DNA from: Paraphysomonas bandaiensis
Taxonomy: Eukaryota > Protista > Chrysophyceae
Assembly: GCA_965644295.1 (NCBI GenBank)
Contig: CBFFRP010000069.1
Coordinates: 1-64,000, forward strand
Direction of reading: 5' to 3'
Length of the DNA: 64,000 nt
In this document: positions 1 to 64,000 of the stretch, piece after piece
Numbering within the stretch: the first letter of the stretch is position 1
How the letters are laid out: each line of letters opens with the position of its first letter
Notes under the pieces: generated by a model
What the model saw: the letters and a program-made list of their open reading frames with translations, nothing else
The model's database searches: none
What the model was told of the DNA's origin: nothing
Position numbers and translations under genes: made by a program

Positions 1-47
1 ACACGAACCTGTCTGCCATGAATGTCTGTTAGATTACATGTACGTAC

Positions 48-1085
48 GTATATATAATGGTTGCGGAAGGAAACCTGTGACTTCAACTCGCCTCAATAGC
101 GGTGGCGACTGCTATTGGGACAGTGTCGTCATGAAAAGATGTGACCTTCCCAACCTTCATATGTTATACTTGTTTGTTCGGTCACCTGTGATATCCACTC
201 GTGTCAGTAGCGGTGGCGACTGCTATTGGCGCAGGGTTGTCATGAAAAGATGTCGACAGAACTTACTTGTATGTTATACTGTATATATAATGGTTGCGGA
301 AGGAAACCTGTGACTTCAACTCGCCTCAATAGCGGTGGCGACTGCTATTGGGACAGTGTCGTCATGAAAAGATGTGACCTTCCCAACCTTCATATGTTAT
401 ACTTGTTTGTTCGGTCACCTGTGATATCCACTCGTGTCAGTAGCGGTGGCGACTGCTATTGGCGCAGGGTTGTCATGAAAAGATGTCGACAGAACTTACT
501 TGTATGTTATACTGTATATATAATGGTTGCGGAAGGAAACCTGTGACTTCAACTCGCCTCAATAGCGGTGGCGACTGCTATTGGGACAGTGTCGTCATGA
601 AAAGATGTGACCTTCCCAACCTTCATATGTTATACTTGTTTGTTCGGTCACCTGTGATATCCACTCGTGTCAGTAGCGGTGGCGACTGCTATTGGCGCAG
701 GGTTGTCATGAAAAGATGTCGACAGAACTTACTTGTATGTTATACTGTATATATAATGGTTGCGGAAGGAAACCTGTGACTTCAACTCGCCTCAATAGCG
801 GTGGCGACTGCTATTGGGACAGTGTCGTCATGAAAAGATGTGACCTTCCCAACCTTCATATGTTATACTTGTTTGTTCGGTCACCTGTGATATCCACTCG
901 TGTCAGTAGCGGTGGCGACTGCTATTGGCGCAGGGTTGTCATGAAAAGATGTCGACAGAACTTACTTGTATGTTATACTGTATATATAATGGTTGCGGAA
1001 GGAAACCTGTGACTTCAACTCGCCTCAATAGCGGTGGCGACTGCTATTGGGACAGTGTCGTCATGAAAAGATGTGACCTTCCCAA
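48..1085. repeat. 233-bp tandem array (~4.5 identical units), each a dimer of 111+122-bp subrepeats carrying a 56-nt hairpin
   Basis: GTATATATAATGGTTGCGG recurs at 48, 281, 514, 747 and 980. Core TAGCGGTGGCGACTGCTATTGG...GTCATGAAAAGATGT occurs twice per unit. Confidence 0.95.
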
Positions 1086-1269
1086 TCTGCACGTGTTGCA
1101 TCCGTGTATTCTGTGCCCATGGTCTTTTGCTTGCAGTAAAATACATATCTATTATAAATATACATTAACTATTGAAATATATTGTACAGATATATTTACT
1201 ATTAGCATGAAAGAACCAGTGCCATGTTGAAGACCTTTATGTCCGCCTGCTGCATGCATTATGTGGTAA

Positions 1270-3092
1270 GAGTGAGATGGTATAGTGTATATAGTTAGAT
1301 GGTATAGGGATGTATAGTGAGATAGTATAGTGGCATATATTGAGATGGTATAGTGGTATATATTGATATGGTATAGTGGTATATAGTGATATGGTATAGT
1401 GGTATATTGTGAGATGGTATAGTGGTATATTGTGATATGGTATAGTGGTATATTGTGAGATGGTATAGTGGTATATTGTGAGATGGTATAGTGGTATATA
1501 GTGATATGGTATAGTGTTATATAGTGAGATGGTATAGTGGTATATAGTGGGATGGTATCTGCGTGTATTGTGAGATGGTACAATGGTTGTATAGTGAGAT
1601 GGTATAGTGTATATAGTTAGATGGTATATGGGTGAATCGTAATATGGTATAGTGGCATATGGTGAGATGGTATAGTGATATGGTATAGTAGTGGTATATA
1701 GTGAGATGGTATAGTGGTATATAGTGAGATGGTATAGTGGTGAATAGTAATATGGTGTAGGGATGTATAGTGAGATGGTATATTAGCATAGTTAGATGGC
1801 ATAGTGATATATAGTTAGATGGTATAGTGCTATAATATAGTGAGATGGTATAGTGATGTATAGTGAGATAGTATAGTGACATATGGTGAGATGGTATAGT
1901 GGTATATAGTGAGATGGTATAGTGGTATATAGTGGGATGGTATCTGGGTATATAGTGAGATGGTACAGTGGTTGTATAGTGAGATGGTATAGTGGTATAT
2001 TGTGAGATGGTATAGTGGTATATTGTGAGATGGTATAGTGGTATATAGTGATATGGTATAGTGTTATATAGTGAGATGGTATAGTGGTATATAGTGAGAT
2101 GGTACAGTGGTTGTATAGTGCGATGGTACAGTGGTTGTATAGTGAGATGGTATAGTGTATATAGTTAGATGGTATATGGGTGAATCGTAATATGGTATAG
2201 TGGCATATGGTGAGATGGTATAGTGATATGGTATAGTAGTGGTATATAGTGAGATGGTATAGTGGTATATAGTGGGATGGTATAGTGGTGAATAGTAATA
2301 TGGTGTAGGGATGTATAGTGAGATGGTATATTAGCATAGTTAGATGGCATAGTGATATAATATAGTGAGATGGTATAGTGATGTATAGTGAGATAGTATA
2401 GTGACATATGGTGAGATGGTATAGTGGTATATAGTGAGATGGTATAGTGGTATATAGTGGGATGGTATCTGGGTGTATAGTGAGATGGTACAGTGGTTGT
2501 ATAGTGAGATGGTATCTGGATGTATAGTGAGATGGTATAGTGACATATGGTGAGATGGTATCGTGGTATATAGTGAGATGGTATAGTGGGATGGTATCTG
2601 GGTGTGTAGTGATATGGTACAGTGGTTGTATAGTGAGATGGTGTAGTGGTATATAGTGAGATGGTATATTAGCATAGTTAGATGGCATAGTGATATATAG
2701 TTAGATGGTATAGTGGTATAATATAGTGAGATAGTATAGTGGCATATGGTGAGATGGTATAGTGATATATAGTGATATGGTATAGTAGTGGTATATAGTG
2801 AGATGGTATAGTGGTATATAGTGAGATGGTATAGTGGTATATAGTGGGATGGTATAGTGGTGAATAGTAATATGGTATCTGGATGTATAGTGAGATGGTA
2901 TATTAGCATAGTTAGATGGCATAGTGATATATAGTTAGATGGTGCAGTGGTTGTATAGTGAGATGGTATAGTGGTATATAGTGAGATAGTATAGTGGTAT
3001 ATAGTGAGATGGTATAGTGATGTATAGTGAGATGGTATAGTGGTATAATATAGTGATGTATAGTGAGGTAGTATATGGGTGTATAGTGAAAT
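1270..3092. repeat. Degenerate ~23-bp satellite (GTGAGATGGTATAGTGGTATATA), C-poor on + strand
   Basis: Continuous variants of the motif with larger internal block duplications. Y/H/T/I-rich minus-strand ORFs are translation artefacts. Confidence 0.95.
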
Positions 3093-4074
3093 ATAAAAGA
3101 ATATCTGATTATTACATGAGAACGGTTGCGTACAGAAACTAGTTTTACATCTATAGAATAACTAATAACTCGACTTACTATATACTACTATTAGCGGGCT
3201 ACCGTCTCGGGACTGCTTGTGCATCGCTGCGAGCACCATGGTTCAACCGTCCCTTGCAGTGAGGTTAATCGGGGGGTCTGCCTTTGGGCAGTGTGTCTGC
3301 CGGGCCTGTATCGTGAGTTTTACGGGGGATGGTTGGGGCTAGATGTATATGAGAGTGTAAGTCGGTGGTGTAGATGGTGCTCGTTGTCGAGGTGGGATTT
3401 CGACCACAAGTAAGGAGGAGTTGTTTCCGGAGTGGTGGTGCTTGTCTCTGTCGGGTTCGGACTCTTGCAGCGGATAGAATTCTTGGGGTGGATGTCGCTA
3501 GGAGTAGTTGGAGTATTTTTGGTGTCGGGTGAGTATCCTGCGACGGGCGTTGCTGTGAGTGTGGTGGGGTCGTAATCGGTGTTACTGATGCCGTGTCTGT
3601 GTTGTGATGTCTGAGACCTCTGTTTCGAAGCATGCGGAGCCCTCCACCATATAGGGGAAGGAGGATAGAGGTTACGGATTTTTCGAGAACGTGGAACTGA
3701 TGTTCGAGCAGTGAGCTGGATATGTGGCGTCCGAATGCGTCGGTCAATTGTGTGGCAGTAATGTGGCCGGTCCAGTAGCGCTCAGCCTGGGGTGTGTGTG
3801 GATTCCATGCGGCTTTTGCTAGTTTGATTATGGCGGTGTGGAACCAGGGATGGGGGAGCGTGCGTGTGCGAAGTTTGTCGAACTTGTGGTGTGCTTGGTG
3901 AACATCTTCACGTATGTGAGTGAGGTCGGGGTGTGTGCAGGTGAGAAGCATGTGTGCCATGTTGTCGATTGGGAGTGCACAGTCTGCGCATGCTGAGGCC
4001 GTTGTTATGTGATCAGGCCCGGTTTTCCCTTTGGCTTGATTTCTGCCCATCGCGTATGATTTGTCCCATACGTA
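3093..4074 (-). mobile_element. 5'-truncated non-LTR retrotransposon (LINE) 3' fragment inserted into the satellite
   Basis: 15-bp TSD GGTGTATAGTGAAAT at 3078-3092 and 4075-4089. The reading frame is open from the truncation point (YVWDKSYAMGRNQ...) and contains the CX2CX7HX4C zinc knuckle CADCALPIDNMAHMLLTC, typical of the region C-terminal to non-LTR RT. Confidence 0.8.
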
Positions 4075-4462
4075 GGTGTATAGTGAAATGGTATATGGGT
4101 GTATAGTGAGATAGTGTAGTGATGTATAGTTAGGTGGTATAGTGGTATACAGTAGATAGTATAGTGGTATAATATAGTGGGATGGTATAGTGATGCATAG
4201 TAATATGGTATGGGTGTATAGTGAGATGGTATATGGGTGTATAGTGAGATGGTATATGGGTGTATAGTGAGATAGTGTAGTGATGTATAGTTAGGTGGTA
4301 TAGTGGCATACAGTAGATGGTATAGTGGTATAATATAGTGGGATGGTATAGTGATGCATAGTAATATGGTATGGGTGTATAGTGAGATGGTATATGGGTG
4401 TATAGTGAGATGGTATGTGGGTGTATTCTGAGATGGTGTAGTGGTGTTTAGTGAGATGGTTA
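4075..4462. repeat. Continuation of the G/T/A satellite
   Basis: Same motif family as 1270-3092. Confidence 0.9.
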
Positions 4463-4473
4463 TAGTTCATACT

Positions 4474-4693
4474 TGTGAACTGTATGTAATATATATGTGT
4501 AGTCGGTGACTTTTATTGCTGTAAAACTGAAGTAATATGGAAGAAATTAGTAAAAAATATTATAAATAATACTCTTCACACTGTTATTAACTTCATAGTT
4601 ACTTATTGTGCATAGTTATACCCTTTTCCGACCATCACCAAAAATTTCACCAGGTTTTACATCAAAACCCAGGTTTTGGTATTACCTCGACTT
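4474..4693. repeat. Dispersed ~220-bp repeat; diverged reverse-complement copy at ~53101-53310
   Basis: ...CCAGGTTTTGGTATTACCTCGACTT matches the reverse complement of AAGTCGAGGTAATACCAAAACCTGG at 53101, and similarity continues along the block. Confidence 0.75.
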
Positions 4694-7281
4694 CAATACA
4701 AAATAGGACAAATTGTTGAACGTATGACTCCGACATTTCAGCTAGCCTCACGACGGTCAACACTCTTATAAATTTCTTCCTCATTATGACATCATCTTAT
4801 TGTCTCTGATAACTTCTTCCTGAGAACTTCCCTGATCTTCACCTAAACACTTCTTTCTATTGAAGCATCTTATAATGATGATGACACCACACAACGATTT
4901 GTCTTGGTAAAAATATCAGCAGTTTGGTCACCAGTACTAACATGATAATGTGATTCAATTGAATGGGCCGCCTGGGTCGATTCAACAGTCGGACTCGCAC
5001 CTTTTCGTGGTGTTCTTGCGGACAAGTACCGTAGACATTTCTCCGCCGGGAACTAACGTGAGCCGCATATTATATATAGACAGCAGATAGCAGATATTGT
5101 TCTGCCCACTCATAGCTAAATACTTGTGTTAGGTAGACACGATCTTATACAGTCAAAGTATTTCAGTATCTCTAACATAATTCATATCTTACATTTATAT
5201 CATGTACTACAGTTTCCAACTACTGTATTCTTCAACTAACGGTCATAATTCAAATACCTTAAAATACAACTTTTAACTTTTCTCAAAGATGCAAAAATAA
5301 ACGCCCCCTCTAAATTCACAGCTGTATATTAGTTCTTTACACCACGAGACAGAAGTGACGGATACGCAACCACCCAATACAAAATAGGACAAATTGTTGA
5401 ACGTATGACTCCGACATTTCAGCTAGCCTCACGACGGTCAACACTCTTATAAATTTCTTCCTCATTATGACATCATCTTATTGTCTCTGATAACTTCTTC
5501 CTGAGAACTTCCCTGATCTTCACCTAAACACTTCTTTCTATTGAAGCATCTTATAATGATGATGACACCACACAACGATTTGTCTTGGTAAAAATATCAG
5601 CAGTTTGGTCACCAGTACTAACATGATAATGTGATTCAATTGAATGGGCCGCCTGGGTCGATTCAACAGTCGGACTCGCACCTTTTCGTGGTGTTCTTGC
5701 GGACAAGTACCGTAGACATTTCTCCGCCGGGAACTAACGTGAGCCGCATATTATATATAGACAGCAGATAGCAGATATTGTTCTGCCCACTCATAGCTAA
5801 ATACTTGTGTTAGGTAGACACGATCTTATACAGTCAAAGTATTTCAGTATCTCTAACATAATTCATATCTTACATTTATGTCATGTACTACAGTTTCCAA
5901 CTACTGTATTCTTCAACTAACGGTCATAATTCAAATACCTTAAAATACAACTTTTAACTTTTCTCAAAGATGCAAAAATAAACGCCCCCTCTAAATTCAC
6001 AGCTGTATATTAGTTCTTTACACCACGAGACAGAAGTGACGGATACGCAACCACCCAATACAAAATAGGACAAATTGTTGAACGTATGACTCCGACATTT
6101 CAGCTAGCCTCACGACGGTCAACACTCTTATAAATTTCTTCCTCATTATGACATCACCTTATTGTCTCTGATAACTTCTTCCTGAGAACTTCCCTGATCT
6201 TCACCTAAACACTTCTTTCTATTGAAGCATCCTATAATGATGATGACACCACACAACGATTTGTCTTGGTAAAAATATCAGCAGTTTGGTCACCAGTACT
6301 AACATGATAATGTGATTCAATTGAATGGGCCGCCTGGGTCGATTCAACAGTCGGACTCGCACCTTTTCGTGGTGTTCTTGCGGACAAGTACCGTAGACAT
6401 TTCTCCGCCGGGAACTAACGTGAGCCGCATATTATATATAGACAGCAGATAGCAGATATTGTTCTGCCCACTCATAGCTAAATACTTGTGTTAGGTAGAC
6501 ACGATCTTATACAGTCAAAGTATTTCAGTATCTCTAACATAATTCATATCTTACATTTATGTCATGTACTACAGTTTCCAACTACTGTATTCTTCAACTA
6601 ACGGTCATAATTCAAATACCTTAAAATACAACTTTTAACTTTTCTCAAAGATGCAAAAATAAACGCCCCCTCTAAATTCACAGCTGTATATTAGTTCTTT
6701 ACACCACGAGACAGAAGTGACGGATACGCAACCACCCAATACAAAATAGGACAAATTGTTGAACGTATGACTCCGACATTTCAGCTAGCCTCACGACGGT
6801 CAACACTCTTATAAATTTCTTCCTCATTATGACATCATCTTATTGTCTCTGATAACTTCTTCCTGAGAACTTCCCTGATCTTCACCTAAACACTTCTTTC
6901 TATTGAAGCATCTTATAATGATGATGACACCACACAACGATTTGTCTTGGTAAAAATATCAGCAGTTTGGTCACCAGTACTAACATGATAATGTGATTCA
7001 ATTGAATGGGCCGCCTGGGTCGATTCAACAGTCGGACTCGCACCTTTTCGTGGTGTTCTTGCGGGCAAGTACCGTAGACATTTCTCCGCCGGGAACTAAC
7101 GTGAGCCGCATATTATATATAGACAGCAGATAGCAGATATTGTTCTGCCCACTCATAGCTAAATACTTGTGTTAGGTAGACACGATCTTATACAGTCAAA
7201 GTATTTCAGTATCTCTAACATAATTCATATCTTACATTTATATCATGTACTACAGTTTCCAACTACTGTATTCTTCAACTA
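4694..7281. repeat. 681-bp tandem array (3.8 near-identical copies): chimera of a Copia 3' end (minus strand) and a SINE-like head (plus strand)
   Basis: Units start at 4694, 5375, 6056 and 6737. The minus strand encodes the Copia RNase H motif YHVSTGDQTADIFTK, then a PPT-like GAGGGGGCG and LTR sequence. The plus strand carries GTCGGACTCGCACCTTTTCGTGGTG. Confidence 0.9.
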
Positions 7282-7350
7282 GACGTCTTTAGGCCTTGAC
7301 GAATAAACAGTAGGCATCCAGGGTATTGGGCCCACCTCAAGGGCATCCGG

Positions 7351-7790
7351 TTCAGTGGAAGTGGCTTCAACATTCATATCTTCACAGATGCAGATTGGGC
7401 TGGAGACATCTTACCGCACCGATCCACTTCGGGATAAATTGTGCTTGCTATGGGTGGACCGCTTACATGGCGGTATATTTTACAAGTCCCTGTCTCGTGT
7501 CTCGACTTCATCAATTCAGAGTGAGTATTAAGCCATGTAAGCTGGTATGCAGAAATTGGTGTGACCTGGGGGGGATGTTGCCGAACTAGGACTTCGACTG
7601 TGCGAACCCACTCCATTTTCCTGGATAGCCAAAGCGCCCGTGATTAAGCACCGAACCCAATTTTCCATAGAGCTTTACTCTCAACACAGGAACTAATTGT
7701 TCATCTTGAAGTAAACTCATGACGTTCTAGCTCTCTTATCAATTGCGTTGTATTATTCAATATTATGCTGCACTCACTCTTTTATAATAA
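7351..7790 (+). pseudogene. Degenerate Copia RNase H fragment
   Basis: Translates FSGSGFNIHIFTDADWAGD..RSTSG* with stops and frameshifts. Confidence 0.75.
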
Positions 7791-7906
7791 ACACTACAAT
7801 CTAGCGTTGAACGAGTTCTAGCTATTTGAATTCTTTAATTGTACACCAATGCCTCGGATTAACTTACTCAGAAATTATCGAAGAAAGACTAGTATATGAC
7901 TTCTGT

Positions 7907-9006
7907 CTAATGCCAGATGATAGAGTTTGACATTAGCAATGAAGCAAAATTCACTCCACATTTTTCTTTAGGTCGAGTGCTATAATCTACTACGATGTTG
8001 TTGAGAGCCCACTGCTCCCAACATGACTGGAACCCTGGCGAATTGAACACCACTCCTGTTTTGGGCCTCGACACAATCTGTTCATCACTTTCAGCAATTC
8101 ATGAAATGCATCCAAGAAAGTATTACACCTGAATAGCTTTAGCATCCTTACTCCCAGTAGGCATGGTGATACTCAAAGCGCAACTGTGTACGTAGCACCG
8201 ATCACGTGTAGTACTGTCAAGACGTGGAGCGTATAGGATGTCGCCAAGTGCAGGGCTACCAAGGGAGCGCAGCATGATGCGTACCTGATGGGTCTTCTCA
8301 GTCATAGGCTTTATCACAAAAGCACGCAATGATGGAGCATTTGCAGTGGAGTAGAGATCATACTCACTCTTTTCTCGCATGGTATCATCCTGCAGACAGA
8401 ATAAAGACTAACATTCGTACGCAACATATTCCCACTCACATCAACACTTCCCTCCAGAATGCTGAAGCTAAACGACTTACTTATAAACCTGCTCTTAGCA
8501 GGATCATTAGTAGAGCGGCACAGCTTCCACTGAGATCGTCTGCTCTTGATTATGTCCCCAACTACAAGTCCCATTTTCTTTCTCGGCTTTGAATTCGATA
8601 TAGCCACGTAATATTTCGATATATCTCCACTTAAGAATGCCCGGGAGAAATAAGATGCACTGTCTTTCGATTTAGCTAGTAGGACGACACCAGACATTGC
8701 ACGATCCAATCTGAAACTACTCGTAAGAAATATATATTTCAGAAGGTAGATTTACCGATGTACAGAATATAACTGGCCTTTATGTGCTATCCTATCCATG
8801 TTTTGAAGAGCTCGAGCCGCAGCCATCAGATTATTACTAGTTTCATCGTCGTGTAATAATCCAAACGGTTTCTCCAAAACAACAGCATGTTCATTTTCAT
8901 AAACCACGTCGACCGCTTCCGCAATTTCATCTGATAGGTATCTACATGCAGAATGAGGGGCTCTGACAACTCTACGAACCAAAGAAACTAGCATGGCACT
9001 AGCCAT
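7907..9006 (-). CDS. RluA-family RNA pseudouridine synthase (multi-exon)
   Basis: Catalytic HR|LD motif split by an intron (YSVHR/LDRAMSGVVLLAK), plus KTHQVR and LGDILY motifs. About 3 short introns. Confidence 0.85.
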
Positions 9007-9423
9007 ATAGATCAAGAAGAACTAGTGAAAGCTAGTATATCGATCAAGTGGAAAGCTCAATCAGTACCCGTAAAGTTTTCTTAACCATCAACATCAACGC
9101 AGGCTGAGCTTGGAGAAGGTAAACTGAAACCTCCAGTTTTGATGATTTTCTTACTGTACACCATTCTGTTTTTTTCGAATTTATTTAACTTTTGATCTTG
9201 AGAAAAACACCACTCCGCACTCGGACGTCGTAACCTATTTTTTTTGCTGGAAGTGATATGAAATACTTGTGACAGCAGTGTCAGAGGCTTCGTTGATATA
9301 CCAGTGTTTCTTGACTATTTATTCCATCTCTCATACTTATCGTGAAGAAATAAACTACTCTCTTCTGTAGTCCCCTTTTCGTCCACTCTGTCTGCGCTAT
9401 CACACTCGATACATCATTACATC

Positions 9424-12140
9424 ATGACAGACAGGATTGGACAGGTGTGGCAGGAAGGAGAAATACTCGCCAGCAGGTAATATTTTAGGTACCAGTTGAA
9501 TTTGGCAGCTAATAATAGTGTATAGAGGTCAGATTCACGATGCCCTCATGTGCTTTCAACAAGGTGTAAATATTCTTGAGCTCCAAAAATGTAGTGTATC
9601 ATACTGTGTTATATCGTCAGCGAAAGCACTTCTGCTAGTAGAATCAAAAAAGAATTACGAGACAAAAGGCTTGTAAGTATAAGCTGTACTTAGATGTATA
9701 GGTATGAAATATACCGTGGTGTAACTATATTCATCAGATCACAATCTGGTGCTAGAATCCCACAAATTCTAGGGGAAATATTGATGAAGGTTGAAAATCG
9801 CTTGTGATGACATGCGTAACATGTTGATAGCTAAACCAAAGTGTTGATAAAAATGTGGCGGTGCTTAGCAAGAATCCAGTCCTATCCCTGCAGTTGAGGC
9901 CCGGGTTTACGAAGAAAGATGTCAAGCGTGCCTACAAACAAGCTGCCCTTAAGTACCACCCAGGTGCGTGAGTGAGAATATTATTCTTAAGCCTCACAAC
10001 TGTGCTAGACAAAAATAAGGACCGCGACACGAGCTGTATATTCGCTGTTGTCCAGGCTGCTTACGAAGTGCTGCTAGCAACTGCCCCCTCTGATCCTCCA
10101 GCTCGAACTGCCTCTGCCATGGGTACAACGCCGTCACATCTTCATTCCAGTTTCCGACGACCGAGCAGTAGTAGGGGTGCTGTAGATCCCATCCATTCTA
10201 CCAAACGGCCACCAGAGACAAATGACGAGTCGAAAGAGAAGCAGCAGCCGAAACAGAAAACCCACCAAGAAGCCTCAGGTATTGCGCACATGTCGTCGGA
10301 TGAGCTCAGAGCGGCGCTGCGTAAGATCGGGGTACATCGACCATATTTCTATTCTTGTATAGTATCACCTCCTTTTTAGTTCGACCGGTTGGAGAGGGCT
10401 ACAAGAGAAGAGTTAATAAAGAAGTATCTAGCAGCGAAGTCTCATTTCGGTGGTCATGACACAAGTGCTGATGCCGGTGCTGGATGGCGCGCCAGGATGA
10501 ACGATGAGTTGCGCGAGAAACGCCAAAGAGAGAGAGAGGCATATTTTTGTTATTATTTTTATTCCTTTGATTCTGAATTCGCTTTACAGACGAGCAGTCG
10601 AAAGAAACAAGCCAAGGAGAGCGAGGCAGGGCATTCATCTGCAGATCGGAACAGACATGAGCGGGTGCAACGTATGAAGCTAGAGCTACCGCGTATGAGT
10701 ATTACTGAACTGCGACGTATGACGAACATATGGTAGGGGTAGAATATGCAGTCGTTTGTTCCTTATGTTTAGCTTGTAGCGGTATATCGACGGCGGGATT
10801 CATCGAGAAGCAAGACTTGCTCTCGGCGCTTTGTGCACACTATGGTATAGCGATAGGGGACTTAGTTTTCCCTAAAGAGAATCTAGAAAAGAGCAATGCC
10901 TCCCCGTGGTAAGTATTTCGGCATTACTGTCCTGTGGCTGTATGCACCACATGACCGATATTAAGTAGTACGAGTAAGAATGCAGAGTCTAGCAAGCCCA
11001 CTGACCCTGGGCCTATTCGACCGAATGAGAGAGTCAGTCTGGATAAGCTACGGCGTGTTATGCAGGCCAGGTTTGGATTCGTCCTTTTTGTAGAATTTTC
11101 TTACTTTTTCGAAGCGGGTGTACCTCCAGAGAAAGTATCAGCAACCGGGGTGAGTTACCTAAAACACAGGTTACCTCCGCTTCAAATGATGTGCCTCCTA
11201 CTGGGAGAAGCAAGTGTAGACCTTGTGCGGGCAATGTTTGGAGTGAGTAGTGCACTACATATACTCATTTTTTCTTATCCTTTCTGCAGCTCGTGAACGA
11301 CTCAAAGACATGGAACGAAAGGTAATGTTCCTCTCTGTGAAATGATAGTTTCATGAAAGTTTGTAGTTGCGAGGCAATCGACTAAAAAGGAACCCGACCC
11401 GTAGTAAACCTGTGACAGTAGATGAAGACGAAACACACATCGACCGCATGTTAGCTGAGGAGGAAAAAAAGTTCCAAAAATTCGAGGGCGTTGGAGCTAC
11501 AGCTACTGGCGTTAGGACAGCTCTTTCTCCCGTTTTTCCAGGGGCAGTTTTAGAAAGTGATAGCGACGACGACGAAATACAGTGGGTCTCACAGCAGGCT
11601 CCTTCGGGCAAGTCTATCTCTATCAATGGTGAAGATGTCTCCAACAAGTCTCCGAAATCAAGAAGCCCTCTGGATGAGGAACTATTCAATAGTATATACA
11701 TCCCTACGGGTGGTCTTAACTTAAATGTGGACGACATTTCCTCCAATGGCGAAACGAACAGCGATAGTGATGATGATGAGTCGGAGTTTGGCAACCCTGA
11801 TATATCTCCAGAACAGCTTAAGGCTATGAGGTTACGGCGCTTTGAGAGCAAGTTGTACAAGTCTTCTGTCAACGAGGCAGACGGTACGGAGACCTGGACA
11901 AAGAAGGAGGATCAGTTTGATAATAGCATAGATGTTACTTCATTTTTAAGCACATTAAACATTAACAAGCCGCTGCACGTGGGCGTTGCACTTCTGTCTG
12001 ATGATGATGACGATGAGGATATAGACGACGGTGCAAATGTTCCCCTCAAGAGATCTTCTCATAATTCAAGTAGACCTTCACTCGTTAGGCCATTGGACAA
12101 TTGCAGTCCGAGCGCAACCGCATGGATGGAACACCGCTGA
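9424..12140 (+). CDS. DnaJ/J-domain-containing protein (multi-exon, acidic low-complexity C-terminus)
   Basis: DVKRAYKQAALKYHP|DKN...AAYEVL, with HPD across an intron. Exon chain to the stop at 12140 is approximate. Confidence 0.7.
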
Positions 12141-12488
12141 TGATTTTACTGCACCTATATGGTGCATCTCAAATGTTACTATATATATGTCTTACTGTAC
12201 TTTTATGTTTTTGATGTTTGTGTTTGCTTCTTTTTATATAATACGGTGCAGCTTTTGTGACAGTAATCTTGGTACAGCGCAACACAAGGAACACGAAATC
12301 TTGAGCAAAATAATATAATTTGCGTTCTGAAATTAGTAGTAATTTTCGTATTAAGTTATAAGGAAAGTATAAAACTTCGCTTCCTTAGCAGTTTTGTGAT
12401 CACTTAGTCAACGTTGAGTTTTGCTGTTTGTGAGCAATTAAATGTCGTAGTTTCTAAGATATTTGAATTATAACCGCTACTCAAAGAA

Positions 12489-12782
12489 TATTAGAATATG
12501 GATCTTATTCTAGTATATTCAGTATGTCACTTGAAGACAATGTACGAGAATACAGTGAAATATAGTGATGTACAAATGTTGTGATGATATTGAGAAACTG
12601 AAATAGGTTGACCTTTCAAGATATGTTCAGTAACGAGAGGTTCGCATATGTAGGATATTATGCAGGGATTATAATGAGTTAGTGTTGGTTATCACAACTT
12701 CGTGTAAACGATACTAATAAATCTATCTAGTCTTACGACAAATTCTCTCTGTGATCTAGTGTAAAATGAGCATTTCTCAATA
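12489..12782 (+). repeat. 5' LTR (294 bp), termini TATTAGAA...TTCTCAATA
   Basis: Identical by eye to 19888-20181. Confidence 0.95.
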
Positions 12783-14232
12783 TGGTAGCGAGCGAGGAGG
12801 AGAGAAGGAGGATAGAGGAGTAGTGCCACAGTTTAATGAGAGCAATGTTGAACAATGGGTTGAAGACTTCGAAACGTTCCTCATGAGGAAAGAGCAAAGT
12901 GAAGTAGCGGTGGAGCCACTACCGAAGGAGAGCGACTTCGGGGAACAGCCACTCACGTTAATGGAGGAGAAGTCTTACAGACAGGCTGTGAAGAAGTACT
13001 GGAAGGCGAATGCCATAGCGTATTCGTACTGTAGAGAGGCAGTGCAATCATCTTCGAAGGCGCTTCAGAAATTCCATCTTTTACATAAAGGGTTCAAGGC
13101 TGATGGAAGAGGAAGCAACAGGTTTAAGGCGCATATTATGATTGATGAGTTGAAGAAGTGCTTTGCTGGAGGGAAGCAAAACAAGATCAGTGAACTGTTG
13201 ACTCAGTATGGCTCTTTCCGTATGCGTCCGGAGGAGACTGCGAAGGACTATATAATACGGTTTGAAATACTGCTGAAAGAGCTACAGGAGCAGCAGCAGG
13301 ACATATCGGAGCTCTCAAAAATAACACGGTTACGAGAAGGTCTGTTGAATGAAGAATATGCTCCTCTGAATGTTGCTTTGTATTTGATGCCTGATGATGT
13401 TGATTATGCAACATTATCAAGGAAGATAGAACGGTATGATGATACCATTCCTGGAAGGATTGCGTTAGAGCGGAAACGCAAGAAGGTGGAGGAGCTGAAT
13501 TTCATTGAAAAGAGCAAACGGTCTCGAACGGAACGGGATAAGCGTAAGAAGGGCAACTGTAGATATTGCAGGAAAGAAGGAATTCCTCATAGCCATTCAA
13601 CTGAACAGTGCAGGAGGAAGCAGAGGAAGAAGGATGGAGAGATATCAGGGCAGCGTCCTGGAAGTGCTGAGTATACGGGATGCAGAAATTGCAAGTCTCT
13701 GGAACATCTTGCTGCTGATTGTCCAACGACGAAGAAAAAGCATTCTAGAAGAGGAGAGAAAGGGAAGAATCATGGTAGGAAGCCGGACAAAAGGCTGCTG
13801 ACAGTAGAGAATATACGGCGTGGAGAACCAGCTGATTTCTCTGATGAAGATGAAGCTAATATGATCGAGGATGTTATGAAATTGTCATGCAATATACATG
13901 AGACGAATATATGTAGTGTAAATGATGACATGCATTATACATATATTGACACCTGCTGTTCATCATCAATGTTCTTGATGAATGATGTGACCATGCTTGA
14001 CACTCATATGAATACATCAAAGGTGATAAACGGCTCTAAGAAGGGATCAGAGATTCATATCACAAGTGTGGGTTCCCGTGGAGCATGGAGAGACATAGAA
14101 ATTTCAGATCAGATCAATCGATGCCTGTGCTCCGGACGTAAGCTGAACGAAATGGGCTATCGATTCACGGTGTGGTATGGGATCCAAATTTATGACTGTA
14201 ATACTGGTGAACTGGTACTGGAGGACCCATGA
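12766..14232 (+). CDS. Copia gag (two CCHC knuckles) plus aspartic protease
   Basis: CRYCRKEGIPHSHSTEQC, CRNCKSLEHLAADC and protease-like YIDTCCS. The ATG lies inside the 5' LTR. Frameshift at ~14225. Confidence 0.9.
   Translation: MSISQYGSERGGEKEDRGVVPQFNESNVEQWVEDFETFLMRKEQSEVAVEPLPKESDFGEQPLTLMEEKSYRQAVKKYWKANAIAYSYCREAVQSSSKALQKFHLLHKGFKADGRGSNRFKAHIMIDELKKCFAGGKQNKISELLTQYGSFRMRPEETAKDYIIRFEILLKELQEQQQDISELSKITRLREGLLNEEYAPLNVALYLMPDDVDYATLSRKIERYDDTIPGRIALERKRKKVEELNFIEKSKRSRTERDKRKKGNCRYCRKEGIPHSHSTEQCRRKQRKKDGEISGQRPGSAEYTGCRNCKSLEHLAADCPTTKKKHSRRGEKGKNHGRKPDKRLLTVENIRRGEPADFSDEDEANMIEDVMKLSCNIHETNICSVNDDMHYTYIDTCCSSSMFLMNDVTMLDTHMNTSKVINGSKKGSEIHITSVGSRGAWRDIEISDQINRCLCSGRKLNEMGYRFTVWYGIQIYDCNTGELVLEDP
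12783..12792 (+). promoter_or_regulatory. Primer binding site TGGTAGCGAG (initiator tRNA-Met-like 3' end)
   Basis: Starts immediately after the LTR with TGG. Resembles the Ty1 PBS TGGTAGCG. Confidence 0.75.
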
Positions 14233-15172
14233 AGAATGGAATGACTGCAGTTCCAACTCAGCAGTTGTTGGAGCTTCCAGATGTGTCTACACCGAGTAAT
14301 TGTGAAGTAAATCTTAGCGATAGGACTGGTGAGGACGAGCTGGAGTTGCTGCATCGGAGAGCGGGTCACTTCAACAAACATGCTTTAGTGGAGGCACATA
14401 AGAGGATGCTCATCATGGGTACAGGGTTGAAACGAAAACACCTCACAGCCAAGGTACACAAAAATCAGTGTTTGTGTGATGTGTGTGCCAGGTCTAAGAT
14501 AACCCGAGTCAGCTTCCGAACGAAGGACGAGAATTCCGTTAGACCGAATTTTTCAGCAGATATCGCTGTGTACTTAAATTGTCCTGCTAGAGGAGGTGAG
14601 AGGTATGTGTTAAAGATAACGCATCATGCCAGCAAAATGTTCTGGGCGACGGGTTTAGTCCACAGAACTGGGGAAGCGGTCTTAGAAGTCTTCAAAGAGC
14701 TATTTAGAGGAGATGTTAAAAGGTACAAGCTCAAGATGGAGCACTATCATGCAGATGGTGCAGGAGAATTAATCAGTGAAGAGCTGCGTCAGTATCTTAG
14801 GACACAGGAGTGCTATCAACATACGTGGAGCTCAACAGACTCTCCAGAAATGAATGCCATAGAGGAGAGGAAGTTCAGAACTGCTGGAGAGATGACTCTT
14901 GCAATGCTAATCCAATCTGGACTGCCACCGCAATTTTGGCTGGATGCATACATGGCAGCCAGATATATTTTGATTCGATTGCCAACGAAAACAGATAAAG
15001 GGTATATGTCTCCTATAGAGTTTCTAACGGGCGAGCCTCCAAATTTGAGATATCTTAGGGTATGGGGGTGTCGAACTTATGTTCTTTCACCGAAGGCGGA
15101 TCGACGAAAGGATTGGGAGGATAAGGCTCTAGTTGGATATTTAATGGGTTACTCTGATGAGAAGGTAGGATA
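14229..15172 (+). CDS. Copia integrase (interrupted by an insertion)
   Basis: LLHRRAGH...CDVC zinc domain, ADGAGE, MNAIEERKFRT, LRVWGC and MGYS motifs. The frame resumes at 16400 after the TSD (GY-HVYLPESNKVVTT). Confidence 0.92.
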
Positions 15173-16384
15173 TTGAAAATCTGATTATTAAGAAGCGCAA
15201 GCTTGTGCGTTGCCGCGACCAACCTAACAACTCGCGCGACACTATGCATAACATGACTCTCATCTAGTTACTATTGCATGCACCGACAAGTGCTCAACTA
15301 TACAACACGATTTAGTTAGCTACATGGGCATACGACGAGTTGCGTGTTTAAGCCGGATCATACGCTCCTGCCCAATCTACTTGTCCTAACACAAACAACT
15401 TGCGGTCGGTGTCTTCGGCATATGTCTCCTGTATATGCGGCAGATCTTTAGGGCCCTCTTCAAGGTGGTGTTCACAGCAGCAGGTAGTCTGGAAGGGAGA
15501 ATAAAGTAGCTCTATAGCGCCGGGTCCTCCCACGGTCACGAAGCGGTCTCACTGGTGCAATTTTGCACACTGACGCATGAAACAGACATCTACCAAAATC
15601 TGTTACAAATTCAAGCTGACTCCAATGTCTTCCCTCCATTGTGTGCACTCATCCAGCACATGCATCCACCTTGCACTCTTCTCCCGAGTGACTTACACTA
15701 GTAGGAAACCGTGCACCTTCCCCGCTCGGATGAAAACCTACTAAGCAAGAATAACATAAAAGCACCACAAATGTACCTGACACTGCTTGGAGAACAGTGC
15801 CAGAGTCTTGATATAATCTCAATGACCTGGGTCAGGAGAAACCAAGACTAGGCAGTAGACGTGTGAGAAGACATGACAGGTCTAATCACATCATTGCCAT
15901 TGCCATGCATCCATGAGGAAAGTTTGACGCATTACCTCGGTCATTGGCCACATAGATACCGAATAATGTGAACTCATACCCAGCATCAATCACTCAAAGC
16001 AAACGCAGGGAGCAAGCAGAATGTTGTTATACCTGACATCTGCTGACTTCAGGTGTTTTGAGTTCTTAAGGTGAACATCCCGGATGCTTAACTTCAGCAG
16101 GCAGCCCAATACCCCGGTTACCCTTCTGGTGGGCCCTGTGTCCCGGATGCCCTTGAGGTGGGCCCATTCCCGGATGCCTGTTTATTCGTCAGGGCCCAAA
16201 GACGTCTACACAAGTGACACTTATTAGTGTCCCTTGTACCACACAAGCATTTGGCTATGAGTGGGCAGAACAATATATCTGCTGACTATATAATATGCGG
16301 CTCACGTTAGTTTCCCGGAGAAATATCTCCGGTACTTATCCCCCAGAACACCACGAAAAGGTGCGAGTCCGACTTTGTTGAGGG
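15173..16384 (-). mobile_element. 1212-bp non-coding SINE-like (non-autonomous non-LTR) insertion in the Copia integrase
   Basis: 15-bp TSD TGAGAAGGTAGGATA (15158-15172, 16385-16399). Removing the insert restores the integrase frame. Its 5' ~400 nt match a repeat found throughout the window. Confidence 0.9.
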
Positions 16385-16399
16385 TGAGAAGGTAGGATA

Positions 16400-18323
16400 C
16401 CATGTATATCTTCCTGAATCAAACAAGGTGGTGACTACAGTCCATATATTGACTGATGAGTCAACGCCATCACGATCAGAGAAGTATTTCGCAGAGATTG
16501 ATGCTCTTCGAGTGCGGGAGGCCGCTAGACCCAAGCTTGCATCCGACTATGTCAGCTTAGAAGGAACGTATCATATTGATGATGAGGACGGACTTCTGTA
16601 TAAGACAACAAGAGTTGTAGAACGTAAGGGTGTGATTGTAGCATACCGTTCACTTGTTACTGCAGGTCGCGAGCATATAGAGCACCGGGTGCCTATACAC
16701 GTCGAAGACGTGGTGCGTATGACTGCAGAAACCCCCGGGAATACCGGGTACATAGGAAAGGGGGACGCCCTGAGTACTACGCCAGCCAGGGAGCTGGACC
16801 AGGGAAGACCTGGAGGGTTCCAGGAGAGTCCTGACCCAACCTGTCAACAGACAGTCGTGAGGTTGCAGACCTCGACAGACCGTGGGTCTGGGGATGCGAG
16901 CGGGGCTCCTCCCACACCGCAAGATTTGCGGGCTCAGGATGAGCAAGGTATGGGTTCGTATATATCTACTAGACGACCTATTGAACTAGATGGTGATGGT
17001 CGTGTACGGCGGAAACGGCTACAGCGTAGGTTGGCGAACGCATCGGTGTTAGGAGAAATAAATATGGTTGAGGTGCCAGATGCATGCACTGTTAACTTTA
17101 AACATGCAGAGTTTCAACATGATGACTTTAAGATACCAGACTCCTATGCTGAAGCGGAGAGATCTCCACAGTACATGAAGTGGCGAGAAGCTCGGAAGGT
17201 GGAGAAGACCTCACTACTGAAGAGACGTGTCTTAAAGATTGTGCGGACTCCACGGGGAGTGAAGTTGGTGCGAGCAAAGTATGTTCACACGGTGAAGAGA
17301 GACCTTCTGGGGAATGTAGTCAAGTATAAGGCGCGGCTGGTTGCATTAGGGAATCTACAAGAAAAAACGGAGGAGGAGCAGTCCACGTTTGCTCCAGTGG
17401 TCAAAGGAATAACCATTCGACTGGTCCTCGCGATTGCGTTTATGTTCCATATGCATGTACATCAGTTGGATGTATCATCAGCGTTTTGTTATGCCGATCT
17501 TGAAGAGGATGTTTATATGGCACCTCCACCTGATGAAGAGTTGCCAGCGGGGTGGTGTTTTCAATTGATCAAGGCCTTATATGGTTTGCGGTCATCACCG
17601 AGGCAGTGGAACAAGCATATTGACAAGTTTATCAAATCGTTACATTTTACTGCTTGCATTTTAGATACATGCTTGTATATGCGATGGAGTAATGGTCAAT
17701 TGCACTTATTGCTGATATATGTTGATGATATTATCATTGCATCTGCTGATCTCACCTACTTAGAAAGTGTTAAACGTAGGTTCTGCGAAACGTTTGAAAT
17801 GCACGATCTGGGTGTGTGCAAACGGTTTCTGAATATCAGAATCACGAGAGGCGAGGACTGGTACATGTTAGATCAATCGGAATATGCCAAGAATATTGTA
17901 AAGAAATTCAGTTCGTTTATGGGAAAGAGCAGTAAGAATAAGGAGACTCCACTACCTACCAATGTTCAGGATTTGTTGACAGATCAACGTGAGCTGACGG
18001 AGGAGCAGAAGCAGTGGGTCGAATCATTTCCGTATAGAGGAATTATTGGAGCGGTATTGCATTTGGCGATTCACACTAGACCTGATCTGGCTTACGCTGT
18101 GGGGTTATTGGCTCGATTTAGTACTTCTCCAACATATGCGACTTGCAGATTAGCTATTCATTTGTTGAAATATTTACGTGGTACCGTTGATAAGGGAATC
18201 AGATTCAGTGGGAGTGAGTTTGATTTACATGTATTCAGTGATTCAGACTGGGCTGGGGATAGGATGACTCGGCGGTCCACAACGGGATACATCGTGTTTT
18301 TATGTGCGGGCGCATTGGCCTAA
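16400..18323 (+). CDS. Copia integrase C-terminus and reverse transcriptase
   Basis: KARLVALG, QLDVSSAF, KALYGLRSSPRQW, YVDD, RPDL and SDSDWAGD motifs. Confidence 0.95.
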
Positions 18324-19278
18324 ACTGTTCATTTTGTTCAGCGAACCGCTGCTGAAGGAACTCCATAATGTTTGGAACCTCTTCTTCCGAACTCATAATC
18401 GACAATAAGAATAAACAATGTTTCTTTCTATCCGACTAAAGTATTAATACTGTAATCTTTCTGATGAGAAAGACCGTGTTTACAACGTTCTAAGAATTTA
18501 AAGTGCTTCCCAAACCGAGAATACACTGTCCAGAACACCAAACCGGTGAAACTGCCTCCTAACACAAGCAAACCGCGAGTATAGCATATCAAATCGTTAC
18601 ATTTTACTGCTTGCATTTTAGATACATGCTTGTATATGCGATGGAGTAATGGTCAATTGCACTTATTGCTGATATATGTTGATGATATTATCATTGCATC
18701 TGCTGATCTCACCTACTTAGAAAGTGTTAAACGTAGGTTCTGCGAAACGTTTGAAATGCACGATCTGGGTGTGTGCAAACGGTTTCTGAATATCAGAATC
18801 ACGAGAGGCGAGGACTGGTACATGTTAGATCAATCGGAATATGCCAAGAATATTGTAAAGAAATTCAGTTCGTTTATGGGAAAGAGCAGTAAGAATAAGG
18901 AGACTCCACTACCTACCAATGTTCAGGATTTGTTGACAGATCAACGTGAGCTGACGGAGGAGCAGAAGCAGTGGGTCGAATCATTTCCGTATAGAGGAAT
19001 TATTGGAGCGGTATTGCATTTGGCGATTCACACTAGACCTGATCTGGCTTACGCTGTGGGGTTATTGGCTCGATTTAGTACTTCTCCAACATATGCGACT
19101 TGCAGATTAGCTATTCATTTGTTGAAATATTTACGTGGTACCGTTGATAAGGGAATCAGATTCAGTGGGAGTGAGTTTGATTTACATGTATTCAGTGATT
19201 CAGACTGGGCTGGGGATAGGATGACTCGGCGGTCCACAACGGGATACATCGTGTTTTTATGTGCGGGCGCATTGGCCT
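17630..19278 (+). repeat. 692-bp direct duplication of RT/RH (17630-18321 = 18587-19278) around a 265-bp foreign filler
   Basis: The two copies are identical by eye, offset 957 bp. Confidence 0.93.
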
Positions 19279-19708
19279 GGCAGTCCAAGCTTCAGACCAC
19301 AGTTGCGACTTCGAGCGTGGAATCTGAGTATATGGCGGAGTATGCGGCTATGCAAGAACTGGTGTGGCTTCGGGGGGTGTTCAAGGAGCTCGGACTCTTG
19401 GTAGCGAAGCCGACTCCATTCTTTATGGATAGTAAGAGTGCAAAGGATCTTTCAGAGAATCCAGTGTATCATAAGAGGTCGAAGCATATTGACATCACAA
19501 GTATCACTGGATAAGAGAACATGTTAATGGAAAATTTCCTACAGCAAAGTGGATTCATGTATCTACGGATGATATGGCGGCTGATATTTTTACAAAGGCG
19601 TTGTCCACGAAGATCTTCAGTCGTCATGAGAAAACGATTACCGGGGTTAAGAGGAGTGTGTCTAACAGTGTGGAGGAGCAGCAGAAGAAACGACCCCGAA
19701 GAGGTTAA
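18587..19708 (+). pseudogene. Second RT C-terminal copy plus RNase H, with a frameshift
   Basis: SSVESEY and HKRSKHIDI motifs, then a 2-bp extra at ~19498 before KYHWIREHV...ADIFTK. Confidence 0.9.
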
Positions 19709-19887
19709 AGGTGTGTTTTAGTGGGTGAAAATCCCACATAACCGTATATCTAGTTGACTGCTAGATATATATGTATCTTTAAAAGATTTCACATCTGTTT
19801 TTACCTATGGGACTAGATAGTCATAGCATTATCAGATTATTGTGATCACTGTTGTTTTATCTCACTGCATTCTACATTGAGTGGGAG

Positions 19888-20181
19888 TATTAGAATATGG
19901 ATCTTATTCTAGTATATTCAGTATGTCACTTGAAGACAATGTACGAGAATACAGTGAAATATAGTGATGTACAAATGTTGTGATGATATTGAGAAACTGA
20001 AATAGGTTGACCTTTCAAGATATGTTCAGTAACGAGAGGTTCGCATATGTAGGATATTATGCAGGGATTATAATGAGTTAGTGTTGGTTATCACAACTTC
20101 GTGTAAACGATACTAATAAATCTATCTAGTCTTACGACAAATTCTCTCTGTGATCTAGTGTAAAATGAGCATTTCTCAATA
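19888..20181 (+). repeat. 3' LTR (294 bp)
   Basis: Follows the PPT; followed by the TSD AAGAA. Confidence 0.95.
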
Positions 20182-20398
20182 AAGAATACAGTAGACAGTA
20201 GTAGCTAACCTTATTATGAGAACCAATGATTAATGATATGATTATGATATATATGTCTTATAATTTTTTCCTTAAAGTGTTTATCTAAGTTTTCGTACTA
20301 AGTTCAACTACTACTAATTATGTCGTTTTCTAACAGTCATTGACAAAGATACTTTGCTTATCTGCTATCTACTTGGCTCCATATTCTCACGATTAATC

Positions 20399-21579
20399 CA
20401 GGGCCTGGTAACCGTTAAAGGTAATAAAAGTACGGAAGATATTTCTCTGGGAAACTAACTTGAGCCGCATATTATATTCGCAATAGGTGTGTAGGAGTCA
20501 GAACGAATGTAGCAAAACAATTTAACTTACTAGTGCTTAACTCTGACATCCTACTATACTCAACGCTACCAAAGCTGCTTGTGCGTCACCACAAGTACCA
20601 AGGTGCAACCACTTTTGCTCTATCACTCAAACGCAGTGAGCGAGCAGAATGTTGATACACCTGACATCTACTAACTTCATTTACTACTAAGTTGTCAATA
20701 TATTTCAGCTCCTATAATTTCATTTATCCTTCTCTTGGTGAATGTAATTTCCCGAGCACCCCCTGGAAGAAAAGATTCGTACTCCAGCCAACTTTCGAGA
20801 GCTGAAACAATATATTCTTTGACGCAACTTGAAAAATTACAGAGTGTTACGCTCGCCTTACAAAGAGATGGAACCAATTTGCACCAAGGTCGCTAGTTAT
20901 TTGATATGCTGCTACAAAAATTTTCAGAGCTACATCCATACCTTTTCCTGAATGCAAGCATTGTTGCCAGTGCAAATTTTGAGAAGGCAGTGACTAAAAT
21001 TCAAGGGAACGATGAAAGATAGTTGACAGACAATGAGAGAAGAGCAGTTAGAGATCTGCAACTGGATTCATCCATTCATTGATGTTGGTGCACTCGACAG
21101 AAATAACGAGGACGAGAGTGAAGGAACTGATTTTGCACAGCGTGTTCTGAAGAGCGCCGAAGTCACCAAGAGGGTTCGACTTGGTACCTATGAGTCCAAC
21201 TTCCGCTGCTTGCTTCATCTTGAGCACAATCTAATGTTGTGGAGAGGCTCTTAAGTCGTGCAAAGTTGATTATGACACCTGGGCGTAGAAACATGAATCC
21301 ATATTGTCTAGAATTGTTGCTATTCCTACGAGCCAATTACATGTTGTGGGAAGATTATACCCTCCATGAAGCCCTGCAAGAAAATCCTGATGTGCCAGTG
21401 GAGAGCGAGAAGTAGTTACTATTCGTAGTCTGCTATTTAATTAAAAATTAGTAATTAAGGGAGCATCACACTATCTTTATTAGCGGTATTATCTACTTTA
21501 AGTTAGTAGGTATTAACGGCCATTATAATCCCGGGAACTGGACTACCATTAATGGGCCATTAATGATTACCATGCCCTG
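20399..21579 (+). mobile_element. hAT DNA-transposon relic containing SINE-like fragments (~20428-20680)
   Basis: hAT dimerization motif SNVVERLLSRAKLIMTPGRRNMNPYCLELLLFLRAN at ~21230-21340. Imperfect 20-bp TIRs CAGGGCCTGGTAACCGTTAA / CAGGGCATGGTAATCATTAA. No clear TSD. Confidence 0.75.
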
Positions 21580-21705
21580 ATTTGAAGCACATAGTATTCA
21601 GTTACATTGAATATATCGAGACAGGTTCGTAGCAAAACACAACAATAAGTATACCAACATAGGTAAAAATATATTTACCTCAAAAAATTACAAAACGTTC
21701 GACAT

Positions 21706-23619
21706 TTATAATTTATTTATATATGTCGCTAACTCTTTCATATCTTCGAGTTGCTTCTTTCTATGAGAGTATATCATGCCGTATACAATTTTCTTACTGG
21801 TACTCTTAGAGAGCATAGCATTATTCCTCTCTTTGACTAACTGCGGGTCACACTCGTGTACATACAGTGTGGCATCGGCGAGAGACACGTACATAATGAA
21901 ACAAGTTGTACCTGGTCTCATGCTTTGAGTATCTACTTTATTGGATAGATCATCTTCCCATACTCTATTTATTATATATAAACCAACTTAACGCAGGGAT
22001 GGTTACACCTCACCTGAAGTGAAACATTGCGCCCACTTGCTTCCTCAGTCTTGGAGAAACTATTTCGTTATTGGAATGCCATTTCCCCTGACCATAATAT
22101 AATTATCAATTAGATGTTATACCCGATTGCAAACCTCTAATAGGATCGCCTCATTGATGACTGCTCTACTGGAGGATAACGACTTGGGAGATATGCAGTG
22201 TCTATACTGTTCAGCTAACCAATTCATGCCGCAATCTTCTCCAGTAACTTCTTCCTACACACAAATTTCGAACAGTGTAAGCCAAGACAGTAAATTCTGA
22301 ATAAAAATGCAGTTGGACCTCCTGCATGTTAATGGGAGGCAGGGCATTGCCATGATTGCTATCTCGAACCATGCAATAACTGTTATCGAATTGAGGCTCC
22401 TGTCGAGGAATACACTGACGAATTACGCCGCACACACAACGAGAGAGATCTCCACTCTACGCAACACGTAAGTCACCACTAAGAAATATAAGGCAAACCA
22501 AAACGATATCGTTCACCACGATATATAGCAATATAAAGCACGCTGTCAGAAACTTACATTCCACACTACAGGCTTGAGGCTTTTATCTGAAAACATCCGT
22601 CCCGCAATAAGTACAGATACGCCTGGAACACTAAACACGTGTTGTGAATATGCTCCTTCTGCTGAGATGAAAATCATGCGTTTGATGGCGTTGTTGGGAA
22701 TTCCCCGTTTCATGGCCATCTGGGTAGTAGTCATCATACTAATAACATTATCCACTTGCATGTGGCTCAAATCAGTCCACAGCCAGTTCAGTGAGTCCCG
22801 ATTCCTAAATAATATATTATTAGTGTGTACAAAAAATTTAACACGCGACTTACTGATGCAATGCGAATTGTCCTCGAAGAAATAATCTGTTGGCGTCTGC
22901 AATCTTACACATTGTAATAATATCATAATCTACCAATTCCGAAGGAGACAACCACATCGATAAGTCACTCCATATAATGTCCCTATCAAAATGAATACTA
23001 AGTTGGCATACAGTATTCCAATAGCACAGGGCAACTCACGGGTCTGAGTATGTCCAGTGAGTATATTCTTTTAGGTACTCTTCAAATATAGCTCCAGACT
23101 GGACATATAACATAAATCAAACCATTGAGTTAACAAGGAATATTCTTACGCCTATTTTGAATTGGGCTAAAAAAAACGGCATTTTTCCGAGTACATGAGA
23201 GAGAAGGTGTTCTAATTTTCTCTCTTTACTGGAACCACTGGTCTTCATACTCCTTGGATTGGCCACGGCCCGAGCAATTAGTTTGGACAACCCTCCAGCA
23301 TGCAGATTAATCTTTTTCACATTAGTTGCACAAGGAAGCGCCTCGATAATAGCATTATCCTCATGAAATATGAGCATGTCAAACATATCTTTGGATGCCC
23401 CCACACTGAGGCACGACCATCCTAAATCTATGGGAAAGGTTAGACGAAATACACACGACACAGTAATCTCTCACATATCGGTGCCCCTTCACCGGCCATA
23501 GTAAGCACAATAGCACCCCGCATATTCGTTAGTGACTGATAATTCGTATCAGATGCATTGTAATTACTTGCCAGACAACTAGAAATATAAAATAGCACCA
23601 GTAACGCGATACAAGACAT
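21706..23619 (-). CDS. Multi-exon hypothetical protein with an N-terminal signal peptide
   Basis: MSCIALLVLFYISSCLAS leader followed by several ORF exons with GT-AG gaps. Family not recognised; 3' extent uncertain. Confidence 0.45.
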
Positions 23620-24036
23620 ATTCACTTGTGGAATAATACGAGGGGACTAGACTATTCACATGGAGGGTAGACCGTTCATACTTCGAAGCCCCGAGTGAGT
23701 GGGAGGCCAATATTACACAGGTCTAGGTGCATGAAATAGCAAACTATAAGAAAAAATAAACGAATTGCGCACTTCCACTTCACTTTCATGGAGCTGTTTA
23801 GGTCGGAGAACTAGACTGTATGATGTGGGTGTAGTATACTGGTATACCCGTATACCGGTACGAATTCCTATGTGGACGTAGTTGCTGGAGTATACCAGGT
23901 ATACCATTTTTTTTACACCACATTTTCTACACACTGTCTGTGTGGTGTTGGACTCCTGTGCGTGTCATGAATAGTATATGGTATATACACATGCATTCGA
24001 TCAATATGACGTTTATAAAATCAAACAAACAGCAAG

Positions 24037-25875
24037 ATGAAGACATCACTCATTGAACCAGCTAGAGATACGGGAAAATTCGGGAACCCCCGGTGCCGGT
24101 TTACTATTTTTTATGCATTTGTTATATTTTTATTAGCCACATCTCCCCTGTGGCTCTCTGTTATAATTCCCCACCAAGTTGTTTGGTATAATACCGTTGT
24201 AATCCTTGCTTTTAGCGCTCTCTGGCTGTGTATTGGATTTAATGCACTAATTAATTACTCTAAATTGAACAGCATACCCCTTCCCCCAATTGAGGCTATT
24301 CAGGCATCTCGTTCTAGAAAATTTTTGCATGTGGTTATCGTTCCATGTTACTTGGACCCCATCGATGTGTTGTTTGATTGTATCGGATCACTTTTAATGC
24401 AATGCAACACTGAATCATTACTTGTCGTCGTCGCGTTTGAAGTGAAGACTCCTGATTTGACACCTAAAGTTGAAAGTGTTCGTACTGCTTTTGCGAAACT
24501 ATTTGGGCATTTCCTGATCACAACACACACAGTAGATAAAAGCTGCGAAATTGCGGGTGGATGCTCGAACAAAAATTATGCACTACGGGAGGCGTATAAG
24601 TATATCAGCGAGTGTGGCCTTGACAAAGATACGTCAATCACTTTGACCACATGCGACACAGACAGCCTTTTTCATCCTAATCACTTTAGTGTCCTAGAAT
24701 CTGTCTATAACGCATCAAATCCTGTCATTGGTGCACCACCACGTATGTGCGTATGGCAGCCTCCACTGTTCTACAACTGGGACTTAGATCAGCGACCTTT
24801 TTTCAACCGTGTAACCGGTCTTATGCGGTCCATGATGATGCTTGGGGGCCTCATATCTTTCAACCTGAACCCCATGTCTATCTTCTCCTACCCTATGGAA
24901 CTCGGACTTAAAAGTGGTTTTATCAATCCCAGATATGGTGTTGACGACATCATCGCCAAAGTAAGGTGGATGTGTTCTACCAACGAGCAGGTTCCGGTTC
25001 TGCTACTTCCCGTTCCAGCCATCAGTGGTCCCACTATCGGGACTTCCTTTTATTCAGAAGTACAGGAGTGGTCGCGGCAAATCAGACGTTGGATAGTTGG
25101 TAGTAGTGAATCATTTCACTATTTCGTAATACACTACCGGGGAGAACCGCTTCTGTCGGGCATATCTTGGTTTTTTATGTTTTTTATCTACTACGCTGTT
25201 TTACTATGCAGTGCTGGAATATTTACACTTCTTGCAGGCATACCTTTACCTTGGGTGCACTACCCTGTCATTAACCTGGGTATTGGAATGTCGTTTTCTT
25301 TACGCAACATCGGACTTGTAGGCTTAATTTTACAATACCTGGCCTTTGGGATTGCTTTTGTCATCGACAGCATGGCAGTTCGTATGATGACTATTAAGGA
25401 GGAGATTAGCCTTGCCAGGAACATTGCGCATTGGATCTCAGCCCCATTTGTACTACTTGTGTACTCAATTATTGCATTTTACGCCATTATGAAGTTCGTG
25501 GTAGTAGGAAAGAAAATGGCGAGGCATGACATGGCTGCGAAAGAAGGCCTCGGAGCTAATACCGTCGCGACTGTATCCGGTGCTAACTCGGAGCAACCCA
25601 ACTCTATTAAGGAACCTGAAGAGGTGGAGTATGACGATGATGTTCTACCATCATCCTATCGTTCACGGTCAAGGTCGACTTCAGTGAGTCTAGATGCGCA
25701 GATTCAGCCACCATGTGTTATCCCCAATGGAGTCAGCAAAGCTGAAATGACCCCAGCACAACCTGCGATCCCTCCTCAACCTTTGCTGTGCAAAATCCCT
25801 GCTCACTTCAGATTTGGAGAGTACGTTGTAAATGTTAAAGAAATAGTCGCCAGTAAAAGCCAGTTATCTGCTTAG
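24037..25875 (+). CDS. Intronless membrane-embedded processive family-2 glycosyltransferase (D,D,D,QxxRW type)
   Basis: Two N-terminal TMs, IVPCY..D, TTCDTD, WQPP..YN, GVDD and RQIRRW motifs, multiple C-terminal TMs. Confidence 0.85.
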   Translation: MKTSLIEPARDTGKFGNPRCRFTIFYAFVIFLLATSPLWLSVIIPHQVVWYNTVVILAFSALWLCIGFNALINYSKLNSIPLPPIEAIQASRSRKFLHVVIVPCYLDPIDVLFDCIGSLLMQCNTESLLVVVAFEVKTPDLTPKVESVRTAFAKLFGHFLITTHTVDKSCEIAGGCSNKNYALREAYKYISECGLDKDTSITLTTCDTDSLFHPNHFSVLESVYNASNPVIGAPPRMCVWQPPLFYNWDLDQRPFFNRVTGLMRSMMMLGGLISFNLNPMSIFSYPMELGLKSGFINPRYGVDDIIAKVRWMCSTNEQVPVLLLPVPAISGPTIGTSFYSEVQEWSRQIRRWIVGSSESFHYFVIHYRGEPLLSGISWFFMFFIYYAVLLCSAGIFTLLAGIPLPWVHYPVINLGIGMSFSLRNIGLVGLILQYLAFGIAFVIDSMAVRMMTIKEEISLARNIAHWISAPFVLLVYSIIAFYAIMKFVVVGKKMARHDMAAKEGLGANTVATVSGANSEQPNSIKEPEEVEYDDDVLPSSYRSRSRSTSVSLDAQIQPPCVIPNGVSKAEMTPAQPAIPPQPLLCKIPAHFRFGEYVVNVKEIVASKSQLSA

Positions 25876-26460
25876 ACTACAATTTAGTAAGCGTTGGAAG
25901 TAGAATTACGGAATGCTTTGAGTATACTGTCCTTGGAGCATATGTAATAAATTACAACGTATCATCAGACTTGGTGGCTGAAAATACATATATAGTAAAA
26001 ACATGTGAGCTTTGGTATAGATTGACGTGTAAGTGGGTATGCTGACGTTGGGTCTTGTCAATGTTTACAATGTTATAGTCAGCGTCGTTTAATTCCCATG
26101 TTGAGGTGTGCTTAGATCTGAGCAATTAGATTCTGCAGATTAAGGCAGGCTACTGAATTATGAATTACAGCCGTTAGTGATAGAATGCAGTGTCTACGGA
26201 CATTACTTTATGAGGTTAATATAGTGTTGTAATATATATAAAGCTGAAATATAGAGACTATATACTATATGATCATGAGTAGTGACCAGTATACCAGGTA
26301 CTGCTGGATTGTGGAATGTATGTGTTGACGTGTTGGCTATATGCATGGGCTGAAGTGACACTTCTAGCTACAGCAAAATAAAATAAAGGACCGACCAGCA
26401 GGGTCAAAATAAAATAAAGGACCAAGTATTTCAAAATAAAATAAGCAAGTAACCTAAGCC

Positions 26461-27950
26461 TCAACATGTCGGGTGATATTCTTCCATCTGGCGCCGCTCC
26501 TTTTCGTCTTTACGGCGCTTAGCCTGTTGCTCTTCCTCCCTCCGAGCCATGTAGGCCTCAATACGCTCGGCCGTTGACAGCACTGCACAGTGCCCCGTAG
26601 TGGTGATGGGCATGCCACCCCTCTCGTCCGCCCCTCTTCCCTCCCTTTCTGCTTCTTGATCCCCCAATTCATTCTCTAGGGTTTCGACCAAAACACTTAC
26701 CGCACCGCGGGGAATCGACGCCTTCTTGTTTCGGGCCTCCCCTGCCCTCGCTTGGGCCTGTTCACTGCCGGAGCGAGAAAGCTAGATTCGAAGAACTGAG
26801 CCAATACACTACTAATAAGCATGCAATAATCGACATCCCCAGGCTTGACCTCCTAACAGTGGCATAGAGACAATGTGGCTTCTAACAGTATTATCGCTGG
26901 GCTCCATGAAAATGACAGCTCTGGGTGCCGAAAGAATCAATGCCTTACGGTCCATGTTCTGCATCCACATCATACACACCAGAGATACTACTGTTAGAAG
27001 CCACTTTGTCTCTGTGAACCTCGGTCACTTCCTCTCCCTCCAAGGGGTAAATTTAAGGCCAAGTCAACGTCTTAGCCCAGGCTTGTTTGATGCAACCAGG
27101 TAGTGTGGGTTCAGAGGTAAACTCATTCTATGCCTGATTGATTATTTTGATGAAGTGAAAAACAATCATAGGTTCTCCGGGGTTTCTGTGCTCAGCTTTG
27201 AGCTTGACATTGGGCCCGTTATCGATGGGGGCATCATTAACAGTTTTGTTTGCACAGAGGAAATTGATATAAACCTTATGAGTAATAGCGTGACGGATAG
27301 AATTGGGGTCAAAGTGTGAGAAAAGCCCATCAGTGTAGACCCACTTAGCCCTGACCGACGCTGACATCTCCGATACAGGTATTCGAACAGTATTCCGGTC
27401 AGCATATCCCGACGGAGTGCAATCCACATGGAAAGTGGGATCGCCTCGCCATCACTACCCTGGTGAATAATGATGGGTCTTGTCTTTGTCGACCCATCCG
27501 GGCGAATACCATGCAGAAGTGTTACCCAGAAGGGCGCATGCTCACCGTGTTTTGCAGAGAATCGCCATCCCTTCGCTCCTGGTAGAGTTTAAAGGTAGGG
27601 TAGGCGTGCCCCCAAGGGTCGAAACCTATTTCGTCTCAGTTCTCGACATCCTCCAGGTCTGGCCCATATGACGGGAAGTCCTCTTTCTCTATACACTTTC
27701 TGAGGTGCTGCATGAACTCACGGGCCATAGTACTCGCCCGGGTCGGGCAGGCCGCTGCTGCCCGCTTGTTGGAATGGTCGGATTTCTTCGTCAAGAGGGC
27801 TAAACAATCATCGCCAAGGTCAAAAGTGCAGGGATTGAGAAAGTTGTCTCGAATAAAGGGTTAACTGCATTTTGCACGATCAAGGCGCATCGACTCCGGG
27901 GTATCCTCGCCTCCATTGGCAGTGGGTATAGCGCTGGCATGGGCGCGGCA
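26461..27950 (-). pseudogene. pogo/Tc5-type (DDE_1) transposase relic
   Basis: Manual translation gives N*DEIGF (NxDETG-like), WVTLLHGIRPDGSTKTRPIIIHQG, VYTDGLFSH and FLCANKTVNDAPIDNG (QPLD-like), with stops and frameshifts. TIRs not found. Confidence 0.75.
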
Positions 27951-29082
27951 ATACTTCCTGGCTAAGACTTACATCTGGGCATTGCTATACGTGCACAAAC
28001 AATTAGAAACCGTATCCTCTATGCCATCATACACTTTCATGTACATACCCATATCCACCTTTATCTTGAACGTCCATCTTCGTGAATTATATCCCGATCC
28101 ACAATAGATTGAAGCAAACCATTAGGACCAGACTGTGCTCATGTCCCTCTCCTGGGTGTGAATACAGATACCGTGCACCATGAAAACATATTTAGCGCTC
28201 TTGCCATTAATTACCCTCACAATGAGCCCGGCCCTACGATCATCAAAACTGTACACTTTGTAGCCCCGTTTGATGTATACCTCAGGGATATTATCGATTG
28301 CGCTGAGGATCGCCCTTTCTGTCGCCATACTGGGGAAGTTTCTCGTCTCATTGGGCAGATCCGGCAAAGCCTCTAACACCAAATTAACCTCTCTCTCGTG
28401 AAGTACATTCACTGGAAGCACGCCAAAGTGTCTGGTACGCTTTACCTCAACTTCAACCATCCTTTTCCCCTATGGGGGCAGTGTGACTTCGTCCATACGA
28501 CTGTGTGTATGCTTCTGAGTGATTCGGCTTGTGCACGTCCTCTCATCATACTCGATGTGTTCTACATGAAAATCAGATCAGACAACGTCATCATGAGCAG
28601 TGATTACTGTTTACTCTACCCTATACAATTATATGTCATGTAGTTCTTGTATAAGTATGTGGGGTTTGTTTATAGTAAGGTTTAAGGTGATACTCCTGAG
28701 GTGGATCAACACACCAACACCCGCCAATTCGAAAAAAAAAACTCGCCAAGATACATACATGGTACACCATATGAATTCCTGTCATTGTTGAAATGACGAC
28801 GGTGGCCACTCTGGACTGATGCTCCAAAAAGTGTATACCATACTACGAAGTAGAAATTCCTAGATACGATGCTGTGGCATACGTATGGGTGGTACTACAA
28901 ACTGACAATCATATGTGAGATGAAAATGAAGTTGAGGACATGCATCATAAGTTGCACTCGGCTACAGATAGAAAGCACACCCTGGGAATTATCTTTGCCA
29001 TTGTGATACTCCTCTAGTGATCAGTATTGAGGTGAGAGTGTTGTTAATGTATGAAGCGATCAGTGATTTTATCCGCAGAAGT

Positions 29083-31272
29083 ATGTTTATATCTACAAGA
29101 AAATTTGCAGCAGTTAGAGCTTTTGGAGGAACTTTCAGATCAAAAAGCACGAATGAGTTTGGTCGACATTTGTTCAAAGGTGCTGTCGCGGCGCCATACT
29201 TAGAGTGGCGTGGATTATCAAGGAACACTCTTGATACCGTCGATTGGACCCGAGACCCTGTTATGACCGACAAGGTCTGCTCTAGGATTGCTTTTATGTA
29301 TTATTCATGTGTCTTATACAGGTTGCTGGGGCGGTTCTCGATTGGGCAAGAGATAATGGTGCTTCTGTGTACTGCCATTGGTTCCAGCCTCTTGGTGCCG
29401 CGGGTGTTCGGCATGGCCAAAGCGCTCAAGTCCAGAACCGTATGTTTGAGTTTGACAAAGACGGGAACCAAATCTGGGAATTCAAGGGCAAGAATTTACT
29501 GCAAGGGGAAACTGATGGGTCATCTTATCCCACTGGAGGTCTTCGCAAGACCCACACAGCTGGTGGCTATCTTGGCATTGATCCCACATCACCGATATTT
29601 CTTCGTGACGATACAGTGTTCATTCCGTCTTTCCTAGTGTCTTATCACGGGTACGCGTTGGATGAGAAAACTCCCCTCCTTCGCTCTGTAGACGCCATAT
29701 CTGTTCATGGATCTAGACTCTTGAAGAAGCTCGGCTATGATGTGAAAGGGCTTACGTGTAATATCGGGTTAGAACAGGAGTTCTTTCTTGTCCCACGCGA
29801 CCCTTATAACACTCGCATGGATCTTCAGCTCACTGGCAGAACAGGTACTTCTCATTGTGCTTTATATCACTGTACGCTTCACTCATTTATTTTTTATATC
29901 AGTGATGGGTGCTGACGCACCTCGAGGGCAGGAAATGTGTGATCATTACATGTCACCCCCTTCAGTATCTGGTGCCCCGTACTCGTGTATGAAGGAGATC
30001 CAGGAACAATGTTTTAAAATGGGAATCCCCCTTAAGACCAGACACAGAGAAGTTGCACCAGGGCAGTATGAATTTGCACCTCTTTTCGGTTTTGTGACCA
30101 CCCAAATCGACCAGAATCTTATGGTCATGCAGATAATGGATGAGGTCGCACCCAAGCATGGGCTGACCTGTCTGGTAGCGGAGAAGCCATTCAATAATGT
30201 CAACGGGTCGGGTAAGCACAACAATTGGTCTATAAGTACGACAGATGGAGTGAACCTCTTCAATGTAAACCAACTGGCGGCCAAATCAGGTAGCCGAGAG
30301 ATCTTCCCCGTCATCATGGCGTCGGTGATAAAGGCTGTAGATGAGTACGGCGATCTCATGCGCATGTCTATTGCTACGCCAGGGAATGACTTTAGGCTGG
30401 GTGCATGCGAAGCTCCTCCTGCTATCATGTCTGTCTATCTTGGAGACAGCATGACTCACTACATGGAGTCATATATGCATGGTAGCATTGAGCCCTACGA
30501 TCCATCGACCAAAGTGTTAAACATGGGTCATACGTTGCCTAGTATCGTGATACCCAATGAAGACAGAAACCGCACATCACCTTTCCCCTATGGTGGACAT
30601 AGGTTTGAATTCAGAGCTGTCGGATCTGCGCAGAATACCTCCCTTGTGAACACAGTCCTTAACACGATAGTGGCAAATTCTTTTAAAGAGTTTGCTGACA
30701 AAATTGAGGCAGGTGCCTCTCCGAGAGAAGTAACCCAGGATGCGCTCAAAAAGCACTGGCGAGTTGTGTTCAATGGCGATGGGTATGATCCCGCCTGCCA
30801 GGAGGAGCTAACGAAACGTGGTCTCTGGCGTATCGACTCATGTGTGGACGCAATCAATACCTACGTGAGTCCAAAGAACACCGCTCTTTTCGAGGCCATG
30901 GGGGTGTTTGCCCCTGATGAGTGTGCTGCACGTCGCAACGTTCAGCTCCAGCATTATGTAGGCACGGTGGAGATGGAGCTGAAGTGTATGTTGGACATGA
31001 TTAACCAACATGTACTTCCATCAATGCGTGATGCTAACGTGGGGTATGTGACTGAGCTTGAAGAAGCTGTCGCAACACTTCGTCGTGTTTGGGATGATGT
31101 CCACCATACAGAGGATCTCGGTGAGAAGGCGGCCAAGGCACGATCCCTCAGGCTGGAGACCATGGTGGAGGCCAGATGTATTTGTGACAGTGCTGAGAAA
31201 GTTTGTCCTGCTCATTTGTGGTCCATTGCTACCTACAAAGACTTGCTATTCATTGACCAAACTCTTTCCTAA
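29083..31272 (+). CDS. glnN: Glutamine synthetase type III with a mitochondrial-type presequence (3 exons: 29083-29274, 29322-29844, 29903-31272)
   Basis: HWFQPL, GETDGSSYPTGGLRKTHTAGGY, GLEQEFF, HREVAPGQYE, NGSGKHNNWS, DRNRTSPF and FEFRAVGS motifs. R/S/F-rich N-terminus. Confidence 0.95.
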
Positions 31273-31672
31273 GCAGCCTGTGTTTATATTTTAAAAATTG
31301 ACAAATACGTGTCAATGGAACTACTGGGAGTTTGTGCTGATATATGTTGTGTTACAGTTCCTTCGTAGTGTGAAGGTTTTGATAAATCAATGCAATATTA
31401 GTTGTTATCTGAAATTTGCTATCTGAAATAGTGATTATTCCATATTCCATATAACGTAAGTGTCAGCAGAACTTCATGTAGTCAACCTGCCACTGACCAG
31501 TGCAGGGTACTGCAAGTGCAAACGGAATAGAGGAGCGTCAACAGTTTTAAGTGTTGAACTATATTACTTAAACAATATGGCTACGTCTGCCATTCAATTC
31601 TGGCCAAGTGAGAAATATGCTGGCGTAAAGCTTAACATCCTGTGAAACTCTATAATTTTCTATCACCAAGGT

Positions 31673-32632
31673 GCCCTCAACAAATTCGGACTCGCACCTT
31701 TTCGTAGTGTTCTGGGGGATAAGTGCCGGAGATATTTCTTCGGTAAACCATATATAGTCAGTAGATATTAGATATTGTTCTGTCCAGTCATGTCCAGTCA
31801 TAGCCAAATGCTATTGTGGTACAATGAACACTATATTGAAAGTCTTATTACTAGCAATAGGGGTTAAAAACCTGCACCAACTTAGTAGTTAGACCTCTAC
31901 CTGTAACTAATCAGTACACACTTTTTTTATCCTACTATTTAACGCTACGGAAGCTGCTTATGCGTCGTCGCAAGCACCAAGGTGCGACCACTTCCGCTCT
32001 GAGTTCTTAAGGTGAACATCCCGGATGCTTGACTTCAGCAGGCAGCCCAATACCCCGGTTACCCTTCAGGTGGGCCTGTCCCGGATGCCCTTGAGGTGGA
32101 CCCATTCCCGGATGCCTGTTTATTCGTCAGGGCCCAAAGACGTCTCCACAAGTGACACTTATTGGTGTCCCTTGTATCACACAAGCATTTGGCTATGAGT
32201 GGGCAGAAAAATATCTGCTGACTATGATTGCGGCTCACGTTAGTTTCCCAGAGATAATCTCTCCGGTACTTATCTCCCAGAACACCACGAAAAGGTGCGA
32301 GTCCGACTTTGTTGAGGGCAATGGACACTAATTACTGCCACTTGTGTAGATGATACTTGGCCTTGACGAATAAACAGGCGTCCGGGAGTGGCCCCACCTC
32401 ATGGGCATCCGGGGTATTGGTTGCACGCTGAAGTCAAGCATCCCGGCTGTTCACCTTAAGGCTGAGAGCGAAAATGGTTGTATCGTGGTGGCTTGCGGTG
32501 ACGCACAAGCAACTTTCGTAGCGCTAAATATTGTAGGATATCAGAGTTAAGCACTAGATAGTTAAATTGCAGGAGTGCTACATTAGTTCTGATTCTTAAA
32601 AGCCAATTGCTAATAATAAGACATTCACTACT
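31673..32632. mobile_element. Cluster of SINE-like family copies in both orientations
   Basis: Head on + at ~31673-31835, head plus body on - at ~31930-32318, body plus tail on + at ~32319-32632. Confidence 0.85.
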
Positions 32633-33432
32633 ATCACCAAGATGCACACACCATATATGTCATAGCAACAATAGTACTTTAATCATCTTTATTATCTGAG
32701 TGAAGGATCAAACTTGAGACGACAGTTATATATCATGCTATGGGGATTGTATACTCTTAAAAATAAAGGAATAAGCACTTTTATCATTAGGTATTTCGAA
32801 TATCATTGTCCCATAGTAAAGAGGCAGTAAAAAGTCCGATATCGTTCGTAAAGATTCTTCAGTGTCCACTATTTCGACAATCACTGAGGCGTAGAAAGGA
32901 ACGTGTCTTCCATCGCAATGCATCACAATCCTTTCACCCCCCAGACGAGGAATTCCGAATTCTTGTTGGATTCCCCTTCCACATCAACAGCCAAGTATGT
33001 TTACCAATCAACAGCGCTTAATTCCAATTTATAGGACATATAATTTACGCATAATCCATTTTATCCAATAGACATTAGCTAAATTAGTATAATTGGATGT
33101 GATTTTTTTGTGGGAAGGAATGACGATAGAGTGCTCTCTCGTGTGTAGTATGTATCATACATATGATAGGTCGATACCTACATCCATATTTCTTACAATT
33201 CTGCCTTCATGTACATATATGACCCTTCCATTCACACCTTTTACTTTATTATACTGAATCTCCCTCCCACCCGTGCGATACGTACTAGCTGGAAAAAGGA
33301 AGACAATCAGGTGCCTGATTCTTTCTGTGCGTAAAATAAGTACATACAATCCAAACTGGATGGAAATTGTTGTTCATTTTCAGTCTGTTGTCACTTGTTG
33401 ATTCTATTTATACTTAAGTTTGTTTAAGTAGA

Positions 33433-36400
33433 ATGCAAGCTGCACTCTATTCTGGAGGAGCATATAACACACATGTCGAGCTGGAAGAGGACAACAGGAG
33501 TGCACCTAGGGATAGGAAAAATAGTAGTTTTATAACTCACACTTTCAATGACGGCAAAGTCGTGGTTAGATCTGATGGTGGAGAGTCTAATGCGAGTAAA
33601 ATTCCTGCTCGGCAAGTCAGAAAGTACTTTGGTACTGCCGCACGAGATCGATTCTTCAAGCATTCGAACTGGCTCAGTAAACAGAGGGAAATCTCGTACA
33701 TATCGCCAAATGGTAACCTTAGTCCAAGCAAAATACGAATGATGAGTTCTCCTGAATCGTGTGAAAGTCGTGGATGCAGTCGGCCGAGTACGAATTCATC
33801 ATACCATCACAGTCGTAGCCGACAGGGCTGCACTGCTTCATTGAACAAATCTACTCCTGTATATGGAAAAAGTAGAGTATCGTCTTCATCATCTAGCACT
33901 TCAAGGGCAGCTTCTCGCCCTAGCATTTCGTATACTACGATCTCTCGTCCTGGAACTACTGGAATGGCGCTAGGTTCAGGTGGAAAGAGGTATCCTCGAT
34001 TAGTCTTCGACAACACACTACACGATGACAATGCTGATGTGTTTGTTAACTACAATCTATTTAATTCCACCGACACCAGTACTATCTCAGCGGTGTCTTC
34101 TATTACTGCAACTGGAGAACTTGAGGAATTTACAGTAGGAGACACCTTGGACGCAGATGACGGTCAGGAGGACTCACTGTGTAGTGTGCAAAGTGGCGTT
34201 ATAGTGTCTTGGCACGATGACGCTTTTCCGCCTGATGAATGTGGTCCGGAGCTCATCGACCCCACACATGATGATGCAGGTGCTAGCGAGGTACACAAAA
34301 AGTATGTTAATAGCTTCAGGGCCCGCACACCGGATTTACGAGTTTTGCCAGATATAAATACTGGTATGAATAGCGCGACGTCTCCACGTAGCAAGTATAT
34401 CTTGAACGCATTGGATGACAATATGAATCCCAGGTCCCTTCTCGTCGTTCGAAAGAGGGTTACAAAGGATGTGGAGCTAGCACATTACGGTATGGGTGAT
34501 GCGAGAGCCAGACAACTGGCTGACTCTTTGGTGTCGCTGCCTTTTACAGACTCCATCGACCTCAGCGATAACAGTCTCACAGATGTAGGCCTCGCTCCTA
34601 TTTTACTATCAGCGGCTCAGATGCCACATTTGCGTATACTAGATCTGTCGGAGAATGTAATGGGACCTGAAGCGGCGGACGCAATGGCAGCATTGCTCTT
34701 GAAACGCCCTCCTACACTGCAGCGATTAATCTTGAGAAAGGCAGATGTGGACGACTTCGAGGGCGAAAGATTTGTAAATGCCCTTGTAGGACACAGTGCA
34801 ATCACAGAGTTAGATCTATCGAACAATAAGATTGGTCATGCTGAGGTTTTGAACACCGTAATGCCTAATCTAATTACGGCAACAGAAGCCCTTGCAAGTC
34901 TTTTGAGGCAATCATCGTGCAATCTTGAGACTCTAAAGGTGTCTTGGAACATGATTAGGCTCGACAGCGCTGTGGACTTGGCATCATCTCTTCAACACAA
35001 TAAGAGACTGACCTTTCTGGATGTTTCATTCAATGCACTTGGTAGAGAAGGAGGACAAGCTCTTGGAACATCCCTATTAGACAATGCCACTCTACGAACT
35101 CTTCTTATAAATAACAACAATATTGATGCATTTGGATGCTTCGTGATATGTGCGGGTATAGAACAAAGTTTAGGTCTACGCAAGGTGTGTATGGATGAAA
35201 ACCCCATTGGAGAGCACGGCGCAAAGGCTCTTATGAATGTTCCAGTGGTAGTCGGTCCATCGTTGGAGCTCACTGCTGCTAGATGTAATACACATATTCG
35301 TGATGACTCATTTTGGTTCGACCAGGAAGACATCTGCAAAGCTTACAGTCTTGATATGAGTGACCCATTCCAAAGAGCAGTTGCGTTTAAGCTGCTCTAC
35401 ATTGTTGCCAATCATTCCACATGTATGTTTGCCCATGTGCATTATCAGCCGAAAGGAACCACACGGTTAGACAGAGTTGACCTTATTCAGGTGTGAAATC
35501 TTATTCCTACGATAATTTAGTCCCGTTATTACTTTCTTTTTCTGTAGCGGTTACTATGTGATAGAGAGGACTATCTTGATAACACACAGAGGGAGGTATA
35601 GCGTGATGTTATTGGTTTTCAAGTCTGATATACTTTACTTTGTGATAGTTACTGCGCGAGCTACAACATATCCGAGATTGTACAGCGAGACCAGAAGGAG
35701 TTGAGGATATATACTACGCTCGAATGCACAAGAACTCGGAAGATATTAACAGAAAAGGTGAGGCGTGTGGTTGATTTCGTAGGCAACTTATATAAGTACG
35801 TAGAGTTTGCCACGCTTTTGCACCATATTGGGCTCACCGTTTCCCGGAGCACTATAGAGGTAAACTGTTGTTTTGAACTCCTTTCCCTCTTTTATTCTTA
35901 TATGTAGGATGCTTTTTCCATATACGATATCGATGGAAGTGATACCATTGAGCTGCATGAATTATTGGGGTATATTCATCTCAAACACAAAGAGGCGAAG
36001 GCTAAGATTCGTGACTTGATCGAATCTCAAGGTCAGGCTACGTGTACTATTCTCTATCCTAAGAATGAATGGAGTTGCGTAGTTATGGTTTTAGCTTCCA
36101 AGCAAAATGAACGTTGGTGTCCTCCGCGATCTGGTCATTTGCATATGGAGGTATATTGCAATCGACCGTTGGTTAACCCTCGTATCTATTTGTTTGTGTT
36201 TAAGCCTCACGTTTCGAATTTCAGGTGTATGATAGTTATAAGGTGAAGCGAAACTACAATGTTTTGACGGCCATGAGTAGAGGTGCATCGTCCAATCTTG
36301 CAGAAAAAATGGGGGTATGCAGTGGTGTTACTTACTGTTCACCATAAGTTCGATTATACTATTCAGGATATTGCGACGTTAATGTCATACGCTTTTCAGA

Positions 36401-39400
36401 ACTCGAAGGTTGTGTAAATCAATGAATTCAAGGATATGTTGTGATTTCGAGTTGTAGTTACGATACGATGAAGCGTTTTCATTCTACGAGATGATGTACA
36501 GCGATTGTGGGGACAAGGTAACGGTTCTTACAAAAATACTACCACAGGTATGACCACCTGCATGACTCGAACGAGACTTTTTATGTAAGAGTGAGTTTTA
36601 GATGGCTGTCGCTGGAGAGGCCCGCACTCTAGTGTCAAAAGTTACAAATGATGATGTTGTGACGGTAATATATACCGGCTCTTCTCTCTGTAATAATATT
36701 TTATTAGATGTCACTTTTGCGGCAGAGTTTGGGTCAATCTTTGAGGTTTGTTTAGTCCAACACTTTTTGGAAGTTGTAATTTTACGTTTCATTCGTAGAT
36801 CGATATATGGTCTTGGAAATGGGTTTTACAGCTTGAATCTATCAGTAAAATCTGATAGGTTATACTCTATTTGTCTTTAATTGGAACATTTAAAGCTTTG
36901 TTTGTGTAGAATTTGTCTTTCTAAATTGCTGGAGTTGAATTCCAATGTCATCTCAGTTCGCATGGGTGATAGCAAGCTTGGACACGGTCGCATAGGGGAT
37001 CTCAGTCAGAAGAAGAATTGGTCCTGCTTTCGCAATGAAGTGTATGTGGCGTTTGTACACCTGTTACACTGATGAATCATATATGTTTTCATGCTGGGGA
37101 TAAGGTGTACATCGTGCGATATTTGATAATTTACCCTGACTGAAACAGGATGAATGGGATACCTATTACTATTACATCGGAGCAGTTTACTCCAATGCCA
37201 AAGGTTACATACGTTAAATGTATAATATAATGAATATAATGTGTGTATTTTTTGCAGTCAGGTACAGTGGAGTTTGACTTCTCTGGATGTATACGTCCCC
37301 CTGTTCCACAATCTGCTATCAGTGACTTGAAGTGTACAAAGGTAGGATAGTATTGCTATAATTGGGGTGCCTAATATTTTGACATATGTACAGATATTAG
37401 TTAATTTGGCGCTTATATCAATCGATGAGCGAGTGGCTGCAATGGACTACTTGGGAAAGAGAAAGAAGGAAGCGGCAAAAACACTTCTCGGTCACCAAAT
37501 TAACTTTTGTAGTGAATCAGTTCATGTGGTTTCATGTATTCAGGTGATGGGAACACGGTATTCGAATCATCTTTAGAGCGGGCAAAGGTCATTTCTCGGC
37601 AACGTTGTTTTAATATTCATACTCTTATGTGTCGTAGAAAATATGTGAGCACTCTGACATTTTCTACGCAACCTTGCACGAGAGAGGAAATGATTTAGAA
37701 AATGTAAACGAGGATTATTGGTATGAATATGGAATTTATTAATTACCGCGCGTAGGCGGAAAAAAAGGAAGAAGTTAATGTCAATTTTGTAACGCAAACT
37801 ATGTTACAACGAGTACGTAAATGTATATAGTATTATGCTCTGCTTATATTTTTTTTGTGATACAGAAAGATTCCAACTTGGCTTCACATCCATTCATGAG
37901 ACAAAGGTAGATATTTACTATGATATTCTGTTCCACCTGTGCTTCAGTTTTACTTGTGGCACAAAGTGATATTAGTATCCACTAAGTGCAGCACAAATTG
38001 ATGGTATAGTCATGCTTTTAAATGTATATAACTATACAGCTCTATGACTATTGAAAGTCAACAAGCGGCAACTTCACGACCGGTATGTTGAAGGATAAAT
38101 TTTGTTTTTTTATTGACGTATTAAAATAGGCTGCAAGGTCGTATACAAGGTCTGAAAGGCGATTGGCGGAGCAGGCAAGATAAATATACAGTAATAGTTC
38201 GAATGTTTAAGTTCACTTTTTTTCTAGGATGAAGCGAGAAAAAAGATTAGATCTTTGGTGTACGTATATCTTCCATTGACTTAACTATGGGGTATTGACT
38301 GTTTATACGTGTATTAATTGCAGTATGGCGAGAAACCTTAAACCAGAAGCAAAAGCTGCTAAAATTGTAGAACAGCTGGAAGATTTACTTGGCAGCTTTT
38401 GGCTGCTATCGAGGTGTGGTAAACAATGTGTCATGTATTTTGTCAAAGCTGTTTCTGCCAGACATGTTGCGTGCATAATCCACCACTTCAATTTTGGTAA
38501 AGTGAATCGAACTCCTAATCATGGCACGTATCGGGTATTGGAGACCTATATATAGTTACTCCAATAACCCGCATTTTTTAGGTGGAGTTGGTCGTCGCCC
38601 TATTTTCTCGTATTGTGGATGTTCACAATGTTGAGGTTGAGTGTACGGACTATGGGGCGAAGGATCTAATAGGTTGTTCGTTTTACAGATTATTATGCGC
38701 GAGTTGACGCCAAAAGAAGCGGCTTGTATCTACTGCCGCTTGGGCTGGTACGGAACTGCTATACTTAGCTCACGCTTGTTCTGATGTCTGCAACAGGCTA
38801 AGTATATTTAATCCGATGAAACCAGAGGTATTTTGACGTATTGATGTTGTCCCTATATAACGTATTCATGTCATTGATTGTATAGGGTTCATATGAGCTG
38901 ACAATGAGTCGTTGGGAAGAACGGCAGGTATGAACTTTTTCAATTAATGAATGAGTGCTGAAATTGTTTTTCAGGTTGCTAAAGCATTGGTTACTCTTTC
39001 AGTAACTGAACCGGGTGCCAATTTCGTGGGTATGCGGGAAACGTACTGTGTTCGATGAATTACATTTTTTGTGTACAGATTTGTCTTTCAAATGGGAACG
39101 CGACGTTGAGCCATTGTCACAGTGGGAAGTGCCCCCGAATTGGCTTACCGGTATCTCTAACGCACATTCAATGTACTCGTCTATATATTGACTATTGTTT
39201 TATTTGCAAAATAGAGGAGGGGATGAATAGGAAAGGTATTTTTACTGCAACATTTTACTCCGGTGAAGGAATGGAGCTGAGAGGGTGCAAACCGAATATA
39301 CTTATGAGGAGGTCCTTGTTAAGTATGGTACGGAAGCCTTCCTATTCATGCAATATGACTGTAGAATTTAGATTTTTTCATCGTGATATACGCCAATTTA

Positions 39401-39759
39401 TATCTTTATACGATGTATAGCTTGACATTGTATTGGGTATAAGCGTGTTTTATATGATAGGTGCTAATAAGTGAGAGTGAAATACGTGCGGAAGATGATG
39501 TGTCACCTCTCGACACCACTGGTACTAGCCCGTCAAAGTTAGGAGTTAACTACATGATGAAGAACAAAGGTAGCAGGTACTGTGCGTTTTACGGAGGTTA
39601 TTAACAGTCAATGCAGACAAGTGGTTAAACTATTTCTATCCTATAGCTGGTGGCGCGACGTCTAACCCTAACAGTCCCTCCTCTCCTAAGATCCAATCCC
39701 ACAACTTTTCCCCTCCCACTCCGAAGTCTCCAGCAAATGCTCCCAAATTTTTTGGGTAG
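33433..39759 (+). CDS. Large RNI-like leucine-rich-repeat protein with an EF-hand; 2-kb first exon, then many micro-exons
   Basis: LDLSDNSLTDVG, LDLSENVMG, LDLSNNKIG and LDVSFNALG repeats; EF-hand loop YDIDGSDTIELHE. The 3' exon chain is approximate. Confidence 0.75.
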
Positions 39760-40217
39760 TGCCACATAAATCACACACATAGCAGGAACATCACGTCGTG
39801 TTGAAGCTACACTACAATAAAATGATTTTATGGATTTTTTATAAGAACCTAGAGTGCTTGTATTGCCCTATGACTAAATATATGCTTAATAGTATTTCGT
39901 CGTTTTTTGTACGAAGTATGTACTGCTTTTCGTTTGTAAATGGAACACTATACTTAGCTGTATACATCTAGAATGGTTAGAGACCATTTCACGCATTATT
40001 ATCACTGGATAAAATATGCAATCCTGGTGTAGCATTGAGTGGATAGTACAGCACATGCTGTTGAGTTCTGCTGTATGATGATATATACTGTATATTGTAC
40101 AATTTAAGTGAGATAGTAGTGTGTAATTTGTGAAACAAACTATTCGATTAGGGTCTAACCCTGATAGTAGTGAAAGTGAATTTAGATGGAAAGGAAGTTA
40201 ATTCCGTTGCTGATGTA

Positions 40218-40750
40218 TGTCGGACTCGCACTTTTTCGTGGTGTTTTGGGGGATAAGTACCGAAGATATTTCTCCGGTAAACTAACGTGAGCCGTGAATA
40301 TATCAGAAGATATTGCTCATTGCTCATAGCCGAATGCTTGTGTGGTAAAATGGACACTAATTACTGTCACTTGTGTAGATGATACTTGGCCTTGACGAAT
40401 TAACAGGCGTCCGGGAGTGGCCCCACCTCATGGGCATCCGGGGTATTGGCTGCCCGCTGAAGTCAAGCATCCTGGCTGTTCACCTTAAGGACTAAGAGCG
40501 AAAATGGTTGCATCTTGGTGCTTGCGGTGACACACAAGCAACTTTCGTAGCGCTAAATATAGTAGGATGTCAGAGTTAAGCACTAGATAGTTAAATTGCA
40601 GGAATGCATAATTAGTTCTGACTTTTAAAAGCCAATTGCTAATAATAAGAATATCACTACTTATAGACTTTAATGCAACTTTATGATTTATTGAGTATGA
40701 GGCTAACCTCACTAACACGCCTATTGCTAATAATCAGATATTCACTACTT
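40218..40750 (+). mobile_element. SINE-like family copy (short form) with a duplicated 3' terminal motif
   Basis: Runs from the head GTCGGACTCGCAC... to the tail TAATAATCAGATATTCACTACT. Confidence 0.85.
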
Positions 40751-41118
40751 GTCAATATATATACGATATTTATGGTTGCGACAATGACTGGTGAGCATAC
40801 GATGAACATTAAAAAGGAGAATATATGTTCACCTGATGTTACATGGATAATTTGTTAAGTATTTTGATTAAGATTTATTTCGCCTTTGCAAGTACATAGT
40901 GTGCAACAAATCAAGTTCAAGATTTGCGTACAGCAAGGTTAACTTCAGTGAATGTCTAATTCTAACAGAGACAAGACTTCAACTGGTTAACAACGCCTTA
41001 CAAGCACATTGGTTATACTATCATCCTAGCGAAAATTAAATCCGAAAATTCAAAGTTAGGTAATTTCGGTCTATGTCAATGATTATTATGACAACGTATA
41101 ACATTGTAAAATCAACTG

Positions 41119-43652
41119 CTACACGTATGTTTTGAGTCGATTCTCTTCTGCAGACAGCAATTTAATCTTCTCTTCTTCAATATTCGGCACAACTCCGAGA
41201 TAACCTTGGCTGCTAGAATAGGAATCATCCACACTACCTTCCTGAATTCTGTGCACGTATATGAGTCGACACTTTACCAACGAAATAGAGTTTCTACAAT
41301 TGTACCTTACTGACGACCTCTTGATATAGGAGTAGTAGAGTCCCATGGTCAGAATAACAAATAGCAAAATGCCTGATTAAGTATTAAGGGACTAGTCAAA
41401 GGTTTTTTGTGAATATACCAATCGACAGTCCAGCTGCTTTAGATGCGTTTGATCTGACGCCATTGATGCTATCATCAATACTATCGCGCACCCAATATGC
41501 AGGGGGAACGGTCTCTTCAACAGAACTCTTTTCAATACTGTTACCGTCATAGTCATAATTTGCGTCATGAACCGTACTGTACGATGGAATATCATCATCG
41601 TCGTCGTCCGAAGGAGGAGCAACATCATCGTCGAAGAAAGATGAGTCCCTGGCGGTGTGAACCTTCAAAGATTTGTAATATTCTGGGTGGGAAAATAGCC
41701 ACACACCGGTTATTAACAGCATTGGGTGTAGCGACAACTCACCATCACTCAACAGCGGAATATCTGCAAAAGACTCGTCATCCAAAAAGCGTTTCATCAT
41801 ATCTAAAGATACATCGGGCTTGTCCATGGGAACAAGATGCCCAGAGTTTCTAACTATCAGAAACGAGAGATTTCCCAATACATGAAACTCCCCTGCTACT
41901 TCGGGGCCAAATCTCATCAAGCTCCTCTCTGCTTCACCCCATGACCTGAGGGTTATAATTTTTCATTGCTGATTCTCAAGCGAATAAGACAGAGAATACC
42001 TTCCTCCAGACCAGGTATTCGCTTCCAGAGTATGTATAGTTCCTATGGTGTTGCAGTTGAGGTCTGTTGACCCACTGTACAACAATACTCTGCACAAATG
42101 AGTTATTAGATACAACGTGACATTGTCATAATTAGGCCTGCACCTGATATATTTAGTGATATAAGCGAGGGCAGGCACAGCGCTGACTGGGTGATCTCGC
42201 CGCATAGCGCTGTTTATGTTGTCATTACACTGCATCCACATACGAGGAGCAAATTCGCCATCAGCAGTAAGTAACATATTTCGTTCTTCGGGTTGAAAAT
42301 TTACCCCTGGTATTTGTCGTCCACGCACATGAATCATGCGTTGTATCTCGGGATCATTCATGTAGGCTGATAGCCGCACCCATAGGTGATCATAGGATTG
42401 AAAAGTCGCAGTATTGTATTCATTAGGTCGTCCAGCAGCATTCAAAACTTCACCCATCATATTGCAATGGTCAAATGTGCCCCGATCTAGCGGTCGACCC
42501 GCATACTGAGCACTCTCTATACATTCCGTCCATTTACGATCAAAGTATTGCTTTGCAGAGAGAGGTATGAAACCATTTACATACATGAATTCGGCATAGG
42601 AGGGGTTCTGAATCATCTGATCAATTGCACCATTTCCAATAGCTGCCCCTTGTAAGTTGATGTGTTTAAACTTTTCAGCTGAAACAATTGTTACAATATG
42701 CAGCTAGAATGAATACGACATACCTCCATAGTCACCATTGGTTTGCTTGCGCAGAATGTGGTCAGCAATCCTGAAATTTCCACAGATATGGAAGCAATTA
42801 TCATATTATAGCCAAGTATTCATATATCGCACCATGGTATGTATGATCCAGCGTACGATTCTCCACTGATATATACCGGCATATTTTCCAGGAAAGGGAA
42901 AGTCTGTCCATGGGATAGTCGAGATCGTAACTGCCATGTGAACAGTTTGTCATAACACCCACCTGAATGAGATTCGACAAAAAGCCCCTGAAATCCCTCG
43001 CAACTTGAATTTCACTGCGAGTTTTTGCGGCCCCCGCTGCTGCTAATGAGAACCCAGTCCTACGACACTAATGAAACTAGATAAGAATAGCAAGAAATAC
43101 GTACCTAATAGGCTGCTCGACATATATGACATGAGCCTCCTCACTCCAGCTATACTGGTTATATTGCAAGGTCTTCGTTTCATTCCAGTCCATCAAATTG
43201 AAAGGGCTATGTGGGTCATGTCAGTTCAGCACAGTTATGGACAACTGACAACTTTACCCGTTTTCGTAATGCATACCCAGCATAGAAGAGCAACCTGGTC
43301 CACCATTCTGCATCGTGCTATTTATAAGTAACATAATACCGTAATGATATTCAAACTCACCAGCCATATTAACAACTTTTCCTCTCCAGTCTTACGCTTA
43401 GCAGGCCTCTGCATAGTCATCCAAAAAAAGAAATTCCCCTCATCATTCCTGTCTCTGTGTATGGGCATATATCCCGCATACATCTCTAAATATATGCATA
43501 TTATATAACTCAACATATATATAAATAGTGTTGACACCTTCGTTTATTCCATACTTATCGAAGCCAGAGACTGAATAATCATCTGCTGACCAGAGAAGTG
43601 CACAGGAAACACGTAGCAATGTAGTGGTTGCAATGAAAAGTAGTCGATACAT
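41119..43652 (-). CDS. Serine carboxypeptidase, family S10 (KEX1-like: acidic stretch plus C-terminal TM), multi-exon
   Basis: Signal peptide, IWL|NGGPGCSS, QP|VGTGFS, GESYAG, DLNC and SGHLVPMDKP motifs. Confidence 0.9.
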
Positions 43653-44139
43653 TGCAGTAAGTGGAAATCAAGCACAGAATGCAATGGGAATGAAGCCACT
43701 CGAATATAATGCCGGGTGGGTGGATCATTGTCTTGTCAGTTGACAGTCAGTTGGAAACATATGTATGATATCCGCTCCATATCCTCCACATGCATATATG
43801 GGCCATCTGATGGATATGGTATACAGCTATACAGCAGTATACGGTATACAGCTGTAGCTACTATATCCTGCACCCATTATCTGCTGCTGGTGAGGACGAG
43901 CCATAAACGTTTCATATCAATGGTGAGTGTGACCATATGCTACCCAGACAGTTGCTGCGAACACAGTTAACCACAGACCATATCCTAAATATAAACACTG
44001 GGGCATATCACTCCAATTACCCGCATTGCCCAGTTAGTTTCCATTGCTATACTCTACGCCCTCTGAAATTAGTCAGTGTGTTAATTCAATATCAATTTAT
44101 TTGGAGTGTCATTCACATCATATATCACACACTTATACC

Positions 44140-45018
44140 ATGTCTGATTATACAGCAGTTGTAAAATCGACTCCACGAATTATTAAAGCTAGAGAAAATC
44201 GCAACCCAATTTTGGCAGAAAAAACTCCGCGTACCGTTTACCAATCCAAGAAATGGAATTACGATATTCCGAAGGGTCCAGAGGAAAAGAGAAGGTGGGT
44301 TGAGCCTATCAAAGAGGATTCTATCATTTCCATGTTTGATTCTGTAAAAGATAAAGTTGCGGCGGAAAGGTTGCGTGAAGAGGCATATGAGGCAAGAATG
44401 AAGGAGTTTGAGAGAAAACAGTCGTTGCCACAGGAGCCACAGGTGTCGACTAGGTCAACCTCCCGTTCATCTCACCCTTGTGATTCCACACGAATCGGCT
44501 CTGGACGGACTGCACGCACAGAAACGAACAGAACGGGTAGAGAAGATTATGAACAGCAATCAGGACGCATGCCAAGTGTACGGGAGAAATCATTATCTGA
44601 CTTCCCTGTTGGTGCCCTGATGACTATGCAAAAAGAGCGTCCCGAGGTCCTCGCTAAACGTCGTGCAGAGAGGGCCGCCAAATTTGTGCAGAGTCTGAAA
44701 CATCCACTGGATCCTCCCGACCACCAGTCTATGTCATCGCGTGTACCATTTCGCCCTGGAGGGACTTCAACGCTACTACCTACTAGTGACACCAAGCCTA
44801 AGGGAAATGGAGGGGGAAAGTATAAGACTAAAACAGCAACCACAGCAACTGGCATCGCGGTGTCTGCTCGTGATGTAGACACAGCCCGAATGAAAGAGAG
44901 TTTGAAGAGCCTTGTAGATGCTCTCGAAAATACCGAACAAGAAATAGCTAGGCAAGATCTCAAGATTGCATTATCGAAGAAAGTGAAAACATACGAAAAG
45001 AAAGGAAGTAAAGTGTAA
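44140..45018 (+). CDS. Hypothetical basic protein with a C-terminal coiled coil
   Basis: Open 292-codon ORF from the first ATG. No recognisable domain. Confidence 0.65.
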   Translation: MSDYTAVVKSTPRIIKARENRNPILAEKTPRTVYQSKKWNYDIPKGPEEKRRWVEPIKEDSIISMFDSVKDKVAAERLREEAYEARMKEFERKQSLPQEPQVSTRSTSRSSHPCDSTRIGSGRTARTETNRTGREDYEQQSGRMPSVREKSLSDFPVGALMTMQKERPEVLAKRRAERAAKFVQSLKHPLDPPDHQSMSSRVPFRPGGTSTLLPTSDTKPKGNGGGKYKTKTATTATGIAVSARDVDTARMKESLKSLVDALENTEQEIARQDLKIALSKKVKTYEKKGSKV

Positions 45019-45299
45019 CTACTTTGCAGTATTGTAAACGTTTTTATTTGTAATCTCGTATTTGAGTTTGTAGAGGACGTAATATGTATCGTAGCAAGTC
45101 GTGTGCCTTGTATTTCATAATACTTGGTATGTAGTCGTAATCATTATTTTATAAAATGGTATTGGTATCATTGGACTAGCTGTAATATATATCTTTTTTC
45201 GTTCTTTTTTCATTCGTGCATTACTGTAATTAGTATTGTTATTTTCTAACTATGTCGTCTTATCTAGCTAAATGAAGCTTATTACTCAGTACAAAGGAA

Positions 45300-46857
45300 C
45301 AACATTGGAGGCGTGTTAGAGTCAGAACTAATGTAGCAAAACAAATTAACTAACTACAGTGCTTAACCGATATCATACTATTTGGAGCTACGAAAGCTGC
45401 TTGTGCGTCACCGTAAGCACTAAGGTACAACCACTTTCGCTCTCTGTCCTTAAGACTTAAGAAGGTGAACTAGCCGGAATTCTTGACTTCAGTAGGCAGC
45501 CCAATACCCCGGATCAAGATACCCATGAGATGGGCCCATTCTCTGATTCCTTTTTATTTGTCAAGGCCAAAAATCATCTACACAAGTGACACTAATTAGT
45601 GTCCATTGTACCGCGAAAGCATTTTGCTATGAGTGTACAGATCAAGATGTTCTGACCACAATATTCTGTAACATTTAATTATTTTGGCAACAATTTCCAA
45701 TTTTATATTAATGTCATTGACTGGACTTCAGGATATTTGAGTCCGTAAGGAAAACATCCCGGATGCTTGACTTCAGCAGGCAGTACAATACCCCGGCTAC
45801 TCCTCAGGTGTGTACAATAGTTGCATATATGCAATCATAACTTTGTTAGAAGTTTATTCTTCAGTATAGAGGTGCCGGCAAGTATATATATATTATATGT
45901 ATCTGTGATGTAGGTGTTATATTTACTAAAACAATTTAGAAGTATTTCCATTCCTGATATTCAGTGCAACACTTAATAATATCAGGCTTGCGTAAAATTA
46001 CTTGACGTTTAATTATTAAGAAATACCCAGAGATCAAATTAATGGTATTGATATAAAATTGGAAGTTGTCGCCAATAATTAATTGTTACACAAACCTACT
46101 GATACCTAATAATATTGTTGTTAGTATATCTTTATCTGCCCACTCATAGCCTAATAATGCTTGTGTGCTACAAGGGATATTAATTGGTGTCACTTGTGTA
46201 GACGACTTTGGGCCTTGACAAAAAAACAGGCATCCGGGAATGGGCCCACCTTAAGGACTCAAAAAACCTGAAGTTAGCAGATGTCAGGTACATCAAAATT
46301 CTGCTTGTTCACTGCGTTTTATTTGAGTGACAGAGCGAAAGTGGTTGCAACTTGGCACTTTCAGCAACGTCAAGCACCTTTCGTAGTGCCAAGTTGCAAC
46401 CACTTTCGAAGAGTTAAGCTCTAGTTAGAGTATAATAAATGTCTGATTATTAGCAACAGGCGTATTAGAGTCAGAACTAATGTAGCAAAACAAATTAACT
46501 AACTACAGTGCTTAACTCCGATATCATACTATTTGGAGCTACGAAAGCTGCTTGTGCGTCACCGTAAGCACTAAGGTACAACCACTTTCGCTCTCTGTCC
46601 TTAAGACTTAAAAAGCTTGACTTCAGTAGGCACTCTAATACCCCGGATCCCGGATACCCATGAGATGGGCCCATTCCCGGGTCTACACAAGTGACACTAA
46701 TTAGTGTCCATTGTACCACAAAAGCATTTTGCTATGAGTGTGCAGATGAAGATATGCTGACTATAGACACGGCTCACTTTAGTTTACCGGAGAAATATCT
46801 CCGGTACTTATACCCCAGAACACTACGAAAAGGTGCGAGTCCGGCTTTGTTGAGGCC
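45300..46857. mobile_element. Nest of SINE-like copies and hAT-MITE end fragments forming inverted arrangements
   Basis: Family copies at ~45300-45660 (-), 45720-45810 (-), 46130-46400 (+) and 46440-46857 (-). TIR-like CAGGCTTGCGTAA at ~45983. Confidence 0.8.
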
Positions 46858-47344
46858 CTAGCTAGTGAACTTGCAATGCTAAAATAGTTCTAAATCTAGT
46901 AATAACACACTTACTAGTACTTTATACTGCTGTAATTAATGTAAATATATTTATACTATAGACTGAAGGTTCTTTTTCTTCTATTCACACCGTGTTTGAC
47001 TTCTTGTATCAGACATAAATGAATACACAGTACACCCCTATAGTTAAATACACGATATATGATATTCAACAGAAAAATACTTTTGTAATACATCAGTCAG
47101 ATATCGATGGAAAAGTCACCAAAACGTCTGTATCACCAAATATTTTACTACCTACGAATCATATAACCTACTATTCTCTAAAAAAAATTCATGATGCATG
47201 AACTTCATAGAAAAGCACTTGCTGTAATACGAGTACATCGCGAAAATATGATAGGGTTGAAAGACAAAAACTAATTCAAATTAGCAAGGCACCACAAACA
47301 ACTGCTTGACAAAATCATGACATCGCGAAAAATCTAAACTCTAA

Positions 47345-49912
47345 CTATGTTGATACATGATTTGGTGTAGTGTCTTGAACAGACAACATCCCAGCATTCA
47401 CTCGGGTCTCCGTGTCCCCATCATCATACTTGACATCGAATGTCCCATCCCCACGATCACGTGTTATCACTGCAGGAAATGCCTTCGATTTTCCACGATA
47501 CCGAGCATTAACCTTCGTACCTTCCTTGAGAGTAGAATGCTCTACTACATATGGTGTTGGTGCTTTATGATTTGGTGTAGTGTCTTGAACAAACAACATC
47601 CCAGCATTTACTCGGGTCTCCGTGTCCCCATCATCATACTTGACATCGAATGTCCCATCCCCACGATCACGTGTTATCACTGCAGGAAATGCCTTCGATT
47701 TTCCACGATACCGAGCATTAACCTTCATACCTTCCTTGAGAGTAGAATGCTCTACTACATATGGTGTTGGTGCTACATGATTTGGTGTAGTGTCTTGAAC
47801 AGACAACATCCCAGCATTTACTCGGGTCTCCGTGTCCCCATCATCATACTTGACATCGAATGTCCCATCCCCACGATCACGTGTTATCACTGCAGGAAAT
47901 GCCTTCGATTTTCCACGATACCGAGCATTAACCTTCGTACCTTCCTTGAGAGTAGAATGCTCTACTACATATGGTGTTGGTGCTTTATGATTTGGTGTAG
48001 TGTCTTGAACAGACAACATCCCAGCATTCACTCGGGTCTCCGTGTCCCCATCATCATACTTGACATCGAATGTCCCATCCCCACGATCACGTGTTATCAC
48101 TGCAGGAAATGCCTTCGATTTTCCACGATACCGAGCATTAACCTTCGTACCTTCCTTGAGAGTAGAATGCTCTACTACATATGGTGTTGGTGCTTTATGA
48201 TTTGGTGTAGTGTCTTGAACAGACAACATCCCAGCATTTACTCGGGTCTCCGTGTCCCCATCATCATACTTGATATCGAATGTCCCATCCCCACGATCAC
48301 GTGTTATCACTGCAGGAAATGCCTTCGATTTTCCACGATACCGAGCATTAACCTTCATACCTTCCTTGAGAGTAGAATGCTCTACTACATATGGTGTTGG
48401 TGCTACATGATTTGGTGTAGTGTCTTGAACAGACAACATCCCAGCATTTACTCGGGTCTCCGTGTCCCCATCATCATACTTGACATCGAATGTCCCATCC
48501 CCACGATCACGTGTTATCACTGCAGGAAATGCCTTCGATTTTCCACGATACCGAGCATTAACCTTCGTACCTTCCTTGAGAGTAGAATGCTCTACTACAT
48601 ATGGTGTTGGTGCTTTATGATTTGGTGTAGTGTCTTGAACAGACAACATCCCAGCATTCACTCGGGTCTCCGTGTCCCCATCATCATACTTGACATCGAA
48701 TGTCCCATCCCCACGATCACGTGTTATCACTGCAGGAAATGCCTTCGATTTTCCACGATACCGAGCATTAACCTTCGTACCTTCCTTGAGAGTAGAATGC
48801 TCTACTACATATGGTGTTGGTGCTTTATGATTTGGTGTAGTGTCTTGAACAAACAACATCCCAGCATTTACTCGGGTCTCCGTGTCCCCATCATCATACT
48901 TGACATCGAATGTCCCATCCCCACGATCACGTGTTATCACTGCAGGAAATGCCTTCGATTTTCCACGATACCGAGCATTAACCTTCATACCTTCCTTGAG
49001 AGTAGAATGCTCTACTACATATGGTGTTGGTGCTACATGATTTGGTGTAGTGTCTTGAACAGACAACATCCCAGCATTTACTCGGGTCTCCGTGTCCCCA
49101 TCATCATACTTGACATCGAATGTCCCATCCCCACGATCACGTGTTATCACTGCAGGAAATGCCTTCGATTTTCCACGATACCGAGCATTAACCTTCATGC
49201 CTTCCTTGAAAGTAGGCTGAGGTGCGACGGTGGAAAGATGTTTCGGTATTGTTTTCACCATGACTCGTTTGTGTGTAACACTCTTGTGTGTACTGTCCGC
49301 CTTTTTGATTACATTAAGCTCTGTGTCTGTATTTGTAGTTTCATCTATATTCCGCGTTTACAATGTCAATAAAATTAATAATTTTAAGTGTTAAGTCATA
49401 CCTTGTTGCCTTGTTTTCCACCGCATGGCATCAGCAAAAACAATCCGGTCTGTCGAATTTGCGGTAGTTTGCAGGGGATCCTGCCACTGCATGGAAAAGT
49501 CTCTCTCTCGAACCAACGAGGGTTTCACAATTCGACCACCTTCCTGTTCTAGCCAGTGCTCCTCCCACTGTGCACCACGATCAGATTTTTCTGTGCGATA
49601 TCCAGATGTCCCCAGTAGCATATCACTCTCTTCGCCGTCCTTTTCCTCCCCCATATTCTGATAAATAAAGTGAATCAAAATACCACAAAACAGCACTCCC
49701 ACGACGGAAAACATAATTGCGATAGCTTTTATTCGGAATTCGACTGTTCTATTGGCTTCATTTTGTGTGACGGTTGGGGCAAGAGTTACAGAGGATGCCT
49801 GTGGTGGGTTCGCTACAGTATAGGTCGGCTGTAGGGTTGGTATGTCTGTGCATTGGGCAGCTTCCAACAGAAGCGATAAAATAGATATAGGGATAACTTT
49901 GAGTAGACACAT
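47345..49912 (-). CDS. Predicted type-I membrane protein: signal peptide, S/T/P-rich ectodomain, one TM, cytoplasmic array of 9 Tudor/Agenet-like domains (exons 49912-49402, 49344-47345)
   Basis: A 57-nt GT-AG intron (49401-49345) joins the two ORFs in frame (QQ-D-ETTNT...RVMVKT). The repeat EGMKVNARYRGKSKAFPAVITRDRGDGTFDVKYDDGDTETRV fits the Tudor pattern. Confidence 0.75.
47350..49210 (-). repeat. 210-bp coding tandem repeat x9 with a 630-bp higher-order pattern
   Basis: Units are nearly identical. Diagnostic variants (M/T, V/K) recur every third unit. Confidence 0.95.
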
Positions 49913-50449
49913 ACGTGCGCTTATGTATAATGGAGTAAATGTGAAACTGTTATTATAATTATATAGCAGTGAACAAGAAGCTAAGGGTACATACTGCACT
50001 CTAGTTAATGGAGTACCATGTACCCCCGATAATAGAAATACACAAGAACAGATTAGCAAAATGATCCGTGTGGTTGCTTCTCTGTGATGTGTTGTGGTTT
50101 ATGTACATGATTCGCATCTTATCATAGAAACGATCTTGAAGGTACTTACAGAAAATACTGTACACTGAAACGTTAGCTATGTGCTGTCTCGAATATTTGA
50201 TTTTCGCACGATATGGCTCTAAAATAGCAGGATTTTAGGAAAAAACGATATATCTGCTGCAGCACAGAGTGGTGTACCTACTGTACAGTACAAGTACAAG
50301 GAATAGTACCACAGCAGTGTACTTAAATCGTTGTTAACTCACTGTGGCTGGCTTGGATAAACAGCAACAAATACCTAGAAGACGATTGGAGAATCTCGTT
50401 TGTCTTGAATTTAGTTAACTGTTTTACCGTGTAGGGTAATCATTGGTTG

Positions 50450-51085
50450 ATGGCGAAGTTGAATCCAACATCAATTCTAAGAAATGAATGTTTGCAATAC
50501 TTCTTGTTAGCATGGTGTCTCTTCACCACGTATATGTATCTTTTTCCTACCACTGTTTTGAAAAGTGTGCCTGGTTGTCCGTATCAGTGGCATGGAGGTA
50601 GTCCCACTCATGACGGATCGTGTTGGTGTGGGTGGGATACGTACTGTCTTTGCACCCCATCACTTGCTATTGATGCTGTTATCGAATATAAAGGCTCCAA
50701 TGAGCGAGACACAAAGATAGTATTGATTCAACGTCGTGACTCCGAAGTTATTACATTTGCCATTCCTGGTGGATTTGTAGATGTTGGTGAAGCAGTAGAG
50801 GCTGCGGCTGTGAGGGAAGTGAAAGAAGAAACGAATCTTGACTTAACATCACTGCAGCAGTTTAAAGTATTTTCAGACCCCAAACGAGATGCAAGGAGAC
50901 ACACCGTGAGTGTCGTCTTTCGGTGCTTTGTCGAAGATGTAACTGATATACACAGTGGTGATGATGCCAAGGCAGCAGTACTAGTTCCTCTTCGAGAAGC
51001 ACTGAAACTTAAGTTAGCATTTGACCACAAAGTAATTTTAGAAGAATTTATTAAACACTTCCATCCCACATTACTCTCAATGTGA
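50450..51085 (+). CDS. Nudix hydrolase (ADP-ribose pyrophosphatase-like) with an N-terminal membrane anchor
   Basis: Nudix box GGFVDVGEAVEAAAVREVKEETNL, plus SDPKRDAR, GDDA and LAFDH motifs. Confidence 0.9.
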   Translation: MAKLNPTSILRNECLQYFLLAWCLFTTYMYLFPTTVLKSVPGCPYQWHGGSPTHDGSCWCGWDTYCLCTPSLAIDAVIEYKGSNERDTKIVLIQRRDSEVITFAIPGGFVDVGEAVEAAAVREVKEETNLDLTSLQQFKVFSDPKRDARRHTVSVVFRCFVEDVTDIHSGDDAKAAVLVPLREALKLKLAFDHKVILEEFIKHFHPTLLSM

Positions 51086-52834
51086 TATATGAATGATTAG
51101 TATATATGTACCAATAATCGTTATTATGTGCGGCGCTCGGGGGAAGCGTACTTATCCCTGATCGGATCATACTGAAGTCTTCTTTCTGTCGTAGCCTCAA
51201 CAATTTGAGGTCTAAAAATCTGCAACAAAGCACAAATGGTGCAAATACAAGGATGCGTTGTTCTAGCTCATCGTGCCCGCCGACTTTACCAATGCTAGGT
51301 AAAAACATATTGTATTTTGTAATAAGCATATATGCATTCTTCTACAGGTTAAACCCACGGTCCCCATGATGTTATTATCCCCATTTGTATCAGAAAGTGT
51401 TTTTCGAACTGAATTGGGTTCAACAGAAAGCTCATATTAGTACGAGGGAAATATAGACATCAATTTCAATATTCAGTACGAACACAAACTACGAATCGTA
51501 TCTGCTATCTTAATTATTAACTGTTAATATGATATAGAGTATAGAAACCACAATGATGAGTCGGCTGTTATATTCCATCCTTAGTTTGATGTAGACGATC
51601 ATAATGATGATAGTGCAAGCAACATATCTTCAGAAGTAGGGAGCTGGCTGACAAGCATACAATATATTATTGCAATACAATATAAAAATTTATTATCTAA
51701 CATCTATATTCTATATGATGCATAGATTGACAGTTTCATCATTGAATAGATACGCATTGGTATATGGCCATCAAGCTACTCGCCGGCCCCGTAAGACATT
51801 GTGATTGAAACAGCTAGTCATTATAAATTGTGTGATTGTCTTCGTCAAAGTAAAAAATATTTCGAACTAGAGTTTATCTCTAGTTAAAGTGTAGTCATAA
51901 ATTATCATCGCATATAACTACGCATGACATTTCAATGAGGTCATAGCGGTATAGCGGTAAGTACCAAAGTTTGACATCTTAGGAGTGGTGTTCACTGAAC
52001 AACTGGAAGTAGACTTTAATATGCTCAATGCTGAGAACTATAAATAATAATCAATATCTCTTATCATTTACCAATTTCATGTTATCTCTACTACCACTCA
52101 TTTCTCGTACAATCTTATATCGCCACTATCTTGCATGATCACTATAATATTTCGTTTCACTACTATATTATACTTATCGTCATGATGTTAATTCTCGTAA
52201 TACGATTAACCACAACTGTGAACTTCTCGTAACGGTTATAATTCAAATATCTTTTAATTGCTCTCAAACAGCAAAACTCAACAGCAAGATCAGACAAATT
52301 AAGCATAGGTCAGCTAGAATATTTTTTGAATGACAACAAAAGCCGTACGGCAATAGACAGTCCCTACAATTGTATAAAACCACGCCCTACTGGGATGAAT
52401 GCACGAATGATGTCAGTCAACTACTCTCTTTATTCAAGATTTTGTTGATCTGAGTACGATGCAATAATATCCGTGATTCAATATCGAGGTAAAAGTTTAT
52501 TCAATTCGAGATATTGTCATGTCTATTCCATGCAGACTAAACATCGCTCCCTATTATCTGTTTCTCCAGCAAAGTGATGGTAGATATTGGCCTTTAGGAC
52601 AAAGAAGGTTGTTGTTTCCGCCTCTTTCAGATGCTATGTGTTGTTGGGATGAGCCCTGTCGTAAGATTGTTCTTAATATTTTCTATGCATGTATGTAACT
52701 TTAAGCAAAGGACTCTTTAAATTATATACTGCAGTACAGTATACCGTATAACACTGGATATAAATTGTTACTCCTCATTCATATATATATATATATCGTT
52801 GTGGCATTTTGGTATGATGACAAATAACACAATC

Positions 52835-53021
52835 CAAACAAAATACTACACTGTGCACAAGTGATCATTGACGAATTCCATGACATCAAATTCATGCGTG
52901 TTGTTTCCGCTATCAACAAGCACTGGTGAGTGAAAAGTGTATGATAGCGGAAACAACACGCATGCATTTGATATCATGGAATTCGTTGATGACCAGTGTG
53001 CACAGCGTGGTATTTTGTTTG
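52835..53021. repeat. Long imperfect inverted repeat (~80-bp arms, 26-nt loop)
   Basis: 52835-52915 pairs with 52942-53021. Confidence 0.9.
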
Positions 53022-55840
53022 TCTGAACCAACATACACATACATGTCATCTACAAAACATCAATATAGGGGATCCGTCATGAATCAATAATGTTCACAAA
53101 AAGTCGAGGTAATACCAAAACCTGGTGAAATTTTTGTTGATGCTTGGAAAAGGGTATAACTATGCACAATAACAGTAACTATTTGAAGATACTATTAACA
53201 GTGTGAAAAGCAGTATTTATAATATTCTACTTCATTTCTTCCATTCTACTTCAGTTTTACAGCTATAAAAGTCATCGACTACACATATATATTATATACA
53301 GTTCAAGCGTTTCAGTCCTAAGCTTGAAAAGCTACTCGTTGTACGACACCCCACAACAACCACTAATAGGTCTAATATAACATACATGATGTACATAACA
53401 ATATATGTTCGGTCTAGCAGAACTTCGTGATCTTCTTATGAGAAAAAATAATGATGATCCTCTACCTACCGATGACTATCCACCTGCTTATGATCCTCCA
53501 CCTACTAGTTATGTGTCCCCAACGGCTGTTGATTGCCGCGTCTCCGGGTACTAATACTACTGTAAGTAGTAGTAGTGATGATAGCTATATGCTAATGCAG
53601 TGTATCCAAAATCAGGCTATTCGGTTGGAGCGTTTGCAATCTCAAGAGAGGCAAATGCAGATATAAAGTCATAATGGCCGTCGGTGTGAAAATGCACAGC
53701 ATATTTTCCAATTAGAAAATCAATAACGTATTCCAGTAATGATTTTTTATTCTTGTTATCTTTTATCATTGCAACAACCACCAGGAGAATGACCCACGAG
53801 AGATAAATATCCTTGGAATTAGCATTGATAAAGTTCGAGGCCATATCCTTGGATCTTTTTCCCTTCACGGAATGTCCACTCTGGTGACAATCAAATATTT
53901 TTACCAAAGGGGACGCTATTCCCTTGGATCTCAAATAAGCGTGCACTACATGAAGGAATTATTTGTCATCATTCCAAAATGCCACAATGAAATATGAATA
54001 ATGAGTATAATAATAAAATTCCACAGACACCTACATGTGTTATGCTTTCAGAGCCTTTCAAAAAACTCTAAGAACAAACACCAAAAACAATAAATGTGTT
54101 CTGAATAAATGTGGTAAATCATCGACCATGTATATACATCATCGTTATATATATGTATAAATGTATACATCATCGTTATATTATTATAGTATATCGACGT
54201 TATATTATATAGCTACAGGTTGAATACATTCCTATTCATGCCGTGTAATGCTACCGTTAGGGGCGCCTTATACGGAGCTCTTCGAGAAAAGAGCAAAAAG
54301 GCTCTGCTCTCGGCGCCGAGCGTATTTTGCAAATATGCCACCTTATACAAAAAAAGTCAAAAGGCTTTTCTCTCGGTGCCGAGCGCCCTAAAATACGGAC
54401 TGGAAGCAAAGAAATCGATCCAACCCAACATAAACATGTACTCTAGTGACAAATTCTGTTTGTATTTGTATCTCATGATACATTAATGTTGCTCACAATG
54501 TGACATGTTTGTAATAATAGCTTGTGTTGACACTCTTGTGGCATTTATCTGCTTATCTGCTAGCGTTATTCTTTGCTCTAATTCAACTGTTGTCTGCCAT
54601 TTTTATACAGTTACAAATCGCAGAAGTATCTCTATAGCAGAAGTTATCTACATATAATCGCAATTCCAGTCCAACAATGAAGGACATTATAACCTGAAAA
54701 ATAAAATAAATTAGTTATAATAACTCATTACAAACATCCAATTTGATTATGTAGGGTTGATATCATATCATACGACATTGCGCCACAAGTGGCATACCTG
54801 CGTATTATAGTGCATCTGCAAAGTAGCAACTCATCCAATATGACCTTAATATTTCATATAAGCATACTTATATTAATCAAACCATTGTAACAGTATCATA
54901 AGCAGTCATTGAGGTTAAATTTACTGCAAAATAGGACAACTACACCCATGGTTGTAGGGGTTTGAAACCAATGGATGCCCATACAGCAAAGTGCTTTGAA
55001 AGAACTAAATTCCAACAAAATAAAATACGAAACTCAGTATGAAGATTTCATATCACTCAAATATTAAGAATGACACGATTCCTTGAATTGGAAGGCATAT
55101 GGGATCATTAAGTGCAACAAGGAAGGCGCAATTAGGGACAGATCCTCCTATAATGACCTGTGCATATTTCTTGACCGTCTATTAATGAATCCAGAATCAG
55201 TATTCGTAATCTCATCTTTGCTATCACAGCGTTGTTTTCAGCAACTAGTCTCTGTTACGTGCCTCACAGTGAGTTCAGGAGCTCTCTATAACTGTGAATT
55301 TTGATGCAGGAGAACAATTGCAATCTTACAGGCAAACTTCCACCAAAAGTTGTGGAAGTTGGACCTCCACACCTCCAGAATAGCATGTTATATTGGTAAC
55401 CCAGTGTGTTTATGTGATATGTATCATTGTTTGAGCATATGATATTGACAAGTCACATTCCAGACACCCATTACACTGCATATGATACAAATAAACTGAA
55501 AAAAACTGGGTACAGTTTTTTCCGCCCCTAGATATTACGTACGTCGTAGTGTGTAGCAAATCCTCGATATATACAGCATACATACCCCACATGATCACCA
55601 CAACACCCTGGAGCGGTTCTGTGATATACGTATACCCATGGTATACTGGTATACCTATAGAGCAGCATACCATACCCGGCCCATGCAGCAGTGTGTTGGT
55701 TCGATTGAATTATTTGCTTACATGGGTATTGTTGCACTCTTAGGTGGCAATATATATTATCTCATCCACTGCTACATTGCAAGGTTATCTAACATTTGAG
55801 GCTTTTCTAGTAGATTGGACCTCATCTTACGTACTGTACA

Positions 55841-57319
55841 ATGGTGGCATCAGCAATATTTATTATGGATCTTAAAGGGAAGGTCATAATCTCTCGTAAC
55901 TACAGGGGGGATATTCCCATGAATGTCTCCGAGAGGTGCGTCTTTCAAGGCCAAATCTGCAATCTCATTGTCTTAATATGGTTTTCCATAGGTTTGCTAT
56001 TTATATTCAAGAAAGGGATGAAATGGAATTACGGCCTGTATTTACGGATGAAGGGATAACTTTTGTTTATATCAAAGTATGTGTGTTTGCATTACAACAT
56101 TCTACGTGCTAACACTGTTCGATATCGGCAGTGCAATAACTTGCTGCTGATGGCTGTAACCAAGAGAAATTCGAATGTGTCCTTGCTTTTATTCTTTCTC
56201 TACAGATTAACTAATGTAAGTAGAGTGCATAATTCCAATTCTGATGTCAGAGTATGTGTTAGGTATTCAAAGATTATTTTGGTGAGCTAGAGGAGGAGAG
56301 CATTCGAGATAATTTTGTGGTTGTATACGAATTATTGGACGAGACAATGGACTTCGGTTATCCACAAACATGTGAATCACGCATTCTAAGAGAGTATGTA
56401 TTTGTCACAATGCTGAGCAGACATAACTCGATTGTGTAGGGTGGTGACGCAGGAGAGTAACAGACTTGAAGTTGCACCAAGACCTCCTGTTGCTCTCACT
56501 AATGCAGTATCCTGGCGATCTGAGGGTATTAAACACAGGAAGAATGAAATATTTCTTGATGTCGTAGAGAAGCTTAACCTGCTAGTGTCGAGCAATGGCA
56601 CTGTACTTCACTCTGAAATAATTGGATGTATCCAGATGAAATCTTTCCTTTCGGGAATGCCTGAGTTGAAATTGGGACTTAACGATAAGCTTATGTTCGA
56701 GGCGACAGGCCGGTCAACTTCTCGAGTTAAGGCTGTTGAGCTTGAAGATATTAAATTCCACCAGTGTGTTCGGTTGGCCCGGTTCGAGAACGACCGTACA
56801 ATATCCTTCATTCCTCCTGATGGAGAATTTGAGCTCATGACTTATCGCCTTAACACACATGTGAAGCCCTTGATATGGGTGGAGGCCGTTGTCGAGCCAC
56901 ACAGCCATTCTCGTATTGAGTACATGATTAAAGCAAAGAGTCAGTTTAAGAGCCGCTCCATCGCGAATAACGTAGAGATCATTATCCCCGTTCCTCAGGA
57001 TGTGGATTCTCCATCTTTTAAAGCATCCATAGGAACTGTCACTTATTTTCCCGACCGGGATGCTATTATTTGGTCCATTAAGCAGTTCACAGGATCGAAG
57101 GAGTATTTGATGCGCGCACACTTTGGTTTGCCTTCGATCACTGGAGAGGACGCCGAACACTGGAGAGCCCCTATTGAGGTGAAGTTTGAAATCCCCTACT
57201 TCACTGTTTCCGGCCTTCAAGTCCGATACCTGAAGATTATCGAGAAATCTGGGTACCAAGCTCTCCCTTGGGTCCGCTACATCACTATGAATGGCAACTA
57301 CCAACTCCGCATGAGTTAA
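55841..57319 (+). CDS. AP1M1: AP-1 clathrin adaptor complex mu subunit (5 exons)
   Basis: SAIFIMDLKGKVIISRNYRGD, VSWRSEGIKHRKNEIFLD, KFHQCVRL, YLMRAHFGLPS and YQALPWVRYIT motifs. Confidence 0.97.
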
Positions 57320-57789
57320 GCGAAAGGAGATAGCCGTGTCTCGGTGTTCTTGTCTAGCGAATGCTTGGCTGTTTATTCATTATGGGTCTTGTGATATGAG
57401 ATCTCCGTGAGTTTAGGGATAACCCTTTGAAAAGATACGTATTAGTAATGAGAAGATTATTTGAGTTACCGCCTTATAACTCTAAACTCACAGTAAGAAA
57501 GTAGTAAGCGAAATATGGCCAATATATTCTAGTCTGTTTAAAATATACTCAAGCCAGCTGTGGTACTTCTGATTAGTGCTGATCGTATATTATCACTAGC
57601 GAATTATGTACAACTGAGTAGATAAATTACGAGAATCACAACATCTCTACTGCTGTATGTCGCTAAAACAGTGGAAAAATTAAATACTGTGAATTAAGGG
57701 TTTCAAGTTTTTGTGATAGTTATAGTAACTGCATACATTCATGACGCACTGTTGAAGATTGTAAATTGTTAAGCTTGAACATATAAGTG

Positions 57790-58309
57790 AAGTTAGCCTC
57801 ATACTGAGTAAATCATAAAGTTGCATTAAAGTCCAGCAGTAGTGAATGTCTTATTATTAGCAATATTGGCGTTTAAGAGTCAGAACTAATGTAGCATTCC
57901 TAAATTTTAACTAACTAGAGCTTAACTCTGATATCCTAATATTGGCGCTACGAAAGTTGGTTGTGCGTCGCCGCAAGCACCAAGGTGCAACAAGTTTTGC
58001 TCAATCACTCAATGCTAACGCAGTGAGCAAGCAGAATGTTGATATACCTGACATGTGCTAACTTCAGGATTTTTGAGACCTTAAGGTAAACAACCCGAAT
58101 GCTTGACTTCAGTAGGAAGCCCAGTTCATGACATGAGCCCATTCCCGGATGCCTGTTTATTCGTCAAGTCCCAAAGACGTCCACTGGGTAGAAAATTATA
58201 TGTTAACTCTACGTATATATAGCGGCTCACATTAGTTTACCGGAGAAATATCTCCGGTACTTATCCTCCAGAACACCACGAAAAGGGGCGAGTCCGACTT
58301 TGTTGAGGG
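57790..58309 (-). mobile_element. SINE-like family copy (short form with an internal deletion)
   Basis: Head ends ...GAGTCCGACTTTGTTGAGGG at 58309. Tail matches the 40640-40715 region. Confidence 0.85.
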
Positions 58310-58335
58310 TATTAATTTATAAGCACTTTAGTGAG

Positions 58336-59139
58336 CAGGCCTGCGTAACAATTAACATGCAAGAGGTATCCTAAATAATTATTGCTATTGCTTACCAAGA
58401 ATTTATCTATATTGGCAAGAATTTAATTTTATTGTTTTATTATTTATTAAATATCTCTCTCTCTTCAAAGATGTCAATTTCAATGTGTCTAGGTGTCATT
58501 CGCTTGTTCTCTTTAAATTAAATTGTTGTTCTATTTAAATATTTCGTACAACGATATTGTGAAGGCAGTTTGGTGCATAGTTTCTTACACTTTTGGTTTG
58601 TCTTCAAAAGTAAAGGAATGGCTATTTGTCTTTCTCATCATCCTCTTTCTCTTCACTCTTTGTCACCTTCGTGTGTTGGCACATCATTAATACAGCGACA
58701 TGTAGTGGTCCCAAACAGATACACAAAATCACTCACATTACTGTATACGTAAATACTTTTTGCAGTCGTTGAATAGTAGCTACAAATCAGCTTTTCTATG
58801 TATCACGACAATAGTTGTGGGGTTGCTCAGTTAGTTCTTTGCCAACGATCTTTGACGTGTTAATAAACTTTCATGTTGAGGTGAAAGAGTGTATACTGAC
58901 CCCTATATGGACACACAATTATGATTAATTATGATGAAGTGAATGTGGGCAGTGCAGATATACCCAAGTTCCTTTCTGCTAACAGTTAAGGAGTTTGTAC
59001 CAAGGATCAGTTGCTATACACTGTACAGCGCATATATAATTAAGCTATCATAATAATTGCAACATATACCAATAGTAATTGCAATTATCAGTTATTTTTT
59101 TATTAAATTCAAACTTCAATTATTTCTAACGCAAGTCTG
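58336..59139. mobile_element. hAT-type MITE (non-coding, AT-rich)
   Basis: Imperfect TIRs CAGGCCTGCGTAA / CAGACTTGCGTTA. Degenerate 8-bp TSD TTAGTGAG / CCAGTGAG. Confidence 0.6.
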
Positions 59140-59379
59140 CCAGTGAGTATCTGTTCTCCTTCTCATCAGTTTATCATATATGTTAACCAGTTATTCCCAC
59201 ATCACCATGAATATTTGTACAGATACCCGTCAGTGACTAACTAACTTCTCTCATTAGTACTGCACACGTTTTTACTATGAAACATATATCACTTACGTTC
59301 GTAGTATTAATTCCAGATATATGTATACGCTATGAAGTTGCATGCACTGCTCCAACCAACCCATCTCTACGATATCGCT

Positions 59380-60332
59380 CTAGTAAATTGCTATTCTCAA
59401 ATGTTTTGAATGCTGCACGTATTAAGCAAGCGTTGCGATTGGAACTAGCAGCATCCTCGTAGATGATCCAGACGTTGGAGGATCGTCAATAATTACCAGA
59501 TCGAATCTTCACCCTGCATGAGTTTGGAGCGCTGAATTAATTCTACATGTATAGACAGTGTGAAAATAATAGAAAAGTGGTGCAACAGAGTGACCTACAA
59601 TGGACTTATGTACAATACATATTATCTATACTCTGTATATCACCAACACAACACTTACTGTTAGCGATATCGGAAAAAACTTCCTCGAGACCTTGCTAGA
59701 TTTCGCAGAGGTGCTAAAATGCTGAGCGCCTACTGATGCAGCGTATCTGCGGGTCTCACAGTTTAGAACCATACAAGCAAGCTTGTTTAGTCTACTTACT
59801 CAACGGCCTCCTTGGTAAACGTAACCCTAACCGCTCATTTACACGTCTGCTTCTCTCGAGGTCTATTTCGTTACCCGCAATACTATTTTACGAAGTTCTT
59901 TCTCCCACTTTTTGACCTTGGTTAAGGATTCTGTGTCAGTAATATCGTATACGAGAAGTGCACCATCTGTTCCAGCGCGTACCAATTATAAATGTACAGT
60001 GTGTAAAATATACAATGTGTAACACATTATACATTTCTTACCCGCATCTCTGTAGTATATAGGGCCTAAAGCATGAAACCTTTCTTGACCAGCTGTTTAG
60101 TTTAGAGTAATTCACATTGAACTTTACAAATAAAATGAATACTTACTAGTATCCCATACTGATAATTGGACAGATGACCCTCCCACCGAATTTTCTTATC
60201 AAGGTAACTAGCATGCAGTGTCGATATCTGCTGATCACTATACTCCCCACGAATATATCGCAATAAAATTGAAGTATTTCTTACCTGTCCTTCACCTAAC
60301 AACACTATTTTGTACCTATGACTGATCATCAC
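59380..60332 (-). pseudogene. RAB21: Rab21-like GTPase unprocessed pseudogene
   Basis: KIVLLGEG, ASYLDKK, GQERFHALGPIYYRDA and GALLVYDITD motifs. The P-loop reads GEGQVRNTS, G3 reads DTTGQ, G4 reads NEID, with frameshifts at ~60188 and ~59885. Introns are retained. Confidence 0.8.
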
Positions 60333-61012
60333 GATGTGGAATGTTGACTAAAAATATTAAAAACAGTGAACAACAGCTATGGTAGATCGTTCAATCAATC
60401 CAAAACCTGATAGTTAAAGTCAATGGATAAGTGACTGATAACTAGTTATACTGTCATTCTTCTTCTGTTTCTTTAGCGAATATCGATTATATATGCATGT
60501 ATTATAACATGATCTACGAAAGGATACTCCTACTAGAGGCAGGATATCAACAAGAACGAGAACTGAAGTTGCTGTTGTATATCTACTGTAGGTATACCAG
60601 GTATACACAGAGTACGACTTCTAAATACAGAGCACAGGACTGTATGTGGAGATAAAGCGGAAGCTGTTTTTTTCCGACGCTGGCTGCGTATCGGCAGTCA
60701 GCATCTTATTTTTCGGAAACAAATTGAATCATAAATCTTCCATATTACTGTAATACAACTACGGCTAGAATACATATAATTGTTGTCTCAGTATTAGAGG
60801 CATCTTTGAACAAAAATATACAAAGGATGCCGATACGTGGTTTTTATTGCTGATTTTTTCTGTGTGTGTGCGCAGCAGTCCCAGTCTGCAACATCTAGAC
60901 ATAGCACACAACTCAAATAACACAGGCGGATACTGAGAAAGTAGCACAAATAGGATAATAAAGGGAGTCTTTTGCGCCAGTGACGTTTTTGCTGAAGGTT
61001 TATTGTGTTTAC

Positions 61013-61690
61013 ATGGAGAAGAAAGGAGACTATAAAGGTTACAGCGACGATAAACACCTGGATTCAAAGGATTCGTTTTGTGAAGGAAAATCTGGGGAGT
61101 CTAAAGGAGATGAGTATCTGGATGAGGGAAAGTCTGATGTTTGCTTTGATGTCCCACAAATTGATGTAACTGCCATTCACATTGAGCCATCTCGTAAAAG
61201 TTGCATCACGGACCCATTGGAGCTCAGTATTGGATTTGCTTTAGACCGAGACGTTGTGGCTGGATACTGGGAGGTCAAGGTAAATGTGTAATTGTAGGAT
61301 TTAATGGATTAATTCCTGTTACCAGTTTTTAGTGGACTCTGCAAACAAAAGGATCATCAAAAGTGAGTAATATTGTGGCTCCTGTTTTGTATTATGATTT
61401 CGAATACTTTTAGTTCTGGGACGAACACCTGTAGAAGATTATCCTGATGGTGAATCGGAAATGAACTTCAAGGTGATGCGAAAGTTATTGTTATAGGTGT
61501 TTGTGTAAATGGAATGTAGGTGGATCACATTGACGTCTCGGGCATCCCACCCAGCACTCTTACAAACTCCGGGCTACTGATGGCGACCTTCAAAGTTCAT
61601 GGAGAAGAAGTAGCAAGTGTGAACATGGTTGTAAATGTTATGAACGAAGGTGGAGAAGTTGTACGGGAAATATTAAGTCCTTTGGAATAG
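61013..61690 (+). CDS. Small divergent ASF1-fold-like protein (4 exons)
   Basis: Spliced product ...DPLELSIGF...WEVK|FLVDSA...DVSGIPPSTL...EEVASVNMVVNV resembles the ASF1 beta-sandwich pattern by eye. Confidence 0.55.
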
Positions 61691-62067
61691 ATACTTGGCT
61701 TGATGCAATGTAGCGTCACATAGAGTTTCCTACCTGATTGCCTATTAGATGTCGTTAGCATGTTAATGGTACAATTGTATAAGCACCATTTCAATTTGGT
61801 AATGGATTCGTGTATGTCAGAGGTTTAATAAACATTTTCTGCGGTTGTATTATATATTGGCACTGCCGTTTTTAAATTGTGTTGATTAGATTTTAGTAAC
61901 ATGCTCCAATGTTCTTACTCTTAAAAACGAAAAAAGGTAGAGTGCTACGTATTCAGGTTAATAATACCACATTTATACACTATATGCATCATAAGACACA
62001 TAACGAACACACAAGTTATTACATTTGTGAAAGTTTAGGCTATCTACCGTAAATTTTTCACAACACG

Positions 62068-63520
62068 TCAGATAAGACAGTCACTATTCTCATTAAGTAT
62101 ACTCTCAACAAACTTTGGTACGACAGCTAGCCACTCATTCGATTCATGAACCGACTCGTGTCCTGCAGAAGGAATTTCTACCATTGTCGCCACTGCTGGA
62201 CAAGCTTCCTGTCGCAAACATTCTGCGCCTGAGTACTTCCCCCCATCTTCCACTGATGTCCGGTGAAGGACACATGATGCAGTTCCATTCGGCGCAGTAT
62301 CGGCCACAGCTTGTATAAGTCGCCAGCTGTGCTCTGACGGGATAGTCCAATCCCTCGCCCCATGAAGCAATAGAACGGGACAGCCCACAGAGCCGATACG
62401 GGAGGCAGTGTTATAGCTGAAGGTGATGAAGCTGGCCCTGCCGTGAAGATTACACACACATATACTCAATATACAGACAGACAGGTACAAACAATTGACA
62501 GTTAATTCAAACAAACAACTAGTACATACACAAAACTTACATGAGATCTGACACTAGGGGTAGTAGGCGGAACATAGCGATATGCGGGTAGTCCTTCGCA
62601 GCATCCCTCACAGATACGAAGGCAGAATTGAGAATTAGGCCTGCCGGCAATAACGACCCAACGCCGCACTCATGGGATTCCCTACTATTAAGTGAATGAG
62701 CGAGCTCTGTGGCGATTGCAGATCCTAGACTTTGCCCGTACAAAAATATACGAGGGGTTGTTGCAAGAAAGCCAGACTCGCACTCGTTTTCACCGCCTTC
62801 TCCCATCGTAATCTTCCGCTCTATCCACTCCCACACAGCTCGAGCATCCAATGCAGTCCCGCCCTCGCTAGGCCATCCTGCTGAGTCTCCGAAGCCCCGA
62901 TAGTCAATGGTAATCACATGCGAGGACAGCTGGCTTGCCAAGCGGTGAAGTAGTGATATTCGGCGCGGAAGTGCGCGGTTTCCTGCGTTACCATGGAAAT
63001 ACACAACTATAACCTCTGCTTCTTTTAACTGCGAATCGAAATACTCCTCACGCTCTTTATGACTGGTTATAGACGCACCAAGTCTGGCTATCCTACCGGG
63101 AGGAAGTATGTGCCACCCTCTAATTGTGGTACCATCAGCTGCTGCTAGCTCTATATTTCTTCCGTCGCTCAGTCCAAATCGATTGAGGTTGGTAAGCGGC
63201 CCAAAGGGAAAGTTTAAAATGTTCATATATAGGATAGCAGATTGAAAAAATGTGGAAAACATGGCAGCCGTACATAATGTAACGTAAAGCACAACACCCA
63301 GGAGCGCACATTTATACATACTGACATTCCCTAACGTTTTTTTGGGTTTACCATTGGCATAGCTTACATTTGTTTGAGAACCAGAATCCTTGCAAACGAG
63401 CAATGGCGGATATTCTGGAATGTGTTTGTCCCCTTTCAAATGAAATTTCTTCTCCGAATTCGTGCGTTTTAAGCTGTGATGTATATGGGGTTCTACTGAT
63501 GTACTTTTAGCATTTCCCAT
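62068..63520 (-). CDS. ABHD12-like membrane-anchored alpha/beta hydrolase
   Basis: One TM, YFHGNAGNR, DYRGFGDS, nucleophile GQSLG, LLHGARD and C-terminal GH motifs. At least one intron near 62540. Confidence 0.88.
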
Positions 63521-64000
63521 ATTAATGTCAGATTTAAAACAGATCTAAGTAGTCTGTACCGGGGTTCAATACTTGTTAAGAAAAATGTACAACGTCCTCT
63601 TGCACGGGAAAAGTTCAGATCAATGCCCAGTGATGTTTATTTTACATTCAGCAGAGGAGCCGAATTGAGGGAGGGGTGATTCAGTGATATGAAAAGGGTG
63701 TGGGTGTGGGTGTGGGAGACAGTCAGAAATAGTACACCGTATTTTTATATGAGTATTTGCAATTCGGCAGGAGGAAACCATATCTGGATATCTGGATATC
63801 ATACAGCAGTACAGCAAATCCTACACCAGTATACCATATGCTCTGTATCATCTGCTGTATATGGTGGTGTGGGGAGGAATGAGCTGACAGCGCTCTATCT
63901 ATCCATCACCTTTTCCATTATCCCATCTCGCGAGGAATACCCCAAGAATATCACAACTTGCAACACAATGGATATAACTTGTCAACGACATTTATTTTCC

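Follow-up and report, generated by a model that had tools for sequence, protein, structure and literature searches.

The hairpin array near the start of the 64,000-nucleotide stretch of Paraphysomonas bandaiensis DNA analysed here (the window) is almost certainly cargo of a non-autonomous cut-and-paste DNA transposon with terminal inverted repeats (TIRs) and 3-bp target-site duplications (TSDs). Our main reading, to which we assign a probability of roughly 0.55, is that the array is a transposon-internal satellite in which the hairpin module has been retained as a fold of the plus-strand RNA. The RNA part of this reading draws on three observations: the differences between the two hairpin types, A and B, preserve or improve pairing; G-U pairs are tolerated in the stem whereas A.C pairs are not; and the corresponding DNA fold is weak. 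A preliminary description of this DNA had set a structured-RNA array against a satellite, which proved to be a false choice, as the array is a satellite inside a multi-copy TIR element.

Tandem Repeats Finder reported a single array at window positions 48-1085, with a period of 233, 4.5 copies, 100% matches and 0 indels. A repeat search found the copies spaced at 233 to be 100% identical, with an incomplete final copy at 980-1114 (91%). The nine tandem 56-nt hairpins described previously were all recovered, five of type A and four of type B, in the following arrangement:

48..1097, plus strand: tandem array of four 233-bp units and a fifth A subunit (980-1097)
48-170 and 171-280, plus strand: A subunit and B subunit, together one 233-bp unit
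77..132, plus strand: hairpin A, copy 1 (RNA minimum free energy (MFE) fold and covariance model R1)
188..243, plus strand: hairpin B, copy 1 (RNA and DNA folding)
310..365, plus strand: hairpin A, copy 2 (covariance model R1)
421..476, plus strand: hairpin B, copy 2 (covariance model R1)
543..598, plus strand: hairpin A, copy 3 (covariance model R1)
654..709, plus strand: hairpin B, copy 3 (covariance model R1)
776..831, plus strand: hairpin A, copy 4 (covariance model R1)
887..942, plus strand: hairpin B, copy 4 (covariance model R1)
1009..1064, plus strand: hairpin A, copy 5, the last (covariance model R1)

The five A copies are identical to one another, as are the four B copies, and the nine hairpins thus amount to two distinct sequences, which are 82% identical. 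Hairpin A has a GGCG loop, a 10-bp apical stem and an interrupted lower stem, and hairpin B has 24 bp, 6 of them G-U. Both subunits share a module of ~76 nt, composed of a short 5' flank, the 56-nt stem-loop with its GGCG loop and a 3' tail that starts CAUGAAAA; outside this module, the A and B linker sequences can barely be aligned. The linkers noted between the hairpins are present, but they pair in part with each other and are not mere spacers. Each 233-bp unit joins two old paralogous versions, A and B, of a single 56-nt stem-loop module with conserved flanks, and the fifth A subunit continues into unique transposon sequence.

The extent of the carrier element was established by comparison between loci. 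Window positions 1-4693 match other loci at 99.3-99.98% identity, five or more of them at 99.9%, and the homology common to these loci ends sharply at 4693. Where leftward sequence is present, homology runs 2172 bp further to a common boundary, and a complete copy of 6865 bp was located at 2590-9454 of locus L033, on the minus strand. Contig C69, which carries the window, begins inside the element, 47 bp ahead of the array. The parts of the transposon within the window are:

1..4693, plus strand: right-hand 4.7 kb (element positions 2173-6865) of the 6865-bp TIR transposon
1263..3047, plus strand: 23/46-bp GT-rich minisatellite (46-mer in ~39 copies), with a second block at 4075-4466
3265..4050, minus strand: 261-aa open reading frame (ORF) inside the transposon, with no Pfam match and weak language-model recognition
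4669..4693, minus strand: right TIR, 25 nt, the perfect inverse of the left end in complete copies

The right TIR is followed at 4694-4696 by CAA, presumed to be one side of the target duplication; the other side falls beyond the contig. Genome-wide, the 25-nt TIR was found at 285 ends, versus 0 for a reversed control, and a 3-bp TSD flanks seven of nine complete members. The TIR family comprises ~140 members of 0.6-8.1 kb in the 62.5-Mb assembly, with the ends as their sole common part; 14 of these carry the hairpin array, with 7 to 11 hairpins each, and shorter members without the array still show TSDs. Elsewhere in the window, a fragmentary second member of the family occupies 53101-53665, where a perfect 25-bp TIR (53101-53125) is followed by rearranged subterminal pieces at 83-87% identity, with no partner end in the window.

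The array-bearing variant of 6865 bp is a mosaic of tandem blocks: one of ~240 bp in three copies, one of ~550 bp in two copies, the 233-bp array and the 23/46-bp minisatellite. Because the same transposon holds several other tandem blocks, tandem duplication of the hairpin unit needs no function. In L033, the threefold ~240-bp block (8450-9050, minus strand; element positions ~400-1000) resembles a captured exon with a 5' splice site, GGTAAG, and this exon-like block reads on the strand opposite to the hairpins. Such a composition suggests that the element collects and duplicates fragments of the host or of other transposable elements.

No transposase was found in the members searched for one (L033, L046, L047, L062 and L064), and the larger and intermediate members, considered as possible autonomous partners (L046, L047 and L062-L064), yielded none; the element is therefore called a non-autonomous TIR transposon. 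A search with the Harbinger DDE domain returned 38 DDE_Tnp_4 matches, none of which adjoins a TIR among the TIR ends listed. The 261-aa ORF is not a transposase and is possibly a LINE-derived fragment. The two long ORFs of L047 are not transposases either but belong to a nested LINE. This locus (G000:C159:103500-112000, positions 1006-7263) is a 7.2-kb member of the TIR family; its 877-aa ORF carries endonuclease and RVT_1 domains, and its 747-aa ORF lies nearest, by language model, to diatom hypothetical proteins and RNase H/zf-RVT clusters.

At 100% identity, the 233-bp unit occurs in 14 arrays on 14 contigs of the assembly, in addition to two diverged single loci on contigs C26 and C297. 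A search with the apical 22-mer, allowing up to 3 mismatches, gave 115 matches (control 0), and the arrays hold all the matches listed. Covariance model R1, built from five distinct hairpin versions, returned 115 copies genome-wide at E<=1, namely the 14 arrays, C26 and C297, and no more distant paralogue beyond these known copies. On C26, a B unit and an A unit remain (89-91% identity), and on C297 a single A unit (78%). Beyond the hairpin, both loci continue into the unique stretch and the minisatellite known from the transposon, which identifies them as old and dead relatives of this element. That the array copies are perfectly identical reflects very recent tandem duplication and transposition rather than nine conserved genes. 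Metagenome pattern scans and a viral scan for relatives of the hairpin array found none.

Many of the arrays stand at contig starts, which prompted us to consider a subtelomeric repeat. This was rejected because six arrays are internal to contigs of 350-650 kb and the array sits at the same place in one TIR element. Contigs C69, C537, C338 and C354 (the latter three corresponding to L042, L043 and L041) all begin at a shared position within the element, with 47-61 bp left ahead of the array, a pattern resembling an assembly break at a repeat junction rather than a biological end.

We then compared folding between strands and between RNA and DNA parameters. As plus-strand RNA, hairpin A reaches -23.8 kcal/mol (z -4.1) and hairpin B -30.6 kcal/mol (z -5.75), and in neither case was any of 200 dinucleotide shuffles as stable. 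Hairpin A folds on both strands, whereas the minus strand of hairpin B (-10.4 kcal/mol, z -0.3) does not fold, which upholds the strand-specific structure proposed in the preliminary description. For RNA of two units, the plus strand gave -184 kcal/mol (z -8.3) versus -128 kcal/mol (z -3.7) for the minus strand, and the plus strand folded better than the minus strand in all five versions (A, B and three relics). With DNA parameters, both folds are weak (A, -10.1, z -2.6; B, -7.9, z -1.2); the A/B changes thus make B better than A as an RNA hairpin and worse than A as a DNA hairpin. Hairpin B, with its six G-U pairs, contains no A.C pair. The relic stems are disrupted by a G to A change opposite C, a 2-nt insertion, a 2-nt deletion and the loss of the basal helix, and their fold energies are weaker (-18.7 to -22.2). 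The flanks of A can pair into an outer helix of 11 bp, which exceeds flank shuffles only marginally (P about 0.013); extended outer stems were nevertheless rejected as a robust feature, given that A is marginal and the outer helix of B is not robust (P 0.044 and 0.45).

The strong RNA fold, the weak DNA fold and the plus-strand bias together argue for RNA over single-stranded DNA or a cruciform. A DNA-level signal, acting as single strand or cruciform in transposition, in replication or in the unequal exchange that grows the array, would fit the folding of hairpin A on both strands, the variation in array length from 7 to 11 hairpins and the C433 copy, in which a deletion starts inside a hairpin. 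We nonetheless consider such a signal improbable: the DNA folds have the modest z scores given above, the minus strand of B has no hairpin, so that a cruciform is not maintained, and shorter members that lack the array have TSDs. Double-strand cut-and-paste, by which elements with TIRs and TSDs move, requires no internal hairpin, which also counts against a DNA signal. The deletion in the C433 copy (L031, G000:C433:222000-231999, ~6750-6790) removes ~1.7 kb of internal sequence, starting just after the loop-proximal GGTGG and landing in the minisatellite at a GGT microhomology.

The strength of the RNA-fold reading lies in the comparison of A with B. The two hairpins differ at 10 of 56 positions, and in a common register (A numbering) all 10 differences fall on six base pairs:

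pair 81-128: C-G in A, U-G in B; single change
pair 82-127: U.C mismatch in A, A-U in B; both sides changed
pair 85-124: A-U in A, C-G in B; both sides changed, fully compensated
pair 91-120: C.A mismatch in A, U-G in B; both sides changed
pair 92-119: C-G in A, G-C in B; both sides changed, fully compensated
pair 96-115: A-U in A, G-U in B; single change

There are no differences at unpaired positions, and no pair is broken in B. The changes at 92-119, 96-115 and 91-120 had been recognized before and are correct, and three further pairs, 85-124, 82-127 and 81-128, now join them. When 10 differences were placed at random, at least four pairs were doubly changed with P = 0.00035, and with placement restricted to the variable lower stem the value was P = 0.0018. 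Ten random substitutions in A reached the stability of B in 0.04-0.14% of trials, and ten in B reached the stability of A in 3.5-4.7%. The hairpin copies of the 14 arrays and two relic loci provide only two independent live sequences, to which the five-sequence alignment adds three relics, and the structure was derived from B itself. In this alignment, 91.5% of cells are paired, versus 26-52% in slid registers. The covariation score, taken over five related sequences only, is 0.158 versus 0.104 for shuffles (8/500), and two pairs carry double changes, which is not above shuffles (293/500). Since no homologue was found outside this genome, these comparisons are not a real phylogenetic covariation test; the formal five-sequence test is weak, and the A versus B comparison carries the weight. 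This part of the earlier interpretation, a strand-specific structure under selection, is supported: the fold is strand-specific and the differences are placed as if pairing mattered.

These same data must be weighed against an inert transposon-internal satellite, that is, a quasi-palindrome without function whose G-U excess arose by chance and whose paired changes stem from DNA-level template switching inside the palindrome, from correction of one arm by the other while a hairpin is extruded, or from conversion by paralogues since lost. We regard this as a serious possibility, short of probable. The carrier transposon abounds in other tandem blocks, copies that are 100% identical carry no information on constraint, and no Rfam family or relative outside the genome was found. 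Template switching has been documented as a source of hairpins, which it can also maintain, and of changes that look compensatory (PMC8794818), and three of the four doubly changed pairs are Watson-Crick in B. The non-significant double-change count (293/500), the small number of independent sequences and the derivation of the structure from B point the same way. However, a template switch yields a contiguous, perfect complement, and the changed stretch of B contains three bulges and two G-U pairs, so that several separate events would be needed. That B is the better RNA hairpin (-30.6) and the worse DNA hairpin (-7.9), that its minus strand does not fold, and that at least four doubly hit pairs are expected with a probability of 0.0004 to 0.002 also weigh against an inert array.

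The C141 copy bears on the same question. It is diverged, with flanks that differ by 1.3-2%, and its array is identical to the others; the identical block, however, extends 226 bp past the array. We considered this identity as a test of constraint on the hairpin and rejected it, because the block overruns the array and conversion explains it equally well. The extended block points to conversion or recombination rather than to hairpin-specific constraint, and it fits the inert satellite.

Other classes of sequence were examined as well. The preliminary description had raised H/ACA-like guides, and polycistronic single-hairpin guides of the AGA-box type, or another snoRNA class, would agree with a hairpin followed by an A-rich tail containing ANANNA/AGA. 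That motif is present, with AGA lying 5-7 nt after the stem, but it is a low-information match within an A-rich tail; in true guides of this class, the ACA/AGA box stands 3 nt from the mature 3' end and 14-16 nt from the pocket. The MFE and centroid structures show no pseudouridylation pocket, with nothing larger than 2x2 loops (A) or 1-nt bulges (B) interrupting the stems. The Rfam comparison suggested at that stage gave 0 matches at the gathering threshold over the whole window, and at E<=10 on window positions 1-1300 the only match was a chance one to MIR7526 (22 bits against a 110-bit threshold), with no H/ACA or C/D family among the matches. Reading of the sequence on either strand revealed no conserved C/D boxes, and every copy lies inside one transposon variant. 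Guides of this kind are scarcely credible here. A ribozyme was also considered, as CUGUGA...GAAA looked hammerhead-like, and was dismissed when no Rfam ribozyme matched.

Coding exons, or a captured gene fragment encoding a Cys-containing repeat, would be compatible with the one plus-strand frame that stays open for 106-111 codons across the unit, with A and B open in the same frame, and with the resemblance of other transposon blocks to captured exon and intron pieces. Nevertheless, 233 is not a multiple of 3, and the reading frame therefore breaks in each unit; there is no AG acceptor upstream of B, and all minus-strand frames are closed. No similar protein was found among 5.8 billion clusters, the exact ORF products are absent from protein collections, the genome holds no other coding copy, and the relics carry in-frame stops. 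A coding origin is thus very improbable, and we conclude that the array is neither an H/ACA-type guide nor coding.

The A/B dimer was amplified recently, both in tandem and by transposition. If the hairpin module was kept as an RNA fold, the lineage that kept transposing would have preserved the pairing of the plus-strand RNA. Plus-strand transcripts of the element would then present a string of 24-bp stem-loops, or of ~36-46 bp if the flanks pair, and these may enter the double-stranded-RNA/small-RNA pathway of the cell. With up to 3 mismatches allowed, matches to the apical 22-mer and to the 3' arm of B were confined to the arrays, which leaves the element family itself as the target of any small RNA. 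That the array is a transposon-borne source of hairpin RNA feeding such a pathway is a prediction of this model, and a tentative one that we hold to be somewhat unlikely. Equally tentative is the idea that the transposon lineage keeps under selection a candidate G-U-tolerant 56-nt plus-strand RNA module of no known family. Such a module would act between the element and the small-RNA or RNA-binding machinery of the host, for example as a self-limiting source of hairpin RNA or as a decoy. Two considerations count against an RNA role: DNA transposons are not known to require RNA hairpins, and it is not obvious that a silencing trigger would be favoured in the element's own lineage.

Constraint at the RNA level, if true, would make this a rare case of a cut-and-paste transposon that keeps a structured RNA as cargo, and the 14 near-identical arrays would offer a handle on the production and use of hairpin RNA from mobile elements. 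Should there be no such constraint, the locus still illustrates cleanly how a satellite arises within a transposon, and it shows that two paralogous palindromes can mimic RNA covariation.

The window is eukaryotic in content: its remainder includes a Ty1/copia element, a gene for type III glutamine synthetase, a leucine-rich repeat (LRR) gene and Tudor-like repeats. The Ty1/copia retrotransposon (11351-19514) contains zinc-knuckle/gag, SH3_retrovirus and RVT_2 ORFs and is split over several frames. At 47345-49372, a 210-bp tandem repeat of 8.9 copies, 98% identical, forms a 638-aa ORF on the minus strand, in which units of ~70 aa match Tudor-type Pfam families (Tudor_3, 53-BP1_Tudor and Agenet); here, a Tudor-like domain has expanded in frame very recently.

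Set beside known systems, the carrier resembles PIF/Harbinger and CACTA/EnSpm elements in its perfect 25-bp TIRs, in 3-bp TSDs that are often TTA, TAA or CTA, and in its many deletion derivatives. It departs from both in that no transposase was found in any member examined, from CACTA/EnSpm in that its TIR does not start with CACTA, and from TWA-restricted target sites in that CAA, AAT and AAA also occur. With the single-hairpin H/ACA (AGA-box) RNAs of trypanosomatids, Euglena and archaea, the module shares one hairpin and an A-rich tail with AGA; unlike them, it has no pocket, no fixed box-to-pocket spacing and no Rfam match, and it is borne by a transposon.

Tandem stem-loops of ~24 bp with small bulges, carried by a mobile element, recall MITE-type hairpins, hairpin-RNA (hpRNA) loci and polycistronic miRNA clusters. 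Hairpins of transposable elements are known mimics of small-RNA precursors (PMC3495686). The small-RNA biology of diatoms is poorly understood. Small RNAs of the diatom P. tricornutum map mostly to repeats and transposable elements, and canonical miRNAs were not detected in it (PMC4247016). In contrast to miRNA and hpRNA loci, the hairpin core and the 3' arm of B have no target outside the arrays, and the lone match to an Rfam miRNA model is due to chance. Hairpins produced by template switching (PMC8794818) likewise show clustered changes in both stem arms that look compensatory; the B stretch differs from these in being a non-contiguous complement, with bulges and G-U pairs, and in folding better as RNA than as DNA.

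The closest parallel is to satellites within non-autonomous DNA transposons, in which a head-to-tail array lies inside a TIR/TSD element and spreads with it, and, as in other transposon-born satellites, the copy number differs between insertions. As a transposon-borne satellite the array is ordinary. It is set apart from ordinary satellites by its unit, a dimer of diverged stem-loops, and what is unusual is that these two hairpin paralogues differ only at compensating positions, their differences being confined to pairing partners.
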